Shown here: one piece after another, positions 1 through 64,000 of the stretch
Layout of the letters: each line of letters opens with the position of its first letter
Position numbering within the stretch: position 1 is the stretch's first letter
Virus record (IMG/VR): IMGVR_UViG_3300037400_002787
Span: 1 to 64,000 of that record
DNA from: a virus
Taxonomy: Duplodnaviria > Heunggongvirae > Uroviricota > Caudoviricetes
Direction: 5' to 3' (one strand)
Length of the DNA stretch: 64,000 nt
Position numbers and translations under genes: made by a program
Notes under the pieces: generated by a model
Databases searched by the model: none
Told to the model about the DNA's origin: nothing
What the model saw: the letters and a program-made list of their open reading frames with translations, nothing else

Positions 1-120
1 TGTCAAAGCCGAACCAAAAAGAGTGATACAACGAAATAGGGTGGCATAGGCGGAAGCCTAGGCGGATAGATGATGGGGCATCGTTTTGGACGATGCCCTT
101 AATTTTTGGATTTCTCCCCC

Positions 121-150
121 TTTACATCTGACCGCAATTTATGATATAAT
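121..150 (+). promoter_or_regulatory. sigma70-type phage promoter (TTTACA-N17-TGATATAAT)
   Basis: TTTACAtctgacc at 121, extended -10 TGATATAAT at 142-150. Member of a 12-copy conserved promoter family in this window. Confidence 0.7.
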
Positions 151-176
151 ATCTCCACATCGACAAGGAGAGTAAA

Positions 177-497
177 ATGGCACAAGGTAGAAAACGGCTA
201 TGCAATCAAGACTGCAACAACTGCGATGCGATATTCAACGAGCAGTTGGCTGTGCTGCTCAATGTGCTAGCATTGAAGTTTGGGGACGAAGTGTGGCACA
301 TAACTAATCGTGTGTGTGCTAATATGACCTGCTGCCCGATATGCGGGATTGACGATTTCTGTCACGATGTCATATATGATTCTGGCGATGGGGGCATTCT
401 AGCAATCGACCGCATCAGGGAATCTGATTCGTGCGAAGTCGCAGAGATGGCGAAGGAGATTTTCAAAGAGTTCAACAAGAAAGGACAAGCAAAATGA
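177..497 (+). CDS. hypothetical Cys-rich protein (CxxC pairs, possible Zn-binding)
   Basis: ORF downstream of the promoter, SD aaggagagtaaaATG. Has CNQDCNNC and CCPICG motifs. Confidence 0.55.
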   Translation: MAQGRKRLCNQDCNNCDAIFNEQLAVLLNVLALKFGDEVWHITNRVCANMTCCPICGIDDFCHDVIYDSGDGGILAIDRIRESDSCEVAEMAKEIFKEFNKKGQAK

Positions 498-676
498 CCG
501 ATTCCACATCACAATTCTTAACTCTGAGCCCAACAACAAGCACATCGGATTCTGAAGATAAGTCACTCTATGCTCTGGCGGAAGCGAAACTCCGTGAAAA
601 AGTGCAGAATGGTGATCTTGAAGCCATTGCATTGGTACTAAAATTGCAACCAAATAAGTTAGAGGTAACTTGCTAA
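494..676 (+). CDS. hypothetical small protein
   Basis: ATGA overlap with the upstream stop. 60 aa, in operon context. Confidence 0.4.
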   Translation: MTDSTSQFLTLSPTTSTSDSEDKSLYALAEAKLREKVQNGDLEAIALVLKLQPNKLEVTC

Positions 677-696
677 GAAAATAAGGAGAAAAAACA

Positions 697-1926
697 ATGG
701 CACGGAAACTAGCAAGTGTAGTAGAGATTAGCGAAATACTCCCCATAGAGGGAGCGGACAAACTTGAACTTGCCAAGATGAAGGGCAAGGGATGGCAGGT
801 TGTTGTTCAGAAGGGGGAGTTTAATATTGGAGATTTAGCCGTATATGCGGAGATAGATAGTTTTCTCCCGTCTGATGATGACCGCTATGCATTTCTCCGC
901 GAGAGGTGTCTTCGTCGTTTCGTCTCCAAGTCTGGCAATGTCCTCCGTGAGGGCATCAAGATCAAGACCATCAAGTTGCGGGGGCAGATTTCGCAGGGGC
1001 TGCTGATGCCACTCGCCAAGTTCCCGGAGATAACATCGCGCATAATAGAAGGGAAATTCCTAACCTGCACAAAAGATGAATGGCAGAATGAGTTGGACAA
1101 AATCTGTGCGGAAAGCAACGAGCCGTTAGATGTTGTGCCATATGCAAAAGAAGACTACATAGTAGAACTCATCGGTGCGGATGTCACGAAACTCCTCAAG
1201 GTCGAACACTACGACGAGGTGAAGGAGCAGTTGCAGCCAGCGATGGGGAATCCCATCTGTGCTGATGCCCTTGGCAAGTTTCCTTCCGACTATATACCCA
1301 AGACTGACGAAGAGAGAATCCAGAACCTCGGGGACTGGTTCGAGAAGATGAAGGGGAGGGTATGGCAGGTGTCCTGCAAGCATGACGGCACTTCCTGCAC
1401 GATTGCATACTCGAAGATGATTGACGAGGGTAATCCCGAAATAGTGTGCTCTCGCAATCTTAGGCTAAAGCCCGAATCGGCGGATGGCAAGATTCCAGTA
1501 TACTGGCAGATGGCAAAGCAGTACGACATGCTCAATAAACTCAAGGGGCTTTCCGAGAGTATGGGAATAGAGTATGCTGTGCAGGGCGAGATAGTCGGAC
1601 CCGGCATCAACAAATGCAGAAATAAGGAGCAGACATACAAGTTCCTTGTGTTCCGAATCTACGACATCACAAACCAGAAGTTGGTGAATCCTACGGATAC
1701 TGTGCAGATGTGCAAGTCACTTGGTCTTGAGCATGTCCAGATTGTGAAGGACAACTTTGCTTTCTTCGACGAAATCAAGACGATGGACGAGGCATTGAAG
1801 TTCGCTGAGGGCAAGACCGCCGAGGGCAATGAGAGAGAGGGAGTAGTTTTGAAGACGATTGATACGCTTCCGTATGCAAGTTTCAAGATTGTAAGCAACA
1901 AGTACCTGATGAAGCAGGAGGACTGA
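697..1926 (+). CDS. ATP-dependent RNA ligase-like nucleotidyltransferase with N-terminal tRNA-binding (Trbp111/CsaA-like) OB domain
   Basis: N-terminus VVEISEILPIEGADKLELAKMKGKGWQVVVQKGEFNIGDLAVYAEIDSFLP matches the tRNA-binding OB-fold pattern. KxDG adenylation motif CKHDGTSCTIAY follows. SD aaggagaaaaaacaATG. Confidence 0.5.
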   Translation: MARKLASVVEISEILPIEGADKLELAKMKGKGWQVVVQKGEFNIGDLAVYAEIDSFLPSDDDRYAFLRERCLRRFVSKSGNVLREGIKIKTIKLRGQISQGLLMPLAKFPEITSRIIEGKFLTCTKDEWQNELDKICAESNEPLDVVPYAKEDYIVELIGADVTKLLKVEHYDEVKEQLQPAMGNPICADALGKFPSDYIPKTDEERIQNLGDWFEKMKGRVWQVSCKHDGTSCTIAYSKMIDEGNPEIVCSRNLRLKPESADGKIPVYWQMAKQYDMLNKLKGLSESMGIEYAVQGEIVGPGINKCRNKEQTYKFLVFRIYDITNQKLVNPTDTVQMCKSLGLEHVQIVKDNFAFFDEIKTMDEALKFAEGKTAEGNEREGVVLKTIDTLPYASFKIVSNKYLMKQED

Positions 1927-1928
1927 CC

Positions 1929-2225
1929 GTGGGGCAAATGGATTTTGGAGACGCGCTTCGCTGCCTGAAGAAGGGGCTAAAGGTTTGTCGTCAAGGGTGG
2001 CATCATGGGGACAAGTTCCTCTGGCTCAAGCCAGCGGCTACAATCAAAGCCGAGTGGTGCAAGGACGAGAAATTACGGTCCATAGCGGAAGCGAACGGAG
2101 GCGAGATAGATGGTAGACCAGTAATCTGCCTCTACCTGACCATGGATGGTCGTCCGACGATTCTCACAGGGTGGAATCCTCTACCCTGTGATATTCTTGC
2201 AGAGGACTGGATGGTTGTAGACTGA
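1929..2225 (+). CDS. DUF2829-family protein (Tad2-like, candidate anti-Thoeris/anti-signalling sponge)
   Basis: 98 aa. Has FGDALRCLKKGLKVCRQGW and a C-terminal DILAEDWMVVD, as remembered for the DUF2829 profile. Paralog of 3070-3381. Confidence 0.5.
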   Translation: MGQMDFGDALRCLKKGLKVCRQGWHHGDKFLWLKPAATIKAEWCKDEKLRSIAEANGGEIDGRPVICLYLTMDGRPTILTGWNPLPCDILAEDWMVVD

Positions 2226-2278
2226 TTTAGCCGCGACGGGTTTCAATGCCGTTGGGCGAGAACAAAAAAAGGAAAACT

Positions 2279-3052
2279 ATGAAAAGCAAAAAAACAAGCA
2301 ATGGACACCTCCTTCTCACGGAGAAGCAGACGGAGAAACTGGGAAAGATTCTGGCAAAGGCTCTTTCCAAATACGGCCTACGCCAGAAGGACTTTAAGAC
2401 CTTCGATGTCAAGCGGGGGATAGAGATTCTAGAAGAAATCGCCCGAATGCGCAAGGAACTCGAGTCCAAGCATAAAGCAGTTGCTCAGAAGTGCCGCAAG
2501 GACTTCGAGTATTGGAAGAAGTGGCATCTCAATCATGCGAAGAAGGGCAAGAAGGCATTGGGGGAGATGCTCAAGATTCTCTCCAAGTTCGACTCGTATC
2601 AGGTTCAGGGCTTGTGTGATTTCGTTAAGTCTCTCCGTCCCCGCGTGGACTACGGACATCTCTACAAAAGGATGAAAGCCGAGGGCAATGCGTCCTGGGG
2701 AAGCCCGAGCTACATCGTCACCAACGTCCTCAACGGCACAAAGCAGGAACTCGTCTCGAAAAATTCAAAGGCATACAAGGTGATGTCTGCGGCCGTCAAC
2801 AATGCGAAGAAGGCGGTTGCCGACCAAAAACCCGGCAACAGGCTTCTTGGACTGGACGGTGTGGTGAGCGTCAAGGATGGAGACCACTATATCGCATTTG
2901 TCACAGGGGGCAACAATGGTTGCAGCGATTGGGCTACATACTTCAAGAGTCTCATAACCATTGTGAACTCCGTGAAGAAGGGTTGGCTCATCGAAATTGA
3001 AAACGACTGTTGCGACGATGTACACTATGCCTTGATTGGGTTTCGGATTTAA
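2279..3052 (+). CDS. hypothetical protein, basic N-terminus (alternative start 2246)
   Basis: Long ORF between the two DUF2829 paralogs. SD aaaggaaaactATG at 2279. Confidence 0.5.
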   Translation: MKSKKTSNGHLLLTEKQTEKLGKILAKALSKYGLRQKDFKTFDVKRGIEILEEIARMRKELESKHKAVAQKCRKDFEYWKKWHLNHAKKGKKALGEMLKILSKFDSYQVQGLCDFVKSLRPRVDYGHLYKRMKAEGNASWGSPSYIVTNVLNGTKQELVSKNSKAYKVMSAAVNNAKKAVADQKPGNRLLGLDGVVSVKDGDHYIAFVTGGNNGCSDWATYFKSLITIVNSVKKGWLIEIENDCCDDVHYALIGFRI

Positions 3053-3069
3053 TAACAAAGGAGAAAATT

Positions 3070-3381
3070 ATGTTTGGTGATAAAGAAAAAGACTTCTCGG
3101 AAGCACTTAGGCTTCTTAAGGATGGCAAGCGGATTTACCGCAAGGGTTGGAATGGAAACCAGATTTCCTTCGACCCTGCAATGTACATATGGCTAGACAA
3201 GGGCTACACCCTAAAGCGAGGGGATGTAAATACCGAAAATATGGTCAAGGCATTAGGGCGCAACAATCAGATTGAAGTTAGGGCCGCCATTGTGATGAGG
3301 ACTGCAGACGGGAAACTAATTTTGAGCTGGCACCCGACAGCGGATGATGTCCTTGCCAACGACTGGATGGTTGTAGACTAA
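3070..3381 (+). CDS. DUF2829-family protein (Tad2-like), second paralog
   Basis: MFGDKEKDFSEALRLLKDGKRIYRKGWNG ... DVLANDWMVVD. Same N- and C-terminal signature as 1929-2225. SD aaaggagaaaattATG. Confidence 0.5.
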   Translation: MFGDKEKDFSEALRLLKDGKRIYRKGWNGNQISFDPAMYIWLDKGYTLKRGDVNTENMVKALGRNNQIEVRAAIVMRTADGKLILSWHPTADDVLANDWMVVD

Positions 3382-3419
3382 TTTGGTAAAACCAAAAACA
3401 AAACAAAAGGAAAAAAACA

Positions 3420-5030
3420 ATGCACACACTAATGCTCGCCGCAGCAGAAGCGGCATCTAACGGAACGGGATTCACCATTGTGGGTCTTGTTGCTCTCGGA
3501 GTGGCCACTTTGGCCGTAATTGCAGTATTCGCACTTGGATACTGTAAGGCTCCGCCGGACAAGGCATACATCATATCCGGCCTTCGCAAGAGGATTCTTA
3601 TTGGAAAGGCGGGATTCCGCATTCCGTTCTTCGAGCGGCTCGATATTGTCACCCTCGAACTCATTCAGGTTGATGTCAAGACCAAGCAGAAGGTTCCGAA
3701 CAAGGATTTCATTAACGTTAATGTTGATGCGGTCGTAAACATTAAGGTTAGCCGCGAGGAAAGCATGCTCAATCTGGCTGCCATGAACTTCCTCAATGCA
3801 TCGCCCGAATACATTAGCGAAAATGCCAAGGAAGTTCTCGAGGGCAACATGCGCGAGATTGTCGGGGAAATGACCACAAAGGAAATGGTGTTGAACCGGC
3901 AGCAGTTTGCAGAGGCCGTCAAGAAAAATGCGGCCCCCGACTTGGAGAGGATGGGTCTTGAGATTGTATCGTTCAATGTGCAGAACTTCACAGACGACGA
4001 CCATGCAATCGAGAACCTCGGTATCGACAACATCGCCACAATCAGCAAGGATGCGGCCATCGCCCGCGCAAATGCAGAGGCTCAGGTTGAAAAGGCAAGG
4101 GCCAATGCCGCAAAGGAAGCCAATGATGCAAAGGTTGCCGCCGAAACGGAGATTGCTATCCGCAACAACGAACTTGAAATCAAGAAGGCAGACCTGAAGA
4201 AGCAGGCCGACATTCAGATTGCGATTGCTGAAGCAGCAAAGGGTATTCAGGCAGAAGAGCAGAGGAAGATACTTGAAGCAACCTCTGGCGATGCAAGCAT
4301 TATATCGTTGGAGAAGCAGACAGAACTCTCGCAGAGGGAAGTGGCAATCACAGAGAAGAAGCTCGATGCGGAAATTCGCAAGAGGGCGGAAGCGGAGAAA
4401 TTCGCTGCACAGCAGGAAGCGGATGCTAAGCTCTATACTACACAGAAGCAGGCCGAGGCGGAACTTGCAGAGCGAACCCGCAAGGCGGAAGCAACACAGG
4501 TGGAAGCGGAGCGCGAGGCGGATGCTACCAAGGCGGCGGCGGATGCGGCACTCTTCCAGCAGTCAAAGGAGGCGGAAGCCAAGCAGATAGCCGCAGAGAG
4601 GGAGGCTGCTGCAATCAAGGCAATTGCCGATGCCGAGAAGGTGAAGGGTGAGAATGAGGCATTCGTCATCAAAGCCAAGGGCGATGCAGAAGCCGATGCG
4701 ATAAAAGCAAAGGCCCTTGCGGAGGCAGAAGGTCTTGAGAAGAAAGCGGATGCAATGGCGAAGTACGGCGAGGCGGCAAAGATGGACCTCCAGTTGCAGG
4801 TCGCAAAGGAGTTCGTGAAGGTGCTGCCGGCAATCGCAACGGGTGTTGCTTCGGCCTACACTAAGGTAGGCAACATCACGATGTATGGCGACCAGAGCGG
4901 AAAGATTGCATCTGGAGTCATAGACCATACAACACAATTGTTCGACGGTCTCTCAAAGTCTCTTGGATTCGATGTGAAGTCCGCAATCGGCGGAGCCTTG
5001 GCAACAAAGTTGCTTGGCGACAACAAGTAA
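3420..5030 (+). CDS. flotillin-like SPFH/band-7 domain membrane protein
   Basis: N-terminal TM helix, then an SPFH domain (RIPFFERLDIVTLELIQVDVKTKQ...). A long Ala/Glu-rich coiled-coil follows (EA-repeat flotillin region), then a C-terminal conserved tail. Confidence 0.7.
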   Translation: MHTLMLAAAEAASNGTGFTIVGLVALGVATLAVIAVFALGYCKAPPDKAYIISGLRKRILIGKAGFRIPFFERLDIVTLELIQVDVKTKQKVPNKDFINVNVDAVVNIKVSREESMLNLAAMNFLNASPEYISENAKEVLEGNMREIVGEMTTKEMVLNRQQFAEAVKKNAAPDLERMGLEIVSFNVQNFTDDDHAIENLGIDNIATISKDAAIARANAEAQVEKARANAAKEANDAKVAAETEIAIRNNELEIKKADLKKQADIQIAIAEAAKGIQAEEQRKILEATSGDASIISLEKQTELSQREVAITEKKLDAEIRKRAEAEKFAAQQEADAKLYTTQKQAEAELAERTRKAEATQVEAEREADATKAAADAALFQQSKEAEAKQIAAEREAAAIKAIADAEKVKGENEAFVIKAKGDAEADAIKAKALAEAEGLEKKADAMAKYGEAAKMDLQLQVAKEFVKVLPAIATGVASAYTKVGNITMYGDQSGKIASGVIDHTTQLFDGLSKSLGFDVKSAIGGALATKLLGDNK

Positions 5031-5042
5031 TATACCCCCGCA

Positions 5043-5090
5043 CCCTCTCTCTCGTCCAGAGTTGGCGAGGGAGAGGGGCATTTAATTTCT
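5043..5090 (+). terminator. rho-independent terminator
   Basis: Inverted repeat ccctctctctcg...cgagggagaggg, followed by a T-rich tract. Confidence 0.5.
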
Positions 5091-5100
5091 ACCCGAACAA

Positions 5101-5703
5101 ATGGCAACCATACCGGCATCGTTCTTTCAAACCGCCCATGTTCCCACGTACTGCGATTTTGCAAAGAAGGGAACGGTTGTAATATTCGACACGGAGACAA
5201 CGGGTTTCCACGATTCTGATGAGGTAGTGCAATTGGCGGTTGTTGCTGTGAAGGACGGGGAAGAGAAATTCGCTAAAGCCGTATATCTAAAGAATAGGAA
5301 TCCAATAGACGGCACGGAAGCACAGCAGGTCAATGGCATTACGGATGCGATTCTTGCAGAGAAGGGTCTGGAGCCGACTGTGGTATTAAACGATTTCCTC
5401 GCTCTCCTCAAATCAACAATAGAGGAAGAGGGTAGGGTTCTTCTAGTGGCGCATAATCTGGCTTTCGATTGGCGGATGTTGGCGAATATGCTAGAAAGAT
5501 ATGGATGCCAGAACATTCCAACGGGCGTTGTGCCTTGCTGCACTTTGGAATTCGTGAAGTCACTCTGCCTGCCAAAGACCATTCTACCGAGAAACAAACT
5601 TAGCACCTGCATAGAGGTCTTCGGACTTTCCGCACGAAATTCGCATGATGCTCTAGACGATGCAAGGGCTTGTCTTGAACTTTTTAGATTTCTAACCGCC
5701 TAA
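5101..5703 (+). CDS. DEDDh 3'-5' exonuclease (DnaQ/epsilon-like)
   Basis: Exo I VIFDTETTG, Exo II HNLAFDWRML, Exo III HDALDDARACLEL. Confidence 0.75.
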   Translation: MATIPASFFQTAHVPTYCDFAKKGTVVIFDTETTGFHDSDEVVQLAVVAVKDGEEKFAKAVYLKNRNPIDGTEAQQVNGITDAILAEKGLEPTVVLNDFLALLKSTIEEEGRVLLVAHNLAFDWRMLANMLERYGCQNIPTGVVPCCTLEFVKSLCLPKTILPRNKLSTCIEVFGLSARNSHDALDDARACLELFRFLTA

Positions 5704-5708
5704 CCCCC

Positions 5709-5738
5709 TTGCAAACTGACACCCGTTTATGATATAAT
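5709..5738 (+). promoter_or_regulatory. sigma70-type phage promoter
   Basis: ccccTTGCAAactgac, N18, TGATATAAT. Confidence 0.65.
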
Positions 5739-5798
5739 ATATTCGTCAAAAGGAGAATATCAAAGACAAAGACAACAATCCAAGAAAGAGAAGTACTT

Positions 5799-5987
5799 AT
5801 GACGAGGAATAAGATATTTTCGACAATAGCTCAGGTGTTGCTAATAGTTGTGGGGATGGTTCCAATCGCTCTATGTTTCGGTTTCCTAGCGGAAGACCCG
5901 CAGAGGTATGTGCACAACCTTTTTGTAGTTGGAATCTACGGACTTCTCTTCGGTCTTGTATCTCTTGTATTGTCCTTGGTGGATTAA
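5799..5987 (+). CDS. small membrane protein (2 TM)
   Basis: Hydrophobic 62-aa ORF downstream of the promoter. Confidence 0.45.
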   Translation: MTRNKIFSTIAQVLLIVVGMVPIALCFGFLAEDPQRYVHNLFVVGIYGLLFGLVSLVLSLVD

Positions 5988-6002
5988 AAGGTGAGCGGTA
6001 CA

Positions 6003-6527
6003 ATGGCAGACGATATGGACATAGAACTTCCTCTTGTAAAGGTAAGCAAAGAGGATGTGTATGGCGCATTGTTTGTCCATACGAACAATATGGGAGAACT
6101 ATACCACGATTCCCTAATGAAGCTCCAGACATGGATAATGACCTATGCAGAGGATGTGGTAAAGCCACTTAGGGAATCCGGTAAATTCACTGACGAATAC
6201 ATAGATTCCCTAAAGAGGAAGACTTGTGTAATATCTCCTTTGACACTTACGCTCTATCTGCACTGGCTACAGATGGAGCAGTTCTCCAAGATGCCCGACT
6301 CGCAGAAGGAGAAGATTCTGCTGGAGAAGTTGCCGGATAGGTTTAGGGCAAGATACAAAGGAAATGCAGCCTGTAGAAATGCAAGAGAGGTTTCGCCGGA
6401 CGAAGAGACAATTGGAGAAGATGGGCAGAGTGAAACGGAGGTTGTAGCCCACAAGAGGCGGATGACGTTTGTGGAGTTTCTAAAAGAGTTTGGCGAGGAA
6501 GTAAAACAAAACAAAACAAGAGGATAG
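6003..6527 (+). CDS. hypothetical protein
   Basis: ATG 6003 in-frame within ORF 5991-6527. Acidic protein. Confidence 0.5.
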   Translation: MADDMDIELPLVKVSKEDVYGALFVHTNNMGELYHDSLMKLQTWIMTYAEDVVKPLRESGKFTDEYIDSLKRKTCVISPLTLTLYLHWLQMEQFSKMPDSQKEKILLEKLPDRFRARYKGNAACRNAREVSPDEETIGEDGQSETEVVAHKRRMTFVEFLKEFGEEVKQNKTRG

Positions 6528-6533
6528 GTGAGT

Positions 6534-6839
6534 ATGGGCGAGAACGACAATGTAAATAGAAAGTTCCTTCTCAAAAACGGACGGCAGACCATCGACTACA
6601 TCGACGATGCCGGCCTACTACTTGGATTCTGCATTGGAAGGGCGGTCCAATGTCGGTACAAGGCGGGAGTTGAGTCTGACAGAACCAAGCAGGAGAAGTT
6701 GATGAAAGACTGCAACTGGTACATCGACTGCCTTGCGCGAAGGAAGAATATGGTACGGGAGGAAATCGTTGCCATAGTCAAGTCCATAGTGGGCAAGATG
6801 GAGAAGGATAGGATAGTCACGGAGGTGGCGAATGGGTAA
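6534..6839 (+). CDS. DUF3310-like phage protein
   Basis: AVQCRYKAGVESDRTKQEKLMKDCNWYIDCL resembles the A.KY..R.G.......dL.KA.WY motif of the DUF3310 phage family. Confidence 0.4.
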   Translation: MGENDNVNRKFLLKNGRQTIDYIDDAGLLLGFCIGRAVQCRYKAGVESDRTKQEKLMKDCNWYIDCLARRKNMVREEIVAIVKSIVGKMEKDRIVTEVANG

Positions 6840-7611
6840 AGAGATTGACAATTTTGGAATAGTCCGCACTGATGTACTGCAGTTTGGAGTAGAGGGCGAG
6901 TTCTATATGATACTCGTACTTCGCCGCCGTAAGGATGTTAAGGGCAAGGTCGTCGAAGGAGTGAATGAGGATAACCGTCTAATTAAGCACTTCTTTGTAT
7001 ACGACAAGGAATACTTATATCGCAAGAAGGATGCTATAATTGCCCTATGCAAGCAGAACAATGCGAGGGCATACATACTCCCGCAAAGGAGAAGCCACGA
7101 TATAATAATGTGGGCTCTCCACAACAAGACGGGTGAGGTGTTGAAGAGCGGTGCCAAGAACACACATTTCGACCATTTGATTAGGAGTTGCGTTGCGGGC
7201 ATACACGAAGTACCGCCGAATGCGAAGTGGCACAAGAGGTGGGTAATAGACATAGATAGCGATGACGATGAGACAATGTATATTGCCAGTGGATGGGGGC
7301 GAGTTGAGAGTGGCGATGGAGTAATTGAAAAACTAAGCACCTACTTGGCGGACAAGATTCGCAAAGCATTAGTCTTGGCATATAGAAATCGGAGCGAAGA
7401 AGCGAAAGAGTTTATGCCTGAAATTAGCGGCAACTACAAGGAAGAAGATATAACACTGCTTCCTACACCTCATGGGTTTCATATAGTAACACCACCTTTC
7501 AATAGAGAGGAAAAGGCTATGAAGAAATACTTTGGATTTGCGATACCCAGTAGTTGGATTAAGCCCGATACAATGGCATTGCTATATGCACCCGAAACAA
7601 TAGGAGAATAA
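6832..7611 (+). CDS. hypothetical protein
   Basis: 259-aa ORF. Start overlaps the upstream stop (ATGGGTAAAG). Confidence 0.5.
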   Translation: MGKEIDNFGIVRTDVLQFGVEGEFYMILVLRRRKDVKGKVVEGVNEDNRLIKHFFVYDKEYLYRKKDAIIALCKQNNARAYILPQRRSHDIIMWALHNKTGEVLKSGAKNTHFDHLIRSCVAGIHEVPPNAKWHKRWVIDIDSDDDETMYIASGWGRVESGDGVIEKLSTYLADKIRKALVLAYRNRSEEAKEFMPEISGNYKEEDITLLPTPHGFHIVTPPFNREEKAMKKYFGFAIPSSWIKPDTMALLYAPETIGE

Positions 7612-7615
7612 AATC

Positions 7616-8119
7616 GTGAAGAAAGCATACATCGTTACTTATATAAACGACAAGGAAGGAATCAACCGCCAATTGATGCAAGAGCAGTTGCAGACGATTG
7701 GCGCATACAAGGAACTATCCCATGCCGCACGAACGGCATCGTGGATGATTATACCAGATGACGAGGCGGCGAATGCTTCCGCGATAAAAAATAAACTGTT
7801 CTCCGCTCTTAAGCCATTTGAGGATAGCATTAGTGTTGTTCGGATTGATGCTAATGATGCAGCGGGTGTAAATTGTCTTGATACAAAAGAGTTTCTAGAG
7901 AAATGCAAAGTAGAAAGTAGCGATGAGCCACGGAACTTCGAGCGGTTTAGGACTAAACACGAAGCATTCCTGCAGTATGAACTAGAAAAGCCTAGGTGGG
8001 TCTATGAGGATGGTATAGGGGCGGCGATTTTAGTAGAGTTTGACGAATGGTGCTGGCTTCCCATAAGGAAGGACGGCATATATGACAAGCGGAAATATCA
8101 ATCGTACATATATAGTTAA
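7616..8119 (+). CDS. hypothetical protein (GTG start)
   Basis: ggagaataaaatcGTG. 167-aa ORF. Confidence 0.45.
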   Translation: MKKAYIVTYINDKEGINRQLMQEQLQTIGAYKELSHAARTASWMIIPDDEAANASAIKNKLFSALKPFEDSISVVRIDANDAAGVNCLDTKEFLEKCKVESSDEPRNFERFRTKHEAFLQYELEKPRWVYEDGIGAAILVEFDEWCWLPIRKDGIYDKRKYQSYIYS

Positions 8120-8130
8120 GGAGATAGAAA

Positions 8131-8331
8131 ATGCCACACAAAGTTGAGGGCGGATGGAAATGGGGCAACATAGAGCGGGACACCAAGGGCGAACTCGTAA
8201 AGGTTGTCTACGGCATCTGGCAGAAGAACGGAGCCAAGGGGAAGTTCGAGGACTTCTGGGAGACCGGAAAGACAACTGGCACGGCAACAAAGGATTCCGC
8301 GGCGGAACTTAAAGCATATCTAGAACAGTAA
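8131..8331 (+). CDS. hypothetical small protein
   Basis: SD aaggagatagaaaATG. Confidence 0.5.
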   Translation: MPHKVEGGWKWGNIERDTKGELVKVVYGIWQKNGAKGKFEDFWETGKTTGTATKDSAAELKAYLEQ

Positions 8332-8342
8332 GGAGAAAAATC

Positions 8343-8831
8343 ATGAAAATAGGATTCAAGAGAGTACACCCCGATGCAAAGTTGCCCACATATGCCCACG
8401 AGGGCGATGCTGGAATGGATGTCTATGCCGTTGAGGACACGACACTGTACCCCAATGCCCCCACTCTTGTCAAGACGGGACTAATAGCGGAGATTCCCAT
8501 GGGATACGAGATTCAGGTTCGTCCGAGGAGCGGTCTCGCCCTTAAGCAGGGCATCACCGTATGGAACAGCCCCGGTACTGTCGATGCTGGCTATCGCAAC
8601 GAGATTGGCATCATTCTCCTGTGGGCACCACGCCTCGCTATCTCGAACAGCATTTTGAGTTATGGGGATGTGTTCGCAGTCGATGAGGAAAAGGTTTCAG
8701 TGACAATCCACAAGGGCGACCGCATAGCGCAGTTGGTGGTTGCACCCGTGACTAAGTGTACTCCTGTAGAGGTAGCGGAAGTCGGCGATACTGACCGTGG
8801 CACAGGCGGATTTGGCAGCACGGGAGTTTGA
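8343..8831 (+). CDS. dut: dUTP diphosphatase
   Basis: dUTPase motifs RSGLALK, GTVDAGYRNEIG, GDRIAQLV, RGTGGFGSTG. Confidence 0.85.
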   Translation: MKIGFKRVHPDAKLPTYAHEGDAGMDVYAVEDTTLYPNAPTLVKTGLIAEIPMGYEIQVRPRSGLALKQGITVWNSPGTVDAGYRNEIGIILLWAPRLAISNSILSYGDVFAVDEEKVSVTIHKGDRIAQLVVAPVTKCTPVEVAEVGDTDRGTGGFGSTGV

Positions 8832-8834
8832 ACG

Positions 8835-9275
8835 ATGCCTATTTCCAAGAAATATCTCGGAAAGTATTTCATTCTTCTCGATGGCAGAGATTTCTATGGA
8901 CAATGGATAGGTTCAGAACAATCTCTTCCCGCTAAGGATAGTCATGAAGATGGTGCAGGTGTCTACTATTATGGTCCAGACGATGCAACTGCATTTGAAT
9001 CTCTGAGAGATGCTTTGGACAAAGCAATGTCCCTAATGGGAAATTATCGGATAGATATTCTAAAATGTGTTGATGAGAATCATCGTGGGAAAGTCTGTGT
9101 GCTTGTACCAAGTCTTTATTCGTTTTGGAGTCCTTGGGGCGTTGACTATGACAATATGTATGATATCGGCGAATCTAAATGGTTTGAAGAAGGATATAGA
9201 GCAGAAAAATTAACCAAGGAATGTGAATACGAACGAATGTTGTTTGCTAGAACAGCACACATCATGGATGCTTAA
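8835..9275 (+). CDS. hypothetical protein
   Basis: 146-aa ORF immediately after dut. Confidence 0.45.
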   Translation: MPISKKYLGKYFILLDGRDFYGQWIGSEQSLPAKDSHEDGAGVYYYGPDDATAFESLRDALDKAMSLMGNYRIDILKCVDENHRGKVCVLVPSLYSFWSPWGVDYDNMYDIGESKWFEEGYRAEKLTKECEYERMLFARTAHIMDA

Positions 9276-9295
9276 AAACACAAGGAGAAAGAGCG

Positions 9296-9745
9296 ATGAG
9301 CGAGACATATGACAAGATTCAGGCGGAAATCAAGACCGCTATGCGGAATGGCTTTACACTTGTCCGTGACACCCTGCGGATGGTTGTTGCCGAAATCAAG
9401 AACAAGACTGTAAATGAGGGCAAGGAGATAACCGAGGATGTGGTTGTCTCTTGCCTGAAGAAATTCGCGAAGCAGTGCGAGGATTCCATTGCATCGGCTG
9501 AGGCTGCGAATCGTAATGACCTCGTATGCAAGGCTCAGGCGGAACTGTCGGTTGTGGCAGACTTCCTACCAAAGATGTTGTCAGAGACGGAGCAGGAAGC
9601 ACTATGCAAAGACCTTGTAGAAAAGGCTATGCCTGCCTACGGCGTGGAACCAACAAAGAAAAACTTTGGGATGTTGATGAAGCATATTCCATCGAACTGT
9701 GACAAGAGATTCTGCGCAAAGATTCTTCAAGGACTATTGAAGTGA
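9296..9745 (+). CDS. GatB/YqeY-domain protein
   Basis: N-terminus MSETYDKIQAEIKTAMRNG...RMVVAEIKNK matches the YqeY pattern (Q.D.K.AMK....L..LR.L.SEIKN). Confidence 0.55.
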   Translation: MSETYDKIQAEIKTAMRNGFTLVRDTLRMVVAEIKNKTVNEGKEITEDVVVSCLKKFAKQCEDSIASAEAANRNDLVCKAQAELSVVADFLPKMLSETEQEALCKDLVEKAMPAYGVEPTKKNFGMLMKHIPSNCDKRFCAKILQGLLK

Positions 9746-9760
9746 AAAGGAGATTGACAC

Positions 9761-10366
9761 ATGGCTGACTTTCAGAACAAAAGAGATTGCGACACGCTCG
9801 TAGTCAATCTGTACGGCGGACCAGGTACGGGCAAGTCTACAGGCGCAGGCATAATAACAGGACTACTCAAGGCAAACGGAATTGACGCAGAGTATGTCTC
9901 GGAGGTTGCTAAGGACAAGGTTTGGGAGGAGAATCGAGCAGCCCTTTCCAATCAAGCATACATGTTCGGAAGCCAATACTACAGAATTTCCCGTGTGATG
10001 GGCAAGGTGGATGTCATTGTCACCGACAGTCCTTTGTTGCTTACCTTCATCTACAACCATGATGATTGTCTCGGCAATGCTTTTAATGCCGTTGCCCTCA
10101 ATGTTGCGACCTCTTACAATACATTGGAAGTGTTGCTGGAGCGGACAAAGAAATACAACCCGAACGGACGCATGCAGACAGAAGCGGAATCAGATTCGAT
10201 AACCAAGACCATCAAGGGAATACTCGATAGGTTTCGCGGCAACTACATGAAGGCGACGGGTGACATCTCTGGATATTGGGAGGTGTTCAAGGAAATCGCA
10301 AGGCGTCTGAACCGATTCGACATAATTGCGCAGACGAACGAGAAACTAAAGACGCTCTCGATGTAG
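9761..10366 (+). CDS. P-loop kinase (AAA_33/zeta-toxin-like), possible polynucleotide kinase
   Basis: Walker A GGPGTGKST, Walker B-like VIVTDSP. Sits beside the metallophosphoesterase. Confidence 0.5.
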   Translation: MADFQNKRDCDTLVVNLYGGPGTGKSTGAGIITGLLKANGIDAEYVSEVAKDKVWEENRAALSNQAYMFGSQYYRISRVMGKVDVIVTDSPLLLTFIYNHDDCLGNAFNAVALNVATSYNTLEVLLERTKKYNPNGRMQTEAESDSITKTIKGILDRFRGNYMKATGDISGYWEVFKEIARRLNRFDIIAQTNEKLKTLSM

Positions 10367-10432
10367 AGACGATTATAGAAAGTGAGCGAGAAAACCCAAT
10401 CCCTTAAGTGTAAAGGCAAGCAAAAAAAATAT

Positions 10433-11224
10433 ATGAAGATAGCCATAATATCCGACATTCACGGCAACCCGACCGCTCTACAGAAAGTCCTGAAGGACGC
10501 AGAGGAGCGCAAGTGTGAACGCATAGTCTGCCTTGGCGACATAGTTGGCTATGGCTATGACCCTAATGCATGCATTGACATAGTTAGAAATCGCAACATA
10601 GAGTGCTTCCTTGGAAACCATGACGCAGGGCTGATAGGAAAACTCTCTCTCAACTGGTTCAACGGGTTCGCTAAGAACGCGATACTGCGCCAGCGTCCGC
10701 TGGTGACGGAAGACAACAAGAAGTGGCTGGAATCGCTGCCGTATACAAAGGTCGAAGGTGCAGAAGACGAATTCGCATACGCCTTCACACATGGCGAATT
10801 GATGAATCCAGAAAACTTCGACTATATCCAAGGCTACAGCGACGCGGTGTATGAAACCCATTACATGAAGGAGAAGAAGATTGAAGTCCTGTTCATCGGG
10901 CACACGCATTGCGCTAATATCTTCTTCCTCGGCGACGACTACCGAATCAGCGAGACATTCATAGACTTGGAAGACGAAGCGGGGTACGACCTTTCGCGGT
11001 ACGAGAAATCTATCGTTAATGTCGGCAGCTGCGGATACCCACGGAATCAGCCGTACATCATCTATGGCATCTACGAAACAACCACCCACGAATTCTACCA
11101 TCGCATCATGCCTTTTGACTTTGATGACTATTTGGAAAACATGAAGAAAAAAGGTGCTGCGATCCCCTTGTGGATAGAGGACAGAATATCCGAAGCGCAT
11201 ATGCACCCTGTTATGTTCAAGTAG
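10433..11224 (+). CDS. calcineurin-like metallophosphoesterase
   Basis: Motifs DIHGN, GDIVGYG, GNHD, GHTH. Confidence 0.7.
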   Translation: MKIAIISDIHGNPTALQKVLKDAEERKCERIVCLGDIVGYGYDPNACIDIVRNRNIECFLGNHDAGLIGKLSLNWFNGFAKNAILRQRPLVTEDNKKWLESLPYTKVEGAEDEFAYAFTHGELMNPENFDYIQGYSDAVYETHYMKEKKIEVLFIGHTHCANIFFLGDDYRISETFIDLEDEAGYDLSRYEKSIVNVGSCGYPRNQPYIIYGIYETTTHEFYHRIMPFDFDDYLENMKKKGAAIPLWIEDRISEAHMHPVMFK

Positions 11225-11238
11225 TAGAGGAGGCGGTT

Positions 11239-11661
11239 ATGACGATAGGAACTGGTTACTTCTCCAAGGCGAAGTCATACGCAAAGGATGGATGGACGCT
11301 AATAAGCATAGCCCTCAAGGACGCTTGGTTCCTGCCTAGCGATTTAAAGATAACCTCACTAAAGGAACTTGCGCCAACCCCTGAAATACTCAAACTCAAG
11401 GATAATCCAGAAGAGTATGAGAAGAGGTTCCGTGCCGAGGTGTTGTCGAAGATTGACTGGTATGCATTGTACTCAAAACTCTGCATGATAGCAAGAGCGG
11501 AAAACAAGGAGAAAGTAGTGTTCCTCTGCTATGAATCTCCCGAGAAGTTCTGCCACCGGCACATAGTAGCTAAATGGATAGAGGATGGATTGGGGAAGGT
11601 GGTGTCGGAGGTATCACCAAAGCAGCAGCAAAATCAATCTCTTTTCAACTCTGATGTTTGA
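11239..11661 (+). CDS. DUF488-family protein
   Basis: GTGYFSKAK ... VVFLCYESPEKFCHRHIVAKW. DUF488 conserved C-E...CHR signature. Confidence 0.45.
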   Translation: MTIGTGYFSKAKSYAKDGWTLISIALKDAWFLPSDLKITSLKELAPTPEILKLKDNPEEYEKRFRAEVLSKIDWYALYSKLCMIARAENKEKVVFLCYESPEKFCHRHIVAKWIEDGLGKVVSEVSPKQQQNQSLFNSDV

Positions 11662-11835
11662 CCCGATTATAAAATGGAGCGGGAGCAAGCGGTCTCAGGC
11701 AGATGCAATAGTGTCTAGGATGCCAAACTGCGAACAGGGACGGCTCTTTTAGTCTACCTTAGTCTTCCACTATTTCCACATTGGCATTGTTTGAAGAAAT
11801 GCCCCCGATGTGGAGAATGAAAAGCGGAGAGACTA

Positions 11836-12276
11836 ATGGCAGATTCAAATTTCTACTCGTACCTATATTCGCAGGCCGGCACGGTTGCCTTTGACGAACT
11901 ATCAGAGGTTGTGGAATTGTCAAACCCTGAAAGTGTTCAGCGTGCATTTGAATCCTATCTTGAAGACTATTCCCCGCCATACGACATAAAAGAGGCACTT
12001 CTAGAAGAGAAATTCTATATGAGTCCGGGAGAGGGGCCGGATGGCGGCGACACATATCTACGCTATGATATGGCGATACCAGGAGTGGCCGAGCCGATAG
12101 ATGCGGAAAGCCTAAAGACCTACTTTGAGGATTTTATAGAGAAAATAGGTGGAGTGAACAACTCCGAGAGTTCTAGCAGTGTCGAGGTAGAGTTGCTTGA
12201 CAACGAACGAGGCGGAGTGGACATAGACATCTATATCGCACTAGGCGGCAAGCAAATCCGAAAACAGAAAGACTAA
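11836..12276 (+). CDS. hypothetical acidic protein
   Basis: 146-aa ORF, followed by a terminator. Confidence 0.5.
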   Translation: MADSNFYSYLYSQAGTVAFDELSEVVELSNPESVQRAFESYLEDYSPPYDIKEALLEEKFYMSPGEGPDGGDTYLRYDMAIPGVAEPIDAESLKTYFEDFIEKIGGVNNSESSSSVEVELLDNERGGVDIDIYIALGGKQIRKQKD

Positions 12277-12283
12277 ATGTAAT

Positions 12284-12316
12284 GGCGGACTCTTTCGTCC
12301 GCCGTTTTCTTTTTCC
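12284..12316 (+). terminator. rho-independent terminator
   Basis: ggcggactctttcgtccgcc hairpin plus gttttctttttcc. Confidence 0.8.
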
Positions 12317-12362
12317 GAATTGGCAAAAATTGAGGGAATTACCCTCGTTCTAGGAGGTAGTT

Positions 12363-13151
12363 ATGAAAAAGTTTGTAGTGTACATGTCGGTTCTGGTTGC
12401 AATGTCATTCATTATGTCTGGATGCAAACATATAGACGGCGAAGGAACTCCAACGGCGAAGACCACAAACACCTATGTTGTAGTTGTTGGTATGGAGAAC
12501 TCTCGGTTTGCAGGAGAGTGTCCAGGGGCGGGATATGATGCGGATAGGATGTACAAACTCCTATCGCAGTACACACCAAATGCCGTTCTTTTGAGAGATA
12601 GCAATGCTACAAAGGCTAATGTTGTAAATGCCCTTCGCAATGCAATCTCTAAGGCGGGGGACGGTCTGGTGATATTCAGTTATTCGGGACATGGAGGAAG
12701 CGAACCTTTCCCGGATACCGGCATTGAAGAGACGGATGGTCATGATGAGTTTCTCTGCCTATGGGACACCTATATGAGAGATAATGAAATATGGAATATC
12801 ATCAACAAGAGTAGCGGACGCATCTTTCTGCTGTTTGACTGTTGCCATTCGGAGACGATGATGAGAAATCCTATGTTCAAGATTGTCCCGCCTCTGTCAT
12901 TCGACCATACAATAACTGAAAATTGCAAGTTCTCTATGCTGTGCTGGTCTGGCTGTCCTGACAACACCTATTCTTATGGGGCTTCTAATGGCGGACAGTT
13001 TACGAATGCTCTTCTAAGGCATTTCAATGCGAGCAAGACCTATGAGTATCTCTGGAATGAAATCAAGAACGACAAAACCCTCCGTGCTTACGAGAATCCA
13101 CAAAGTACGGTCTTGGGAAATGGATTTGCCGCAAAGCCGATATTTAGATGA
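12363..13151 (+). CDS. caspase-like (peptidase C14/CHAT-like) lipoprotein
   Basis: Lipobox ...FIMSGC. Catalytic His in YSGHGG and Cys in LLFDCCHSE (caspase HC dyad arrangement). Confidence 0.55.
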   Translation: MKKFVVYMSVLVAMSFIMSGCKHIDGEGTPTAKTTNTYVVVVGMENSRFAGECPGAGYDADRMYKLLSQYTPNAVLLRDSNATKANVVNALRNAISKAGDGLVIFSYSGHGGSEPFPDTGIEETDGHDEFLCLWDTYMRDNEIWNIINKSSGRIFLLFDCCHSETMMRNPMFKIVPPLSFDHTITENCKFSMLCWSGCPDNTYSYGASNGGQFTNALLRHFNASKTYEYLWNEIKNDKTLRAYENPQSTVLGNGFAAKPIFR

Positions 13152-13171
13152 TATAGGGGAAGGGAAAGCCA

Positions 13172-13366
13172 ATGACTAAGCGGGGCGATATTCCGTGGGG
13201 CAAGGTTCTGGTAAGATGTAATGCCTGCGGAGAGGAATACTTTATAGGCAGGAAGGAACTAAGGAACGAGTGTGGGAAACACAACGGCTGGTTTCCGTGC
13301 AAGAAGTGCGGGTCGCATGCTACGACTTGGAATATAGATGCTGGATTAGAAAGGGATGAAAGATGA
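13172..13366 (+). CDS. small zinc-ribbon protein
   Basis: CNACGEE...CKKCGSH pairs. Confidence 0.45.
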   Translation: MTKRGDIPWGKVLVRCNACGEEYFIGRKELRNECGKHNGWFPCKKCGSHATTWNIDAGLERDER

Positions 13367-14178
13367 ATTTTTTCAAGTTCTGCGAGGATGAGGCGGTCAA
13401 GATAAAGGTTGAAGGCCTTCCGGTGCATAGGTTCTTTGCCCCGGAAGGATTCCTGCAGTGGGGTCTCGAACCAAAGCTGGGCAACTACAATGGGTATGCC
13501 CAGATTGTTGATATGCCAATAGAAGAGTTTATAGGACTTGCAGAGCCGATACCCGAAGACGACGAGAAGAGACATGCTCCTATGGAGAAGTTCAAGTCGG
13601 ATGTTGCCAATGGAGCGGTCACGAACTGGGATGTGCCGTATCTTGTGATACAGGAGAACGAGGACGGGATATGGAAGGTGGTTGGACACGACGGAAGGCA
13701 TAGGGCTATGCTTCTAGACTCATTGGGCTATAAGACGATGCCCGTCCTTCTACGGCTGCCAGATGCCGAATTGAACGAAGAACTCCTGCCCGAGATACTT
13801 TGGAGCCAGAACGACAAGGCGGTTCAAAGGGACAAGGATTTCTATGATTTCCCGATTACGGAAGACAACTTCCAAAAGCCCTATGTCAGTGTAAGCAATG
13901 GAGTCATGGTGTCAGGAGACGGAGAGAAGACCACCACAATAGCGATGGATGGCATTGACTACGGCAAGGGATGCGATGCCCCAAACCTAAAGCGGTATCT
14001 CGGTGAGGTGAAGGCAGAGGACAAGAGTTCGGAGTCGGGATTTAAGGGGATAGCCCCCGAATCCTGCACATCGGCAAAGAAGAACTTCGCCAAGAATTTC
14101 GTGGCAAATGTAGCATATCGCAAAGACAACACAATGCCTGCCAGAAACCTTAAAGAATATCTTTCCAGAAAAGGATAG
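13363..14178 (+). CDS. ParB/Srx-like nuclease-domain protein
   Basis: VVGHDGRHRAML resembles the ParB N-domain G(E/D)xRxRA box. Confidence 0.45.
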   Translation: MNFFKFCEDEAVKIKVEGLPVHRFFAPEGFLQWGLEPKLGNYNGYAQIVDMPIEEFIGLAEPIPEDDEKRHAPMEKFKSDVANGAVTNWDVPYLVIQENEDGIWKVVGHDGRHRAMLLDSLGYKTMPVLLRLPDAELNEELLPEILWSQNDKAVQRDKDFYDFPITEDNFQKPYVSVSNGVMVSGDGEKTTTIAMDGIDYGKGCDAPNLKRYLGEVKAEDKSSESGFKGIAPESCTSAKKNFAKNFVANVAYRKDNTMPARNLKEYLSRKG

Positions 14179-14229
14179 GCGCGAGTTCCCTGATTGGCAA
14201 TAATTAAGAGGATATAGATGGAGCAAGCC

Positions 14230-14510
14230 TGTCAGTGACCCAACCCTGAAGGGTTGGGCTTGCGGGTGAAAGAGACCGCGAGCCTGCGCTGACTAGGGGA
14301 CTAGAAAGGAAACGAAGAAACAGAAATGACAGTAGTAGTTCGAGAGGAATGCATAGGCACCCGTGGATGGTTGTCCAAGTCTGCGGCTCTGCGGTGTGCG
14401 GTTAAACAGCCCTGCGAGGTAGGGGCAGTGCCGCATACAAGAAACCCTCTGGAACGCCCCGATGGGCACCTAACCCGCCTTCGGGCGGTGACTTACCCCG
14501 CAAGGGGTCA
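14230..14510 (+). ncRNA. omega-RNA-like structured scaffold (orphan)
   Basis: Homologous to the 41664-41956 scaffold. Differences are largely paired substitutions in GC-rich stems. Confidence 0.55.
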
Positions 14511-14641
14511 TGCCGCGCGGGAGTGTACCCCCTCCCGCCGTGGCTCTTTTTCGGAACCGAAAACAAACAACAAAAGAGAAAGGAGGATGCGCAATTCCTC
14601 CCAACCCTAAAGGGATTGGGTTCCCTTGCGCATTTTCTATG
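14230..14641 (+). mobile_element. ORF-less IscB-type IS200/605 (HEARO/omega-RNA) element, copy A
   Basis: About 88% identical to the omega-RNA region upstream of iscB at 41664. LE hairpin cccaaccctgaagggttggg (14239-14258), RE hairpin gcgcaattcctcccaaccctaaagggattgggttcccttgcgc (14589-14631). The iscB ORF is replaced by about 80 nt. Ends in tttctATG. Confidence 0.7.
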
Positions 14642-15310
14642 GTAATGTTAAGAGAGAACCAGACAAATACCGTTAAAATCTGTGTAGATGCGTCCATAGA
14701 TGTAGCGGGCTTTTCTCTTGTGCTGGCTGCCTGTGGGGTCATTAGGACGATAGCCGACATCTCGGCGGCAACGCTAAGCGTATCCTATTCTGCGGAAGAG
14801 GTGGCGAGGATAAGCAGTTCCGTTACGTATGGGACCTTGATAGTTTATGATGCCGAGGGAGCGGAGTACATGGAGGTACTCCCACGTTTCCGAAGAACTG
14901 CGGCGGACTGCGTTGGCGAACAGACAATCTACCTGACAATAGCTAGCACGAAAGAAATAGATGGAGGATCGGGGGGTGACACCCCCTCTGGGGATTACGT
15001 TACGCCGCAGCAACTCAATCAGGCGATAAACAGAGCATCACAGGCCGCAAATAGATACACCGATGAAGCCGTTGAGGGCATAGAGACCACGATTATCCAG
15101 GAGCAGCCGGTGCATGTTGTGGATGGGGAGGGACAGCCGATAAGTATGACGGTGCAGGAAGCAGTGCAGCAGATTGTCAATAATAGCGAGGCCATTGAAG
15201 ATGCATCGGAGTCCCATCTGCATGGAAAGGTCAAGGATGAGGACGGCGACGGACAGCCGGACGACGAGACGCTCTATCTGAATTCCGGAAAAGATAGCAT
15301 AGTAATTTAA
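14639..15310 (+). CDS. hypothetical protein; start codon lies in the terminal nucleotides of element copy A
   Basis: ATG 14639 is in frame with ORF 14510-15310. The upstream part of that ORF lies in the non-coding element. Confidence 0.45.
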   Translation: MVMLRENQTNTVKICVDASIDVAGFSLVLAACGVIRTIADISAATLSVSYSAEEVARISSSVTYGTLIVYDAEGAEYMEVLPRFRRTAADCVGEQTIYLTIASTKEIDGGSGGDTPSGDYVTPQQLNQAINRASQAANRYTDEAVEGIETTIIQEQPVHVVDGEGQPISMTVQEAVQQIVNNSEAIEDASESHLHGKVKDEDGDGQPDDETLYLNSGKDSIVI

Positions 15311-15374
15311 CTACTTCAGAAAATTAGGCGGGTGCCTAAAAATTGAAGAAAAACAAGAAAAAGGAGTAATGACT

Positions 15375-16400
15375 ATGGCGAATCCCATAGATGAAACTGG
15401 AGCTAAGTATCTAAGCAAACTTAGCATGAACGGCACTGCCTACACCATTAAGGATGCGTGGGCTCGTGCAGAAATTGATGAGGTGAAGGCGGCCATCTCT
15501 GGTGGAACTCACTTCCTCGGTGTCACGACGACAACTCTGTCCGACGGCGCTACTACCAATCCGATTACCATAGGGGGTGAAAGCGTCACCGCCAAGAACG
15601 GAGACATCGCGCTCTGCTCGGTGACGGAGGGTGGGGCTTCGGTCACGGCGGAGTTCATCTTCGACGGGACGAAATGGCAGCAGTTCGGTACGCAGGGCGT
15701 GCTCAAGGCTCTTGCCTACAAGGACTCCGCGTCCGGCACAGTGGAAATCCCTCTCTCGTCGAACATCTCGGCGGCGGCGTATACTCCGCAGGTGGGCAAG
15801 GGCACTCTGTCCGTAACCACGGTTAGTGGGTCTGTTGGAGCGACAGCAACGGATGCAACCTTTGATTTCACTGCTGCAAATGCAACGCTGTCAACCACTA
15901 CGGCAACGGCTACTGTTGCAACGGAGGATGCTGCGGCTGATGTTACGACAACGGCCACTGCCGCATCGCTGACCTACACGGCTACAACTGTAACGGCTGC
16001 CGGCCCGTCGGTCTCGCTGACCTATACCACGGGTACGTTTACCGCCCTGCAGGACGTGACTTATAACGAGACGACAGCAACGCTGTCCATTAGTTCCGTC
16101 ACCTCGGATGCCTTTACAAAGGTGCCAGGAGTTGAGTCGGTTGGTAATGTCACCGTAACATACGACAAGACCTCTGCCGTTACTTACGACAAGACGACGG
16201 CGGTCACATATTCGGTGGCAACAGGTGCGTCCTATATCAAGGCAACGGGTGTGACCTATGATAAGGTCAGCGCCGTTACCTACGATAAGGCAAGCGGAAC
16301 GTTCCTTTCGCAGGCAAGTCTCGATGGCGACCTTGCGGTCACGGCGGCGGCTCCGACGCTCACCATCACGAACCCGACTGTCACGGTCACGGTTTCGTAA
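15375..16400 (+). CDS. Thr/Ala-rich repeat protein (putative structural or fibre protein)
   Basis: SD aaggagtaatgactATG. Tandem (A/S)VTYDK peptide repeats, T/A/V-rich beta-like composition. Confidence 0.55.
   Translation: MANPIDETGAKYLSKLSMNGTAYTIKDAWARAEIDEVKAAISGGTHFLGVTTTTLSDGATTNPITIGGESVTAKNGDIALCSVTEGGASVTAEFIFDGTKWQQFGTQGVLKALAYKDSASGTVEIPLSSNISAAAYTPQVGKGTLSVTTVSGSVGATATDATFDFTAANATLSTTTATATVATEDAAADVTTTATAASLTYTATTVTAAGPSVSLTYTTGTFTALQDVTYNETTATLSISSVTSDAFTKVPGVESVGNVTVTYDKTSAVTYDKTTAVTYSVATGASYIKATGVTYDKVSAVTYDKASGTFLSQASLDGDLAVTAAAPTLTITNPTVTVTVS
16148..16300 (+). repeat. imperfect 24-nt tandem repeats encoding xAVTYDKx units
   Basis: gccgttacttacgacaagac... recurs about 5 times. 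Confidence 0.5.
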
Positions 16401-16432
16401 GGCAATGGTGGCTATGGCCACGATTGGAAACA

Positions 16433-16476
16433 GGAGGGGAGGGGATTCGAACTCCCCACCCTCCTTTCCTTTTTTA
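16433..16476 (+). terminator. rho-independent terminator
   Basis: GC-rich hairpin ggaggggagggg/ctccccaccctcc followed by tttccttttttat. Confidence 0.75.
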
Positions 16477-16530
16477 TGCGGAAACAATTTTCCTTTGCAC
16501 GGTGTGGCATATAGTAAAGGGAACTAAACT

Positions 16531-16809
16531 TGTCAGCGACCCAACCCTGAAGGGTTGGGCTTGTGGGTGAAAGAGACCGCGAGCCCGCGCTGACTAGGGG
16601 ACTGAAACGAAAGGTAAAACTAAAGTGACAGTAGCAGTTACAGAGGAATGCATAGGCACCTGCGGATGTGAGTCCAAGTCCGCAGCACTGTGGTGTGCGG
16701 TTAAACAGCCCTGCGAGGCAGGGGCAGTGCCGCATGCAAGAAACCCTCTGCAACGCCCCGATGGGCACCTAACCCGCCTTCGGGCGGTGACTTACCCCGC
16801 AAGGGGTCA
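16531..16809 (+). ncRNA. omega-RNA-like structured scaffold (orphan)
   Basis: Homologous to 14230-14510 and 41664-41956. Confidence 0.55.
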
Positions 16810-16940
16810 TGCCACGCGGGAGTGTACCTCCTCCCGCCGTGGCTCTTTTACGAAACCGAGAACAAACAACAAAAGAGAAAGGAGGATGCGCAATTCCTCC
16901 CAACCCTAAAGGGATTGGGTTCCCTTGCGCATTTTCTATG
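16531..16940 (+). mobile_element. ORF-less IscB-type IS200/605 (HEARO/omega-RNA) element, copy B
   Basis: About 93% identical to copy A. Same LE/RE hairpins. Ends tttctATG at 16938-16940. Confidence 0.7.
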
Positions 16941-17156
16941 GCTATCAAGACTACTAAGCGTAAAGTGTCATCGAGGGATAATCCTAAAGTGATGAATTTT
17001 CTTAACATAAACGGAATGACGCTTTCTCTTGGCGACTTGAGGAAGTCTGATTTTTCGGCAGTAGAAGACCCGAAATGTAGTGTAAAGAGTCTTCAGACAT
17101 GGGCGATACAGTTGAATAACATACTCCGCGGTTTTTCGCAGGCGCAGGAGGATTGA
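16938..17156 (+). CDS. hypothetical protein; start codon at the terminus of element copy B
   Basis: ATG 16938 is in frame with ORF 16809-17156. Alternative start 17000. Confidence 0.4.
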   Translation: MAIKTTKRKVSSRDNPKVMNFLNINGMTLSLGDLRKSDFSAVEDPKCSVKSLQTWAIQLNNILRGFSQAQED

Positions 17157-17282
17157 GTATGTTTTCTTTTACCATCTCTTCCATTGCGCTCGTGTGTACA
17201 ACCGCGTCTTTACCGATGAGGAGATGGCACACAACTATGCGGTTGATGTGATGAGGTTCTATTCGGAGGAGGAGTAATAGCG

Positions 17283-17933
17283 ATGAAGAAGAGAACACTA
17301 CTATTTAGTCTTACCTTTGCCGCCGTAGTAGCGGCTATGACTGTCATAGGGAGACCGATATGCTCTGCCGTAGCCTCGAATGGGATAGAGTACACCGAGG
17401 AAGAGGAACTGGTCATAGTACCCGTGGAGTACATAGAGTCCACGGGGACACAGTGGATAGACTTGGGGATAGTCCTTAACACGGACATTGACTTCTACAT
17501 AGATTTTCAGGCGACAGCAAAGCAATCCTGGGGATATTATCTTTTTGGGGGACAAAAAATTAACTATCAATATTACTACGGATATAACATGTATGTAGTT
17601 CCATCAGGACCTCCAAAAGGAATGCCCTCGCCTCAATTAGGTAGAAATATATTCCAGAAGATAGGTGATGTCTTTACCTTGGCAAGCAGTACATTTACAT
17701 ACACAGGAGATTATGTAGAAGATACAGTTCCTTGCTATTTGTTCGCAAGATACGGACTGACTAAATCTTTGATGGCAAGGATATATTCCGCCCAGATAGG
17801 CGACCTCGACCTCATACCCGTCCGTTTCACAAACTCACATGGAGAGGACGAGGGAGCAATGTACGATATCGTCACTGGCAAGTTGTTCCGCAACCAAGGC
17901 TCAGGAGCCTTCCTAATCGGTCTAGACCTCTAA
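17283..17933 (+). CDS. secreted protein, paralog family type A
   Basis: Sec signal, post-signal PICSAVAS. C-terminus DLIPVRFTNSHGEDEGAMYDIVTGKLFRNQGSGAFLIGLDL is shared with 20469-21227. Confidence 0.55.
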   Translation: MKKRTLLFSLTFAAVVAAMTVIGRPICSAVASNGIEYTEEEELVIVPVEYIESTGTQWIDLGIVLNTDIDFYIDFQATAKQSWGYYLFGGQKINYQYYYGYNMYVVPSGPPKGMPSPQLGRNIFQKIGDVFTLASSTFTYTGDYVEDTVPCYLFARYGLTKSLMARIYSAQIGDLDLIPVRFTNSHGEDEGAMYDIVTGKLFRNQGSGAFLIGLDL

Positions 17934-17987
17934 CGACTAGCGACTAACTCATTTTAACCCCGTTGCAAATTAAGGGACGAACATCTT

Positions 17988-18818
17988 ATGAAAAATACGA
18001 AACTGAAGACGATGATGCTGGCGGTAGTGGCACTGTCGGCAAGCCTGTTTTTATGGGGGCAACCGATACGGTCTATTGTTTCTGCTCGTAGCACCAACAT
18101 CATAGCCGATGAGATACCCTTCGACTGTCCCTATGTGACGGATGGACTGATAGCGATATGGGATGGTTTGACGGCAGATGGGCGCATTAGGGAATGGACT
18201 GGGCATTTCTCTGACATGTCAGTGGAAGGTGAGTTGTACGAAGAAGATGGGATGTGTGTGGCGGCGGTAGATTCCGTTCTCACGGTAGACAATTCTGGGA
18301 TGCAGGGTCTGTTCGACGAAGTATTCAGGACGAAGAGCGGCGGGTATACGGTGGAGTGGACGATAGACTTCTCCAAGTACCCATATACAGAGAATACCTA
18401 CCCAGAGCCTTTCGTATTCGGGTATAGATATTTCCTTCGCGGCTATATATTTCTGCGGGGCGGTGCTCATAGGGATTACGGATGTGCTGGGATACTTGAA
18501 GTTCCACCTAATGTCCCATGGAAAGCAATTCCTCCGATAGCCTACCACTGTGTTTCATATAGCGGTGAGGACAATCTAGCCGATGTCATATGGGCAGGTG
18601 GCAACATTTCCCAAAGCAAGGAGCAAGGGGTTCAATCGGGATGGATAGACCGTCTTGCCCCAGGCAAAGACTTGCATTGGAGAATTGTCCAAAGTGCCAT
18701 TACTGTAGACCTGACTGCGGGGTGCAGGTTCGGGAGCATAAGGGTATACAACCGTCCGCTTACACGGGAAGAAATCGAGTTCAATTACCAGATAGACAAG
18801 GAGCGTTTTGGGATATGA
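17988..18818 (+). CDS. secreted LamG/concanavalin-like domain protein, type B
   Basis: Signal peptide, post-signal PIRSIVSARS. C-terminus IRVYNRPLTREEIEFNYQIDKERFG resembles the Laminin_G_3 end (vRiYNRaLs.eEi). Confidence 0.55.
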   Translation: MKNTKLKTMMLAVVALSASLFLWGQPIRSIVSARSTNIIADEIPFDCPYVTDGLIAIWDGLTADGRIREWTGHFSDMSVEGELYEEDGMCVAAVDSVLTVDNSGMQGLFDEVFRTKSGGYTVEWTIDFSKYPYTENTYPEPFVFGYRYFLRGYIFLRGGAHRDYGCAGILEVPPNVPWKAIPPIAYHCVSYSGEDNLADVIWAGGNISQSKEQGVQSGWIDRLAPGKDLHWRIVQSAITVDLTAGCRFGSIRVYNRPLTREEIEFNYQIDKERFGI

Positions 18819-19609
18819 AATCAATTATAACCCGTCGAGAAATGATAATGGGAGCGGGGGCGCTCCTTGGTAGCGGAGCGTTTGCATCGCCCGTGCGGAG
18901 CCTTGTTGGAGCGCATGGCATAGGGATGGTGGAGTCAGAGGGGTCTGTTATCCCCTCCGCCAGCAACTACATACAGGACGGTCTCGTCGCCATGTGGGAC
19001 GGGGTAGAGAATGCGGGGTTAGGGGAACATAATAGTCGGTTGAACACTTGGGTTGACCTTACTGGGAATCACGAAGTGACGACGACGGGTACACCTACAT
19101 GGACGAAGAATGCACTTAGACTCAAATCTTCAAACTATTTCTCTTTTCAGAATACCGACATAAGGAATGCGATACTGGCGCATACAATTACCGTTGAGAT
19201 GGTTTATTCGGATTTGGTTTATTCTGGATATCAACCAGCTCTTATTGGATTATATGAGCACGGTGTGATATATTTCTATTATAACCAAAATGGTTCATTT
19301 TGTCATCAGTTTAATTGGGCTGGATCTGCATTCCACAATATAAAAACTTGCACAGATACAATCGTTTATACTACATCGTCTCATTGTGGAAATTTCATAA
19401 ATGGGGAAAAGATTAGTTCATGGCAAGCACCACAAAAGAATGCTGGATCTAATACTTCTTTATGCTATATCAATAAAAGTATATTAGGTAATAGTTTCAA
19501 TAGCGGCAACCTACATTGTGTGCGAATCTACACCAGAAATCTCAGCGATTTGGAAATCGCCTACAACTACGACCTCGATGTAATGCGCTTCGGGCTCCCC
19601 AAAGCATAA
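18815..19609 (+). CDS. secreted LamG-like protein with twin-arginine signal, type B
   Basis: MKSIITRREMIMGAGALLGSGAFASP (TRRxxI/M Tat motif). C-terminus VRIYTRNLSDLEIAYNYDLDVMRFG. ATGA overlap with upstream gene. Confidence 0.55.
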   Translation: MKSIITRREMIMGAGALLGSGAFASPVRSLVGAHGIGMVESEGSVIPSASNYIQDGLVAMWDGVENAGLGEHNSRLNTWVDLTGNHEVTTTGTPTWTKNALRLKSSNYFSFQNTDIRNAILAHTITVEMVYSDLVYSGYQPALIGLYEHGVIYFYYNQNGSFCHQFNWAGSAFHNIKTCTDTIVYTTSSHCGNFINGEKISSWQAPQKNAGSNTSLCYINKSILGNSFNSGNLHCVRIYTRNLSDLEIAYNYDLDVMRFGLPKA

Positions 19610-19619
19610 GGAGAAATCT

Positions 19620-20456
19620 ATGACAACACGAAGAGAGATTATCAAGTCTGGCATCGGTCTGGCAGGCATCATTGCGGCAGGCAAAGCCCCTGCTGCCATA
19701 GTCAGGTCGCTCGTGGGTGCGGCAGGCACTAAGTATCTCGAAGACGGCAGCGGAATCCCCGAGAACCCTACTGCCGCCGACTATATTCGGGAAAACATCT
19801 TGGCGATGTGGGACGGCATTGAAAATGTTGGTTGGGGAGAACATGACAACGACTCAGCCATCTGGAAGGACTTGGCAGGCAATTATGATTTAGGACTTTA
19901 TGGCGATTGTGTTTGGTCGGAAGATAAGATAACCTTCTCTTCGTCTGTGAATTCATACTGCAAGCGGCAGGGGCAATTTAGCCCTTATTCAATAAAAACT
20001 GTCGAGGTCGTGCTGTTGCCTGTCCAACTGGCTTCTAACAATAATAGTTATATTGTCTTGGCTTATAATGGCTGGAATGGTTCTTTTGGATTGGCACGAC
20101 AAGGGGAAACTTTTATCACTGGAGCACAAACCAACTATTCGTTTTCTGCCGCAGGCTACGACCTTACAATACCGCATACCATCTCATATACGGGAGATAA
20201 CCATGGTGGAACCCGCAGTTTCTATATAGATGGATTGCCGGCACCACAAGCCTCAAGACCTAACTTTAGTATTGACTGGGAAGGAAGAAGGACAACCCCT
20301 CCCGATGGATCTGGAATCCTGTTCAATTCTAATTGGGTACATCAACAGGGGTATGACTTGTATGCCGTCAGGGTTCACTCACAAAAATTGACCGACAAGG
20401 AAATCCGCTACAACTACCTCATAGACCAGATGAGGTTTGGACTGCCCACAACTTAA
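19620..20456 (+). CDS. secreted LamG-like protein with twin-arginine signal, type B
   Basis: MTTRREIIKSGIGLAGIIAAG Tat motif. C-terminus VRVHSQKLTDKEIRYNYLIDQMRFG. Confidence 0.55.
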   Translation: MTTRREIIKSGIGLAGIIAAGKAPAAIVRSLVGAAGTKYLEDGSGIPENPTAADYIRENILAMWDGIENVGWGEHDNDSAIWKDLAGNYDLGLYGDCVWSEDKITFSSSVNSYCKRQGQFSPYSIKTVEVVLLPVQLASNNNSYIVLAYNGWNGSFGLARQGETFITGAQTNYSFSAAGYDLTIPHTISYTGDNHGGTRSFYIDGLPAPQASRPNFSIDWEGRRTTPPDGSGILFNSNWVHQQGYDLYAVRVHSQKLTDKEIRYNYLIDQMRFGLPTT

Positions 20457-20468
20457 GGAATGATACTT

Positions 20469-21227
20469 ATGAAGAAGATACTTGCCATAGTCTTCGCCCT
20501 CTGTGTCGGGATTGCATTTGCTGCTCCGATTAGGTCTATGCTTGCCTCTAGGGGCGAGGAATTTGTGGAGTCCGAGAAAGATCCGCCATATCCGCTTCCC
20601 GACGGTGTTGTTGCCGTGGAATATCTTCAAGGTGATGGAGCAAGCGGCATTCTCGTACCCTATAATATCAGAAATCAATATGGTACTATTTCTCTTGCAT
20701 ACTACAACACTGATTACACAAAATCTAGTTATGTTTTTGGACAAAGGTTGATTGGTGGAGCAAATAATTTTGCTTTTACACTGCAACATAACCGCAATCA
20801 AAATAGACTTTTTAGACAATATTCTCAATTCTTTGTGAATCCTTATAATGGTGGTAGTCAATGGTATTCCTCCTTAGAAAATGGACAGTTGACCAAACTG
20901 TTCACCTACAGCCTGGACATTAGCACGAAGACCGCTACATGGTACAACGGTTCCGAGACGGTATTGACCAGTAGCGACTTCCCTGAATCCTCAAATCTGG
21001 GAGTCTTTGGGGTGGCAAATGCTGCAGGAAACGGATTCTATTCATACGGTGTGATTAAGTTGCTGTATTTCAAGATAGAACAAGATGGAGTTATGGTTTA
21101 TGACCTAATTCCTGTCCGCTTCCTCAACGAAGACGGTATTTGGGAGGGGGCGATGTACGACCTCGTTTCCGAAGAACTTTTCCTCAACCAAGGCACGGGC
21201 TCTTTCATCATCGGACCAGACCTCTAG
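20469..21227 (+). CDS. secreted protein, paralog family type A
   Basis: Signal peptide, post-signal PIRSMLAS. C-terminus DLIPVRFLNEDGIWEGAMYDLVSEELFLNQGTGSFIIGPDL. Confidence 0.55.
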   Translation: MKKILAIVFALCVGIAFAAPIRSMLASRGEEFVESEKDPPYPLPDGVVAVEYLQGDGASGILVPYNIRNQYGTISLAYYNTDYTKSSYVFGQRLIGGANNFAFTLQHNRNQNRLFRQYSQFFVNPYNGGSQWYSSLENGQLTKLFTYSLDISTKTATWYNGSETVLTSSDFPESSNLGVFGVANAAGNGFYSYGVIKLLYFKIEQDGVMVYDLIPVRFLNEDGIWEGAMYDLVSEELFLNQGTGSFIIGPDL

Positions 21228-21233
21228 CCCCTA

Positions 21234-21665
21234 ATGCCCCGCCCCCGCTCCATCTCCCCTCTAACCCAGACGGTCAAACTGTGTTTATCCGTCCTTCTCT
21301 CCCTCTCCACTGGCTGCATGAACCTCTATACCCGCTGCCCAGGCACTAAGCCCAAAATCTCCCGCTGCTACCAGTCCACTAAAGCTATGGCTTCCATCTC
21401 CTACTCCCTCGCCTTCCCTCAAACACTCGACGGACACGACCCCTCCTTCTCACTCGATAACCTCGGCACTATACCTTTCGCTCTAATCTGCTGTCTCGAT
21501 ACCGCCTGCGAAGCCGTACTTGATACCGTTTTCCTCCCGTTCGACTATTTCGTCGCCCGCTACCGCAACAAAACCTTCGCCGCCCCCGTCCACTGCCCAC
21601 CCTATTCCCCGCTCCCCATCTCCCCAACCCCAACCTCCCAAGCAGCATCGTCATGTTTGATGTAA
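21234..21665 (+). CDS. hypothetical Pro/Ser-rich protein with atypical C-ending codon usage
   Basis: Strong third-position C periodicity (ccC cgC tcC atC ...) supports this frame as coding, despite odd composition. Confidence 0.4.
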   Translation: MPRPRSISPLTQTVKLCLSVLLSLSTGCMNLYTRCPGTKPKISRCYQSTKAMASISYSLAFPQTLDGHDPSFSLDNLGTIPFALICCLDTACEAVLDTVFLPFDYFVARYRNKTFAAPVHCPPYSPLPISPTPTSQAASSCLM

Positions 21666-21847
21666 TCAAATTTCTTCTAGGCAGAAGCACTTGCCGCAAA
21701 TGCATATATCGCAGGCTCTGGGGTCTATACTGCGGATTCCCCTGTGCAAAGGAAGCCATCTTCCCTGCTAGTGCTTGGCAAAAGTGGGGCTGCTAGCACT
21801 ACACTAAACGACCCTATGCGCCCCTAACCGACCCTAATTGTCAAAAA

Positions 21848-22330
21848 ATGTCCCCCATGCCCCGCGAAAACAAAGAGCAAACAGTTCTCCGCCTCATCGA
21901 CGAATGCCGCAGATACGACCTCCACGGTCTCGACTTCATTCTCTCCATTCCACTCAAAGACCTCGTTGCCTCCTATAACGGAATCGGCCCCGACTCCTTC
22001 CCCAAGCCCATCTGCAAAGCCCTCGACCGCCTCTCACCAGAACTCCGCTGCTGCGCCCTCATACACGATGCCCGCTTCTCCTTCGGCGACGGCTCCCTCG
22101 AATGGTTCATGATGGCAAACGACGAGTTCGAATACAACGGACTTCTCATCGCCAATACCGTCTGCCGCTGGTACAATCCCCGTCGCTACATACTTCGCCA
22201 CCGCGTCCGGGTCTATGCCGCCGCCTGCCGCATCTTCGGCTGGGATTCCTTTGTCGCCTGCTATTCAACGAAAGCTAGGTCAACAAATCCCGATTTGGCG
22301 GACTTTTGTTTTTTTCCAAAAAAAAATTAA
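21848..22330 (+). CDS. hypothetical protein with atypical C-ending codon usage; CCxxxHD motif (possible PLA2-like)
   Basis: Codon third positions strongly C. Motif CCALIHDARF. Confidence 0.45.
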   Translation: MSPMPRENKEQTVLRLIDECRRYDLHGLDFILSIPLKDLVASYNGIGPDSFPKPICKALDRLSPELRCCALIHDARFSFGDGSLEWFMMANDEFEYNGLLIANTVCRWYNPRRYILRHRVRVYAAACRIFGWDSFVACYSTKARSTNPDLADFCFFPKKN

Positions 22331-22338
22331 AAACCCCC

Positions 22339-22368
22339 TTGCAATAATCCACAATATTTTGATATAAT
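22339..22368 (+). promoter_or_regulatory. sigma70-type phage promoter
   Basis: cccccTTGCAAtaatcc, N, TGATATAAT. Confidence 0.65.
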
Positions 22369-22408
22369 ATCTTTCGTGCGGGGGCATATATAGTGTAAGA
22401 GGGAAAAT

Positions 22409-22948
22409 ATGCAGGTAAAATTAACCCGCCTAACAGACTGGCAGTTGGTTGTGGACGAGGCAAGGCGAACCGCTTGGAAGGATTCGCTTGGTAGAGAGCC
22501 GTCTCATGAGTTCAAGATGAGGGCATTGATGAGCCGCCACTCACCTATTCAGGCTCTTCTCTTTAGGATTGAATTCTCTGAACTCCCCTATTGGGTCTCC
22601 GTGCATCTCGTAAGGCATCATTCTGTAGACGGACATTGGGTGTCTTCTCAGAGGCCCGATAGGTCTCCTAGTGGTGCTAGCCGTCATTCGATTCCGCAGG
22701 ATGCTCCTGTGTTTCACGATATAATACTCAATGCACAAGAGATTCTCTACATCTCGAAAAAGCGATTGTGTATGCAGGCTTCGCCAGAAACTAGAGTGGC
22801 ATGGCAGATGGTAGTGGAAGAACTAAAGAGAATAGGAGAGACAGAACTCGCGGCATTTTGCCAGCCAGAGTGCTGGTGGTGCGGAAATGAATGTCCAGAG
22901 TCGAAGCCGTGTGGGATGTGTCCACCCAAGAAATTTCCGATACCATAA
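22409..22948 (+). CDS. ThyX-like (flavin-dependent thymidylate synthase-related) protein, divergent
   Basis: FRIEFSELPYWVSVHLVRHHSVDGHWVSSQRP resembles the ThyX block F.F.v.ap.fv.rQlvRHR...S..SQRY. N-terminus resembles a ThyX start. Shorter than canonical ThyX. Confidence 0.35.
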   Translation: MQVKLTRLTDWQLVVDEARRTAWKDSLGREPSHEFKMRALMSRHSPIQALLFRIEFSELPYWVSVHLVRHHSVDGHWVSSQRPDRSPSGASRHSIPQDAPVFHDIILNAQEILYISKKRLCMQASPETRVAWQMVVEELKRIGETELAAFCQPECWWCGNECPESKPCGMCPPKKFPIP

Positions 22949-22971
22949 AGCAAAAAAAGGAGAAACAAAAA

Positions 22972-23340
22972 ATGCAAGACAAAACCAAGAAGGTGGTGCA
23001 GAAATCTTCTCTTGCCCCAAAGACAGAGACCCACAAGTTCAAGAAGGGCTGCACCCCTTGGAACAAGGGAAAGAAAATGCCAAAGAAGGATTCGCCAAAG
23101 ACCGAGGCTAAATCCAAGAAGAAGCCTATTGACGAGAACACCGTTGAGATTAAAATCGTAAAAGAGAGCAAACCGCTTCCGTCTAAGGAATTCGAAGGGA
23201 AGTTCGAAGACATTAAGGAGCATACTGCAATAAGTTTTATTAGGGCGGTGTTGGCAAACGAGCCAGATTGCATAAACATCGACGGACGGAAGTACTATCG
23301 CAACAATATTCTGAAAAATATTTATGACGAAAGGAACTAG
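22972..23340 (+). CDS. hypothetical basic protein
   Basis: SD aaaggagaaacaaaaaATG. Lys-rich. Confidence 0.5.
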   Translation: MQDKTKKVVQKSSLAPKTETHKFKKGCTPWNKGKKMPKKDSPKTEAKSKKKPIDENTVEIKIVKESKPLPSKEFEGKFEDIKEHTAISFIRAVLANEPDCINIDGRKYYRNNILKNIYDERN

Positions 23341-23537
23341 TACAGAAAGCTCTTTAAGATAGCAGTGGACTCGCTGCTAGATGTTGTTTCCATTGGCGAT
23401 GAGATGTCCGCCGAGATAATTAGACTTAGGAAGAAACTTAGAATTAAGAGTATTATGCTCCACATAGCCTATATTGCAACGATGACATTCTGTGGAATTG
23501 CTATAGGGAAAGGCATTGCGGCCTTTGCTAGATAAAT

Positions 23538-24314
23538 ATGTCGCTTCCAAGACTTAACCCCAAACTTATGTCTGCAGCCGCAAGAGCGAATCTTGAACGG
23601 CTGCAGACGAATCTTGGATTGAGCCGCCAAGATGAAGCCGCAACATCAAGAGTTGACGGAACTTCTCGAAGGGGACACCATAAGAAGACCTTAACCCCAG
23701 ATATGGCGGACAATCTAGTAAAATCCGTTAATGTCTTTGACAATGGGAATAGAATTCAGATTCTTCTAGCAGTCAATCCGGCTCAACTCCCAACAGCCCA
23801 ACAGAAAGGGGCATTTGTCGGCAAAGACGGAAAGGTTCATTTCTTTACAAAGGGTAAGGTGGCGAAGGCCGGGAAAGCCCTTGCAAAGGCTTTAGCCCCC
23901 TATGCAAGGATGACGGAAAGTTGGGGAAAAGTTCCGATACAGTTCACATTCGACACATATTTCCAATACCCAACGGGAACTCCAAAGAAAAACCTTCATA
24001 AAATCGGTCCGCACTTAGAGAGGCCGGATGGAGACAACCTACTGAAACTTCCGGCTGACATTTTGACAGAAGTCGGTTTCTGGAAGGACGATTGTGTGAT
24101 AGACAACTATATAATTCGGAAGCGGCGAACCACCGGACCCGCCTGCATCAAGATGACGATAGAGAATCTGCAGCCTAAATTCGAGGCATTATACCGCGAA
24201 ACGGAAGAATGCAACCACCCAACCCTATTTCAAAGTCAAGAAACGTTAGCCAAGCCCGCCGAGACAAATCCCCTGTTGGATGCGCTTAACGAAAAAACAG
24301 AGCAAACCAATTAA
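23538..24314 (+). CDS. rusA: RusA-like Holliday-junction resolvase domain protein (start uncertain, possibly 23704)
   Basis: C-terminal half ERPDGDNLLKLPADILTEVGFWKDDCVIDNYIIRKRRT...PACIKMTI matches the RusA PD.DN..K...D.L....DD..I signature. Confidence 0.5.
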   Translation: MSLPRLNPKLMSAAARANLERLQTNLGLSRQDEAATSRVDGTSRRGHHKKTLTPDMADNLVKSVNVFDNGNRIQILLAVNPAQLPTAQQKGAFVGKDGKVHFFTKGKVAKAGKALAKALAPYARMTESWGKVPIQFTFDTYFQYPTGTPKKNLHKIGPHLERPDGDNLLKLPADILTEVGFWKDDCVIDNYIIRKRRTTGPACIKMTIENLQPKFEALYRETEECNHPTLFQSQETLAKPAETNPLLDALNEKTEQTN

Positions 24315-24409
24315 AGTAAAGGAACATCGAATTGGAATGTAATCGTTGCTGTCTGCAGCCCATAATACATGCCTTCACTCAGGCAAATCTAGAGAATTCG
24401 CTTGGTCGT

Positions 24410-25444
24410 ATGAAGACAAAGCAGATTATTGCGGCTGTCAATAATCTCAAGGTTGTTTTTAAGGGCATGTGCAAGAAATGTCAGTCACTGCCTTCAGAAA
24501 CTAATCACCTCATAGAAGACCTAAAAGAAGTATGGAATACCAAATTTGAGGCGATAGCCAAGTCTGTCATACAAGATTCTGAGAATATGAAGCCTCTTGT
24601 AGAAGAACTACGGCAGGCATTTCAGGTAGTATGTCTGACCTGTGCAAAAGTCTCCAACGATGACAATCCATCAAACCATGGACAGACATTTGTTTCACTA
24701 GACAGTGGGAATTGTCAAGCGGACTCTGGAAGGGCGAAGACTACCCATACAGACGACAACATAGTACAGTCACGTGCAGACTGGATAGGTCTGCACAAGT
24801 CTCCGGATGTAGACGATCATACCTTTGGGGTATCGCCTTACGATACTATGGTAATGAAGGAAGAGCCGGAACGTGGCGAGGCTTTGATGAATGAAACCGC
24901 TTCTCTGCTTCCGCCAGAAGTAGAAGATAAGCTCAGGATGGAGTTTTCTAATTTCGTAGAACTCGACATTCTAGACAAACTTCTACTATCCTGTATGATG
25001 TCTGGGATGAACATAGCGGAATTCGCAAAGATGCTATGGTTTCCTTACTCTATTGTAGACCCCAAGACTAGAACTGTCAAGGCCATAACTAAACAGGCCG
25101 CACATGCGAGATGGATAAATATATGCAAAAGATTTCCAGTCTTTATGTCTGTTGCGGTCTCTAACGTTAAAGACAACAAAAAAGCCCTAGCGAAACTCCG
25201 CGCATTCATCAACGACCCGAACGGAGACGAGCCAACGGATAAATTCCAGAACGGCAAGATGTCGGCTGTCTATGCCAAAGCCGCCAGAAAAGCCAAAGAA
25301 GAGGCGGAGCGGAAGAGAATGCTAAAGGAGAGCAGGAACGGAAAAAATCTCAAGAAGAACAATGCCGTTCCGAAGAAGGAGCCTAAACCCAAAAAGGGCA
25401 TATTCCCGACAAAAAAAGAAGAATGTCTGCCGGGACTTTTCTAG
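24410..25444 (+). CDS. hypothetical protein (start uncertain)
   Basis: Long ORF 24332-25445. First in-frame ATG at 24410. Lys-rich C-terminus. Confidence 0.45.
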   Translation: MKTKQIIAAVNNLKVVFKGMCKKCQSLPSETNHLIEDLKEVWNTKFEAIAKSVIQDSENMKPLVEELRQAFQVVCLTCAKVSNDDNPSNHGQTFVSLDSGNCQADSGRAKTTHTDDNIVQSRADWIGLHKSPDVDDHTFGVSPYDTMVMKEEPERGEALMNETASLLPPEVEDKLRMEFSNFVELDILDKLLLSCMMSGMNIAEFAKMLWFPYSIVDPKTRTVKAITKQAAHARWINICKRFPVFMSVAVSNVKDNKKALAKLRAFINDPNGDEPTDKFQNGKMSAVYAKAARKAKEEAERKRMLKESRNGKNLKKNNAVPKKEPKPKKGIFPTKKEECLPGLF

Positions 25445-25455
25445 GAGAATAGACT

Positions 25456-25617
25456 ATGCAAGACTTCATATACCGACTCTTGAATAGCAAGGCTTTCCTT
25501 TTCGGATTCGTTTTCCTTCTCTTGGTTGTATATCTTGTAATCCCGGAAATCCAAGCCGAAAGAGAAAGACAAAAAAGAAGGAGAGAACATGGAGAAAGTA
25601 GAGATAGACCTGTTTGA
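25456..25617 (+). CDS. possible small membrane protein (53 aa)
   Basis: SD ctaggagaatagactATG. Hydrophobic core FLFGFVFLLLVVYLVI. Confidence 0.35.
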   Translation: MQDFIYRLLNSKAFLFGFVFLLLVVYLVIPEIQAERERQKRRREHGESRDRPV

Positions 25618-25709
25618 CGGCGAAGAGTCCGACCTTTTCGGAGAAGAGGAAGAAGACCTCTTTCCAACCTTTAACCCACCCACCAAAAACCAAAAACAAG
25701 GAGAAATCA

Positions 25710-26180
25710 ATGAGCAGCAAGAAGAAGAGCAGCAAGAAAGATAAGGTTAAGATAGCCATTCGGTATGGAGTTGCCATACCTGAGAGAGCGCTGATGGATT
25801 TGCTTAGGCTAGATTGCGCAGGAGCATTGGTAAAGTTCAGCAAGGAATTTGCGAGGTGGAGTCCCAAGGAGATTCTTGCAAGAATGAAGGGACTTGGAGA
25901 GGTGTTTAATGTCACCTCCGCCGTGCTGGACTTGATTCAGTCTTCGTGGAAAGATGCTCTACGCGAATATGCCGAAAACACGAAACTGCCGAAGAATTTC
26001 TGTCCGGCAGGATGCAAGCCGGCAAAGACCGCAAAAGTCAAGAAAGGACTTACGGAACAGGAACAGCACAAGATTCGCGCCCTTAGGAAGCAGGGGTTGT
26101 CGATTAAGGCAATCGGCAAGGAACTCCATCGGGCGGAGAAAGTTGTGGCTGATTTCGTGAGAACCCTGCCGAAGAAGTGA
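25710..26180 (+). CDS. HTH DNA-binding protein
   Basis: SD aaggagaaatcaATG. C-terminal HTH LTEQEQHKIRALRKQGLSIKAIGKELHRAEKVVADFV. Confidence 0.55.
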   Translation: MSSKKKSSKKDKVKIAIRYGVAIPERALMDLLRLDCAGALVKFSKEFARWSPKEILARMKGLGEVFNVTSAVLDLIQSSWKDALREYAENTKLPKNFCPAGCKPAKTAKVKKGLTEQEQHKIRALRKQGLSIKAIGKELHRAEKVVADFVRTLPKK

Positions 26181-26203
26181 AAGAAGCAAAAGGCAAGCAG
26201 AGA

Positions 26204-26235
26204 GCCGCCCGAATTTGGGCGGCTTTCTTTTTTGG
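26204..26235 (+). terminator. rho-independent terminator
   Basis: gccgcccgaatttgggcggc plus tttcttttttgg. Confidence 0.8.
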
Positions 26236-26246
26236 CATAAAGTAAG

Positions 26247-26864
26247 ATGAGTTTTGCCAATCACAACATTCTAGACATAGCCTTGAGCCTTATACCGCCC
26301 ACGGTGGTTCAGATTCGCAAGAATCAAGGAACCGTGGTGAACAAGTATGGGCAGACGGAGGCTTCATATTCTGAATGGATTGATGTATATGGCATAGTCC
26401 AGCCTGGCGGAGAGCAGAACGAACATACAAACGGGGTGGATTTTTCAAAGAAACACGTCACTATCTGGCTAAGAGGAATTGCACTCGACGGTACTCATAT
26501 ACAGTGGGCACCAGACCAAATAAGATATGTGGGAGCAATATACAATGTAGTTGGTGTGAAAGATTGGTTTCCGTATGACAACTACAAGGAATGCGACTGT
26601 GTAGAGGCTATGAATTTGGCAGATAGTCAGAGGGGTGCGGCTATACAGATATCCTCCACGAAGAAGACGGGGACAAGAAGGAGACCGAGAGCAGATAAGC
26701 AGGAAAGTCCAATGCAGCAAATGCTTGTGCTGGAATCTAAAGAGATTGTGCCCACCACAACTCCCGCGCCACCCGAAAAGCCATCGATCTTCACGACAGA
26801 AACAAATACCGATGAATTAAAGAAGGAAAATTCCCTCGTCGGAAAGGCAAGGATTAAATTCTAA
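26247..26864 (+). CDS. hypothetical protein
   Basis: 205-aa ORF. Confidence 0.5.
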   Translation: MSFANHNILDIALSLIPPTVVQIRKNQGTVVNKYGQTEASYSEWIDVYGIVQPGGEQNEHTNGVDFSKKHVTIWLRGIALDGTHIQWAPDQIRYVGAIYNVVGVKDWFPYDNYKECDCVEAMNLADSQRGAAIQISSTKKTGTRRRPRADKQESPMQQMLVLESKEIVPTTTPAPPEKPSIFTTETNTDELKKENSLVGKARIKF

Positions 26865-26891
26865 AAAAAAAAGGAAGTCCGAGGGCAAAAG

Positions 26892-27050
26892 ATGTCCGCA
26901 GAGAAAATGAAATGTAGAGAGTGCGACCTATGCAGCATTGAGGACGAGACCTGCAAACTAACAGGCAGGAAGATAACCTTGGATAGCCTTAGGAACTGTA
27001 AAAAGGGCATAAAAAAAACGGTTTTAGAAAATGCCGAAAGGCACAATTGA
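26892..27050 (+). CDS. possible small zinc-ribbon protein (52 aa)
   Basis: CRECDLC...CKLTG, preceded by a purine-rich SD. Confidence 0.35.
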   Translation: MSAEKMKCRECDLCSIEDETCKLTGRKITLDSLRNCKKGIKKTVLENAERHN

Positions 27051-27065
27051 AAGGAAGCAAAGAAA

Positions 27066-27638
27066 ATGGCAGAAGAAAACATAACGCTGGCTGACTATCT
27101 GGTATCTGCGGCAACTCCTGTTCCTGCAGAAGTGGTGGCTACGGAGGTTATACCCAATGCGACCCCGGCCGAAGTTGTTCAGGAAATCATAGAGAACAAC
27201 ACACCGACCATACTGGATGAGATGATGAAAGACCTTATGGGCAAGGTCAAGAGGATTGGAATGTGCGCCAAAGACCTTCATTATCGTGCTAAGGGCAAGC
27301 CATTCTACGGGCTACATCTTCTTTCTGACCTTGTGTTTCAGGTAGAAGATGACACCGACCATATCGCAGAAATCTATTTCATGGGGGATAGAGGAATTGA
27401 ACCGCCAAGAATGGACGAGGTTTACAAGAGAGCCATAGACCAGATTGTACTCTATCCTAGAGACGACAGATACTTCATTGGTGGTCTTATGGACATATGC
27501 CGCGTCACGATGCACTTCATTGAGGAAATCAAGAAGAGCGGAGACATAAAGTCGGGAGTCGCAGCAGTCCTTGACAAGATTTCAGAGCATTGCCTACTTG
27601 CAATCGGACTCCTCGACCAGACCATAAAGGGGGCTTGA
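27066..27638 (+). CDS. Dps/ferritin-like protein
   Basis: DLHYRAKGKPFYGLHLLSDL....DHIAE...GDRGIEPP follows the Dps pattern HW.vkG..F..LH......D.iAERi..lGg.P. Confidence 0.45.
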   Translation: MAEENITLADYLVSAATPVPAEVVATEVIPNATPAEVVQEIIENNTPTILDEMMKDLMGKVKRIGMCAKDLHYRAKGKPFYGLHLLSDLVFQVEDDTDHIAEIYFMGDRGIEPPRMDEVYKRAIDQIVLYPRDDRYFIGGLMDICRVTMHFIEEIKKSGDIKSGVAAVLDKISEHCLLAIGLLDQTIKGA

Positions 27639-27639
27639 T

Positions 27640-27957
27640 ATGTTTACTACTTTTTGGACTTGGTTTATAGGACTTTTTCCAAGGGAGAAGATAGGAGTCC
27701 TTTTTCTAGTTCTCTTCAAGAGCGGAATGTCTACTGTTGCAGCCCAGATAGCTGACTTAGACCTTCAGAGGAAAGCATTGGAATATGTTAGGGAACTCGC
27801 AAAGAGAGAAGACCTCGATAACTTTCAGAAGGCTAAGGAGTTTAACAAAAAGATGGCTGAGTACGGTCTAATGTTGGGCAAGGCCCTATGTGAATCCGTA
27901 ATCAACTGTCTTAGAGAACTCGCAGTCAATGCACTAAAGGCCGAACGAGGAAGATGA
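27640..27957 (+). CDS. membrane-anchored hypothetical protein
   Basis: N-terminal TM FWTWFIGLF. ATGA overlap with the upstream gene. Confidence 0.5.
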   Translation: MFTTFWTWFIGLFPREKIGVLFLVLFKSGMSTVAAQIADLDLQRKALEYVRELAKREDLDNFQKAKEFNKKMAEYGLMLGKALCESVINCLRELAVNALKAERGR

Positions 27958-27968
27958 AGCGGCTATAT

Positions 27969-28009
27969 AGCGACAAGAGAAGCGGCATTCTGACGGATGT
28001 CGCTTTTTT
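27969..28009 (+). terminator. probable terminator
   Basis: gcgaca...tgtcgc stem followed by tttttt. Confidence 0.45.
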
Positions 28010-28021
28010 CTTTCTGCCCCC

Positions 28022-28051
28022 TTGAAATCCGCAACCTAAATATGATATAAT
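28022..28051 (+). promoter_or_regulatory. sigma70-type phage promoter driving a leaderless mRNA
   Basis: ccccTTGAAAtccgc, N, TGATATAAT ends 28051. ATG at 28058, 6 nt downstream. Confidence 0.65.
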
Positions 28052-28057
28052 TTCCAT

Positions 28058-28720
28058 ATGAGCGAAGACAATAAAGAATACTGGAAGCCGTCAGTGACGG
28101 CAGACGTCGTGGTTGTAGACATTCACCAGGCGAAGTTCCGCAAAGACGGGGCATACATCAACATACTCCTCATCAAGAGGTCTGACAGGAGCGATGCATT
28201 CCCGAACTGCTGGGCTCTCCCCGGAGGATTCCTCGACAAGGGCGAATCCATAGATCAGTGTGCCGCAAGGGAACTCAAAGAGGAAACCGGCCTTGAAGCC
28301 GAGAACCTTATGCCTGTCGGCGTCTATTCCAATCCTAGCCGAGACCCAAGGGGGCAGGTAATTTCCCATGCTTTCATGTCGGTTTTCCCCTCTACCGACG
28401 AGAACCCCCTTCCCGTCAAGGCGGGAGACGATGCCAAGGATTTCGGGCTATTCAATCTAAAGGGTAAGTTCTCCCGTGAAGATGGAACCCTCAATGTTCG
28501 GCTTCGCTGTCCCGAGAACAATAAAGTCATTGAGTTCAAGGCAACCTTCTCACAGGGAGCCCTTGGCCTCCTACAGACTAAGATAGAATACAAGAGCGAC
28601 GACAAGTTGGCATTCGACCATGCGGAAATCATCGCAAGGGCGATTCTTCGGACACCTGACCTGGTAATGCCGACCTCAACAAAGCCGATGCAATCTGAAG
28701 AGAAGTCTAAAGAGAAATAA
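28058..28720 (+). CDS. NUDIX hydrolase
   Basis: Nudix box GGFLDKGESIDQCAARELKEETGL (Gx5Ex7REUxEExGU). Confidence 0.8.
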   Translation: MSEDNKEYWKPSVTADVVVVDIHQAKFRKDGAYINILLIKRSDRSDAFPNCWALPGGFLDKGESIDQCAARELKEETGLEAENLMPVGVYSNPSRDPRGQVISHAFMSVFPSTDENPLPVKAGDDAKDFGLFNLKGKFSREDGTLNVRLRCPENNKVIEFKATFSQGALGLLQTKIEYKSDDKLAFDHAEIIARAILRTPDLVMPTSTKPMQSEEKSKEK

Positions 28721-28736
28721 ACTTCTCTATACCCCC

Positions 28737-28766
28737 TTTACAACTGACCGCAAGATATGCTATAAT
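28737..28766 (+). promoter_or_regulatory. sigma70-type phage promoter
   Basis: cccccTTTACAactgaccg, N, TGCTATAAT. Confidence 0.65.
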
Positions 28767-28798
28767 TTCTTGCGGTCACGGGAAAAAGGAGAAACAAT

Positions 28799-29038
28799 AT
28801 GGAGTTGTTAGTTATATATGTTATTGGCATTCCGATAATGTTTGCATTTCTTGCAAAGAGGCTTGGAGAAGACACCTCCGAGGAGCACGATATGTCACGA
28901 GGAAGGATTATGATGAGCCTCCTGTGGCCTCTATTCCTTCCTATAATTATTTTTATGTGGCTGCAGACCGAATCCGAGGAGAGAAAGGAAAGAGAGCGGT
29001 CGGCAGAATGGAAGCGGCGAGCGAGAGGAGAAAATTGA
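28799..29038 (+). CDS. small membrane protein
   Basis: Two TM segments. SD aaaggagaaacaatATG. Confidence 0.45.
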   Translation: MELLVIYVIGIPIMFAFLAKRLGEDTSEEHDMSRGRIMMSLLWPLFLPIIIFMWLQTESEERKERERSAEWKRRARGEN

Positions 29039-29039
29039 T

Positions 29040-29255
29040 ATGTGGCAGAAACTATTATATGGATATGCTGTTGTAGCGATAACACTATTCGTATGTATAG
29101 TATTTCAGGGGAAGATTCTCAAGAAGGACTTGGGTAATGGAGTGAAGTTGGGATTTCTCAATTCGTTCATTCTATCATTCCTCTGGCCGATTTCAGTGAC
29201 AGTGACTTTCTTGGGTGTGGGCTATGAGGTAGTTCGTACCTGGAAGCGGCTTTAA
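29040..29255 (+). CDS. small membrane protein
   Basis: Hydrophobic 71-aa ORF, ATG overlapping the upstream stop. Confidence 0.45.
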   Translation: MWQKLLYGYAVVAITLFVCIVFQGKILKKDLGNGVKLGFLNSFILSFLWPISVTVTFLGVGYEVVRTWKRL

Positions 29256-29296
29256 TTTCAATACCAAAAAAACAACAAGGAAAGAAAGAAGAAAAA

Positions 29297-30400
29297 ATGA
29301 CTAACTGTTCGGAGTATGTTTCTACAGCTCATAGCGACAAAACGGCTGATGCCATTGCATCTCACCTGCTTGATGAGTACATCAAGCATGACCCCAAGGT
29401 GAGGTTCGCACTTGAGGTTCAGTTGAAAGACCACATCTGCAACCTTGCGGGCGAGGTCACTTCAACTTGGAAGCCATCTGACGATATTATTGCCGAACTT
29501 GTAAGGGGGGCAATCCGCAAGGTGGGCTACACGGCTGAGTATGCCGCCAAGTGGCCTGAAGGTGCAACCCTTAATGCAGACAAGGTTGTTGTAAACAACT
29601 TCATAGGGCAGCAGTCTCCAGACATTGCACAGGGTGTTGATGTTGACGGATGGGGTGATCAAGGTTGCTTCGCGGGAATGGCCACAAACGAAGAGCGGTA
29701 TAATTACCTTCCTCGCGATGTTTACTTCGCCCGTGAGATTGGCAAGCGGCTTTATCGTGCGGCAAAGGCCGGAACCGCTCCCATCGGACTCGACATCAAG
29801 ACCTTGGTTTCTACTACTAATGCACTCAATGTGGAGCAGGTCATAGTAGCGGCCCCGATGTTGCCCGAGAATGAACAGGAAGCAAGGTCTTTCATTGAGA
29901 AGACCGTGAAGGAAGTCCTTGACGAACGGCATCATATCTGCGACGAAATCATCATCAACGGCACAGGGGCTTATGTAGTCCACTCTTCCGTAGGAGATGC
30001 GGGGGTGGTAGGTAGGAAGTTGGCGGTAGACTTCTACGGGCTGAATTGTCCGATAGGTGGAGGCGCAACTTTTGGCAAGGACGGCACAAAGGCAGATGTG
30101 ACATTGAACCTATATGCTAGATATCGGTCACTCAAGACCATTCTCGCTAGGGGAGGAGTGTTCGACAAGGTGTATACGAAGATTGGGTGCTGCATAGGAA
30201 AGAGCAAGTGCCTTCTGTCACAGGAAGATCAAGACCACAAGATGTTTAACCAAGAGGCTGTTGACATCAAGCCGTCAGAGACGGCAAAGTTGTTCGGTCT
30301 TGATGGAAGTGGTCGTGATGATATGTTCTTCCACCTCTGCGAGGACGGACTGTTTTCGTTTGTGGACGAACTTGCCAAGACGGAAGTGGAGAATAACTAA
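29297..30400 (+). CDS. metK: S-adenosylmethionine synthetase (methionine adenosyltransferase)
   Basis: AHSDKTADAIAS (GHPDKxCDQISD), GQQSPDIAQGVD (GKQSPDINQGVD), GWGDQG (GAGDQG), GDAGVVGRKLAVDFYG, GGGATFGKDGTKADV (GGGAFSGKDPSKVDRS). Confidence 0.8.
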   Translation: MTNCSEYVSTAHSDKTADAIASHLLDEYIKHDPKVRFALEVQLKDHICNLAGEVTSTWKPSDDIIAELVRGAIRKVGYTAEYAAKWPEGATLNADKVVVNNFIGQQSPDIAQGVDVDGWGDQGCFAGMATNEERYNYLPRDVYFAREIGKRLYRAAKAGTAPIGLDIKTLVSTTNALNVEQVIVAAPMLPENEQEARSFIEKTVKEVLDERHHICDEIIINGTGAYVVHSSVGDAGVVGRKLAVDFYGLNCPIGGGATFGKDGTKADVTLNLYARYRSLKTILARGGVFDKVYTKIGCCIGKSKCLLSQEDQDHKMFNQEAVDIKPSETAKLFGLDGSGRDDMFFHLCEDGLFSFVDELAKTEVENN

Positions 30401-30415
30401 AAGGAGCATCAAACA

Positions 30416-30709
30416 ATGGCTACAAAAACAAAAGCAACAAAAGCGGTAAAGAAGACAACTTCTACAAAGACCGTCAAAAAGCGCGAAACAACCGCAGACC
30501 TCAAGAAAAAGATTGCCGAACTCGAGAACCGATTGAACAAGACTCTGGAAGAACACGGGAATCTTCTGTCTGCTACTGCCAACATTACCCAGAAACTGGA
30601 TGTAATGCTCGGACAGATGCTCAAGGCTCTTTTCATAGTTGGAATTGGGCCTGACGAACTTATGGCTAAGTGCCAGCAGATGTTCCGAAAGAATGTGGTT
30701 GCTGACTAA
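30416..30709 (+). CDS. hypothetical protein (Lys/Thr-rich N-terminus, coiled coil)
   Basis: SD aaaaggagcatcaaacaATG. Confidence 0.5.
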   Translation: MATKTKATKAVKKTTSTKTVKKRETTADLKKKIAELENRLNKTLEEHGNLLSATANITQKLDVMLGQMLKALFIVGIGPDELMAKCQQMFRKNVVAD

Positions 30710-30725
30710 TAGGATGTAAAGTTCT

Positions 30726-30953
30726 ATGTATTTAGTGATGGCCGGCAACATAGCGGATTCTCTTGTGCGGACAATAACACAAGCACTTCCGTATGTAGAC
30801 AAGGAAGTCCTCTTGGGTTGCATTAAAGAGGTTCTTCCTGAGCGAGGAATAATAATCGAAGCCACAAAAGAGGAACTTAGCAGCAACCCTAATTTGTGCA
30901 ATATGTTCTATAGGGAAGTTGAGGTGGTTCCTAAGGAGACTTTCAATGGCTAA
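30726..30953 (+). CDS. hypothetical small protein
   Basis: 75-aa ORF. Confidence 0.4.
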   Translation: MYLVMAGNIADSLVRTITQALPYVDKEVLLGCIKEVLPERGIIIEATKEELSSNPNLCNMFYREVEVVPKETFNG

Positions 30954-31329
30954 GTTCCTCAATCTTCCGATGAAGAAGAAGTGGTATGATATGATACTCT
31001 CCGGCGAGAAGAGACAGGAGTATCGTCTTGTCAAGCCATATTGGGAAACGAGAATCAAGAACTGGATAAAGCAGAATATCCCTGACCGTGCGAGGGACAC
31101 AACGATTATCTTGTGTGGGGATAAGGAAAGAGACACAGAGAGAAGGCTGCCAATCTGCTTTGTCAATGGATATGGGAAAGATGCGCCTCGTTTCATAGGC
31201 TACTGCTACTTCGTTGAGATAAGGAGAATTGGGCTGCAAAAAAAATGGGGCGAAGGGGAATACCATGGGATTCCACACTTTGTCTTGCATCTAGGGCATA
31301 TAGAAAAGGAAATCATCAATGGAAACTAA
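30946..31329 (+). CDS. ASCH/PUA-like domain protein
   Basis: LNLPMKKKWYDMILSGEKRQEYRLVKPYW resembles an ASCH-domain N-terminus. Confidence 0.4.
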   Translation: MAKFLNLPMKKKWYDMILSGEKRQEYRLVKPYWETRIKNWIKQNIPDRARDTTIILCGDKERDTERRLPICFVNGYGKDAPRFIGYCYFVEIRRIGLQKKWGEGEYHGIPHFVLHLGHIEKEIINGN

Positions 31330-31522
31330 TGAAGAGTGTTGTGCAAAATGCATCTACTGGAAAGAGAACCAGTATCGCGGAATGGCATCATTGAGCGAAG
31401 AACTGATAATGGGGAAGTGCCATAGGAATCCGCCCTCTACTGACGGGCATCTTTCATTCTTCCCCGAAACCAAGTCTTCTGAATGGTGTGGGGAGTGCAA
31501 GCTGTCAAAGAAAGGAAAGTAA
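31319..31522 (+). CDS. small Cys-rich protein
   Basis: CCAKC...CGEC. Confidence 0.45.
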   Translation: METNEECCAKCIYWKENQYRGMASLSEELIMGKCHRNPPSTDGHLSFFPETKSSEWCGECKLSKKGK

Positions 31523-31799
31523 TTATGGTAGCGAAAAAAAGGGTGAATACGATAAAGAAGGTGTTAGAAAAGATGCGCCAGACTGGTTCAAAAGGCTAGT
31601 TAACGAATATAGAGAACTAGTCGAAAAAAGAACCAAATTAGGGAAGTTTCTCCTAACAAAGCCTTTCCCGAAAGAGGTGAGTGATATACAAAGAACCCGC
31701 AAGATAGATGCCGAATCTTCAGTTCGGCATGTGAATTGCGGAGCGATATACAGAAAGAGCGGCAAAGGCACAATCAAGTATACAAGGCTTGAACAATAG
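31488..31799 (+). CDS. hypothetical protein (GTG start, overlaps upstream gene; start uncertain)
   Basis: 104-codon ORF with no in-frame ATG near the 5' end. Confidence 0.3.
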   Translation: MGSASCQRKESNYGSEKKGEYDKEGVRKDAPDWFKRLVNEYRELVEKRTKLGKFLLTKPFPKEVSDIQRTRKIDAESSVRHVNCGAIYRKSGKGTIKYTRLEQ

Positions 31800-33280
31800 G
31801 CAATAAGTAGATGAAGTCAGACGAGACCAGGAAGTGCGGATGTTCCGCAGAGAGGCGGCAGAAGGTAAAGGAAAGCCGCAAAGCCACCGCCATCAGGAGG
31901 CGGGGGCAGATGGGTTTCGTCTACGAGTGCAAGATAGTGGAGAGTCGGCTCAACAAGAGGCAGATGGAGGAACTTGAGCGGCTTTTCGTGGAGGGGAAGT
32001 GGTTCTACAACCATGTCTTGTCGCTCCATAGGGAAGGTGTGGGGTTGGGGGAGATTAATGCCACTGCCGTCAAGGAGGTGGGAAGGTTTGACAGGAACCA
32101 CGAGAAGAAGACAGAAAAACTTCAAGTGCTGACCGCTCAGGAGCGGCAGGGGATAATCGCCAGAATGGCCGCCAACGAGAAGACGATATCTGCCCTGGCG
32201 AAGAAGGGGTTGCAGGGAGGCGGGGAGTTGCATTTCCTGTCGGAGATGACGTGCATACCGCTGAAGCAGTACGGTGTGACATACAAGTTCAAGACGCCGA
32301 ACAAGGTGCGGATAGGGGGAATTAGCGGGAGTGTGCTGGTGCGGACTGGCGGACAGTTGGAAGGGGTGGACGAACTGGCGAATGCCAACCTCGTGCATAG
32401 GGCGGACGGCTACTTCCTCAAGGTCACGGGCTTCACAAACATAGAGAATCTAAAACAAACGGAAACGAACGGAAAGGAGATAGGGCTTGATTTTGGAATC
32501 AAGACCAGTGTGACGACATCGGAAGGCGAGAAGATTGACGTGCTAGTTGGAGAAAGCGAACGGCTCAAGCGGCTGCAGAAGGAACTATTCCGCAGGGCAA
32601 AGGGTTCGAACAACAGGTACAGGACAATCAAGAGGATTCGCCGCGAATACCAGAGACTGACGAACAGAAAAACCGACATGGCCAACAAAATTGTCTCGAA
32701 ACTGAAGAAATACAACACGATAGTGATGCAGGACGAGATGATTGTCGGGTGGCACAGGGGACTCTTCGGGAAGCAAGTCCAGCACAGTTGTCTAGGAATC
32801 CTGAAAGAAAAACTCATAAGGCTTCCGCAGACGATAGTGCTCGCCCGTGGAATCCCCACGACCAAGATGTGCCCCGTGTGCAAGACCGTGAACAGGTACG
32901 TCACCCTTGCGGACAGGACGTACAGGTGCGGTTGCGGCTACACCCAAGACCGCGACCTCCATGCCGCAAGGAACATGCTCGTCGTCAAGAATATGGTCTT
33001 TGGAAACAATTTGGAAAAACTACCGCTGGGACGGCGGAAAGTCACGCTCACAGAGTTCCGCACCTCTATCGGAGATGTAACAGTCTCCGACAAGCCGGAA
33101 CGCAGAAGTGGGAAGATGCCATGTCTTTAGCATGGCATAGAGTTCACAGCGGATTCTTCTAGAGAAGCAACTTATTGCAATGGATAAATATGCAACTATT
33201 CTTTTCGCTCGCATAAACCTTGCGGTTGGCGAATATTCTAAAAATAGAGACAAGAATCCATTAATGAGGAGTTCACTATG
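31800..33280 (+). mobile_element. IS200/605-family TnpB-only element 1 (boundaries approximate)
   Basis: Contains the tnpB gene. The 3' flank 33131-33277 is non-coding and would carry the omega/reRNA and RE. Confidence 0.5.
31910..33130 (+). CDS. tnpB: TnpB (OMEGA RNA-guided RuvC-like nuclease)
   Basis: RuvC-I IGLDFGIKT, RuvC-II region VMQDEMIV. C-terminal Zn finger plus RuvC-III CPVCKTVNRY...CGCGYTQDRDLHAARNM. Confidence 0.8.
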   Translation: MGFVYECKIVESRLNKRQMEELERLFVEGKWFYNHVLSLHREGVGLGEINATAVKEVGRFDRNHEKKTEKLQVLTAQERQGIIARMAANEKTISALAKKGLQGGGELHFLSEMTCIPLKQYGVTYKFKTPNKVRIGGISGSVLVRTGGQLEGVDELANANLVHRADGYFLKVTGFTNIENLKQTETNGKEIGLDFGIKTSVTTSEGEKIDVLVGESERLKRLQKELFRRAKGSNNRYRTIKRIRREYQRLTNRKTDMANKIVSKLKKYNTIVMQDEMIVGWHRGLFGKQVQHSCLGILKEKLIRLPQTIVLARGIPTTKMCPVCKTVNRYVTLADRTYRCGCGYTQDRDLHAARNMLVVKNMVFGNNLEKLPLGRRKVTLTEFRTSIGDVTVSDKPERRSGKMPCL

Positions 33281-33784
33281 ACAACATCAGAACTTATCAA
33301 ACGTGTAGAGCAAAGACTTAACAAGACGGGCAACCCTTCGCTCCCGCCAGAAGAAACTCTAAGGGCTATACTTGAACTCGGCAAAGAGCGAGATGCTGCC
33401 CTCAACGAGAAGCTCTCTATTCAGGACGAGATAGCCCAGCAGACCACAAAGATAGATGCTCTTGTCTCGCAGAAGGAGGAAGCGGAATTCCAGGCTAGAC
33501 AGGCTAAGGATGAAGCCAAGGAGCAGATGTGGATAGCCCACGAACTCGGCAACTTCATAAGGGATGTAGCCAATAGCATCTATGTTGGAAAAGAGGTTTC
33601 GGCAGCCAATAGGGTTTATGACCTCAACAAGGGGTCGCTTAGGAAGAAGCGGCTCAATGCCTACAACTTCAATTCTCTTCAGGAGGCGAAAGATGCCTTT
33701 GCGGAGTATTGTAGAGAAACGGGTGTCCCCATCAACGAGATAAATATGCTTTCGTGGCTATTCAGCTATGCCACAAGGCCGTAG
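33278..33784 (+). CDS. hypothetical coiled-coil protein
   Basis: SD aatgaggagttcactATG. Confidence 0.5.
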   Translation: MTTSELIKRVEQRLNKTGNPSLPPEETLRAILELGKERDAALNEKLSIQDEIAQQTTKIDALVSQKEEAEFQARQAKDEAKEQMWIAHELGNFIRDVANSIYVGKEVSAANRVYDLNKGSLRKKRLNAYNFNSLQEAKDAFAEYCRETGVPINEINMLSWLFSYATRP

Positions 33785-33887
33785 GTAGTGGTTAAAGGGT
33801 AGAGAAAGACCGCCGATTATATGCTAAGGCACATGTAAGGAGACGATACTGTGCTTCCAAAGGAAGAGACCATCATATTGGGCGGCA

Positions 33888-34463
33888 ATGCCAAAAAGCA
33901 GGCATAAAATAATAAGTAGAGCGGTAGCGGAAGCTGCCGCAAAGAAGAGGGCGGATGTAGTTGTTACACCGTCCTCTCCTACTCCATACATACCAAAACC
34001 GAAGACAAGAGTAGATGAGATTTACGACCTTATAGAGGAAGCAAGCAATCTGTGGTTTACGGACAAGGACGGAAGACCTTGGATTAACAGAGAGGATATA
34101 GAGGACAAAGGCGGAGGAATTTATGTAGTAAGGTTTAGATGTCCATTGGCTGTCCTTTACACTAGGGTGTCTCTAAATAGAGTTGTAGACAAGGTGTGTG
34201 AAACTCTAAAATCTGAAAAGCGGTATTTCTGCAAAGAAAGCGAGGTTGTCTATTTCAACTCAATCCATCAAAGGTTCTATGAGTGTGTATGGGTGATATG
34301 CGAAGGAGAAGTATCAGAAAAAGATGAAGAAGTAGACTGGGAGGACAATAACTGTGAGTCCTGCATAGACACTCAGGAGGAGATAGATGGCGAACTCACG
34401 GACGAGTCAACAGCCGAAGAGGTCGACTGCCGAATAGATGAAAGTTTGGAAAATTTCGTCTAG
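33888..34463 (+). CDS. hypothetical protein with acidic C-terminus
   Basis: 191-aa ORF. Confidence 0.5.
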   Translation: MPKSRHKIISRAVAEAAAKKRADVVVTPSSPTPYIPKPKTRVDEIYDLIEEASNLWFTDKDGRPWINREDIEDKGGGIYVVRFRCPLAVLYTRVSLNRVVDKVCETLKSEKRYFCKESEVVYFNSIHQRFYECVWVICEGEVSEKDEEVDWEDNNCESCIDTQEEIDGELTDESTAEEVDCRIDESLENFV

Positions 34464-34468
34464 CCCCC

Positions 34469-34498
34469 TTTACAACTGACCATAAGAAATGATATAAT
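34469..34498 (+). promoter_or_regulatory. sigma70-type phage promoter
   Basis: cccccTTTACAactgacca, N, TGATATAAT. Confidence 0.7.
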
Positions 34499-34535
34499 AT
34501 CAACAACTTCAAAGAACAAAAAGGACAAGACGAAA

Positions 34536-35771
34536 ATGAAACTCAATCCGATAATCAATAGCCTACTTGAAACCGACCAGTACAAGTTTTCGATGGGGCA
34601 GACTATCTACCACCAGTTCAACAAGGATGTGACTACCTGGGCTTTCAAGTGTCGTAACAAGAATGTTGTATTCACACCCGAGATGGTGCAGGAGATTCGG
34701 GAGCAGATTGCTCATTTCTGCACCCTTAGGTTCAAGGAGGAAGAACTGGAATGGATGAAGAATACAATTCCTTGGCTTAGCGGTGACTACATTTCGCATC
34801 TCCGTAGGTGGTATCCTAGGCGGGAGCAGATTTTTGTAGACGATGGAGAGATTACACGGAATTGTGAGCCGTGCGGTATGAGAATTACCGCTACAGGAGA
34901 ATGGCTCGACACTTCCATGTACGAGATACCTATTCTCGCTATTGTAAATGAGGTGTATTTCGCTTTCAAGTATGGTGCAGGAGCCCTAAATCGTGCTGCA
35001 CAGGATAGGTTTGAGAAGAAACTGTCCATGATGAAGAATGGATACTATGCCATTGGATGCTTCTCGGAGTTTGGTATGAGGAGAAGGTATTCCGCCCAGA
35101 TGCAGGATTGGATTGTGGGTAGCCTAGCACACTTCGGTACATCTTTCAACACCTTTGTCGGTACTTCCAATGTCTACCTTGCGAAAAAGCACGGAGTCAA
35201 GCCTGTGGGGACGATGGCACATGAGTTTATCCAAGTTGTGGGACAGGCTCACCACGAGCACAATCCCGCCTACTCCAATCACTATATGATGAAGGCTTGG
35301 GTCAAGGAATACGAGACTGATAATGGCATTGCACTCACGGACACCATTACGACAGACTGCTTCCTTCGGGACTTCAACAAGACCTATGCCACACTTTTTA
35401 GCGGTGTGAGGCACGATTCCAACGACCCGTTTGTGTGGGGCGAGAAAATGATTGCTCACTACAAGAAACTTGGCATCGACCCAATGACCAAGACACTCTT
35501 GTTCTCGGATAGCCTTGACTTTAACAAGGCAACACAGATTCGTAATTATTTTAGCGGCAAGGCAAGAGTTGCATTCGGCATCGGGACATACATTGCGAAC
35601 GACACAGGCAAGGAGCCGCTTAATATAGTGATGAAGGTGATAGAAGCGAATGGCTCACCGGTTGCAAAACTTTCCGATATTGATGGCAAGGGTATGTGCC
35701 GTGATATTGCTTATGTAGACTACCTCCGCCGCACAATCGACTGGCGTCTCGCACACGAGAAGGAGGTGTAA
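34536..35771 (+). CDS. pncB: nicotinate phosphoribosyltransferase
   Basis: LLETDQYKFSMGQ (LLDTDAYKLHMQQ), VGTMAHEFIQ, GIALTDTITTDCFLRDF, GVRHDSNDPFVWGEKMIAHYKKLGIDP, NIVMKVIEANGSPVAKLSD. Near colinear with E. coli PncB. Confidence 0.9.
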   Translation: MKLNPIINSLLETDQYKFSMGQTIYHQFNKDVTTWAFKCRNKNVVFTPEMVQEIREQIAHFCTLRFKEEELEWMKNTIPWLSGDYISHLRRWYPRREQIFVDDGEITRNCEPCGMRITATGEWLDTSMYEIPILAIVNEVYFAFKYGAGALNRAAQDRFEKKLSMMKNGYYAIGCFSEFGMRRRYSAQMQDWIVGSLAHFGTSFNTFVGTSNVYLAKKHGVKPVGTMAHEFIQVVGQAHHEHNPAYSNHYMMKAWVKEYETDNGIALTDTITTDCFLRDFNKTYATLFSGVRHDSNDPFVWGEKMIAHYKKLGIDPMTKTLLFSDSLDFNKATQIRNYFSGKARVAFGIGTYIANDTGKEPLNIVMKVIEANGSPVAKLSDIDGKGMCRDIAYVDYLRRTIDWRLAHEKEV

Positions 35772-35825
35772 TAATCTGTTACATAAGTCATAGTCATGGA
35801 TAGTAAATAATCCACAAATTGCCTA

Positions 35826-35853
35826 TTGCATCTTCCACAAAGATATGATACAA
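35826..35853 (+). promoter_or_regulatory. possible promoter for tnpB-2
   Basis: TTGCAT, N16, TGATACAAT. ATG 8 nt downstream. Confidence 0.35.
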
Positions 35854-35861
35854 TACAACCA

Positions 35862-37115
35862 ATGTTGAGAGGAATCCCGATACGTGTGTACCCGAACGAT
35901 GAGCAGAGAGCCTACATAAGTAGGCTCTTGGGCTGTTGTCGTTATGTGTACAACCATCTGCTTGCATTCCAGGAGAAGTTGTTCCTTGAAGAGAAGAGGG
36001 GTGCGAAGCAGTCGGAGATTACAGAATTCTACAATGAAGAGAAAACTCAGAACCAGTTTCTTCGCGAAGTCCACAGCAAAGTGCTTCAACAGTCCCGAAT
36101 AGACTTGCAGACGGCATGGGGAAACTACTTCAAGAGCCTAAAGAAGTCTAGCGGCAAGAAAGCGAACAAACCGATCTACCATAAGAAGGGCATCAAGGAA
36201 TCTTGTAGATTTCCCGTAGATGCTTTCATCGGCATCAGGGGCAACCGAATATCCATCATCAAGCCGTTGCGGGACATGCATTTCAAGTGCAGCAGACGGG
36301 ACGAGCGGTACTTGAACAAACACCAAGACGAAGTGAAGAGCATAACCCTGCGGAAGACGGGCGGTGGTAGGTATTACTGCTCCGTGCTAATAGATGACCG
36401 CCGCATACGGCCGTTGCCAAAGGAAGAGAAAGATGTAGGCATAGACCTAGGTGTGAAGGATTCTGCAATAACATCAGATGGGGACAAGTTCGAGAATCCC
36501 AAGGCATTGGCAAAGGTGGAGAAGCAGATAAAGAGGTGGGAGAGAATCAAGTCCCGTCGAGAGAGGGGAAGCAATAGGCGGAGAATGGCGGTAGCGAGAG
36601 TGTCCCGTCTGCACGAAAGGGCTTCCAACATACGAAAGGATTTCCAGCACAAGGCGACGACCCGAATAGTCCGCGAAAACCAAGCGGTCTATGTCGAAGA
36701 CCTCAATGTGGCTGGTATGATGAAGAACCACAAACTGGCAAAGGCGGTGGCAGATTCCTCTATGAGTGGATTAGTCCGAATGCTGGAGTACAAGTGCAAG
36801 TGGTACGGACGGGAACTGGTGAAGGTTGACAGATGGTATGCCAGCAGCCAGACCTGTTCGTGCTGCGGGTACAAGAACTCCGAGGTGAAGAACCTCAAAG
36901 TCAGGGAGTGGGTATGTCCCAAGTGCGGTAAGCATCACGACCGCGATGTGAATGCGGCTGTGAATGTGCTACATGAGGGGCGGAGAATCAGAGAGAATAA
37001 GGTAGGGCTGAGTTCGCCCGAACCTAACGCTCGTGGACAGGGCAACGGGGGAGTTTCCATGCCGCAAGGTGCGGAGACAGCCGTTCTGGACGAAGCGAGA
37101 AAGGAATGTGCCTAA
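35862..37115 (+). CDS. tnpB: TnpB (OMEGA RNA-guided RuvC-like nuclease)
   Basis: N-terminus [15 protein letters not shown], Ruv[12 protein letters not shown], Ruv[17 protein letters not shown]. Zn finger CSCCGY...CPKCG, Ruv[15 protein letters not shown]. Confidence 0.85.
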
Positions 37116-37289
37116 TGTCTATCAATGACTATAGAACACGGAACTATCAGTTTCTACTGCAAGAAGACAAAGATGGAAAAGTACGAAGATGTGGAACTGA
37201 GGATACTTGGCAAAGGCGAGAAGGACGGACAACCCTTCTACTTCGAAACGGCGCAGACCAGCCTCTGAACCACAAGAAGGAGGTCTAAC

Positions 37290-37844
37290 ATGGGAGAGTG
37301 TACTGATTTCTTTGCACAGAAGAGAAGCCTTCTTGCGAAGCCTGGTGAGGAAGGACAACATGCTTTTTGGGAACATGATATTGGGTTCCTTAATAAGGCA
37401 TTCTGGTTTGATAGATTAATGTGGGATATGCCATCTTCATTGGAAGCCTCTGGAAAGGATAGAAAACTTATCAGGAGCGGCTTACATTCTGATTGTGAAT
37501 CACCACTGACAGTAGATTTCTTGAAGTATGTTATCACGAAACTCCAAGAGATGGACAAGAAGGTTCTCGGGATGCCCTGCGACCCGAAGACCGACCATGC
37601 AAGTTATGAGTTTAATCATAATTGCGATATGGTTTTCAACGGAACTACGAATGGAATAGCCATGATGTCCGCAGTGGCAGAGGTGCTTGGTACCCGATGC
37701 GACATAGATTTCACATACCCTTGGGAAGAAAATCAAGATGAAATAGGGTCGGTTGGAATTCAGCGTATGTTGCAGAGCGTTATTGATAGATACAATGAAT
37801 TGAACAAGGATGGGGATTGGATTTTGTATAAGACTACTGGTTGA
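37290..37844 (+). CDS. hypothetical protein
   Basis: SD aagaaggaggtctaacATG. AT-richer codon usage than neighbours. Confidence 0.5.
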   Translation: MGECTDFFAQKRSLLAKPGEEGQHAFWEHDIGFLNKAFWFDRLMWDMPSSLEASGKDRKLIRSGLHSDCESPLTVDFLKYVITKLQEMDKKVLGMPCDPKTDHASYEFNHNCDMVFNGTTNGIAMMSAVAEVLGTRCDIDFTYPWEENQDEIGSVGIQRMLQSVIDRYNELNKDGDWILYKTTG

Positions 37845-37877
37845 TTGTAAAAATGAGAAAACCGAAGGAAGTCTGAG

Positions 37878-38033
37878 ATGTTAGTGTCAGAACTAATTAG
37901 AAAGTTGGTGAACATTAATCGCCCCGATTCAGAAGTCATTATCGACTCTCGTTCTTGCGGCTATGATTTCGACGAAGTAACGGATGTCAAATCTATGGAT
38001 GTTGTGACCATTTATGGGGAGAAGGAGAATTGA
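37878..38033 (+). CDS. possible small protein (51 aa)
   Basis: SD gaaggaagtctgagATG. Stop couples to the next start (TGATATG). Confidence 0.3.
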   Translation: MLVSELIRKLVNINRPDSEVIIDSRSCGYDFDEVTDVKSMDVVTIYGEKEN

Positions 38034-38034
38034 T

Positions 38035-38571
38035 ATGTTTGTTGGGGGAATTACCAGAGAGTCTCTTGCAAAAGAGGCAAGACGGAAAAAAATGCTAGAG
38101 GAAATAGCACCGGCAAAAGACACACGCCCTTCTTGGAATACCTATTTTCTAAAGCTCGCAAAGGATGTCTCCGAGCGTAGCAACTGCTGCCGCCGCAAGG
38201 TTGGAGCGGTTATCGTCAAGGACAACCACATCATTGCTACGGGTTACAATGGTACACCCGCAGGAACCACCAACTGTTTCGACGGCGGCTGTCCTAGGTG
38301 CAACCACACCCACACAACAGGAGAGAAACTTGATGAGTGTCTTTGTGTTCATGCCGAGCAGAATGCGATATGCCAGGCGGCAAAGCACGGCAATGCCGTT
38401 GACGGAGGGCATATCTACATAACCTGCTCTCCTTGTCTTACCTGCTTGAAGTTGATAATCAATGCTGGCATCAAGAGAGTTGTTTTCAGCGAGTGGTACA
38501 AGCCTTTTAATGAGCAGGAACTAAACCTCATACAAGAAGCGAAACTTGAATATATGGAGTGCGTGAGATGA
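38035..38571 (+). CDS. dCMP deaminase (CDA-fold zinc deaminase)
   Basis: CVHAEQNAI (HAE) and PCLTCLKLIINAGIKRV (PCxxC) zinc-binding motifs. Confidence 0.8.
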   Translation: MFVGGITRESLAKEARRKKMLEEIAPAKDTRPSWNTYFLKLAKDVSERSNCCRRKVGAVIVKDNHIIATGYNGTPAGTTNCFDGGCPRCNHTHTTGEKLDECLCVHAEQNAICQAAKHGNAVDGGHIYITCSPCLTCLKLIINAGIKRVVFSEWYKPFNEQELNLIQEAKLEYMECVR

Positions 38572-39263
38572 CCAATAGACCTGGAATTATGGGGAGTATA
38601 ACTCCCCGCATGGGGATATTCGGAGGAACTTTTTCTCCTTTCACTGTTGCCCATAGAGCGATTGTCAAAGCATTTATAGGCACCTATCGTCTGGATGAAC
38701 TATATATAATTCCTACAATTGTTAATTATCATCGTGAGGGAAAAAACGACTTGCTTCTAGAAACGGACAAGGTGGAAATCATAGAGAGGATGTTAGACAC
38801 ACTCTCGCCGTTCTATCAGAGACGCATTTTTATAGACAAGAGCGAGTTTGCCTATAGAGACCTGTGCCTTGGTATGTCAGACGAGGCTTGGACCACACTT
38901 GTGGACGGACGAAGGTTTATTCATACTCTTCTAGACTTCAATGTGAGACATGGGATAGATAAAGATGTTTCCCGTCCTTATGTCTGTATTGGGACGGACT
39001 CCTTTGAGCATCTTGACCAATGGTATATGAACACGGAGATTGTGAAAATATGCAATCTTGTTGTTGTTCAGGGAAGGAACGATGTGTTTGTTTCCAGACC
39101 CAAAATCCCGCATACCGAATTTAGAATAGCCTATGACTACGAGAAGGTGTCGGCAAGCAAGATACGGGATAAGATGCGATGCCGCAACTGGAGTCACTAC
39201 ATAGCGGATGTCAAGAGACTAGACGAGGGGAAGACAACCCTTGCGGAATTAGGATGGATTTAA
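38568..39263 (+). CDS. nadD: nicotinate/nicotinamide mononucleotide adenylyltransferase (NadD/NMNAT family)
   Basis: GIFGGTFSPFTVAH (FGGTFDPVHYGH), CIGTDSFEHLDQW (IIGqDSL..F..W), VSASKIRDKM (ISAT.IRe.l). ATGA overlap with the upstream gene. Confidence 0.7.
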   Translation: MTNRPGIMGSITPRMGIFGGTFSPFTVAHRAIVKAFIGTYRLDELYIIPTIVNYHREGKNDLLLETDKVEIIERMLDTLSPFYQRRIFIDKSEFAYRDLCLGMSDEAWTTLVDGRRFIHTLLDFNVRHGIDKDVSRPYVCIGTDSFEHLDQWYMNTEIVKICNLVVVQGRNDVFVSRPKIPHTEFRIAYDYEKVSASKIRDKMRCRNWSHYIADVKRLDEGKTTLAELGWI

Positions 39264-39283
39264 CTCACCAAAAAAAACACAAT

Positions 39284-39751
39284 ATGAAATACATAAACCT
39301 CCGAATCAGCCCCAACAACAATAATGTTGAAGTTACCCGCGCCTGTTCGCACGGCGACTGCGACCAGATATTGAAGGGCGACGAGAACTACTGCCCGAAG
39401 TGCGGAAGCCCGTTGAAGAAACTCCCAGACCATCTCGACAAGGAGGCGATTATCGCCCTCGTCAACGAGAACATCGACAAACTGCCGAAGCCGCCAACGG
39501 CGGAATCTAAGGCAAACCTCGACGACCATTGTTCAACCACGGGCGGTATAGACGGACACGATGGGTGGACTGTGACCAACAAAGGAAAAGAGACTACGGA
39601 ATGTCCCTACGGCAAGGGTACTCCCGAAATATGCGGGTTCTGCACAAGCAAAGGCGCTTGCACCATAGGGGTTCTAACCTCGATGCCCCCGCAGTACGAT
39701 ATGTGTCCGTTTCGCGGGTCGGGATTCATTCGCTGCTCGGAAGCCGATTGA
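39284..39751 (+). CDS. Cys-rich zinc-ribbon protein
   Basis: Multiple CxxC pairs (CPKCG, CGFC). Confidence 0.45.
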   Translation: MKYINLRISPNNNNVEVTRACSHGDCDQILKGDENYCPKCGSPLKKLPDHLDKEAIIALVNENIDKLPKPPTAESKANLDDHCSTTGGIDGHDGWTVTNKGKETTECPYGKGTPEICGFCTSKGACTIGVLTSMPPQYDMCPFRGSGFIRCSEAD

Positions 39752-39777
39752 CAAAAACTCCAAAAAGGAACTTAGAA

Positions 39778-41016
39778 ATGGAATCCTACAAATTTAACCC
39801 TGAGCAAGCATTCAACACAATCTCCGACCACTGGAAGAAGTGGGCTACGGCACACGGCATGGAGCAGTGGGTGGTCGGCATCTCCGGCGGAGTTGACAGT
39901 TCCGTGACGGCAGCTCTCGCCGCCAAGATATTTGGCTACGACAATGTACTCGGAGTCCTTATGCCGAATGGAGAGCAGAAAGACATTGAGGACGCCAAGG
40001 ACATTTGCCGACACCTCAAAATAGAGTGGTGTACCGTCAACATCGGGAGGACTTATGAGGAACTTCTTGATGAGGTTGTGTTTGGTGCATTGAGGGCATA
40101 TGGCATCGAGAGGGCTTCTACCGACACCATCACGAATATGCCGGCGAGGTTGAGGATGACTGCCCTGTATGCTATCGCACAATCCACTGCCAGGATGGTT
40201 CTCAACACCTGCAACCTATCTGAGTCCACGGTGGGCTACGATACGCTTTGGGGCGACGATGCCGGTTCCTATGCCCCTATTCAGGGTCTTACAAAGACCG
40301 AGGTGATTGCCCTCGGCGACTGGCTCGGTCTCCCGCACAACTTCACCCACAAGACTCCGATAGATGGCTTGCAGCCCAAGACAGATGAGGAGAAACTCGG
40401 CTTCACCTATGCCGACCTCGACCGCTATATCCGAGAGGACATCGGCACTCCAGAACTCAAGGCGAAGGTCGATGACCTCTATCGCCGCAACAAGTTCAAG
40501 ACCGATATGATTCATATCGACGGACCGAACTTCTATGCACTCGCCAACTTCGTCCGATACAACAACCTGCCCGATGCAGAGAAAACAGTCAAGCAAGCAT
40601 TTGCGGATAATCTCGACATTGTAAGGCTTGAGCCAGAACCACGATACCCGGAGGATGCATGGATCAACGGGGAGAGAGACGACAACGACAATCCGAAGAT
40701 GCCGTTCATGGTTGCCGATGAAAAGGCACAGAACGGCTGGGTGTGGAAACTAGATGTCAACATCAAGACGGGCGAAGTCATCGGATGGCCGAAGGATGTC
40801 AAGGCAGAGGTTCATTACAAGGTTTGCGACTGCTGCCGCATCAAGTATAATGGAGAAGAATACTACGAATATGTACCCGACTTTCTTGAAATAGATGACG
40901 AGGGATATGGAGACTACATTATACTAACAATTGATGATGGCAAAATAGTCAACTGGAGCGAGTCCGACTGCCGTAAGTTCATCAATGATGTTCTCTTCAA
41001 AGACGAGGGAAAGTAA
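39778..41016 (+). CDS. nadE: NH3-dependent NAD+ synthetase with about 140-aa C-terminal extension
   Basis: PP-loop VVGISGGVDSS. GNxxARLRM-like block (PARLRMTALY), ESTVGYDTLWGDDAGSYAPI ([26 protein letters not shown]). Confidence 0.85.
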   Translation: MESYKFNPEQAFNTISDHWKKWATAHGMEQWVVGISGGVDSSVTAALAAKIFGYDNVLGVLMPNGEQKDIEDAKDICRHLKIEWCTVNIGRTYEELLDEVVFGALRAYGIERASTDTITNMPARLRMTALYAIAQSTARMVLNTCNLSESTVGYDTLWGDDAGSYAPIQGLTKTEVIALGDWLGLPHNFTHKTPIDGLQPKTDEEKLGFTYADLDRYIREDIGTPELKAKVDDLYRRNKFKTDMIHIDGPNFYALANFVRYNNLPDAEKTVKQAFADNLDIVRLEPEPRYPEDAWINGERDDNDNPKMPFMVADEKAQNGWVWKLDVNIKTGEVIGWPKDVKAEVHYKVCDCCRIKYNGEEYYEYVPDFLEIDDEGYGDYIILTIDDGKIVNWSESDCRKFINDVLFKDEGK

Positions 41017-41019
41017 GAT

Positions 41020-41388
41020 ATGAGCAATATGCTAGAACAGGTAAAAAGTAGGATAGCAGAGCATCGTTTGGCGGCTGACGACCTAAAGAAGATGTCATTG
41101 CAAAGTGACACTGCTAAAATGTTTAGGGATGCTTTTGTTGAAGAAGAGATGGCAATGGCAGATAAGTTGCAGTCTAAGTTGGAAAAGATTGAGGAAAGTG
41201 AAAGTCCGCAGGGGGTAATCTCTGGCGATAGGAACTGCGATAGATTCAATAGTGGGGATTTGAAAGCTGATTTCAATGCGGCGATTAAGTTTTATATGGA
41301 AGAGACAGGGAAGGTTGTGTACAATGCTTCACCCGGATATAATTCGTCTGGGGATTTCATAATTTGGCTTCTGTCTAGGCAACGTTAG
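41020..41388 (+). CDS. hypothetical protein
   Basis: 122-aa ORF. Confidence 0.5.
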   Translation: MSNMLEQVKSRIAEHRLAADDLKKMSLQSDTAKMFRDAFVEEEMAMADKLQSKLEKIEESESPQGVISGDRNCDRFNSGDLKADFNAAIKFYMEETGKVVYNASPGYNSSGDFIIWLLSRQR

Positions 41389-41392
41389 TAAA

Positions 41393-41683
41393 ATGAGATT
41401 AACAGAACTTACCCCCATATTCGTAGACCAAATCCCCGAAGAACTCGAGGATGGGAAAATATATGTCTGCCGTAAATACAAGACGGCAACACATCTCTGC
41501 GCCTGTGGATGTGGTAAAAAAGTTGTCACACCTTTCAAGGAAGGTTTTTGGACATTGACTACTAATGACATAGATAGCAAGGTGACGATGAGACCGTCTA
41601 TCGGGAACTTTGATATTCCGTGCAAGTCGCACTATTTCCTCACAGACAACAAGGTGGAATGGGTGTCAGTGGTCCGACCCTGA
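41393..41683 (+). CDS. hypothetical zinc-ribbon protein; 3' end and stop lie inside the IscB element left end
   Basis: CACGCGKK motif. Stop codon TGA falls within the LE hairpin ccgaccctgaagggttggg. Confidence 0.45.
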   Translation: MRLTELTPIFVDQIPEELEDGKIYVCRKYKTATHLCACGCGKKVVTPFKEGFWTLTTNDIDSKVTMRPSIGNFDIPCKSHYFLTDNKVEWVSVVRP

Positions 41684-41956
41684 AGGGTTGGGCTTGTAAG
41701 GGGAACCGAACAAGCCTGCGCTGACTAGGGGACTAGAAAGGAAACAGAGAAACAGAAATGATAGTAGCAGTTCAAGAGGAATGCATAGGCACCCGTGGAT
41801 GTTTGTCCAAGTCTGCGGCACTGCGGTGTGTGGTTAAACAAGCCTGCGAGGTAGGGCTAGTGCCACACACGATAAACCCTCTTGAACGCCCCGATGGGCA
41901 CCTAACCTCCCCGCAAGGGGAGTGACTTACCCTGAACAAGGGTCAAACCAAAAGCG
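41664..41956 (+). ncRNA. omega-RNA (HEARO-type) scaffold of IscB
   Basis: Non-coding GC-rich paired region directly upstream of iscB. Conserved in two orphan copies. Confidence 0.6.
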
Positions 41957-43222
41957 ATGACATACATAATAGACAGAGACGGGAAGCCATTGATGCCGAC
42001 GAAGCGCGGCAATATGGTTCGTCATCTGCTGAAGAGCGGTGTCGCCAAGGTGGTTCGTTACGAGCCATTCACGGTGATGATACTGCGCGATGTAGGTCAT
42101 TGCGTCCAAGCGGTGACGCTTGGTGTTGATGTGGGGAGCAGGCACATCGGGCTTTCCGCAACGACTGAAAAGAAGGAACTGTATTCCGCACAGGTGGAAC
42201 TAAGGGACGATGTGTCTAAACTTCTGACGGCTCGCAGGGAGTTTAGGAGGGCAAGGCGAGGACGCAAGCACAACTGGTATCGTCCAGCAAAATGGTCTAA
42301 CAGGGCGAATGAGGAGGGCAATGCCGCTCTTCCGCCGAGCATCAAGCACAAGGCTGAATCGCACATTCGGGCGATACGATTTATATGCAGGATGCTACCT
42401 ATTGGCAAGATAGTGGTGGAGATAGGGAAGTTTGATGTACAGAAATTGAAGAACCCCGAAATCCACAACGAGCAGTACCAACAGGGAACATTGGCAGGCT
42501 GGGAGAACCTGAAAGCCTACGCGAAGTATCGTGATGGCTACAAGTGTCGCGCATGTGGGAAGAGCAAACACAAGGATGGCGCGAGGCTTGAAGTCCACCA
42601 CATCATTCGCAAGGCAGATGGCGGTACGGATGTGCCAGAGAATGTAGTAACCTTGTGCGAGGATTGCCATGCGGCTCACCACAAGGGCGAAAGGAAGTTG
42701 AAGTTCCGCCAAGCGCCACAGCACAAGGCGGAAGCCCACATGAATGCGATGCGGAAGTATCTGATAGATGCTCTTTTCTGGTCTGGCAGGAGAATAGATG
42801 TGACCTACGGCTACAAGACGGCAATGGCACGGAGTGAGCATGGCATAGCGAAGTCTCATGCATCTGATGCATACTGCATAGCAGGGAACTTCAGTGCGGA
42901 GCGGAATGACTATAATATGTATCTTCACAAGTTCGTTCGCCGCCATAACCGTTGTCTACATAAGTTCACTATCTTAAAAGGTGGAATCCGCAAGGCGAAC
43001 CAAGCCCCAAAGTATGTGTTCGGTTTTCGGTTATTTGATTGCGCCCGATACAACGGGCAGGATTGCTTTGTGTTCGGGCGTCGGTCGAGCGGTTCTTTCG
43101 ACATACGGACGCTGGGGGGCAAGAAGATTTCGGCTGGGGTCTCGTACAAGAAGCTCAAGCCACTAACTAAGTCAACAACAATTCTAACAGAAAGGGGGAT
43201 GCGCGATTCCTCCCAACCCTGA
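41957..43222 (+). CDS. iscB: IscB (OMEGA RNA-guided HNH/RuvC nuclease)
   Basis: PLMP domain DGKPLMPT, RuvC-I LGVDVGSRHIGLS, Arg-rich bridge helix RREFRRARRGRKHNWYRPAKW. RuvC-II EIGKFD, HNH CRACGKS...HHIIRKADGGTDVPENVVTLCEDCHAAHH, RuvC-III SHASDAYCIAG. Confidence 0.85.
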   Translation: MTYIIDRDGKPLMPTKRGNMVRHLLKSGVAKVVRYEPFTVMILRDVGHCVQAVTLGVDVGSRHIGLSATTEKKELYSAQVELRDDVSKLLTARREFRRARRGRKHNWYRPAKWSNRANEEGNAALPPSIKHKAESHIRAIRFICRMLPIGKIVVEIGKFDVQKLKNPEIHNEQYQQGTLAGWENLKAYAKYRDGYKCRACGKSKHKDGARLEVHHIIRKADGGTDVPENVVTLCEDCHAAHHKGERKLKFRQAPQHKAEAHMNAMRKYLIDALFWSGRRIDVTYGYKTAMARSEHGIAKSHASDAYCIAGNFSAERNDYNMYLHKFVRRHNRCLHKFTILKGGIRKANQAPKYVFGFRLFDCARYNGQDCFVFGRRSSGSFDIRTLGGKKISAGVSYKKLKPLTKSTTILTERGMRDSSQP

Positions 43223-43250
43223 AGGGATTGGGTTTCCTCGCGCAGTTTCT

Positions 43251-43559
43251 ATGAAGGCGAAGAATCACAAGTCAGCATCTAAGGTCATAGCGGAACTTTG
43301 CGGCGACCCTTCGATAGAGAAGGAAGTCAAGTCAAGACTAAGGGCAAAGAGAAGTAAGCCTAAGAAAACCCGCATCATCATAGAACACGGCGACGAGCGG
43401 TACGAAGTAAAGTTCAACCGTGACTGTATGCGGACATGTTCTTTTGTTAAGCACACGCCATATGGTCCGTGCGAAAACTGTTGTTCTCTGCCAAGATGGT
43501 TTGAGAAAATCGTCCAGAAGTTTCCTGAATCACATCTGAAAAGGATAGACAAGGAATAA
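43251..43559 (+). CDS. hypothetical protein; start codon at the terminus of the IscB element
   Basis: ATG 43251 lies within the terminal tttctATG shared by all three elements. Confidence 0.45.
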   Translation: MKAKNHKSASKVIAELCGDPSIEKEVKSRLRAKRSKPKKTRIIIEHGDERYEVKFNRDCMRTCSFVKHTPYGPCENCCSLPRWFEKIVQKFPESHLKRIDKE

Positions 43560-43563
43560 AGAT

Positions 43564-44310
43564 ATGAGAAAACTACAGACATTCGACTTTGCCACTGTGG
43601 TATGTGACGGGTGTGCTTGTCGCCTAGACAGCAACTTCGATGGAGAATGGCTATATGACTATGCCGAACTTGTCGAAGATAAACTCGAAGATATGGACTG
43701 GCAGAAGGTTGACGAGAAGGACGACGATAGGTGGTTGTGTCCTAATTGTGCCAAGGACGAATCGCACCGCAAGCGCCCAGGCGAAGGGCGAATTATTATA
43801 GACAAGACCCCTATGTTTAGTTTGGCTTGTGATTTGTGCGGAAAGACCTTTGAGGATAGCGAGGGGTATTCCTTCTGGCAAGATGAGAGTTATATGCATG
43901 ACAATGCGGGTAATAATGAATGGATGGAAATCGGTGGGAAGTGGTACTGCCCGGATTGCTATTGTACCTGCCCTGCTATGCAGGACGAGGATGAGGTTAA
44001 CTGGAAAGAGAAGTATTGCAAGAAGTGTCCCTATGAGAAGGACTGTGGTGAAGTAGTGCCATTAGATAAACCAAACCCATCGTCCGAATGCAAGTATGCC
44101 TTTAGGGGCGAGGATGGGAACTGGAAGAGGTGTCCGCACTATAAGACATGCGACGGTAAGACATACCACCCAGATGAGTGTTGCCTTATCGCCAACGGCG
44201 GTGATGAGTGCCCTCGTGTAGCCTATTGGCGAGACAAGGGGATAGCAGAGCAGAAGGCAAAGAATGCCAAAGTGAGGGAAGAGTGCCACCTTGACCCAGA
44301 GGAGGATTGA
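43564..44310 (+). CDS. Cys-rich hypothetical protein (multiple zinc-ribbon-like CxxC pairs)
   Basis: 248-aa ORF with at least 10 CxxC/CPxC motifs. Confidence 0.5.
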   Translation: MRKLQTFDFATVVCDGCACRLDSNFDGEWLYDYAELVEDKLEDMDWQKVDEKDDDRWLCPNCAKDESHRKRPGEGRIIIDKTPMFSLACDLCGKTFEDSEGYSFWQDESYMHDNAGNNEWMEIGGKWYCPDCYCTCPAMQDEDEVNWKEKYCKKCPYEKDCGEVVPLDKPNPSSECKYAFRGEDGNWKRCPHYKTCDGKTYHPDECCLIANGGDECPRVAYWRDKGIAEQKAKNAKVREECHLDPEED

Positions 44311-44313
44311 GGA

Positions 44314-44565
44314 ATGTCTAATCCGTTTAAGATTCTACATGAAAGACACCCACGCATCTGGTGCGTCACCATTTTCGTGCCGATGGTCGTGATTACCATC
44401 GTCGCAGTGCCTATGGTATTCCTGTTTGAGATTATCGTGGACATACCAAGGATATTGAGCAATTTCTGGAGCGACATTCAAGGATTGTGGTATCGCCCAA
44501 TGAGATACTGCAAGGATGTAGTCGGTGGTGCTTGGAAGGTTTGGATGGAAGGATGGAAGAGATAG
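44314..44565 (+). CDS. small membrane protein
   Basis: TM VTIFVPMVVITIVAVPMVFLF. Confidence 0.45.
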   Translation: MSNPFKILHERHPRIWCVTIFVPMVVITIVAVPMVFLFEIIVDIPRILSNFWSDIQGLWYRPMRYCKDVVGGAWKVWMEGWKR

Positions 44566-44572
44566 AGCCGAT

Positions 44573-44602
44573 TTGACAACTGCAAGCCATAAATGCTATA
44601 AT
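44573..44602 (+). promoter_or_regulatory. sigma70-type phage promoter
   Basis: TTGACAactgcaagcc, N, TGCTATAAT. Confidence 0.65.
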
Positions 44603-44636
44603 ACGCATTGAAAAAACCTAAACAGGAGAAACAAAA

Positions 44637-45137
44637 ATGAAAAAGAAGGTCACACGGGAAGAGGTTCTTTCCTCAATCATCAAACTCATCAACGAGCATC
44701 GTGAAGATGTCGTGGAGGAAGATGCATCGCTTGGGCGTTTGCACATTGGTGTCCAGACGCTGATGTGGATGTATGACTGGCTCTGTGAAGAGTATTCCAA
44801 GGTCAATATGGAGCGACCTCTCGAGGAAGAACTGAGGACTCTTGTGCAGGGAGACACGCTTGGAAAACTGGCTGACATTGCCATGGCGCATATCAAGGGC
44901 GATGGTGAATACGAGGTGGAGGAGAAGTCCGATTCGCCCGATGAAAAAGTTTGGAGTGTCTGGATTCAGAAAATAGAAAAGGCAAATTCCTCGGAAGGCG
45001 TGAATGCATTGCGGGGACCAGAGGAGATGACAAAGGCAGAGTTCATGAAACAGTGCGAGGAGTTTTGGGATAACAGGGGGTCGCACTGTGATGACTTTGA
45101 GATTATGTCTATTAGGCTGACTGAGGTGACGGCATGA
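44637..45137 (+). CDS. hypothetical acidic protein
   Basis: SD aacaggagaaacaaaaATG. Confidence 0.5.
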   Translation: MKKKVTREEVLSSIIKLINEHREDVVEEDASLGRLHIGVQTLMWMYDWLCEEYSKVNMERPLEEELRTLVQGDTLGKLADIAMAHIKGDGEYEVEEKSDSPDEKVWSVWIQKIEKANSSEGVNALRGPEEMTKAEFMKQCEEFWDNRGSHCDDFEIMSIRLTEVTA

Positions 45138-45763
45138 GACGAATCTTCATTATCCGCAAAGACCTGCACCTCTCCCCCGGCAAACTCGCCGCTCAAGTGG
45201 GGCATGCGGCTGAACTCTACTGGATCAACATTCTCAAAAATGGCGGCTCTTACACCAACTATAGCAGAGACAATAATCCGACGGCCCAGTCTTTCGAGTT
45301 CTTTGTACCGTATGAAGTCTGGACAGACTACATTAACGGCATATTCACGAAGACCATCTGCGAGTCCCGCAACCTCAACCACCTTCTGAAAGCAAAGGCG
45401 ATAGCCGACGAGTTGGGGTTGAAAGAGAACGAGGACTACGGCTTCATAAACGACAAGTGCCTCACAGAGTTGAAGCCAGAGAACGAGGATGGCACGACTA
45501 CGGTAGGAATGTGGTTTGCACCTCTTGCGGACGAAATCGCCCATAAGATTAGCAAGAAGTTCCCGTTGTTGAAAGACCATGCCGATTTCAGAATCCCTCT
45601 CCGCGACCGAGAATGGACTATCAACTGGCACAAGTGCGGGGATGGGAAGGAATACACTTTTAAGACTCGCTGCCCCACAGAGATTGATGCGTTCAATGCT
45701 TTGCTCCAATCGGAGCCAGGAATGTGTGCTGGAGACATAATAGTTAACAGTCTCTATTCTTAA
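45134..45763 (+). CDS. PTH2-like peptidyl-tRNA hydrolase domain protein
   Basis: RRIFIIRKDLHLSPGKLAAQVGHAA resembles the PTH2 core V.VVR.DL.M..GKiAAQ..HA. Confidence 0.5.
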   Translation: MRRIFIIRKDLHLSPGKLAAQVGHAAELYWINILKNGGSYTNYSRDNNPTAQSFEFFVPYEVWTDYINGIFTKTICESRNLNHLLKAKAIADELGLKENEDYGFINDKCLTELKPENEDGTTTVGMWFAPLADEIAHKISKKFPLLKDHADFRIPLRDREWTINWHKCGDGKEYTFKTRCPTEIDAFNALLQSEPGMCAGDIIVNSLYS

Positions 45764-46200
45764 TGGAAAAAGCGAGAAAGGAAATGAACATGAAAAAAGC
45801 GAAAAAAGGAAAAGCGAAGCCAGATTCTACTAACAATCTTGGAAAGGTGGCTTTCGGGATGATGTCTTGCGCTGCTTCGGCGGCACTGGAAGACATTGAA
45901 GCGGGAGAGGGCAAAATGAAGAACACGCTCGCCAATCATTTCACGCGAGATTTCTTCTGCTCAGAGAAATATCACCGTGCTTGGTTGAAAGCCCTTCGCA
46001 AGGCAGTCAAGGAGTTTGCCAAAAACGACAAATCCGAAGGTGGGTCGCGAACGCGAAACCAGTTAAATGCAATTTACGATAGACGCGAGAAAGAGTTAAT
46101 CAACTTGAGTTGTAAAGACATCATGCGATTCGGGACGGTCAGGCGGTGGCTAAAAGAATTGCGCGACCTCTTCAGGGAACTCAATATTGAATTGACATGA
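45763..46200 (+). CDS. hypothetical protein
   Basis: TAATG overlap with the upstream gene. Confidence 0.45.
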   Translation: MEKARKEMNMKKAKKGKAKPDSTNNLGKVAFGMMSCAASAALEDIEAGEGKMKNTLANHFTRDFFCSEKYHRAWLKALRKAVKEFAKNDKSEGGSRTRNQLNAIYDRREKELINLSCKDIMRFGTVRRWLKELRDLFRELNIELT

Positions 46201-46856
46201 AGAAAATCCCCACCCTCTTTAAGCGTGTCTTCACTGAAGACCACCAGAAGACTATCACCCGCGAAGTCACGCCCGGATGCGAGTGTGTTCTTCGTGGTGA
46301 GTGTACTGCAACGGTAAAGTGGGATGGTGCCTGCTGTGCTATAATCAACGGAGAGATATGGAAGCGGTACGATGCCAAGCATGGTAAGAAGCCCCCCGAG
46401 GGTGCGATACCATGTCAGCCTGAGCCAGACCCTATTACGACACATTGGCCGCATTGGGTGAAGTGCGACCCCGCCAACCCCGCAGACAAATACTTCTTGG
46501 AGGCATATCGCCACTTCCAGCAGTTCCCATTGTTGTCGATTAATAATGCCCAGCCATATAATCTTGGGGCTTTTGACGGCACCTACGAGGCCGTAGGACC
46601 TGCATGGCAATCTAACCCATACGGACTTGCTCGGAATACCCTACATCGCCACGGCGATGACTTCATAGGCGACCTCTGGCTCCGTGATGACGGGAAGCCA
46701 GACACCTTCGCCTACAACAAGATTCGCGGATATTTGGAGACCCACGAAATCGAGGGGATAGTGTTTTGGCTCGACGGACAGCCCCTCTGCAAAATCAAGC
46801 GCAGCGACTTCGGGTTTGAGTGGCCTGTTAAATCAAATAAATCAAAGGAGGCTTAA
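46197..46856 (+). CDS. small nucleotidyltransferase-like protein with KxDG motif (putative RNA ligase family)
   Basis: TATVKWDGACCAI (motif I KxDG). About 220 aa, consistent with the minimal RNA_ligase (DRB0094-like) family. Confidence 0.4.
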   Translation: MKKIPTLFKRVFTEDHQKTITREVTPGCECVLRGECTATVKWDGACCAIINGEIWKRYDAKHGKKPPEGAIPCQPEPDPITTHWPHWVKCDPANPADKYFLEAYRHFQQFPLLSINNAQPYNLGAFDGTYEAVGPAWQSNPYGLARNTLHRHGDDFIGDLWLRDDGKPDTFAYNKIRGYLETHEIEGIVFWLDGQPLCKIKRSDFGFEWPVKSNKSKEA

Positions 46857-46859
46857 AAT

Positions 46860-47216
46860 ATGGACAATGAAATAACCATCAATGGCGTCACCTATGTGAG
46901 GAAGGACACCATAGCCAAGGACACGGTGAAATATGAGTTCAAGAAGGGATGTGAATACTTCACATTCGCTTCAGGTAATCCAGACGCAAAAATGAACGAA
47001 CTGCAGAAAAATTTTCCAGAAAAGAATGTCTTTTTTGTTGGAAAGGCGGGCTATTGTGGAAAGGTGTGCCTTGAAGTTGACATCGAGGACATAACCGTAG
47101 ACTTCCTCAAGAAACTTCTGTATGTGAGTAGGGACTTTTTCGAAATCATAGACAATGAAATTGCTTTCGCAGCTATGGTTACAGTGGAAATGTGTAAACC
47201 AACTCTACACAGATAA
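46860..47216 (+). CDS. hypothetical protein
   Basis: 118-aa ORF. Confidence 0.45.
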   Translation: MDNEITINGVTYVRKDTIAKDTVKYEFKKGCEYFTFASGNPDAKMNELQKNFPEKNVFFVGKAGYCGKVCLEVDIEDITVDFLKKLLYVSRDFFEIIDNEIAFAAMVTVEMCKPTLHR

Positions 47217-47232
47217 CGAAAGGAGAAGTCTA

Positions 47233-47646
47233 ATGGATAGATGGGTATATTGCGATGTCCCAAGAGAGGTACAAGGCGATGCGGATGCTTTAGTCTGTGT
47301 AGTTGATAGGTCTGCATATTTTATAAGAGATGCGATTAGTTGTAGTCAAATTAAGCATTTGAAAGAAGTGTTCGAATATGCAAAACAAAGAGAAGATGCA
47401 TTTTCTCGCGGAGATAAGCCGCCGACAAGTCCTTGTTCGGTAGATGATGAAAATTTTATAGGCATAATAGCGTCCCTTCGACCACAAATGTGGGAGAAGA
47501 TTGGAAAAGGAAATAACGACTACCAATGTACACTAAAGGAAGGTATTACAAAGGAGAACTTTGCCGAGTGTTGTAAGGCATACAATAGGAGCAAAGGATT
47601 ACATTGTGAGTTTGACGGTGAAAAGCCAAATGCCAAAGGAGAATAG
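47233..47646 (+). CDS. hypothetical protein
   Basis: SD aaaggagaagtctaATG. Confidence 0.45.
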   Translation: MDRWVYCDVPREVQGDADALVCVVDRSAYFIRDAISCSQIKHLKEVFEYAKQREDAFSRGDKPPTSPCSVDDENFIGIIASLRPQMWEKIGKGNNDYQCTLKEGITKENFAECCKAYNRSKGLHCEFDGEKPNAKGE

Positions 47647-47651
47647 AAAAA

Positions 47652-47942
47652 ATGCAATCACCAGGAGAAAAACCTTTTAGCATGGAAGAATCTCTACAAG
47701 AAATTGAGAGACAAGTTGAGATAGCAATTACCTCTGTCAAAAAGATGGAAAAGTATGATGGAATCTGGCACCCTAATGCAAAAAAAGGTGTTAGCCTTCC
47801 GTTTACTGATGCTGTCGTTATTGCTCTGCATGCAATTCTTGGTACTGCAAGGCAGATTCGTAGCAACATTGAAGAAACTCGAAAGGAGAAGGATGCTGAA
47901 TGCCGCGCTCTACGGCATCTAACGAAAGGAGATGACAAGTGA
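47652..47942 (+). CDS. hypothetical protein
   Basis: 96-aa ORF. Confidence 0.45.
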   Translation: MQSPGEKPFSMEESLQEIERQVEIAITSVKKMEKYDGIWHPNAKKGVSLPFTDAVVIALHAILGTARQIRSNIEETRKEKDAECRALRHLTKGDDK

Positions 47943-48169
47943 CCTACGAATACCTACTCCCCAAAGACAAACTCCGCAAGGTCATCGACGACAACGAGAT
48001 GCAACAGCCCGACCTCGGTTCATGTGAAGCCGGGTTCCCGTCCCTGCGGCAATACTGGGAACTTCTCTCCCCTGAAGACCAGAAACTCGATGTCGATTCC
48101 CTCGTATACCATTTCGACGAAGACCTAAAGCACCTCGGAGCAGAGATTTTTGGAACACCAAAGGATTAA
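47939..48169 (+). CDS. hypothetical protein (GTG start overlapping upstream stop)
   Basis: 76-aa ORF. Confidence 0.4.
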   Translation: MTYEYLLPKDKLRKVIDDNEMQQPDLGSCEAGFPSLRQYWELLSPEDQKLDVDSLVYHFDEDLKHLGAEIFGTPKD

Positions 48170-48183
48170 AAAACGGAGACCTA

Positions 48184-48993
48184 ATGGCTAATCAACAAGA
48201 AAAGATAACCGCCAAGGACATTCTGTCTCTCCTTCGCCAGAAGTACCTCGACTCCCGCGAGTGGGTAGTTGCCTCGGAAGTCCAGCGCACGACAGGGTGG
48301 AGCGACCGCCGATACGACTTTGTGGCGATGAACTGCTGGAACTCAAACTTCTACAAGATAGAGGTTGTTGAAATCAAGGTCAGCAAGTCCGACCTTCGCC
48401 ACGAACTAGAGGAAGCGGAGAAACACACTGTCATCTTCGACGAGATAGACTACTATTCCCTTGCCGCTCCCGCCGAGATAATCGACATGCGGATTATCCC
48501 GCCCAAGTGGGGAGTGTATGCTTATACGGATGGCAAACTGGTTACTAAACGGAAGCCCCTGCATCTCCACGATGAATTCAAGTCCACTGTGAGTCGCACC
48601 TTTGCGGCATCGTTTATGAGGGCGGCAATCGCCCAGAATATGGAGAAGACGCTTTTGTACGACGAAAAGCAGAAGGCGTTCGAGAAAGGGTTTAAGGAGG
48701 GCAGGGAGTCCTGCGGATTCGCCGCCAACGAGCGAGAAGAGTTTGAGCGGCTAAGGGACGAGAATCGTAGAGTTCAAGAAATTCTCTATTCTTTAGGTTT
48801 GTATTCAATTCTTGGGAAAAGCGAAGCAGCGAAGAGCAAGGTTGAATGGCTAAAGAAAGCGAAGAACATAGTGGAAACACTAGATGTCGGAAATCTTAAC
48901 TATTCTCTTAACAATATGAAGAGGGCTTTGGGGGAAATGGAGAACACGATGCAGGAGTTTAAGAAACTTCAGGATTCCGCTTCGGCCCCTTGA
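48184..48993 (+). CDS. MmcB-like PD-(D/E)XK nuclease-fold protein
   Basis: RRYDFVAMNCWNSNFYKIEVVEIKVSKSDL fits D...E.K with a flanking MmcB-like pattern. Confidence 0.4.
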   Translation: MANQQEKITAKDILSLLRQKYLDSREWVVASEVQRTTGWSDRRYDFVAMNCWNSNFYKIEVVEIKVSKSDLRHELEEAEKHTVIFDEIDYYSLAAPAEIIDMRIIPPKWGVYAYTDGKLVTKRKPLHLHDEFKSTVSRTFAASFMRAAIAQNMEKTLLYDEKQKAFEKGFKEGRESCGFAANEREEFERLRDENRRVQEILYSLGLYSILGKSEAAKSKVEWLKKAKNIVETLDVGNLNYSLNNMKRALGEMENTMQEFKKLQDSASAP

Positions 48994-49019
48994 AAACCGA
49001 AAGCTGAAAATGATATAAT
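48990..49019 (+). promoter_or_regulatory. sigma70-type phage promoter
   Basis: ccccTTGAAAaccgaaag, N, TGATATAAT. Confidence 0.65.
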
Positions 49020-49054
49020 ATAGGCAAACCTAAAACAAACATAGGAGATAAATA

Positions 49055-49600
49055 ATGAGCAAGAAGGTAATAGTTGTAGTTGATGTACAGAATGATTTTG
49101 TGAAGGGTGGAGTGCTCCCTTACGGCTACCCACAGAAGGATATTGTTGGGGATGTCTGCGATTATGTCCGTAAGGCAAGCTCTGAGGGGCATCGCATTAT
49201 TGCCACACGTGATACTCATCACGACAACTATTTAGAGACATTGGAGGGCAAGAACCTTCCGGTCAAGCACTGCATTCACGATACTCACGGATGGTCACTT
49301 GTTCCCGACCTTAACGAAATGTATGCGGCGGGGAAGTTGACCGTGTTCGATAAGCCAACCTTTGGCACTCCTCTGGTTGGGGAGTATGTCCGTGGCATTA
49401 TAGAGAGTGAGACGATAGATGAGATTGAACTCATTGGATTCGACCTCTCTATCTGTGTGCTTGCAAATGCCGTGCTTCTTCGTTCAAGATTCCCAAATAT
49501 GCCCATCACCGTTCGTATGGACCTCTGTGGAGATGTTGACAAGAAGAGTTTCAAGGCAGCCTGCGAGGTGCTCCATAACCAGCAGATTCGGGTCTGCTAA
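49055..49600 (+). CDS. pncA: nicotinamidase (isochorismatase-family cysteine hydrolase)
   Basis: VVVDVQNDF (VDLQNDF), THHDNY (WHPANH metal site), VKHCIHDTHG (WPDHCVQ), FDK (catalytic Lys), IGFDLSICV (MGLATDYCV, catalytic Cys). Confidence 0.7.
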   Translation: MSKKVIVVVDVQNDFVKGGVLPYGYPQKDIVGDVCDYVRKASSEGHRIIATRDTHHDNYLETLEGKNLPVKHCIHDTHGWSLVPDLNEMYAAGKLTVFDKPTFGTPLVGEYVRGIIESETIDEIELIGFDLSICVLANAVLLRSRFPNMPITVRMDLCGDVDKKSFKAACEVLHNQQIRVC

Positions 49601-49911
49601 TGGGATTTGCATTCCATAGGAAAAGAAAAAAGACTGGTGCCGATGTGATCAACCACTTCAATCTTCGGTGCATGGAAAGAATTGGAATGGTTCTTTCTCA
49701 GGACGAATTGAAGCATAGAATGTTGAGTCACAGGTTGAGGTCTTTGGGTAGAGAAAGCAATGCGAGGACACACTTTCTTGTTCCAAATGATATGCTTCCG
49801 TTCTGGCATAAAGAGGAGATGGTGGCGGTGTACGACAAGAAGCGCCACAACTTCGTCACCGTACTTTTCAATAATGGAGGAGAGTTCTTTGAGACATCTA
49901 GTTTTGATTAG
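49600..49911 (+). CDS. hypothetical protein
   Basis: TAATG overlap with pncA. Confidence 0.45.
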   Translation: MGFAFHRKRKKTGADVINHFNLRCMERIGMVLSQDELKHRMLSHRLRSLGRESNARTHFLVPNDMLPFWHKEEMVAVYDKKRHNFVTVLFNNGGEFFETSSFD

Positions 49912-50077
49912 TATCATCTCGCTTCTAATGGCGGGAGGATGTATCACCAAGAGCGGAGACAATGGCAATAGACCCATCGTATCTCCGACAAACATTTCTA
50001 CCGAAGTCCACTCCGACTCGGACAAGGTTCTGCCGCAGTATGTGCCTTGGTGGGTCAGGGGGGAGGATAGTCTATGA
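49874..50077 (+). CDS. small lipoprotein (lipobox LMAGGC)
   Basis: MEESSLRHLVLISIISLLMAGGC. Stop overlaps the start of the protease gene (ATGA). Confidence 0.4.
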   Translation: MEESSLRHLVLISIISLLMAGGCITKSGDNGNRPIVSPTNISTEVHSDSDKVLPQYVPWWVRGEDSL

Positions 50078-51084
50078 CGATACAGGAAGCGAAGCACATT
50101 AACCGAATCGACTATGTTTCGGGTTTCTTCATTTCCCTTCGGCAGGCGTATGCGGCTATGCGCGAAACCCTTGGTGAACAGGAAGCAAGAAAAGAATACG
50201 ACAGATGCATATTCCGTCTAATAGATGATTATATTTCCGCCGCAGTCGAGGGGTACATATCTAATACGGACTTCATTTCGCTGATGAATGCGGTCAATGA
50301 CTGGAAAGTGGCTAACGACCGATATTTTGCAAGGAAGGAAGTTCCTAATGCACTAGAGGAGAAGTTGGTCAACCGTGATGTGGGGATGGTCGGCCGGGAA
50401 GCCAAGGTGTATCAGGACGAGTATCGGCTAGGATGCATACTGACCCCCGACAATCTAGACGAACTCCCGCTCCTCGCGCCTAGGCGAGACTTTGTGGCTC
50501 CGGTAACGGTGCCGCTTATGGACTACTGCCTTCCGACCAAAGACCAGGGCAGACTCCCTTGGTGTGCCGCTTTCTCCGCAGTAGATTTCGCATCGAATAT
50601 CCTATGGAGGAAGAACGACTACCCTACGGAATTCTCCCCCGAGCCTATCTATCGTAAGGCCAAGGAGATAGATGGAATGCCGAATGCTGACGGCACTTCT
50701 CTTGTTGCCGTTCTTCAAAGTCTTCTAGATTCGCGCATATTCGACCCCACAAAGAGCGAGGTAAAGGTACTGCGAACCGTCGATCAGGTCAAGTATGCCG
50801 TCCACAAGTTCGGGTGCTGCCTTGCTGGGCTAAACATATCGAAAGAATGGTACGATTGCAACAAGCATAAGAACACGATAAGCGGTACGGGCAATCCCAA
50901 ATTGATAGGCGGACATGCAGTGCTGGTTTGTGGCTACCTTGATAAGTATGTGGTTATACACAACTCGTGGGGAGTAGACTGGGGTTCGTATGGTTTCGCA
51001 TACATCACGTGGCAGGAATTCGAGCGAGAGTTCATATATGGGGCCGTGCTTGACAACTGTCTCTATGAAATGCGAATGAACTAA
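50074..51084 (+). CDS. papain-like cysteine peptidase (C1 family)
   Basis: QGRLPWCAAFSAV (Q...C-W oxyanion/catalytic Cys), GGHAVLVCGY (catalytic His), NSWGVDWG (Asn-Ser-Trp). Confidence 0.65.
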   Translation: MTIQEAKHINRIDYVSGFFISLRQAYAAMRETLGEQEARKEYDRCIFRLIDDYISAAVEGYISNTDFISLMNAVNDWKVANDRYFARKEVPNALEEKLVNRDVGMVGREAKVYQDEYRLGCILTPDNLDELPLLAPRRDFVAPVTVPLMDYCLPTKDQGRLPWCAAFSAVDFASNILWRKNDYPTEFSPEPIYRKAKEIDGMPNADGTSLVAVLQSLLDSRIFDPTKSEVKVLRTVDQVKYAVHKFGCCLAGLNISKEWYDCNKHKNTISGTGNPKLIGGHAVLVCGYLDKYVVIHNSWGVDWGSYGFAYITWQEFEREFIYGAVLDNCLYEMRMN

Positions 51085-51094
51085 ATCACCCCCC

Positions 51095-51124
51095 TTTACA
51101 TCTGACCGCTATTTGTGATATAAT
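51095..51124 (+). promoter_or_regulatory. sigma70-type phage promoter
   Basis: cccccTTTACAtctgaccgc, N, TGATATAAT. Nearly identical to the promoter at 121. Confidence 0.7.
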
Positions 51125-51262
51125 ATACATCACGGCTTTAAGAAGGGATTTTACAATGCAATATACAATCGGGTATAAGAATAATAAAATAGAGATATGG
51201 TTAAGACAGGTGACACAAGATTGTAGTTGTGTACACTAACATACTTTGCGAGAAGCTAGAAA

Positions 51263-52216
51263 ATGTGCGGAGTAGCAAAGCCAGACCGTTCCGTAACCCT
51301 CTATGAGGGGCATATACGATGCATTATGGAACTAGACACACCTAGTGAGAAGTTAGCCGCCCTAGAGACAGTGTTTGCCATTGCATTTCCACCCGATGAA
51401 GATAGGGCATATGTTCCGCCGGAACTACCATCGGACGGAAGCAAATTGTCAAAGGAAGACAAAGCAAGGCGACTGGCTTACAATATTTTCAATGGGCTCA
51501 TAAGGTATCAAGGCAAGAAGGGAGATATACGGACTAAAGACAAGAGGAAGGTAGAAGCGGGACGACTTGGTGCTTATACGAGATGGGGGGATTCTAGTGC
51601 TTCAACGGTGGATGATTTTTCAAGGGAGAGGTTTCAGCAGACGAGAGATGATGCCGAGGTTTCCAATGAGGCCGAGATAGAGAAAAAGGAGATAATCAAG
51701 TTTGCTAAAGATTCTCCGCCCCAGGCTATAGCGGGAGATGACTTCAGCAGCGTATATGAGGCTGGAGCATATAAGTACAAGAAAGAACTTACCAAAGCAG
51801 AAGAGGAAGCCATAGCGGAATGGGATAGGAAGATTCCGAATGCACAGGCATTACATGGATTTATAGAGAAGAATTTTCTTTATGCAACAAGACCCACGGC
51901 TATCAAGCCTGATTTCTGCGAGTTTGCCTATAATAAACTTGCAAAGATTGACAGATGGATAAGTTCAAGAAGCAATAGACCTTTCAAGGACATAAGGGCG
52001 GCAATACACTATATAGCCCTAGATTACAAGAAGCAGTTGGGAGAAGCGGAAAGAGCCGAAAAGGAAGAGCGGCGAAAGAACATGGAAGCAGAGTTTCAGA
52101 TGAAGAACTCCGAACTCTCCCAGATGTCGGCAACCGACTTGGCAGACTTGGAACGCCGTAGAAGGAGACAGGCAGAGAAAGAGGCGGCGGCAAAGATAAT
52201 GAAGGGAGAATTGTAA
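51263..52216 (+). CDS. hypothetical protein upstream of helicase (possible replication initiation or helicase-loading factor; start uncertain)
   Basis: 317-aa ORF. Long AT-rich leader between promoter and gene. Confidence 0.45.
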   Translation: MCGVAKPDRSVTLYEGHIRCIMELDTPSEKLAALETVFAIAFPPDEDRAYVPPELPSDGSKLSKEDKARRLAYNIFNGLIRYQGKKGDIRTKDKRKVEAGRLGAYTRWGDSSASTVDDFSRERFQQTRDDAEVSNEAEIEKKEIIKFAKDSPPQAIAGDDFSSVYEAGAYKYKKELTKAEEEAIAEWDRKIPNAQALHGFIEKNFLYATRPTAIKPDFCEFAYNKLAKIDRWISSRSNRPFKDIRAAIHYIALDYKKQLGEAERAEKEERRKNMEAEFQMKNSELSQMSATDLADLERRRRRQAEKEAAAKIMKGEL

Positions 52217-52218
52217 CA

Positions 52219-54126
52219 GTGCGTCAGCCGAAGGAGATAGAGTTTGCATTTCTCGGTTGCATCTTCGATAATCCCCCTACGCGGATTCCAGATGCCCTCA
52301 AGGTCAAGGCAAACGTGGACTGGTTTTCCGACCAGTCGTGTAGACTTGTCTGGGCAGCCATAGACTCCGTTCGTCGCAAGACGGCCATAGAAAAGATTCG
52401 ACCTCTCGTGATAATCGACGAGGCAATACGGCTGTCCAACCGAAAAAAGTCGCCGTTCTACGGTTTCAAGATTTCAACGGATTTCATAGATGAGGCAAAG
52501 AAGTTCCGCGATGCCGCTGAAGACGACGAGACAACTACCATAGCGGCATATGCTCCGATTCTGCAGGAGGCGGCAATTGGCCGAAAGCTCAACGAGGCGA
52601 TGGAGTCCGCCAGTGTTGAGGGGAAGTATAGTTCCAACTCCGTGAGGATGATGGAACTAGCCAAGCAGATTCAGCAGATACAGAAGGACGAAAGCCCCGA
52701 GTCCGGTATAGATGTAGGCACCCTGCTTGACAATATGCAGGAATCCTATGACAAGGGATACGAGGAATATGCCGTCAACCACAACTATAGTTATGTTCCC
52801 GGCATTCCGTTTCCCTGGGATTGTATGTCCCATCTTACGGAGGGGCTCAATCCCGGTCTACATATTATAGCGGCAAGACCGTCCGTAGGCAAGACATCTT
52901 TTATCCTTCAATGCATGAACTACTGGTGTGAACTCGGTTACAAGGTGGCTTTTGATTGCCTTGACATGTCCGTGACCGAGATGATAAAGCGCCCAGTATC
53001 CAATCTGTCTTGGGTGTCTCCTAGAAGAATGAAGTTCGGATGGGCAACTCCTGACGAGCAGTTTAGGGTTAGAGAGGTTAGTAAGCAGGTAAGGGCATGG
53101 GGAGACAATGGATTGCTTACAGTGACCCTAGAGCCCGATGTAGATAAACTAAAGGCATGGGCAGAAATCCGTCATAGGGCGGGTAAACTCGATATTCTTG
53201 TCATAGACTTTGCACAGAGATTTCGTCTCAAGGGTACTTCTTCCGAGTATGAGATTGTGACTTATGCATCGGGGGTTTTGAAACAGTTGGCTAACGAATG
53301 CCTTATGCCGATTGTCTTGCTTTCGCAATTGTCAAGAGACAATGTAAAAGACCCCAACGGCAAGAGACCGCCGGAACTATCCGATTTGAGAGGTTCTGGA
53401 GCTTTGGAGCAAGATGCAACGTCGGTAGTGCTGCTTCACAAGGAAGCGGAAATAATAACACAGTGGCGTACAGACCCTCCTCTTTACTATGTAGAACAAT
53501 CTAACGACCCTAGGCTCAATAGCGAGAGAAGCGGCAGCATAGCGGCGGTGACTTGGAATCTTGCGAAGAACCAGAACGGAGCAACAGGGCAGTTGCCTTT
53601 CGTCGTGTTCCAGAACTGCTTTAGATGGTATGTCGGTGACGAGGACGGCGAGAAAGCGGCCAAGTTCCAGAAGATACAGGCAGATTGGAGATTCCTAGAG
53701 CAACCTTTCATTACTGCAGAACAAAACGGTGCGGTAGTCTATCCCGACTTCTGGACGAAGAAGTGTGCGGAGTTCTGCGGCAAACTCGGCTTGGAGATTC
53801 CATCTCACATAAGAGACCAGTTGGAAAAGTGGGATGTGGAGCGGTATAACAAGCTTTTAGCAGAGCACAATGCGAGAGTAAAACAGGCGAAGGAGGCAGT
53901 GGTGTCGCCAATGCAGGCAGAGGAAGCCCCTCCATCTATAGTCAAGATGACGGCAGAAGCCGTAGTCAAGGATGAAAGCAACAATGATGCCTCTGTTGGC
54001 ATTGCAATTCCCACCTCACAGGAGATTGATAAGCATTTCGACAATCATATTCCAAGCAACACAGAGTCGGATGCGGGAGTCGAACCAATGTCCGATGATA
54101 ATTTTTTCCCAGATGAGAAAATTTAA
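52219..54126 (+). CDS. dnaB: DnaB-like replicative DNA helicase
   Basis: Walker A IIAARPSVGKTSF, Walker B ILVIDFAQ, LLSQLSRD, SDLRGSGALEQDA. Confidence 0.75.
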   Translation: MRQPKEIEFAFLGCIFDNPPTRIPDALKVKANVDWFSDQSCRLVWAAIDSVRRKTAIEKIRPLVIIDEAIRLSNRKKSPFYGFKISTDFIDEAKKFRDAAEDDETTTIAAYAPILQEAAIGRKLNEAMESASVEGKYSSNSVRMMELAKQIQQIQKDESPESGIDVGTLLDNMQESYDKGYEEYAVNHNYSYVPGIPFPWDCMSHLTEGLNPGLHIIAARPSVGKTSFILQCMNYWCELGYKVAFDCLDMSVTEMIKRPVSNLSWVSPRRMKFGWATPDEQFRVREVSKQVRAWGDNGLLTVTLEPDVDKLKAWAEIRHRAGKLDILVIDFAQRFRLKGTSSEYEIVTYASGVLKQLANECLMPIVLLSQLSRDNVKDPNGKRPPELSDLRGSGALEQDATSVVLLHKEAEIITQWRTDPPLYYVEQSNDPRLNSERSGSIAAVTWNLAKNQNGATGQLPFVVFQNCFRWYVGDEDGEKAAKFQKIQADWRFLEQPFITAEQNGAVVYPDFWTKKCAEFCGKLGLEIPSHIRDQLEKWDVERYNKLLAEHNARVKQAKEAVVSPMQAEEAPPSIVKMTAEAVVKDESNNDASVGIAIPTSQEIDKHFDNHIPSNTESDAGVEPMSDDNFFPDEKI

Positions 54127-54149
54127 CACATAAAGGAGACACAAAAAAA

Positions 54150-54533
54150 ATGAGTCAGAAATACGAGATGGAAGGTACTGTGACGGAGGTTTTCCCTACA
54201 CAGACCATAGGAAGCAAGGGATTCCAGAAGCGGGAATTCCGTATTAAGGAGAAGTCTGATAGCCAGTGGCCAAACTTTGTTCCTTTTTATTTGACTAAGG
54301 ACAAGTGTTCGCTTGCCGACTCCTTGACAGAGGGGGCGGAGGTGAAAGTTCACTTCAATCTTTCCGGGAGAATCTGGGACAAGGGTGATGGAAGTCCTAC
54401 TAGGTGCTTCTGCGAGAACCAGGCTTGGAAGATAGACATCTTGAAGAAGGGGAAGCCCAATGTCCCAGCCCCGGCAGAGCCGGAAGACGACCTTGAAGTG
54501 GCCGATGTAGGCGATGAAGATATTCCATTTTAA
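54150..54533 (+). CDS. ssb: single-stranded DNA-binding protein-like OB-fold protein with acidic DIPF tail
   Basis: C-terminal DDLEVADVGDEDIPF mirrors the SSB tail DDDIPF. N-terminal OB-like region. Confidence 0.55.
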   Translation: MSQKYEMEGTVTEVFPTQTIGSKGFQKREFRIKEKSDSQWPNFVPFYLTKDKCSLADSLTEGAEVKVHFNLSGRIWDKGDGSPTRCFCENQAWKIDILKKGKPNVPAPAEPEDDLEVADVGDEDIPF

Positions 54534-54568
54534 ATTAACCCACAAAAAAAACAGACAAGGAGAAGGAA

Positions 54569-54871
54569 ATGGCAACGACAAAGAAGCCAGTCCAGAAGAA
54601 AGCGGCAGTCAAGGCGGCGAAGAAGACCGTCAAGGCTGTCAAGAAGCCAGTAACGAAGACGAAGACCGTCAAGCCGACGGCGAAGAAGGCGGCAGCCCCC
54701 GCAAAGAAGACTGCCTCAAAGAAGCCGACGAAGACCAAGGCCACCCCGATGACCAAGGTCGTGGTTGACCGTATGCCTCTTCCGAAGGGCGGAAAGGTGT
54801 TTGTCAAGGCGGTCAAGCGCCCAGCCGCAAAGAAGGCGGCGAAGAAAGCCGTAGCACAGAAGCGCAAGTAA
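54569..54871 (+). CDS. histone H1-like Lys/Ala-rich DNA-binding protein
   Basis: AKKxxK repeats throughout. SD aaggagaaggaaATG. Confidence 0.5.
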   Translation: MATTKKPVQKKAAVKAAKKTVKAVKKPVTKTKTVKPTAKKAAAPAKKTASKKPTKTKATPMTKVVVDRMPLPKGGKVFVKAVKRPAAKKAAKKAVAQKRK

Positions 54872-54892
54872 GCATTCTTGCAGTTTTCCTAA

Positions 54893-54934
54893 AAAGACCG
54901 ATTTCCATTTGTGGAATTCGGTCTTTTCTTTTTC
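54893..54934 (+). terminator. rho-independent terminator
   Basis: aaagaccgatttcc / ggaattcggtcttt stem plus tctttttcc. Confidence 0.8.
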
Positions 54935-54963
54935 CACCTTGGCATTTTGCAGGAGAAAGGTTT

Positions 54964-55707
54964 ATGATTGCTATCTATCGAGGAGAAGACACCGACTTTG
55001 CGGGACAGGAGCCAATACAGGTCAAGATAAACACACCTTATGACCTCACAGGCTACACTGCGGATATTCTATTCGGAAGCGTGGTAAAACACTTTGAGGC
55101 GGATGAAGTAGGAACAAAGACACTTGGACTATCTTTTACAGCAGCAGAGACTTCCGGGTTCTTCCCTGGCAGAGGCTATGCTTCAATCAAGGTCTATGAC
55201 ACAGAAGGTAGGGTCGCTATACTTAAAAGGTTTGTTATAGATGTGAGGTTTAGGGACTATGAGAAATCGCCGCTGAACATAGTCGATGTTGCCGAAGTTG
55301 TCCAGTCCTATGAGAATGTCAAAGAGGTGGTGTCCAAGATGGACAAACTAACTATCAACGACGACGTTGGCACCATTAAAGAAGTCATAAACGAGATACT
55401 TGGAGCGGCAAAGAAACGGACGGAGTTCACTCCGCTAACACAGAAGGACTTGGCAAAGGTGCCGGCATCGACAGTTGTTGCTTTCACCGAGTGCATGCGG
55501 AAACTGGAGAGCCTTGCAAAGGATGCCGCCTGGCTTGACCTCGACTCCGACATAGAGGATGTCAAAAACCTTCTCAATGACATTCTTGGGGCATTTGGAG
55601 GAGCTAGAACCGCCAAAATAAACATTGAAGACCCGATGGCCAGCGTCAACAGTCTTCTGGAATGGGCCAAAGAGGTGAGCCGTATTCTAAGAACCCAGAA
55701 GGTTTAA
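54964..55707 (+). CDS. hypothetical protein (possibly virion-associated)
   Basis: 247-aa ORF upstream of the Hep_Hag repeat protein. Confidence 0.5.
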   Translation: MIAIYRGEDTDFAGQEPIQVKINTPYDLTGYTADILFGSVVKHFEADEVGTKTLGLSFTAAETSGFFPGRGYASIKVYDTEGRVAILKRFVIDVRFRDYEKSPLNIVDVAEVVQSYENVKEVVSKMDKLTINDDVGTIKEVINEILGAAKKRTEFTPLTQKDLAKVPASTVVAFTECMRKLESLAKDAAWLDLDSDIEDVKNLLNDILGAFGGARTAKINIEDPMASVNSLLEWAKEVSRILRTQKV

Positions 55708-55723
55708 TTTCTAAGGAGGTTGC

Positions 55724-57130
55724 ATGAAGACCAGCATATTCTTTGTAGTCCTATTCTGTACTATCTGTAGTTGGGCGGAAGTCTCTCCGCAGTATCAACT
55801 TCACGACAAGATAAAGGGCTCTGCCCAGATACTAGTCAACACGGAAGAGTATGTAGAGGGGCGCATCTCCGAAGAAAGGGCAGAAATAGAAGAGACTATT
55901 GGGGGGATTGTAACCAACATTACATTCAATGTAGACGAGAAGATTCAGACGGTAGCCGAATGTGCAACAAACCACACCGAAGAAGCTGTGGGAGTCTTGA
56001 AAGAGGCACTAGAAGTAGATGTAGCCAATGTAGCACTATGTGCCACGAACTACACGGACAAAGCATCGAAAGAGTTAGGAGAGAAAGTCGCAAGTCTCAA
56101 TCTAGGCACGGAGGAAGTCGAACTACCACAGACCGCTGCGGACAGGGGAGTGACATTCATCGACATCTATGGGGAGAAGGCCAATGCCGGCATAGAAGTT
56201 GGGGAGAATGCCAAAGCTAGAGTTACGGCAGGAGCTCTTGAAAATGCCCCGAGCAACACGGTTGTAAGGTCAGTGTCTATTGCAATAGGAGCAGAAGCAG
56301 ATGCCACGACAGACGAGGATTCCATCAAGAATCAGGCAATAGCCATAGGGTGGCATGCACAGGCGAAAGGAAGCAATGCTATAGCAATAGGAGGAGGGGC
56401 ACAGCACCCCGACGAAACGATTGAAACTGGAAATGCCACTGTTGCTAAGGGAAACACCGCAATTGCTTTTGGATACGATGCCAAGGCAATGTCGACTTCC
56501 TCTATTTCTATAGGGCGCTCTGCAAAGACATTTGAAGAAGGAGCGGTCCAGATTGGCTCCGGCATCAACACAAACAAGAATTCGTTGCAGTTCATGGACT
56601 ACACCGTTGTGGACTCCACCGGGCAGATACCAACGAATATACTGACAAAGGCAGCGGATGCCTTTGTTGGTAAGGTTATGGAGACAGCCGAGAGACTATA
56701 CAAGAATGGGAATATGACCATTCATGGAAATGGCTCGGATGAACAGGAAATAGAGCCGATGGTCAATGGGCTTTCAGAGGCTGTATTCGAATATCCCGAG
56801 GATGGGATATGGAAGGCAGGAGGAGAATGTGGGGTTATACCTCCTATGGACTCTCGTAACTACAACGTCTTGATAACTGAGATTCCTAAGGCACAGGGTA
56901 TGACAAACGGAGTGCCGTATTCGCTACCTCCTTCGGAGAATTTTCTCATAACCTTCGGAGAGAATCTGCACAACAAGAAACTAATGCTAGATGTCAGCCC
57001 GTCCATAGGTTTCAAGACAGGAGAGTATATGGCGGCTCTTACCAATGCTCCCTGTATCATCAAGGTAAGAGAACCTTCAACCAACAGGGTGATTATGGTG
57101 GTGCGACCGTTCAACATTGAAGACCTCTAA
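55724..57130 (+). CDS. secreted protein with YadA-like head (Hep_Hag) repeats, putative fibre/adhesin
   Basis: Signal peptide. Repeats SIAIGAEA, AIAIGWHAQAKGSNAIAIGGGAQ, TAIAFGYDAKA, SISIGRSAKT. Confidence 0.55.
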   Translation: MKTSIFFVVLFCTICSWAEVSPQYQLHDKIKGSAQILVNTEEYVEGRISEERAEIEETIGGIVTNITFNVDEKIQTVAECATNHTEEAVGVLKEALEVDVANVALCATNYTDKASKELGEKVASLNLGTEEVELPQTAADRGVTFIDIYGEKANAGIEVGENAKARVTAGALENAPSNTVVRSVSIAIGAEADATTDEDSIKNQAIAIGWHAQAKGSNAIAIGGGAQHPDETIETGNATVAKGNTAIAFGYDAKAMSTSSISIGRSAKTFEEGAVQIGSGINTNKNSLQFMDYTVVDSTGQIPTNILTKAADAFVGKVMETAERLYKNGNMTIHGNGSDEQEIEPMVNGLSEAVFEYPEDGIWKAGGECGVIPPMDSRNYNVLITEIPKAQGMTNGVPYSLPPSENFLITFGENLHNKKLMLDVSPSIGFKTGEYMAALTNAPCIIKVREPSTNRVIMVVRPFNIEDL

Positions 57131-57149
57131 CGACAAGGAAAACACGGAA

Positions 57150-57320
57150 ATGGGAAAAAGAAAAAGAGAGACAATAGAGGACATTGCCGCCGAACTTCGG
57201 TTGGGATTCGCTAGAGGAAATGTAGCATTGTACTTTATGGAGTTGGCCAATCGCATAGAAGCAGCCCATAATGAAGGTGTACTCGAAGCCATCGAAGACC
57301 TAATGGGCAGAAAAGACTAG
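57150..57320 (+). CDS. hypothetical small protein
   Basis: SD aaggaaaacacggaaATG. Confidence 0.4.
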   Translation: MGKRKRETIEDIAAELRLGFARGNVALYFMELANRIEAAHNEGVLEAIEDLMGRKD

Positions 57321-57397
57321 ACTAGGATTAACGCATAGGCAATATGCAGGGAGTGAAGAAAATGGGGAAACCAATGTTCCAGACGGAAACAAAAGGA

Positions 57398-57440
57398 GAG
57401 AAGCCTGAGATTTTGGGCTTCTGCCAGACAGGTTTTTCCG
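57398..57440 (+). terminator. possible terminator/regulatory hairpin
   Basis: agaagcctgagattttgggcttct hairpin, then gccagacaggttttt. Confidence 0.35.
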
Positions 57441-57509
57441 TAGACCTTCAATATAGGCCGTGTAGGGCGGAATTTTCCGTCTTGTAATTCAAAAGAAAGA
57501 GCCGCTATC

Positions 57510-57914
57510 ATGACTGAGGAAAGAAGACTAGAGCTAGAGGAAAAACTGAATATGGCGGAGGCCAGCGGCGATGCGGCGGCCATTGCTGCGGTCAAGAAGA
57601 CGATGGAGCACGAGTACAGGGAGTGCACCTCGCATACGGCAGATCGGCTAAAGAGAGTTGAGAAGACTGTCAATGAAATCAAGGACGGCCTCATTCCGGC
57701 GGAACTGTTTGGAGAACTTAAAGAGGGACTAAAGACGCTTGCGGACACAGTTCACGGCATGAAGTCAGATATAGAGGCCTGGAAGAACAAGGCAAAGGGG
57801 ATGAAGTTGCTCTGGCACATACTGGCGATAGCTACGGCGGCAGGGGGCGGCGGAATTCTAATGAAACTTCTAACGGCATCTGCAAAAGCAACCTCCACTG
57901 GAGTGACACCGTAA
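57510..57914 (+). CDS. C-terminally membrane-anchored coiled-coil protein (possible lysis/membrane protein)
   Basis: TM LLWHILAIATAAGGGGILMKLL near the C-terminus. Confidence 0.45.
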   Translation: MTEERRLELEEKLNMAEASGDAAAIAAVKKTMEHEYRECTSHTADRLKRVEKTVNEIKDGLIPAELFGELKEGLKTLADTVHGMKSDIEAWKNKAKGMKLLWHILAIATAAGGGGILMKLLTASAKATSTGVTP

Positions 57915-57935
57915 AAATCGTCAAGGAGAAGAAAA

Positions 57936-58289
57936 ATGAAAATAAGTAAACTAAAAAGCATATTCGTCCTACTGACAGGAGGACTGACCGGCCTAATCAA
58001 GTATGTTCTCGACCTGTTCAATACTCAGATTCTAGCAAGAATCCCGGACAAAGAGACAGGCTTAAAGTACATCAAGGATGTTCAGGCTTTTTCGGTATTC
58101 CTTAGGACAGTAGTTGAGATTCATTCGGACGACCTCTCCGATAGCCGCAAAGCCGCTCTCAATAGCATACTTGCCGCAGTTGATGAACTCGCAAAGGCAC
58201 TCGAGGACTTTGAGATAAATCAGGATGAACTTGATGCTATCATAGAGAAGGTGAAGGATGCTATCGACGCCTGGAAAAAGGCAGAGTAA
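57936..58289 (+). CDS. N-terminally membrane-anchored protein (possible holin/spanin-like)
   Basis: TM IFVLLTGGLTGLIKYVL. SD aaggagaagaaaaATG. Confidence 0.45.
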   Translation: MKISKLKSIFVLLTGGLTGLIKYVLDLFNTQILARIPDKETGLKYIKDVQAFSVFLRTVVEIHSDDLSDSRKAALNSILAAVDELAKALEDFEINQDELDAIIEKVKDAIDAWKKAE

Positions 58290-58315
58290 GAAACCAAGAA
58301 CTAATATGTAGGAGA

Positions 58316-58344
58316 AGCCCCCTTCCGTAAGGAGGGGGGTTTTG
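58316..58344 (+). terminator. probable terminator
   Basis: cccccttcc / ggaggggggg hairpin, then tttt. Confidence 0.45.
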
Positions 58345-58356
58345 CATTATACCCCC

Positions 58357-58386
58357 TTTACAACTAACGGCAATATATGATATACT
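58357..58386 (+). promoter_or_regulatory. sigma70-type phage promoter driving a leaderless mRNA
   Basis: cccccTTTACAactaacgg, N, TGATATACT ends 58386. In-frame ATG at 58394. Confidence 0.6.
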
Positions 58387-58393
58387 ATGGTTG

Positions 58394-59593
58394 ATGAAAA
58401 ACAACACCAAGAAATTCCGTATTTCAGTATATACTATAGCCAAGAACGAAGAGAAGGTTGCCGAAAGATGGTTCAACTGCTTCAAGGAAGCCGATGAAGT
58501 ATGTGTTCTTGTAAACAACTCCACGGACAAGACTGCGGAAATACTTAGGTCGCTTGGGGCTAAGGTAGTAGAGAAGAACTACGAGCATTTTAGATTCGAC
58601 ATAGCAAGAAACGATGCTATGAAGATATGTTCTCCTAAATCTACTTTGCTTTTCTGCTGTGATATGGATGACACCGTGGAGTCTGGGTGGCGGGAAAAGG
58701 TTGAACGAGCTTGGGAGTTGGGTGTCCAGACGGGAAGAAACCCAAATTCGATTATCTTCACCTACTCCGTAGAGTACAACACTTTCAACAAGGTGGCGAA
58801 CCATAGCCGCAAGCAGAAACAAAGTTTCGCCCGCCATAGCATACACACTCCTAATGGATGGTACTGGAAAAGTAGAATTCACGAATATCTAGAACACAGA
58901 GAGCGGAAGGTCTTTGTCTATTACCCGAAGTTTGAAGTGGTGAGTAGACCGACAAAATGTGAGCATGGCTCGTATCTTCCACTTCTTATAGAGGAGTGCC
59001 AAGACCCTAACTGCGAGGCGAGAAACATACATCTTCTTGGTAGAGAGTATATGCTTAACGGCAAGTACGACGAGGCGGTTGACTGGTTTAACAAGTATCT
59101 TTCGCACGTTGGGGCTACATGGGATTCCGAACGGGCAGCAAGTATGAAATTCCTCTCTGACTGCTATAGGGTTCTTGGATTCCCAAATGCACAGGAACTT
59201 TGGCTTTGGAAAGCAATGTCAGAGAACCCGAGAGATAGGGATGCACCATTTGCCCTTGGACAGTTGCTGATGAACAAGAAGGAGTACAAGACGGCAATTC
59301 GAGTTCTAGAGAAATGTCTCTCAATAGAGAAGCCAGAGTTCGACTATCCCTTCTTCTCTCTTTCCGCATGGACGGAGATGCCAATAGTATGTCTTGGCGA
59401 GTCCAGATACTATGTAGGCGACTGGGATGGAGCCATACGAGAACTTGACAAAGCCCTGTCTATGAACCCCAAAAACGAAACGGCAAGGAAGATGCGGGAC
59501 GAGATAGCCTCTATAATTGCGAAGGGAGGGAGACCCAATCTTCCGCCGCCTGAGATACCTAGAGAGAGGATAGAGATTCCAGAACTAATGTAG
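58394..59593 (+). CDS. family 2 glycosyltransferase with C-terminal TPR repeats
   Basis: ISVYTIAKNEEKVAERWFNCFKEADEVCVLVNNSTDKTAEIL (GT-A fold N-terminus), DxD-like CDMDD. TPR-like C-terminal half. Confidence 0.65.
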   Translation: MKNNTKKFRISVYTIAKNEEKVAERWFNCFKEADEVCVLVNNSTDKTAEILRSLGAKVVEKNYEHFRFDIARNDAMKICSPKSTLLFCCDMDDTVESGWREKVERAWELGVQTGRNPNSIIFTYSVEYNTFNKVANHSRKQKQSFARHSIHTPNGWYWKSRIHEYLEHRERKVFVYYPKFEVVSRPTKCEHGSYLPLLIEECQDPNCEARNIHLLGREYMLNGKYDEAVDWFNKYLSHVGATWDSERAASMKFLSDCYRVLGFPNAQELWLWKAMSENPRDRDAPFALGQLLMNKKEYKTAIRVLEKCLSIEKPEFDYPFFSLSAWTEMPIVCLGESRYYVGDWDGAIRELDKALSMNPKNETARKMRDEIASIIAKGGRPNLPPPEIPRERIEIPELM

Positions 59594-59609
59594 ACAAGTC
59601 TGCACCTGC

Positions 59610-59639
59610 TTGACAGTTATAACCGAATTGTGCTATAAT
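59610..59639 (+). promoter_or_regulatory. sigma70-type phage promoter driving a leaderless mRNA
   Basis: TTGACA, N18, TGCTATAAT ends 59639. ATG at 59646. Confidence 0.6.
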
Positions 59640-59645
59640 ATCTCT

Positions 59646-60194
59646 ATGCTTTACACAATAAAAGATGTCAAAGACCGTATCGACGAACTAGACTCCGAAG
59701 AATATGTTTCGGTTTCCATCGACGGGATACCAAGGGGTATTGCGATAGTTTCCGATTTGAAGGAGCAGCTTTATGGATATGGCGACCGTGCAAACAAGCG
59801 ACGGATAAAGCAGATGTTTCTTTCTGGCGTAACCTTCGATGTAAAGAGGGGAATTAACCTATACCCCGTTCCAAAAGAGGATTTCTGGCGAGAATTAGGT
59901 GGTGAGAACCTAGGGGAATTGAAAAACACTCCTATTATAGACATTGCGGATAAGCGGCCGTGCGACATATTCGGCAGGTCGCACGATGGTATGGTGTGTA
60001 TAGATTCCAATAACCAAGAATCCGAGGCCGAGACGGAGCCATTAGTCAAATGGGATGCAGACAAGGAAGTAATCCATTTTAGAGATGATGGAGATGTGGC
60101 CAAGAATAAATCACCGAACAAGAAGCCTCTCAAACAGGGTTTATTCGAAAAATTCAAGGGGTGGCTCAAGGGAGACAAGGGGTACAAGAGATAA
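59646..60194 (+). CDS. hypothetical protein
   Basis: In-frame ATG 6 nt after the -10 element. Confidence 0.45.
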   Translation: MLYTIKDVKDRIDELDSEEYVSVSIDGIPRGIAIVSDLKEQLYGYGDRANKRRIKQMFLSGVTFDVKRGINLYPVPKEDFWRELGGENLGELKNTPIIDIADKRPCDIFGRSHDGMVCIDSNNQESEAETEPLVKWDADKEVIHFRDDGDVAKNKSPNKKPLKQGLFEKFKGWLKGDKGYKR

Positions 60195-60213
60195 AGATTT
60201 TTGAAATTCCACC

Positions 60214-60243
60214 TTGAAATCGACGGCACGAATATGATATAAT
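60214..60243 (+). promoter_or_regulatory. sigma70-type phage promoter
   Basis: TTGAAAtcgacggc, N, TGATATAAT. Confidence 0.65.
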
Positions 60244-60306
60244 ATACAACCGAAGATTGAAGAGGTGTCCGAAGTTTTGGTTAACCAAAAAAAAGAAAGA
60301 ACAAAA

Positions 60307-61407
60307 ATGCACATAAAAATAAACAAGTCCGCTCTTGCGGAGGCACTGAACAACGTGGCATCGGTGGTGGCGTCCAAGACTTCGCTTCCGGTACTGCAGA
60401 ATGTCAAAATCACGGCACGGGACGGCAAGGCTCTTTTTGTCTGTTCCGATTTGGACACTACGCTCATAGCAAATGCTGAGTGCGAAGTGCTTGAGGACGG
60501 CGAGACAACCATTCCAGCCAAGATGGTTTCGACTGCCGTAAGCAAGGTCGTGGATGGAGTAATCGACCTTGATGTAGATGAGAGAGATAGGGCAAGGCTC
60601 ACGGCAGGCACTTCCAAGTTTAGTTTCAACGGTATTTCCGCCAAGGAGTTTCCTGTGCTAAAGGAAGAGGGCGGCGATCCCGTAACGCTCAAGACGGATG
60701 CCATTCGCGAACTTCTCCGAAAGACCTCTTTTGCAATGTGCATGGACGACACGAGGAAAGTTCTCAATTCTGTGCTTCTCGACTTCTCTCAGGGCGGAGG
60801 AAAGACTATAGCGGTTGCAACGGATGGACGTAGGCTCTCGATGCTCAACTGCACAGTAGAGGCTCCCGCAACCTTCAACAGCACGTTTGTCCTGCCACGG
60901 AAAGCGGTGGATGTCCTTTCCAAGAAACTCCCCAAGGATGGCGATTGCAAGATTATATCCACGGGCAGTCAATTGAGGTTTGTCACCCAGAAGTTCGAAC
61001 TCTACACCAAACTGTTCGACGATGCATTCCCCAACTACATGCAGGTTGTCCCGAAGACCAGTAACGAGATAGTTGTGGTGGATAGGGTTGAACTCATTGG
61101 AGCTCTGGACCGAGTTTCTGTTTTCACCAATTCGGATGCGCCCACTGTCCAGTTGACTTTCGACAACGGCCGCATGATTCTCACTTCCGACACGGAGTCG
61201 GGTTCTTCTAGGGACGAGGTTGCAATCAAGTACGAAGGCGATAAGATTGAGATGAAGTTCAATCCACAGTACATTCGCGATGCACTCAATGTCATCGACG
61301 AAGACGAGGTGGAAATCCGTCTTATAAATGAGACCTCGCCGGCCGTGATTCGCAAGTCGGGTTCTGACGACTACACCTATGTAGTTATGCCGCTGAGAAT
61401 CAACTAA
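60307..61407 (+). CDS. dnaN: DNA polymerase III beta subunit (sliding clamp)
   Basis: MHIKINKSALAEALNNVASVVASKTSLPVLQNVKITA is a classic DnaN N-terminus. About 366 aa, three-domain length. C-terminus VVMPLRIN. Confidence 0.85.
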   Translation: MHIKINKSALAEALNNVASVVASKTSLPVLQNVKITARDGKALFVCSDLDTTLIANAECEVLEDGETTIPAKMVSTAVSKVVDGVIDLDVDERDRARLTAGTSKFSFNGISAKEFPVLKEEGGDPVTLKTDAIRELLRKTSFAMCMDDTRKVLNSVLLDFSQGGGKTIAVATDGRRLSMLNCTVEAPATFNSTFVLPRKAVDVLSKKLPKDGDCKIISTGSQLRFVTQKFELYTKLFDDAFPNYMQVVPKTSNEIVVVDRVELIGALDRVSVFTNSDAPTVQLTFDNGRMILTSDTESGSSRDEVAIKYEGDKIEMKFNPQYIRDALNVIDEDEVEIRLINETSPAVIRKSGSDDYTYVVMPLRIN

Positions 61408-61433
61408 AGCTATAGCAGCACCAAACCATTCTT

Positions 61434-61470
61434 GCCCGTCTCCAACCCCCGCGAGACGGGCTTTTTTTTG
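61434..61470 (+). terminator. rho-independent terminator
   Basis: gcccgtctc...gagacgggc plus tttttttt. Confidence 0.85.
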
Positions 61471-61541
61471 TCTTTTTAAGGTTCCTGTTTTTACCGGTTC
61501 GGCAAACAGTAGGGAGATTGTAGTCTCTCCTGAAAGGAAAA

Positions 61542-63509
61542 ATGCCGATGATAGACCCGAATAAAGTTACCGAAGCCGTGATGGAGTTTATGAAGAACCC
61601 ATCTTGGAAGGAGATATTCACCAATGCTCCGGGCGGTGCGATGGAGAGGCTTGCGATTTCCTTCTACTTCTCAAAGTTTCACGACCAGTTCCAGCCAGAA
61701 GACTTTCAGGAGTATAGAGACCTGCGGGATGAATATGAGAAGTCCCTCACGGAAGAGGACTTGAACTATCTCATAGAGAACAGCGACAAGGAAAATGCCA
61801 AGAAGCATTATCAGGAACTACTTGCAAAACTCCAGCAGAGTGGGGGACAGCCGCAGGGTCAGATGAGGTTTGAAAAAGATGCACAGGGTGAGGAGTCTGG
61901 GCAGAAGACTACGGAAGAGACCACGGAGAAGGTAGAGGAGACCGTCCAGCAGGGCGAGGATGGTCAGGAGAAGTTTGAGGAGAAGTCAGCCGAGACCGTA
62001 GAAGAAAAGTCCGCCGATGGCAATCAATCACCAGCACAGGGCGATGAGGAAGCCGAGAAAGAGTCTCCCAAAGGGGATGGCGGGGATGGCGATTCTGATT
62101 CCGACGAGAATCAGGAGCAGGACGAGAAGTTGAACACCGCATTGTCGGTAGCCTTGAACTATCTGCAGAATGAAGAAAAGCAGATGGGGAATGCCGAAGA
62201 CAACAACGGAAAAAAAAAAGTAGTCGCTGAGAAGAGCGTAGGGGACGAACTAGTGTGTGCCTTGATAGGCAAGGCATATGCTAAGGATACTCTCTGTTCT
62301 GATAACACAGTACAGGACGAGTTGGTGGAAGCGTTGGTGATGGATGCGGACACCCTCAAAGACCAGACTCTTCAGGAACACGATAGGATTCACCACAAGG
62401 ATGGTTATCACGAAGGGGACACTTGCAAGTTTAGGGACAAGATTAAGGAGGAGACCCCCGAAGACAAGGCGGATGAATTGTATGTTGAAGGGAAGGGTGG
62501 CCCTGACGAAGGAACGAAAGAAGAGTACAATTCCGAACTAACTCCAGAAGACAAAGAGTTTAATAGGCTTGTAGCAGAGCGTGAAGCCCTAGTAAGGCGC
62601 AACAACGAAATTCCAGAAGAGAACAAGAAGGACTCTGAGAGGGCAATGAACAAAGAGATTACATGGGATGATTTTTTTGCCCTGCGAAAGGAAAGAGCAT
62701 CAGAAGCCGAGCAGAATCAGAAGAAGTTCAACAAACTCGACAAAAGCATAGAGAAGATGTTCCGTCAGGCGGCGGGAAAGGCGATGCCAAATACCAAGGT
62801 AGTTGGCAAGGACGGGCTTCCTATGATAGTGTATCACGGAACTGTTCGACCACGAAAGGATGGCTTCACGGAGTTTGCGGATCGTCCCATATTCTCTTTC
62901 AAGCAAGAAGGACTTGCATCTCAATATACTCATTCTCGGCGCGACATGTGGGTTAGCCCCGACAGGACGGGTTATGTTATTCCAATGGTGATGAACCTAG
63001 AGAACCCATATGTTGTAGATGCAGGAAAACGGCTTTGGTCAAACATAGCCGTTGACTGGAGCAACGAGCCGGTAGACACGGATGCCATATGCAAGTATGC
63101 AAAAGAGCATGGCCATGATGGCGTCATCATTCGTCAAGTAAGAGACAATATGTTCGACAACGAGCGCTCGGCGGGCGATGAGTACATAGCTTTCTCCTCG
63201 AATCAGGTAAAGGACTGCGGCGGCATATATGAAACCGAGGAAGGGAAGGGGTTGTCCCACGACTACGAGGTGTTGGTTTCAGATGTCGGGAACACAAAGG
63301 ACGACAATGGCAAAGTTATTCCTCTTTCTCGCCGTTTCGATGATGGGGCCGACATTCGAGGGGATGTGTCTGGGAAGACTGAATATATTGAGAAGATGAA
63401 GTCACTTCACCCAGATATCAACTCTGATGAACTAATAGATAGGCTTAAGAACTTGGGGAGCCGAGAGGAGATGGAGGCGGAGATAGCGAAGATTCTAGGC
63501 AAAAAGTAG
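61542..63509 (+). CDS. large acidic hypothetical protein with conserved C-terminal domain
   Basis: 655-aa ORF. Glu/Asp/Lys-rich middle. C-terminal globular region (IVYHGT...FSSNQ). Contains an A10 run at 62210-62219. Confidence 0.5.
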   Translation: MPMIDPNKVTEAVMEFMKNPSWKEIFTNAPGGAMERLAISFYFSKFHDQFQPEDFQEYRDLRDEYEKSLTEEDLNYLIENSDKENAKKHYQELLAKLQQSGGQPQGQMRFEKDAQGEESGQKTTEETTEKVEETVQQGEDGQEKFEEKSAETVEEKSADGNQSPAQGDEEAEKESPKGDGGDGDSDSDENQEQDEKLNTALSVALNYLQNEEKQMGNAEDNNGKKKVVAEKSVGDELVCALIGKAYAKDTLCSDNTVQDELVEALVMDADTLKDQTLQEHDRIHHKDGYHEGDTCKFRDKIKEETPEDKADELYVEGKGGPDEGTKEEYNSELTPEDKEFNRLVAEREALVRRNNEIPEENKKDSERAMNKEITWDDFFALRKERASEAEQNQKKFNKLDKSIEKMFRQAAGKAMPNTKVVGKDGLPMIVYHGTVRPRKDGFTEFADRPIFSFKQEGLASQYTHSRRDMWVSPDRTGYVIPMVMNLENPYVVDAGKRLWSNIAVDWSNEPVDTDAICKYAKEHGHDGVIIRQVRDNMFDNERSAGDEYIAFSSNQVKDCGGIYETEEGKGLSHDYEVLVSDVGNTKDDNGKVIPLSRRFDDGADIRGDVSGKTEYIEKMKSLHPDINSDELIDRLKNLGSREEMEAEIAKILGKK

Positions 63510-63542
63510 TTTGTTTTTTTGGCATTTGTAGAGGAAATTGAT

Positions 63543-64000
63543 ATGACAGCACAGGATGCATTTGCTATAGCTTTCGACGACGAGGCATGGGCGATGGATG
63601 CCATGCCCGGGAATGATATGCCAAGGAACAATCTTCCAAGCAAGCCGTCAGCACCAAGCGGGCTAAAGAAGAATGCTGCTGCTGCTCCGGGTGCTACGAC
63701 CTCTATGGGCGTTGGCGGACAGGATGATATGTCCATTTCGGAGCATATGATGAGGTATCACCCGGACGGATTCGATCCCTCCAAGAACAAGTGTAAACTG
63801 TTTGATTCCATGGTTTCTTCTCTGACGGCACAGGGGATGTCCAAGGAGGATGCCTGGAAGCGGGCAACCCAGATACACAACGGAACAGATTCTGGCAGTA
63901 TGCCTCAGCAGCCTCAGCAACCACAGCCGCCAGACCCTGCAATGCAGGAGCAGCAGGTTCAGCAGTTGGCACAGAATCCGCAGGCAATAGAATCCGCCCC
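63543..64000 (+). CDS. hypothetical protein (3' partial, runs off window)
   Basis: ATG 63543 after SD gaggaaattgatATG. Open to the end of the window. Gln/Pro-rich. Confidence 0.4.
   Translation, partial: MTAQDAFAIAFDDEAWAMDAMPGNDMPRNNLPSKPSAPSGLKKNAAAAPGATTSMGVGGQDDMSISEHMMRYHPDGFDPSKNKCKLFDSMVSSLTAQGMSKEDAWKRATQIHNGTDSGSMPQQPQQPQPPDPAMQEQQVQQLAQNPQAIESA

Follow-up and report, generated by a model that had tools for sequence, protein, structure and literature searches.

A dispersed set of four phage genes predicted to encode a deamidating route from nicotinamide to NAD+

Genes of the locus

The window (the whole 64,000 nucleotide stretch analysed, positions 1 to 64,000 of record IMGVR_UViG_3300037400_002787) carries four genes of predicted NAD+ synthesis, pncB, a nadD-type gene, nadE and pncA, all of them intact open reading frames on the plus strand with no internal stop codon. 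These genes and their relevant neighbours are given below, with the evidence for assignment in brackets.

1929..2225, plus strand: Tad2-like protein (DUF2829), Thoeris-evasion context (PF11195, 62 bits, cut-off 25)
3010..3381, plus strand: second Tad2-like protein, possibly starting at the ATG near 3070 (PF11195, 69.5 bits, cut-off 25)
28058..28720, plus strand: NUDIX hydrolase, NadM-Nudix/NrtR (ADP-ribose-type) branch (PF00293, Nudix box, 2QJT)
34536..35771, plus strand: PncB, predicted nicotinate phosphoribosyltransferase of the ATP-coupled type, NA + PRPP to NaMN (profiles, 1YIR alignment, motifs)
35826..37115, plus strand: TnpB, IS200/IS605-type RNA-guided nuclease, variable cargo between pncB and nadD, outside the pathway (NF040570, 328 bits, cut-off 100)
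38014..38571, plus strand: dCMP/cytidine deaminase, cargo between pncB and nadD (PF00383, 96 bits)
38568..39263, plus strand: NadD-type nicotinate/nicotinamide mononucleotide adenylyltransferase, predicted NaMN + ATP to NaAD (PF01467, structure matches, AF2/Foldseek)
39284..39751, plus strand: Cys-rich zinc-ribbon ORF between nadD and nadE (weak Zn_Ribbon_1 match)
39778..40572, plus strand: NadE core, predicted NH3-dependent NAD+ synthetase, NaAD + NH3 + ATP to NAD+ (profiles, PP-loop, PDB matches)
40573..41016, plus strand: domain X, in-frame fusion to NadE
49055..49600, plus strand: PncA-type nicotinamidase, predicted nicotinamide to nicotinate + NH3 (PF00857, PDB matches, invariant residues)

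The initial annotation had described a complete nicotinamide to NAD+ route, and on paper the route is indeed complete in the window, all four family assignments being upheld. Alignments show the catalytic motifs conserved in each of the four proteins. By profile search PncB and NadE score above the curated family cut-offs, whereas the NadD-type protein and PncA fall below their equivalog cut-offs, and the assignment of these two rests on motifs, best matches to solved structures, gene context and, for NadD, fold. The genes do not form one cluster: they are dispersed over 15 kb with mobile and variable cargo in between (TnpB, the dCMP deaminase, IscB and ORFans), and PncA, 8 kb downstream, falls outside the interval 34536-41016 originally assigned to the set. 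With the genes so scattered, and with TnpB and IscB islands lying between them, co-regulation is not evident in the window. In the syntenic contig L001 the pncB-nadD gap, occupied here by the TnpB cargo, is only 30 bp. A weak homologue of the zinc-ribbon ORF is found at a different place in contig L013.

PncB scores 467 bits on NF003704 (cut-off 379) and 413 bits on TIGR01514 (cut-off 269.6), contains both Pfam domains NAPRTase_N and NAPRTase, and aligns over its full length with PncB2 of P. aeruginosa (1YIR; E 4e-86). It keeps the GTMAHE phospho-histidine motif, RHDS(N)DP and FGIGT. Identity to syntenic phage relatives is 59-79%. The best 120 homologues, each at least 61% identical, all lie on metagenomic contigs no longer than about 320 kb and indicate a long-lived phage gene family.

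The NadD-type protein scores 37 bits on PF01467 (cut-off 21) and 63 bits on TIGR00482, below the cut-off of 112. All 11 of its 11 sequence matches to solved structures are to NadD. The motifs GGTFSPFTVAH and VSASKIR are present, with TVAH in place of the canonical HxGH, and residues G19, H29, K59, S195 and R200 are invariant across a phage clade of 35 sequences. The AF2 model has a pLDDT of 89 and its best 50 Foldseek matches in the PDB are all NadD, the first being 3E27 (E 7e-11). A protein 100% identical to this ORF is named NaMN adenylyltransferase by JGI.

NadE scores 166 bits on TIGR00552 (cut-off 63.7) and 167 bits on PF02540, has the PP-loop GISGGVDSS, and finds its best PDB matches in NH3-dependent NAD synthetases (2E18, 5e-34, 121 bits; 3FIU, 3e-29, 105 bits); the ORF in the window has no glutaminase domain. 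The original assignment of the whole interval 39778-41016 to NadE holds for residues 1 to about 265, while the last 147 residues (266-412) form an unrelated fused domain. This fusion is found in this window only, NadE being a separate protein of 266-271 amino acids in the relatives. Domain X is joined to Tad2 in contig L005.

PncA scores 68 bits on the Pfam isochorismatase family PF00857 (cut-off 27), and its best PDB matches are nicotinamidases throughout (1ILW, 3e-15; 2H0R; 3PL1). Seven phage homologues share, without exception, D10, K100 (or K94 by pairwise alignment), C134 and the metal ligands D53, H55 and H72. The "HxxH" metal site reported earlier departs from the canonical description, D-x-H plus a later H, but the ligands themselves are present. 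Were this protein some other amidohydrolase of the isochorismatase family, the phage would have the Preiss-Handler route from nicotinate only and could not use nicotinamide released by NADases. The score of 25 bits on the PncA equivalog NF008623 (cut-off 174), a similarly weak one on biuret amidohydrolase and the label "unknown function" of its PHROG family would allow this. We consider it quite improbable, given that the best solved relatives are all nicotinamidases, that the nicotinamidase-typical D/H/H metal site is invariant in the homologues, that dozens of phage contigs carry pncA as the immediate neighbour of pncB or nadE, and that PncA is annotated as nicotinamidase in Phage Phass-1. 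To our knowledge, the D/H/H site is absent from other isochorismatase-like hydrolases.

The NUDIX hydrolase predicted at 28058 was confirmed by a PF00293 score of 70 bits and an intact Nudix box (GGx5Ex7REx2EExG); its best NCBIfam matches are NrtR and the Nudix halves of bifunctional NMNAT/Nudix proteins. It is syntenic in contig L001. Homologous NadD::Nudix fusions occur in contig L004 and in about 25 metagenomic proteins and tie the NUDIX gene to the NAD+ module, where it may be an accessory handling ADPR.

These features bear on an alternative order of steps as in Francisella, where NadE would act as NMN synthetase (NaMN to NMN) and the adenylyltransferase would convert NMN to NAD+, with no NaAD. 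Among solved relatives of the phage NadE, Francisella NadE* (3FIU) ranks second (105 bits vs 121 for 2E18). The phage NUDIX is similar to the Nudix part of NadM-Nudix from Francisella (2QJT, E 7e-10), and, like NadM, the adenylyltransferases of the phage clade often occur as fusions with Nudix. Against this, fold and sequence of the adenylyltransferase are those of NadD, not NadM, and compact operons in other phages run in the classical PncA-PncB-NadD-NadE order. The Francisella-like order thus appears unlikely, even if sequence alone does not decide the substrate preference of either enzyme.

Conservation of the gene set in other phages

The set recurs in many other phages. At least five related contigs, the longest of 274 kb, keep the four genes in synteny, and independent relatives do so at 37-79% amino acid identity. 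The recurring order is (NUDIX, MetK ...) PncB ... NadD ... NadE, domain X ... PncA, C1 peptidase, DnaB; it is found in IMGVR_UViG_3300021255_005874 (223 kb), IMGVR_UViG_3300032030_001295, ENA contigs and a contig of 274 kb that was binned as Prevotella sp. (GCA_017633015.1). In at least 12 further IMG/VR contigs, e.g. L054, the genes form a compact operon that follows the pathway, PncA-PncB-NadD-NadE, and four more have a NUDIX-PncA-(weak NadD)-PncB-NadE arrangement. In other phages pncA adjoins nadE or pncB directly, and in contig L013 the NAD-consuming Tpt1/KptA is inserted between pncB and nadD. The four-gene grouping exceeds chance, and from synteny in at least five contigs together with the compact operon in at least 12 it follows that the linkage is selected.

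Judging from relatives and gene content, the window probably derives from a large gut or rumen phage of the jumbo type. The window yielded no capsid, portal or terminase gene, which, like the binning of one syntenic contig as Prevotella sp., could suggest bacterial or other mobile-element DNA with ordinary host salvage genes. This is very improbable: IMG/VR lists the syntenic relatives as viral contigs of 210-223 kb, the window genes all lie on one strand and are mostly ORFans, and they include two Tad2-like genes, RusA, dUTPase, DnaB, DnaN, RNA ligases and homing-type elements. Moreover, NadD and PncA are distant from the bacterial equivalogs, and none of the best 120 PncB homologues lies on a contig longer than about 320 kb.

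Comparison with known systems

The same enzyme families and predicted chemistry make up the PncA-PncB-NadD-NadE salvage of bacteria, yeast and plants (PMC9316036), and PncB still passes the bacterial equivalog cut-off. The set described here differs in being virus-encoded, in its strongly diverged phage-specific clades of NadD and PncA, in the short NH3-only NadE and in its NUDIX partners, some fused to NadD.

The novelty of the set had been overstated, since jumbo-phage pncB-nadD-nadE clusters and phage pncA were already part of a 2024 survey. Li et al. (Microbiome 2024; PMC11662467) described Preiss-Handler clusters of "NAD-jumbo phages", e.g. pncB-nadD-nadE of Kuafu_71, and mentioned phage pncA in their discussion. 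Like the window, these are large gut or rumen phages with pncB, nadD, nadE and NAD-consuming genes. That study is bioinformatic only and frames NAD+ synthesis from nicotinate, not counter-defence by nicotinamide recycling. Here, in distinction, PncA is a conserved module member, as seen from the operon order in other phages, the window genes are dispersed and NadE has a fused extra domain.

NARP2 consists of phage Nampt and Nmnat (Osterman et al. 2024; 10.1101/2024.02.11.579819). Like the present route it takes in nicotinamide and PRPP and yields NAD+, and in each the phosphoribosyltransferase belongs to the NAPRTase/NAMPT superfamily and the adenylyltransferase has a HIGH motif. NARP2, which is experimentally proven, has two amidated steps via NMN, whereas the route predicted here from its genes would have four, via nicotinate, NaMN and NaAD, with deamidation, re-amidation and more ATP; no Nampt homologue is present in the window. 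NARP1 and NARP1-AP (Adps and Namat, with or without the macro-domain phosphatase Adpp; 10.1101/2024.02.11.579819, 10.64898/2026.01.28.702374) likewise rebuild NAD+ from NADase products, and many viral contigs, like Phage Phass-1, have homologues of the window's PncA and NadE flanking operons of Prs-like and NAMPT-like (and macro) genes. NARP1 re-uses ADP-ribose directly via ADPR-PP, whereas the NUDIX hydrolase could at most break ADPR down; no Prs-like, NAMPT-like or macro genes were found in the window. The proposal that the set is a third solution is out of date since the publication in 2026 of NARP3, a PnuC-like transporter with a NadR-like enzyme which counters Sir2-HerA (PMC13464706). This too is phage-encoded NAD+ restoration, differing in that nicotinamide riboside is imported from outside and processed by kinase and adenylyltransferase chemistry; none of the window ORFs scanned matched the PnuC or NadR families.

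Proposed pathway and role

If expressed in infection, PncA would hydrolyse nicotinamide to nicotinate and NH3, PncB would form NaMN from nicotinate and PRPP, the NadD-type enzyme would adenylylate NaMN to NaAD, and the single-domain ammonia-dependent NadE would amidate NaAD to NAD+. NadE may reuse the NH3 freed by PncA, and the position of PncA directly beside NadE in contig L004 and MT835544 fits such a hand-over. This four-step biochemistry of the predicted enzymes we regard as likely. Recycling would keep NAD+ available in infection, the nicotinamide coming from TIR, SIR2 and SEFIR NADases, whose common product it is, and from enzymes of the phage itself that consume NAD; the other half, ADP-ribose, may be disposed of or recycled by the ADPR-type NUDIX. 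The advantage under selection would most likely be that the phage tolerates a loss of NAD+, host immunity being one possible cause of such loss. For the explanation as a whole, a phage four-step deamidating salvage giving such tolerance, we estimate a probability of about 0.6.

A counter-defence role is plausible, and we expect a measurable counter-defence effect only tentatively, at slightly less than even odds. Both Tad2-like genes proposed earlier score above the PF11195 cut-off, and their presence in the same window, like the domain X-Tad2 fusion, is in keeping with such a role. NARP1 and NARP2 (10.1101/2024.02.11.579819) and NARP3 (PMC13464706) defeat NADase defences experimentally; our literature search found no paper testing the four-gene deamidating route against them. 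With its four steps the route needs more ATP than Nampt and NMNAT (PMC9316036), which makes it look ill suited to an emergency. In sirtuin biology, nicotinamide is an inhibitor of SIR2-type enzymes. Its removal by PncA could relieve the inhibition of SIR2 NADases, which counts against a defence role.

Supply of NAD+ to the phage's own enzymes is an equally live reading. The module might be purely auxiliary, providing NAD+ for phage replication and for its own consumers (ADP-ribosyltransferases, Tpt1-type RNA repair, NAD-dependent ligases) and perhaps complementing hosts without niacin salvage. The window has an NAD-consuming ART-PolyVal protein (61542-63509) and RNA-repair genes, Tpt1/KptA lies inside the module of contig L013, phage NAD-consuming enzymes likewise free nicotinamide, and a costly route suits steady supply better than emergency rescue; with such consumers in the window and its relatives, self-supply would suffice without immunity. 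A role restricted to this is nevertheless rather doubtful, as NARP1, NARP2 and NARP3 are cases of phage NAD+ synthesis that counters NADase defences, Tad2-like genes share the window, and 29-32 of 80 viral contigs have phage-type PncA and NadE beside NARP1-like operons that include the anti-aRES macro domain. Self-supply and counter-defence are compatible and not mutually exclusive. The gene set in the window is real and belongs with the NAD+ synthesis modules already known from phages, and its four-gene deamidating route is a reasonable candidate for a fourth NAD+ reconstitution pathway.

Putative pathway enzymes

The initial annotation had read four genes as a complete deamidating route from nicotinamide to NAD+. 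All four are present as intact open reading frames, and the catalytic residues are kept in each of the encoded proteins:

34536-35771, + strand, PncB, predicted nicotinate phosphoribosyltransferase
38568-39263, + strand, NadD-type adenylyltransferase
39778-41016, + strand, NadE, predicted NAD synthetase, with the unrelated domain X at its C-terminus
49055-49600, + strand, PncA-type nicotinamidase

Profile searches confirmed PncB and NadE above the curated cut-offs, while the NadD-type and PncA-type proteins scored below theirs.

PncB is by its predicted activity a clear nicotinate phosphoribosyltransferase of type I. It passes the curated whole-protein profiles NF003704 (467 bits, cut-off 379) and TIGR01514 (413 bits, cut-off 269.6), contains both the N-terminal PF17767 and the catalytic-barrel PF04095 domains of Pfam, and aligns end to end with PncB2 of P. 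aeruginosa (1YIR, E 4e-86), the phospho-histidine motif GTxAHE being kept as GTMAHEF opposite GTMAHEW of 1YIR. This PncB equivalog is the sole phosphoribosyltransferase of the window. An exact-protein look-up found no identical PncB on record. None of the closest 120 homologues is below 61% identity, and all are encoded on metagenomic contigs of up to about 320 kb, which indicates a gene family long established in phages and not a recent capture from a host.

The adenylyltransferase is by sequence the weakest link of the four. With 63.3 bits it stays below the cut-off of TIGR00482 (112.45), as it does for the remaining NadD equivalogs, so that it is classed as NadD-type and not as an equivalog. 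Its sequence matches among solved structures are all NadD. The nucleotidyltransferase motifs GGTFSPFTVAH and VSASKIR are recognisable; the (H/T)xGH motif reads T-V-A-H, with Gly changed to Ala, and some members of the clade retain HVGH. None of the 35 relatives deviates at H29, S195 or R200. The AF2 model (pLDDT 89) is predicted to have the NadD fold, distinct from the NMNAT of NadM and NadR, the top 50 Foldseek matches in the PDB being all bacterial or Plasmodium NadD (prob 1.00, target-normalised TM 0.6-0.8). A 100% identical NadD is found on a 96.6-kb JGI contig, and the sole match in the exact-protein look-up was a 1.9-kb Logan contig. The phage NadD-type clade frequently has a C-terminal Nudix fusion of about 380 amino acids (proteins P0145-P0168, and 6246-7328 of L004, a more distant 210-kb viral contig); these fusions parallel NadM-Nudix, but the scaffold is NadD.

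NadE exceeds the cut-off of TIGR00552 (165.8 bits, cut-off 63.65), and its PP-loop (SGGxDS) reads GISGGVDSS at residues 35-43. Pfam identified PF02540 alone (residues 15-241) and no glutaminase (CN-hydrolase) domain in the open reading frame, which indicates the ammonia-dependent type; the core is canonical. Its best solved relatives are 2E18 (5e-34, 121 bits) and then the Francisella NMN synthetase 3FIU (3e-29, 105 bits). The second-best position of 3FIU would fit a Francisella-like order of reactions, in which NadE takes NaMN to NMN and NMN is then converted to NAD+, a scheme which we regard as improbable.

The ammonia-dependent core of NadE stands as first annotated, whereas the last 147 residues of the open reading frame are not NadE but the unrelated, fused domain X. 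All relatives have a free-standing NadE of 266-271 amino acids, and downstream of it the domain X protein (185-213 amino acids) has a gene of its own. In the window both the NadE stop codon and the first 50-80 residues encoded by that downstream gene have been lost, giving an in-frame fusion of NadE and domain X. This fusion is found only in the window, while the relatives encode domain X beside nadE; in one viral contig (L005) domain X is joined to a Tad2-like domain. Copies of domain X are located as follows:

window, 40573-41016, + strand, fused to NadE
L012, 10001-10558, in a syntenic relative
L013, 10001-10642, in a second syntenic relative
L005, 9506-10408, fused to the Tad2-like domain

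Domain X is characterised by the signature HYKVCDCC...GYGDYII and has 253 homologues, none with a Pfam family, and is a widespread phage protein domain. The 147 C-terminal residues gave no Pfam family and no fold match in the PDB, and the confident AF2 model had no annotated structural neighbour in PDB or BFVD. Domain X, with NadE as its fusion partner in the window and Tad2 in L005, may be a new accessory factor.

The putative nicotinamidase scores 25.1 bits against the NF008623 equivalog (cut-off 174) and 67.8 bits against the isochorismatase family of Pfam (cut-off 27); it is classed as PncA-type, a diverged phage clade of the isochorismatase superfamily. Its best solved relatives are nicotinamidases throughout. 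The catalytic Asp-Lys-Cys triad (D10, K100, C134) is invariant in seven of seven phage homologues and aligns with D10, K94 and C133 of P. horikoshii PncA, the register of the lysine (K94 versus K100) being ambiguous. The Asp/His/His metal site, which within the superfamily is the marker of nicotinamidases, is formed by D53, H55 and H72, equally invariant in the seven homologues and opposite D52, H54 and H71 of 1ILW.

Window layout and gene content

All genes of the window lie on one strand and most are orphans; the four pathway genes are not clustered. Gene pncB is separated from nadD by TnpB, ORFan and dCMP deaminase genes, nadD from nadE by a Cys-rich open reading frame, and nadE from pncA by 8 kb that contain, besides other cargo, a DUF6527 gene and a HEARO RNA together with its IscB. 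A gap of 30 bp separates pncB from nadD in L001, the closest relative in IMG/VR.

Other features of the window (genes on the + strand)
697-1926, RNA ligase with PHA02142 OB domain
1929-2225, Tad2-like (PF11195, 62.2 bits, cut-off 25)
3010-3381, second Tad2-like (PF11195, 69.5 bits, cut-off 25)
3420-5030, SPFH/flotillin protein
9761-11224, AAA_28-type P-loop kinase, then calcineurin-like metallophosphoesterase
12363-13151, caspase-like C14 peptidase
14231-14474, 16532-16773 and 41665-41906, HEARO (IscB omega-RNA, RF02033, 113-118 bits)
28058-28720, NUDIX hydrolase, ADP-ribose/NadM-Nudix branch
29297-30400, diverged SAM synthetase
31811-33130 and 35826-37115, TnpB
41393-41683, DUF6527 protein (74 bits), immediately 5' of the HEARO/IscB unit
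41957-43222, IscB (RRXRR+HNH)
45134-45763, PTH2 peptidyl-tRNA hydrolase
46197-46856, RLIG1-like ligase
60265-61407, DnaN sliding clamp
61542-63509, 655-aa protein with ART-PolyVal ADP-ribosyltransferase domain

The NUDIX hydrolase and the two Tad2-like genes noticed in the initial annotation are thereby confirmed. The ART-PolyVal protein is a candidate NAD-consuming phage enzyme. A recognisable IscB follows only the third HEARO copy; neither of the open reading frames after the first two (14510-15310 and 16809-17156) matches a Pfam family, and the former shows no similarity to IscB. The two TnpB proteins are 28% identical to each other and are encoded within variable islands flanking pncB, and the syntenic relative L012 likewise has one RNA-guided nuclease gene upstream. 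It seems that in this phage lineage RNA-guided nucleases occupy the spaces separating the conserved backbone genes.

Two further genes were considered for the pathway and dropped. The AAA_28 protein (9761-10366) was evaluated as a NadR-type nicotinamide-riboside kinase; NCBIfam and the PDB gave no match for it, and its PHROG is annotated "thymidylate kinase". The product of orf48184, always located just 5' of PncA, has the look of a nuclease or coiled-coil protein and no link to NAD.

We infer the phage origin of the window from its relatives and gene content; no virion or structural gene was detected in it, and ten large unknown open reading frames had no structural PHROG call. Matches of its DnaB-like helicase are all below 31% identity, and INPHARED contains no near-identity DNA match to 34000-42000.

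Conservation across phages

The order PncB, NadD, NadE, domain X, PncA, C1-peptidase and DnaB, with other genes intervening, is conserved at 37-79% protein identity in IMG/VR contigs of 223 kb and 30 kb, in a 274-kb contig assigned by binning to Prevotella sp. and in several ENA/Logan contigs. The more distant L004 encodes PncB and the NadD::Nudix fusion, with PncA and NadE as immediate neighbours.

The grouping of the four genes is meaningful. A profile of the phage PncA retrieved 436 relatives from IMG/VR, the best 80 of which were examined with 10 kb of flank each, and in at least 12 of these 80 loci PncA, PncB, NadD and NadE form an uninterrupted operon that follows the order of the pathway. 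The verified example is L054 (10001-13165; PncB 484, NadD 106 and NadE 169 bits); the others are L046, L048, L050, L052, L063, L064, L068, L070, L074, L083 and L088. The contigs with this compact operon reach 186 kb. Four more of the 80 have the arrangement NUDIX-PncA-(weak NadD)-PncB-NadE.

A different arrangement, composed of PncA, a Prs-like gene, a NAMPT-like gene (sometimes with a macro domain, which is DarG-like) and NadE, is present in 29-32 of the same best 80 loci (L018-L097), as in L024 (10001-14105), where phage-type PncA and NadE flank the Prs-like and NAMPT-like genes. The human gut Phage Phass-1 (OQ749652.1, 96860-101298) has this NARP1-like arrangement, including a gene annotated as nicotinamidase. 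By their gene content such loci look like NARP1 or NARP1-AP operons (phage NAD+ reconstitution pathways) to which a deamidase and an amidase have been added. They may represent a NARP1 variant of the deamidated type, and go unmentioned in the NARP papers examined.

In L013 a Tpt1/KptA-type RNA 2'-phosphotransferase (PF01885, 6202-6807) lies between pncB and nadD. Enzymes of this type consume NAD+ and release nicotinamide. No homologue of Tpt1, Prs, NAMPT or macro was found in the window, the tblastn queries for the last three being taken from L024 and Phass-1.

Relation to known pathways

NARP1 is composed of Adps and Namat and NARP2 of Nampt and Nmnat (Osterman et al., 10.1101/2024.02.11.579819), NARP1-AP adds a macro-domain phosphatase to NARP1 (10.64898/2026.01.28.702374), and NARP3 consists of PnuC and NadR (PMC13464706). 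None of the four employs PncA, PncB or NadE. By tblastn the window has neither the adjacent Prs-like and NAMPT-like genes which are the hallmark of NARP1, nor a NAMPT-like match for the nicotinamide phosphoribosyltransferase of NARP2. The initial annotation had presented the route as a third solution to NAD+ loss; with NARP3 published this is outdated, and the route would be the fourth at best.

Nor is the gene set itself new. In Li et al. 2024 (PMC11662467), jumbo phages are described as encoding complete Preiss-Handler pathways, including a pncB-nadD-nadE cluster, and phage-encoded pncA is referred to; the window has pncB, nadD and nadE, the three genes which their NAD-jumbo phage cluster combines on a genome of >200 kb; as to size, the contig with the identical NadD measures 96.6 kb and the syntenic relatives 210-274 kb. 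What is new is the explicit four-step reading as nicotinamide recycling and the operon form in many phages. As for the earlier interpretation, the enzyme families and a route complete on paper stand, and the claim of a third solution does not. The literature searched contained no experimental test of a PncA route against NADase defences.

Proposed route and alternatives

In the proposed route PncA would turn nicotinamide into nicotinate and NH3, PncB would join nicotinate with PRPP to give NaMN, NadD would convert NaMN and ATP to NaAD, and NadE would form NAD+ from NaAD, NH3 and ATP. The NH3 could be handed from PncA to the ammonia-only NadE; both the release of ammonia by the one and the ammonia dependence of the other, and the adjacency of the two genes in several phages, are consistent with such a coupling. 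The NUDIX hydrolase belongs to the ADP-ribose/NadM-Nudix branch and is fused to this NadD clade in other phages, and may process the ADP-ribose half. The four-gene set may in this way rebuild NAD+ via deamidated intermediates from the nicotinamide freed by TIR, SIR2 and SEFIR effectors. Since it has no need for ADP-ribose, the route would also work against ADPR-spoiling defences, e.g. aRES.

The module could instead be only metabolic, a booster or housekeeping supply of NAD+ and not a counter-defence. The phage lineage has NAD consumers of its own which would free nicotinamide, ART-PolyVal in the window and Tpt1 inside the L013 module, and removal of nicotinamide might relieve the product inhibition of SIR2-type NADases, points which weigh against counter-defence or are neutral to it. 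The four-step route is also costly in energy (PMC9316036), and the picture of NAD "synthesis and utilisation" in Li et al. (PMC11662467) fits these consumers. Counter-defence is favoured by the demonstrated ability of three other phage NAD+ routes to overcome NADase systems, by the two Tad2-like genes in the window and by the NARP1-like operons of other phages, alongside which members of these PncA and NadE families are found. We hold the solely metabolic role to be rather unlikely, if less so than the Francisella-like order.

There is a moderate chance that the module is a functionally distinct fourth reconstitution pathway. To the joint reading, in which the four genes with the NUDIX hydrolase constitute this fourth and chemically distinct pathway, the PncA/NadE-flanked operons are a deamidated NARP1 variant and domain X is an accessory factor, we tentatively assign a probability of about 0.4.

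Significance

Depletion of NAD+ is among the commonest outcomes of bacterial anti-phage immunity, and the three phage pathways proven to rebuild it each brought to light novel enzymology and a further layer of the arms race. Among such pathways the deamidating one would, if true, be the first that depends solely on nicotinamide, which it would process by way of NaMN and NaAD; the fate of the ADP-ribose moiety at the hands of a defence would thus not matter to it. The compact four-gene operon of many uncultured large phages is a test-ready construct and would be a marker for phages likely to be resistant to NADase defences, which could guide the choice or engineering of therapeutic phages against gut Bacteroidota. 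Should the module be merely a metabolic booster, it would still show how fully giant phages duplicate the cofactor metabolism of their hosts.

Follow-up and report, generated by a model that had tools for sequence, protein, structure and literature searches.

The locus at 41393-43559 raises the question of how a mobile element can lie between two phage genes so closely that the upstream gene stops inside it and the downstream gene begins at the first base beyond it, and of what keeps it there. The element encodes IscB, the ancestor of Cas9. To our knowledge, demonstrations of the natural role of IscB, in which an empty site is cut and the transposon copied back into it, come only from work on bacteria and plasmids. 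We analyzed the locus within the window (the whole 64-kb stretch of DNA, part of a 96.6-kb contig) and compared it with related metagenomic phages that carry empty versions of the insertion sites: L019 for the full element (copy C), and L028 and L029 for two miniatures (copies A and B). The explanation we prefer, with a probability of about 0.8, is that a non-autonomous IS200/IS605 IscB element and two omega-RNA-only miniatures are kept, and probably spread among co-infecting phages, by RNA-guided cleavage. The features are collected in Table 1.

Table 1. Features of the IscB element, its miniature copies and flanking sequences, in window coordinates
Feature	Position	Strand	Details and basis
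DUF6527 (BubE) gene	41393-41683	+	Pfam DUF6527, 1e-20, residues 30-91
Putative guide C, 16 nt, ACAAGGTGGAATGGGT	41649-41664	+	directly 5' of HEARO scaffold
Full IscB element, 1586 bp, GTCAG...TTTCT	41665-43250	+	no target-site duplication; L019 empty site, three-copy alignment, relatives
Omega-RNA scaffold C	41665-41956	+	HEARO 41665-41906 (113.4 bits) plus two 3' hairpins; RF02033, five-copy alignment
IscB ORF, 421 aa	41957-43222	+	PLMP/RRXRR region, split RuvC, HNH, C-terminal beta-rich region
IscB-distal end (TnpA left end)	43191-43250	+	Shine-Dalgarno-like AAAGGGGG (43191-43198), stems, tail TTTCT
Target-adjacent motif ATGAA	43251-43255	+	its ATG is the native start codon of a 102-aa gene (43251-43559); L019 empty site
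Putative guide A, TAGATGGAGCAAGCCT	14215-14230	+	16 nt directly before miniature A
Miniature A, 408 nt	14231-14638	+	omega-RNA and distal end, without IscB; HEARO 14231-14474 (115.4 bits); empty sites L028, L029
Putative guide B, AAAGGGAACTAAACTT	16516-16531	+	16 nt directly before miniature B
Miniature B, 406 nt	16532-16937	+	omega-RNA and distal end, without IscB; HEARO 16532-16773 (117.8 bits); empty sites L028, L029
Degenerate solo distal-end remnant	10375-10411	-	spacer between genes 9761-10366 and about 10434 onward

The IscB gene and the boundaries of its element

Judged from its sequence, the 421-aa ORF is an intact IscB with all the catalytic motifs listed in the earlier note. It has the RRXRR/PLMP region, the RuvC D-E-H/D set, and the His-His pair, Asn and four Cys of HNH. 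Pfam RRXRR matched residues 3-177 (2.1e-51), with GKPLMPT at residues 9-15, and Pfam HNH, inserted in RuvC, matched residues 197-243 (1.7e-12), while phmmer aligned the protein with solved IscB structures at E values of about 1e-45 to 1e-44. The RuvC residues D58, E155, H301 and D304 align with OgeuIscB. We looked for catalytic-residue substitutions and found none; D58, E155, H214/H215, N229 and H301/D304 were invariant across 30 relatives, as were C197/C200/C234/C237 and H238 of HNH. The protein belongs to a large clade, 6700 members at E <= 1e-30, most of which are intact. Compared with OgeuIscB and the solved complexes (PDB 7XHT, 7UTN, 8CSZ), the PLMP, RuvC and HNH regions are homologous with the same catalytic residues, whereas the protein is shorter (421 versus 496 aa) and its putative C-terminal motif-reading domain is unaligned by sequence. 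Residues 339-421 are conserved within the clade, and phmmer left the solved IscBs unaligned there; an AlphaFold model built from 30 close relatives was poor overall (pLDDT 49.7), with residues 351-400 beta-rich at pLDDT 68-85. The motif also differs from NWRRNA, which PMC12660989 gives for OgeuIscB.

The earlier note had suggested that an empty site in related phages would reveal the target and its motif. Empty sites were found for all three insertions; the flanks join exactly at each without duplication, and the motif is ATGAA or, more generally, ATGR. These sites, together with a left-flank base that varies among relatives (g, a, c, t) beside a constant GTCAG or GTTAG, corrected the previously proposed span of 41664-43253 to that in Table 1. 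The element has no terminal inverted repeats and carries a hairpin at each end, the arrangement by which IS200/IS605 elements are recognized. These hairpins are subterminal, imperfect and directly oriented; the omega-RNA end carries CCGACCCTGAAGGGTTGG and the far end CCCAACCCTGAAGGGATTGGG. The distal end is made of an outer stem (43199-43205/43239-43245), which covaries among relatives, and an inner hairpin (43212-43232) whose loop holds the IscB stop TGA (43220-43222). ATG adjoins 15 of the 15 ends examined, ATGAA being the commonest form; ATGAA is the reverse complement of TTCAT, the experimentally shown wild-type motif of GstIscB, 5' of its left end (Meers et al., bioRxiv 10.1101/2023.03.14.532601). 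Y1 TnpA (PF01797) had no match in 42 ORFs of about 90-220 aa or in 15 ORFs scanned singly within the 64-kb window. Because TnpA was not found in cis, we filed the element as non-autonomous, and its transposase would have come from outside the window; tnpA is present in about 1.5% of iscB elements (Meers et al.).

The empty allele in L019 explains how the element meets its neighbors. The L019 junction is the left flank of the window joined to its right flank, and the DUF6527 ortholog there (91% identical, last residue V91) ends ...GAA TGG GTA TGA, with the ATG of the next gene overlapping. In the window, the DUF6527 gene stops within the end hairpin, as the earlier note had observed: its TGA (41681-41683) lies in the hairpin loop, and both this stop and the five sense codons before it (SVVRP) are element sequence. 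The ORF runs five codons longer because the insertion displaced the native TGA of the ATGA overlap. The element's provision of a stop codon holds for copy C only; ahead of the miniatures, the preceding genes have already terminated, at distances of 52 nt and 131 nt. The stop is a by-product of ATGA displacement that the copies do not have in common. The downstream ORF does start right after TTTCT, at 43251, but the idea that the right-hand end donates the start codon, attractive as it was, had to be corrected: ATG is already present at all three empty sites, and the boundaries drawn from them (GTCAG...TTTCT, 41665-43250) therefore leave ATG 43251 to the phage. Read from the empty alleles, it is a pre-existing phage start codon and part of the insertion motif, not element sequence.

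Omega-RNAs, guides and empty alleles

A structured RNA does precede the IscB ORF, as had been claimed, in the form of a HEARO match (Rfam RF02033) directly upstream on the same strand. All three HEARO matches are full length, on the + strand and above the gathering score of 83, and a gathering-threshold Rfam scan of the whole window returned these three only, with no group I/II intron. A self-splicing intron or IStron, a candidate prompted by the seemingly seamless embedding, was ruled out on the same scan. In the five-copy omega-RNA alignment, 16 of the 81 pairs showed compensatory changes, so that the covariation proposed as a check on the RNA structure was found. The phage copies match the whole model and bear two extra 3' hairpins outside it; the model is incomplete on its 3' side (Meers et al., bioRxiv 10.1101/2023.03.14.532601). 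Those authors assign the omega-RNA to the right end of the transposon, and scaffold C is likewise the right end in TnpA terms.

The guides are taken as 16 nt long, as for other IscBs. In each copy, the 16 nt just ahead of the element correspond to the Shine-Dalgarno and spacer from which the downstream gene has been parted; in guide C this stretch is at the same time the original 3' terminus of the DUF6527 gene. Guide C matched L019 at 16/16 positions, followed by ATGAAG, and L021 at 15/16, followed by ATGAAC; guide A matched its empty alleles at 15/16 and 14/16, adjoining ATGGTA. In the guide B region, L028 and L029 differ at at least five positions, motif-proximal ones among them, leaving omega-RNA B without a known cleavable target. 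Each putative guide reads the uninterrupted site, with perfect or near-perfect matches in related phages for two of the three. Target C (...KVEWV* and ATGAA) is kept even in L021, whose upstream gene is non-homologous. The putative recognition site is intact only in the empty alleles of C and A; in filled sites GTCAG replaces the motif. No site within the window combined the motif with three or fewer mismatches to any guide.

Miniatures A and B are 92% identical over 300 nt, with the last 68 nt identical, and retain only the last ~35 nt of iscB. Both keep the omega-RNA and the far end and adjoin a downstream ATG, which bears out the claim that the two ORF-less copies share the end architecture of the full element. 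The motif of A (ATGGT at 14639) is the start codon of a 223-aa gene (14639-15310), in agreement with the JGI gene call, and that of B (ATGGC at 16938) is the start codon of a 72-aa gene (16938-17156). In L028 and L029, empty site A reads ...GCAAGCCT directly followed by ATGGTA, and empty site B reads ...AAAGGGAG, then N6-9, then ATGGC. The remnant at 10375-10411 forms inverted-repeat pairs (I1-I3) with the three right-hand ends, at 81-86% complementarity. Altae-Tran et al. in 2021 reportedly described PATE/MITE-like IS200/IS605 derivatives and stand-alone omega-RNA loci. Like such derivatives, the miniatures have kept both ends and the guide RNA and lost the nuclease gene, with a nuclease presumed to be encoded elsewhere; unlike them, they share one 64-kb stretch with a single nuclease gene.

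Two limits apply to the empty alleles. L019 has an extra 90-aa gene to the right of the motif and is therefore not a simple isogenic empty allele, and none of the empty alleles gives a direction because precise excision and a never-occupied site look identical. Further searches were made for relatives. Neither the flank nor the element had a megablast match among 50,697 GenBank phages, and IMG/VR searches with DUF6527, the 343-aa and 248-aa neighbors and a NadE-like protein gave distant or truncated relatives with no empty site. An exact empty-site pattern had no match in JGI metagenomes; the actual empty allele departs from it 9 nt beyond the ATG, which made the pattern too strict. A second metagenome scan returned nothing beyond the same truncated contig. 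In L007, the sequence breaks inside the repeat. Exact look-ups of the IscB and 102-aa proteins found no record, and a protein scan of GTDB genomes found no IscB relatives. The end-hairpin pattern matched only unrelated HEARO-type hairpins in GTDB (Chloroflexaceae, Poribacteria and Woesearchaeota MAGs), which therefore gave no clue to the host.

Proposed maintenance and homing by RNA-guided cleavage

We propose that insertion would take place on single-stranded DNA beside ATGR(N) on the IscB strand, equivalent to (N)YCAT on the 5' side of the left end as TnpA defines it. In this densely coding phage, the copies seen lie mostly at start-codon ATGs, co-oriented with the gene; all three are co-oriented with + strand operons. 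Each copy sits between a Shine-Dalgarno with its spacer and the ATG because the ATG of the motif is the start codon of the co-oriented gene. Read-in transcription from upstream phage genes would give an omega-RNA with the displaced 16 nt as its 5' guide. A consensus promoter scan found none just upstream of the copies, and consensus scans at the right-hand ends found neither a + strand terminator nor an outward promoter. IscB with this omega-RNA would cut any genome copy that has a guide match and ATGR, which is the empty allele, and the occupied site would be protected by having GTCAG in place of the motif. Repair of the cut by recombination with an occupied genome would then put the element back, a route that would account both for its recovery following excision and for homing into relatives during co-infection. 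One IscB gene would be enough, acting in trans for all three omega-RNAs.

The kind of element is already known, and this phage IscB with its two miniatures adds another member. As in the ISGst IscB elements of Geobacillus stearothermophilus (Meers et al., bioRxiv 10.1101/2023.03.14.532601), the order is guide, right-end omega-RNA, iscB, left end and motif, TTCAT corresponds to ATGAA on the iscB strand, and the element lacks tnpA. In ISGst, transcription reading in from outside is needed to make the IscB omega-RNA, and IscB was proposed to cut the donor joint once it is empty; we propose the same here. Unlike ISGst, our copies lie in a phage genome instead of a bacterial chromosome, have the looser motif ATGR, occupy start codons, and comprise one IscB gene and two omega-RNA-only copies.

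Gene drive by TnpB on multicopy plasmids has been documented experimentally (Mears et al., PMC11870625), and a review (PMC13565253) that speaks of 'transposon non-restorative homing' proposes that co-infecting phages may be invaded in this way. The phage element would resemble this drive in that the guide records the insertion site, copies without the element are cleaved, inheritance in a multicopy replicon is biased and TnpA is dispensable. The experiments, in contrast, used TnpB and plasmids; phage-to-phage homing by IscB is a proposal there, as it is here. The element also resembles the T-even homing endonucleases SegF, SegB and Mob in its intergenic position between conserved phage genes. 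In a co-infection those enzymes cleave the allele of the competitor, with co-conversion of the markers on either side (review PMC13565253), and the phage element would act likewise. Recognition here would be by an RNA guide and a short motif instead of a protein, and transposon ends are present. With natural filled and empty alleles, an exact guide match and a proven Geobacillus motif, phage-to-phage RNA-guided homing is directly testable, and one uncultivated phage lineage offers both alleles.

Start codons, displaced ribosome-binding sites and other readings

The sharper question raised by the locus is how a gene is translated with 0.4-1.6 kb wedged between its ribosome-binding site and its ATG. 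It is possible, and we put it forward tentatively as an extension of RNA-guided maintenance and not a replacement for it, that the element is specialized for translation-initiation regions. The folded distal end may rebuild the ribosome-binding site, with AAGGAGG directly 5' of a ~50-nt hairpin and only 5-6 nt separating the hairpin's 3' foot from the ATG, or ribosomes stopping at the IscB stop in the hairpin loop may restart 28 nt downstream. Split ribosome-binding sites have a precedent in T4 genes 38 and 25. The native Shine-Dalgarno is stranded upstream of the element in all three insertions and in L056, and the last 20 nt before the three ATGs contain none (matches of at least 5 nt precede 41% of genes versus 9% of random positions), with the downstream ORFs intact and conserved. 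The purine motif lies directly 5' of the stem in 10 of 11 folded right-hand ends (L052 has GAGGA), its Arg codons are always AGG, against 31% of Arg codons in these genes, and the outer stem covaries. Two solo ends without IscB keep AAGGAGG or AAAGGAG before long ORFs, and one of these solo ends lies between a TGGTATAAT promoter and a ClpX-like gene downstream.

These counts are not independent because the copies share ancestry, and several observations weaken the proposal. RNA fold predictions show the purine motif base-paired to the UUUCU spacer (unpaired probability 0-0.5), so that it may be sequestered instead of presented; in full-length copies it is also coding (E/G-R-R-M-R), and 5 of the 15 ends precede ORFs of only 4-30 codons. 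The start-codon bias may reflect purifying selection on tolerable ATGR sites, of which gene starts make up about 48 of roughly 150 (the latter a rough estimate). Since such selection could give most of it, we rejected start-codon adjacency as proof of targeted insertion. In its fullest form, which we consider rather unlikely, the proposal describes a phage-borne clade specialized to initiation regions (motif as start codon, guide as displaced ribosome-binding site, distal end as portable ribosome-binding site), with one IscB driving itself and two guide-only satellites through populations of co-infecting phages without transposase. A portable ribosome-binding site at the distal end would mean that the interrupted gene stays expressed.

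RNA-guided cleavage might instead serve the phage, which would keep IscB and three guides as a domesticated weapon for cutting competitors at conserved gene junctions, spread of the element being secondary. We find this doubtful, although the guides match related phages from other samples, target C persists in L021 in spite of the unrelated gene upstream, and the phage has many counter-defense genes, among them those for Tad2-like proteins and an NAD-salvage set. No copy has lost the integrity of either transposon end, and the guides are simply the flanks, as for any IS200/IS605 insertion; the same molecular events underlie phage benefit and selfish drive and do not distinguish them.

It is improbable that the copies are inert relics, that is, decaying old insertions with IscB and the miniatures inactive and the codon coincidences passive. 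The degenerate remnant, the failure to find a TnpA gene in the window and the lack of an empty allele matching guide B would fit such decay, but the ORF is full length with every catalytic residue kept, the omega-RNAs are full length with compensatory pairs, the miniatures have diverged little, and the IscB clade is mostly intact. Most improbable is the original version, in which the element is built to embed in coding sequence and to donate stop and start codons: the upstream stop in the end hairpin and the downstream start at the first base past the element agree with it, but the ATG is there at all three empty sites, a stop comes from just one of the three copies, L004 and L056 have non-coding left flanks, and the upstream gene in L054 terminates by itself, 1 nt short of the element. 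Of minor practical interest are the compact size of this IscB and its short ATGR motif.

The IscB element and its miniatures

Judging from its sequence, the full-length copy (copy C) is a genuine and probably active IscB element accompanied by two guide-only satellites, the ORF-less copies A and B. Solved IscB proteins, OgeuIscB among them, match the IscB ORF at E about 1e-45. Alignments with these proteins and with 30 relatives showed that RuvC residues D58, E155 and H301/D304, HNH residues H214/H215 and N229, and all four zinc cysteines are present and invariant; the catalytic motifs listed in the earlier note are thus intact, and no damaged catalytic residue was found. The clade holds 6700 proteins at E <= 1e-30, with at least 120 relatives at 65-87% identity among the matches listed, and many members reside on 100-276 kb contigs with phage genes nearby. 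In one relative (L054, 4240-4330) the stop codon in the end-hairpin loop is out of frame, and IscB reads through the transposon end as a 440-aa protein, 19 codons into the region of the next gene; that stop is therefore not a fixed feature.

The structured RNA noticed earlier in front of iscB is the omega-RNA HEARO (Rfam gathering score, 83). In an alignment of the three window copies with two relatives from viral contigs, the consensus fold has 81 pairs, 16 of them kept by covariation, with changes on both sides, and extends beyond the Rfam model by two hairpins. Repeat analysis and alignment gave all three copies a common left end (GTCAG...) and right end (...TTTCT, then ATG), in agreement with the earlier note, which saw the same end architecture in the two ORF-less copies. 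A degenerate fourth right end, a solo remnant, occupies the short gap ahead of a metallophosphatase gene that probably starts at 10434.

Coordinates of the features analyzed (window positions unless a contig is named)
Feature	Position	Strand	Description
HEARO, copy C	41665-41906		directly upstream of iscB; Rfam full length, 113.4 bits
IscB ORF	41957-43222		421 aa; Pfam RRXRR 2.1e-51, HNH 1.7e-12
Copy A	14231-14638		408 nt; whole omega-RNA and last ~65 nt of element, no iscB
HEARO, copy A	14231-14474		Rfam full-length match
Copy B	16532-16937		406 nt; whole omega-RNA and last ~65 nt of element, no iscB
HEARO, copy B	16532-16773		Rfam full-length match
Solo IscB-distal right end	10375-10411	-	degenerate; repeat analysis/alignment
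Solo right-end module, contig L046	about 4200-4300	-	AAGGAGG, hairpin, TTCTT, ATG
Solo right-end module, contig L045	1560-1650	+	AAGGAGG, hairpin, TTCTT, ATG
TnpB gene	31811-33130	+	439 aa; Pfam OrfB_IS605 and Cas12f1-like TNB
TnpB gene	35826-37115	+	429 aa; Pfam OrfB_IS605 and Cas12f1-like TNB
37-nt motif, 13 copies	116-152, 5704-5740, 22334-22370, 28017-28053, 28732-28768, 34464-34500, 35820-35856, 44568-44604, 48985-49021, 51090-51126, 58352-58388, 59605-59641, 60209-60245		CCCCCTTTACA-N-TGATATAATAT

Empty sites, adjacent motif and guides

No close relative was found among GenBank phages or in IMG/VR, and related-phage contigs (ENA, Logan) were reached via homologues of the flanking proteins. 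In contig L019, the DUF6527 ortholog (91% identical) ends ...AAG GTG GAA TGG GTA TGA, and the next gene begins at an ATG overlapping this stop (...acaacaaggtggaatgggtATGAaggcg...); window sequence to 41664 is joined directly to window sequence from 43251. Contigs L028 and L029, which are syntenic with the miniature-bearing part of the window, carry empty site A (...ggagcaagcctATGGTACTG...) and empty site B (...aaagggagcaagattATGGCAATC... and ...aaagggagttaaaaactATGGCTAAC...). The empty sites that the earlier note proposed to look for were thus recovered for all three insertions, each of which is therefore exact and without target duplication. The base before GTCAG varies among relatives (g, a, c or t), removing a one-base ambiguity; together with the empty sites, this corrects the limits of the element from 41664-43253 to 41665-43250.

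The ATG that the right end was said to supply is present at the empty sites and hence native; the earlier note recognized the element correctly but misread this point. Its claim that the left end supplies a stop codon holds for copy C, as a by-product: the native DUF6527 stop was the TGA within ATGA, overlapping the next start codon, and the insertion shifted it 1.6 kb away, and the ORF now reads GTG TCA GTG GTC CGA CCC TGA, gaining SVVRP before stopping in the end-hairpin loop. It does not hold for copies A and B, where 52 and 131 nt, respectively, separate the end of the upstream gene from the element.

Meers et al. (bioRxiv 10.1101/2023.03.14.532601) described a transposon-adjacent motif 5' of the left end of IscB elements (their TnpA naming of the ends is opposite to ours), with TTCAT as the wild-type motif of G. 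stearothermophilus IscB. On the iscB strand this is ATGAA just after the element, exactly the sequence that follows copy C. ATGGT follows copy A and ATGGC copy B; among relatives, ATGAG follows the element in L004 and ATGAA that in L005, and ten further right ends are followed by ATGAA, ATGAT, ATGGA or ATGAC. These flanks give ATGR(N) as the motif of the family, so that the start codon beside the copies supplies bases 1-3 of this motif. The Geobacillus elements share both architecture and motif with the window element.

By known IscB architecture, the predicted guide is the ~16 nt 5' of the omega-RNA scaffold. At each of the three sites, this stretch originally served the downstream gene as Shine-Dalgarno and spacer (GGAG plus 7 nt at site A, AAGGGA plus about 7-9 nt at B, GGTGGA plus 6 nt at C). 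Guide C matches L019 at 16/16 positions, followed by ATGAAG, and L021 at 15/16, followed by ATGAAC; guide A matches L028 at 15/16 and L029 at 14/16 with mismatches distal to the motif, each followed by ATGGTA. Guide B has at least five mismatches to each of two empty alleles. Occupied sites carry GTCAG at the motif position, and no window site within three mismatches of any guide also carries the motif. In L021 (3465-3486), ATGAA and the 16-nt guide C target (15/16) persist at the end of a gene that resembles DUF6527 in nothing but its last residues (DNKVEWV*); the site C junction sequence seems in itself to mark a conserved boundary between modules.

The sequences show the identity and boundaries of the copies, their adjacent motif and the guide-target matches; the best-supported account of how the copies arose and act is the standard IscB-family one, placed in a phage. 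We infer that a TnpA from elsewhere would have inserted the element on single-stranded DNA beside ATGR, and copies surviving in a ~89% coding genome would lie mostly at gene starts, in operon orientation. Read-in transcription would yield an omega-RNA whose guide records the insertion site; cleavage of empty alleles by IscB, followed by recombination with filled genomes, would restore or spread the element, one iscB gene serving the omega-RNAs of all three copies in trans. TnpB-driven gene drive has been demonstrated on multicopy plasmids (PMC11870625), and a review (PMC13565253) proposed that such elements home into co-infecting phages. Gene starts make up 48 of the 1122 ATGR sites in the window and, by a rough estimate of the denominator, roughly one third of those tolerating insertion; start-codon bias alone is therefore no proof of targeting.

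Translation of the interrupted genes

The insertions separate the three downstream genes from their own Shine-Dalgarno sequences, and none was found in the last 20 nt before the three ATGs; a match of at least 5 nt precedes 41% of window genes versus 9% of random positions. In ten distal ends read base by base (full-length copies, miniatures and solo ends L045 and L046), AAGGAGG (or AAAGGGGG, AAAGGAG) lies directly 5' of a covarying outer stem (ATGCGCAA/TTGCGCAT; ATGCGCG/CGCGCA; GTGTGCAA/TTGCACAC; GCGTC/GACGC), with the ATG 5-6 nt past it. In L052 the purine motif is the weaker GAGGA and the spacer is 8 nt long; solo end L048 has no purine motif at all.

A tentative and rather unlikely reading is that the distal end forms a split ribosome-binding site bridged by the hairpin. 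The covarying stem between purine motif and ATG is in its favor, as is the codon choice: arginine codons in the motif are always AGG, which accounts for only 31% of arginine codons in these genes. The two solo ends, which have neither iscB nor an upstream HEARO, also keep the motif and make up the entire 5' leader of long ORFs; in one case the ORF is a ClpX-like gene and a TGGTATAAT promoter stands immediately in front. However, predicted folds pair the motif with the UUUCU spacer, the motif doubles as coding sequence in the full-length copies, the copies share ancestry, and only very short ORFs follow 5 of 15 ends. Alternatively, ribosomes that terminate at the IscB stop in the hairpin loop could possibly reinitiate at the ATG 28 nt further on. 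Contig L046 also carries a block of eight tRNA genes.

Phage setting and neighboring genes

The window is phage DNA, encoding collar, head-completion and crAss001_48-like proteins together with dUTPase and dCMP deaminase, with nearly all genes on the + strand. Beyond this phage setting, the interest of the system lies in natural filled and empty alleles matching the guides, and in how genes whose initiation region the element splits would be expressed. With two TnpB genes besides IscB, both kinds of OMEGA nuclease occupy the same phage stretch. A search of 42 window ORFs of about 90-220 aa found no Y1 transposase; within the window the IscB copies are therefore non-autonomous. A consensus promoter scan found none just upstream of any copy, as would be expected if IscB omega-RNAs come from read-in transcription, which Meers et al. 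(bioRxiv 10.1101/2023.03.14.532601) inferred.

The 37-nt motif is a sigma-70-type promoter of the extended -10 kind, with a tract rich in C upstream of it, and presumably represents a promoter class belonging to the phage itself; promoters of this type also stand ahead of insertions in relatives L024 and L056. In related phages (L024, 2480-4100; also L025-L027), most of the DUF6527 gene is replaced by a TnpB element (436 aa) with a CCCCCCCCTTGAC...TATCAT promoter in front of it. The element lies immediately upstream of the counterpart of the window's 102-aa gene, the gene that follows copy C, and L019 and L021 have extra small genes at this junction. The DUF6527/102-aa gene junction is a hot spot both for insertion of IS200/IS605-family elements and for swapping of gene cassettes.

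A gene cluster (34536-35771, 39778-41016 and ORFs in 37290-39263) encodes a NAD-salvage set of NAPRTase, NAD synthase, cytidylyltransferase-like, NUDIX and isochorismatase proteins, together with two Tad2-like (anti-Thoeris) proteins; it also includes a SAM synthetase gene at 29297-30400. This cluster is a counter-defence arsenal adjoining mobile elements. Between a 343-aa gene and miniature B, a G-rich/C-rich palindrome is followed by a T-run (16420-16475, +; GGAGGGGAGGGGATTCGAACTCCCCACCCTCC TTTCCTTTTTT), also found at empty sites; if it terminates transcription, omega-RNA B would need another source. At 54584-54852 (+), three imperfect 47-nt direct repeats are rich in AAG/GCG codons (a lysine/alanine-rich repeat), and the longest ORFs of that region are on the minus strand.
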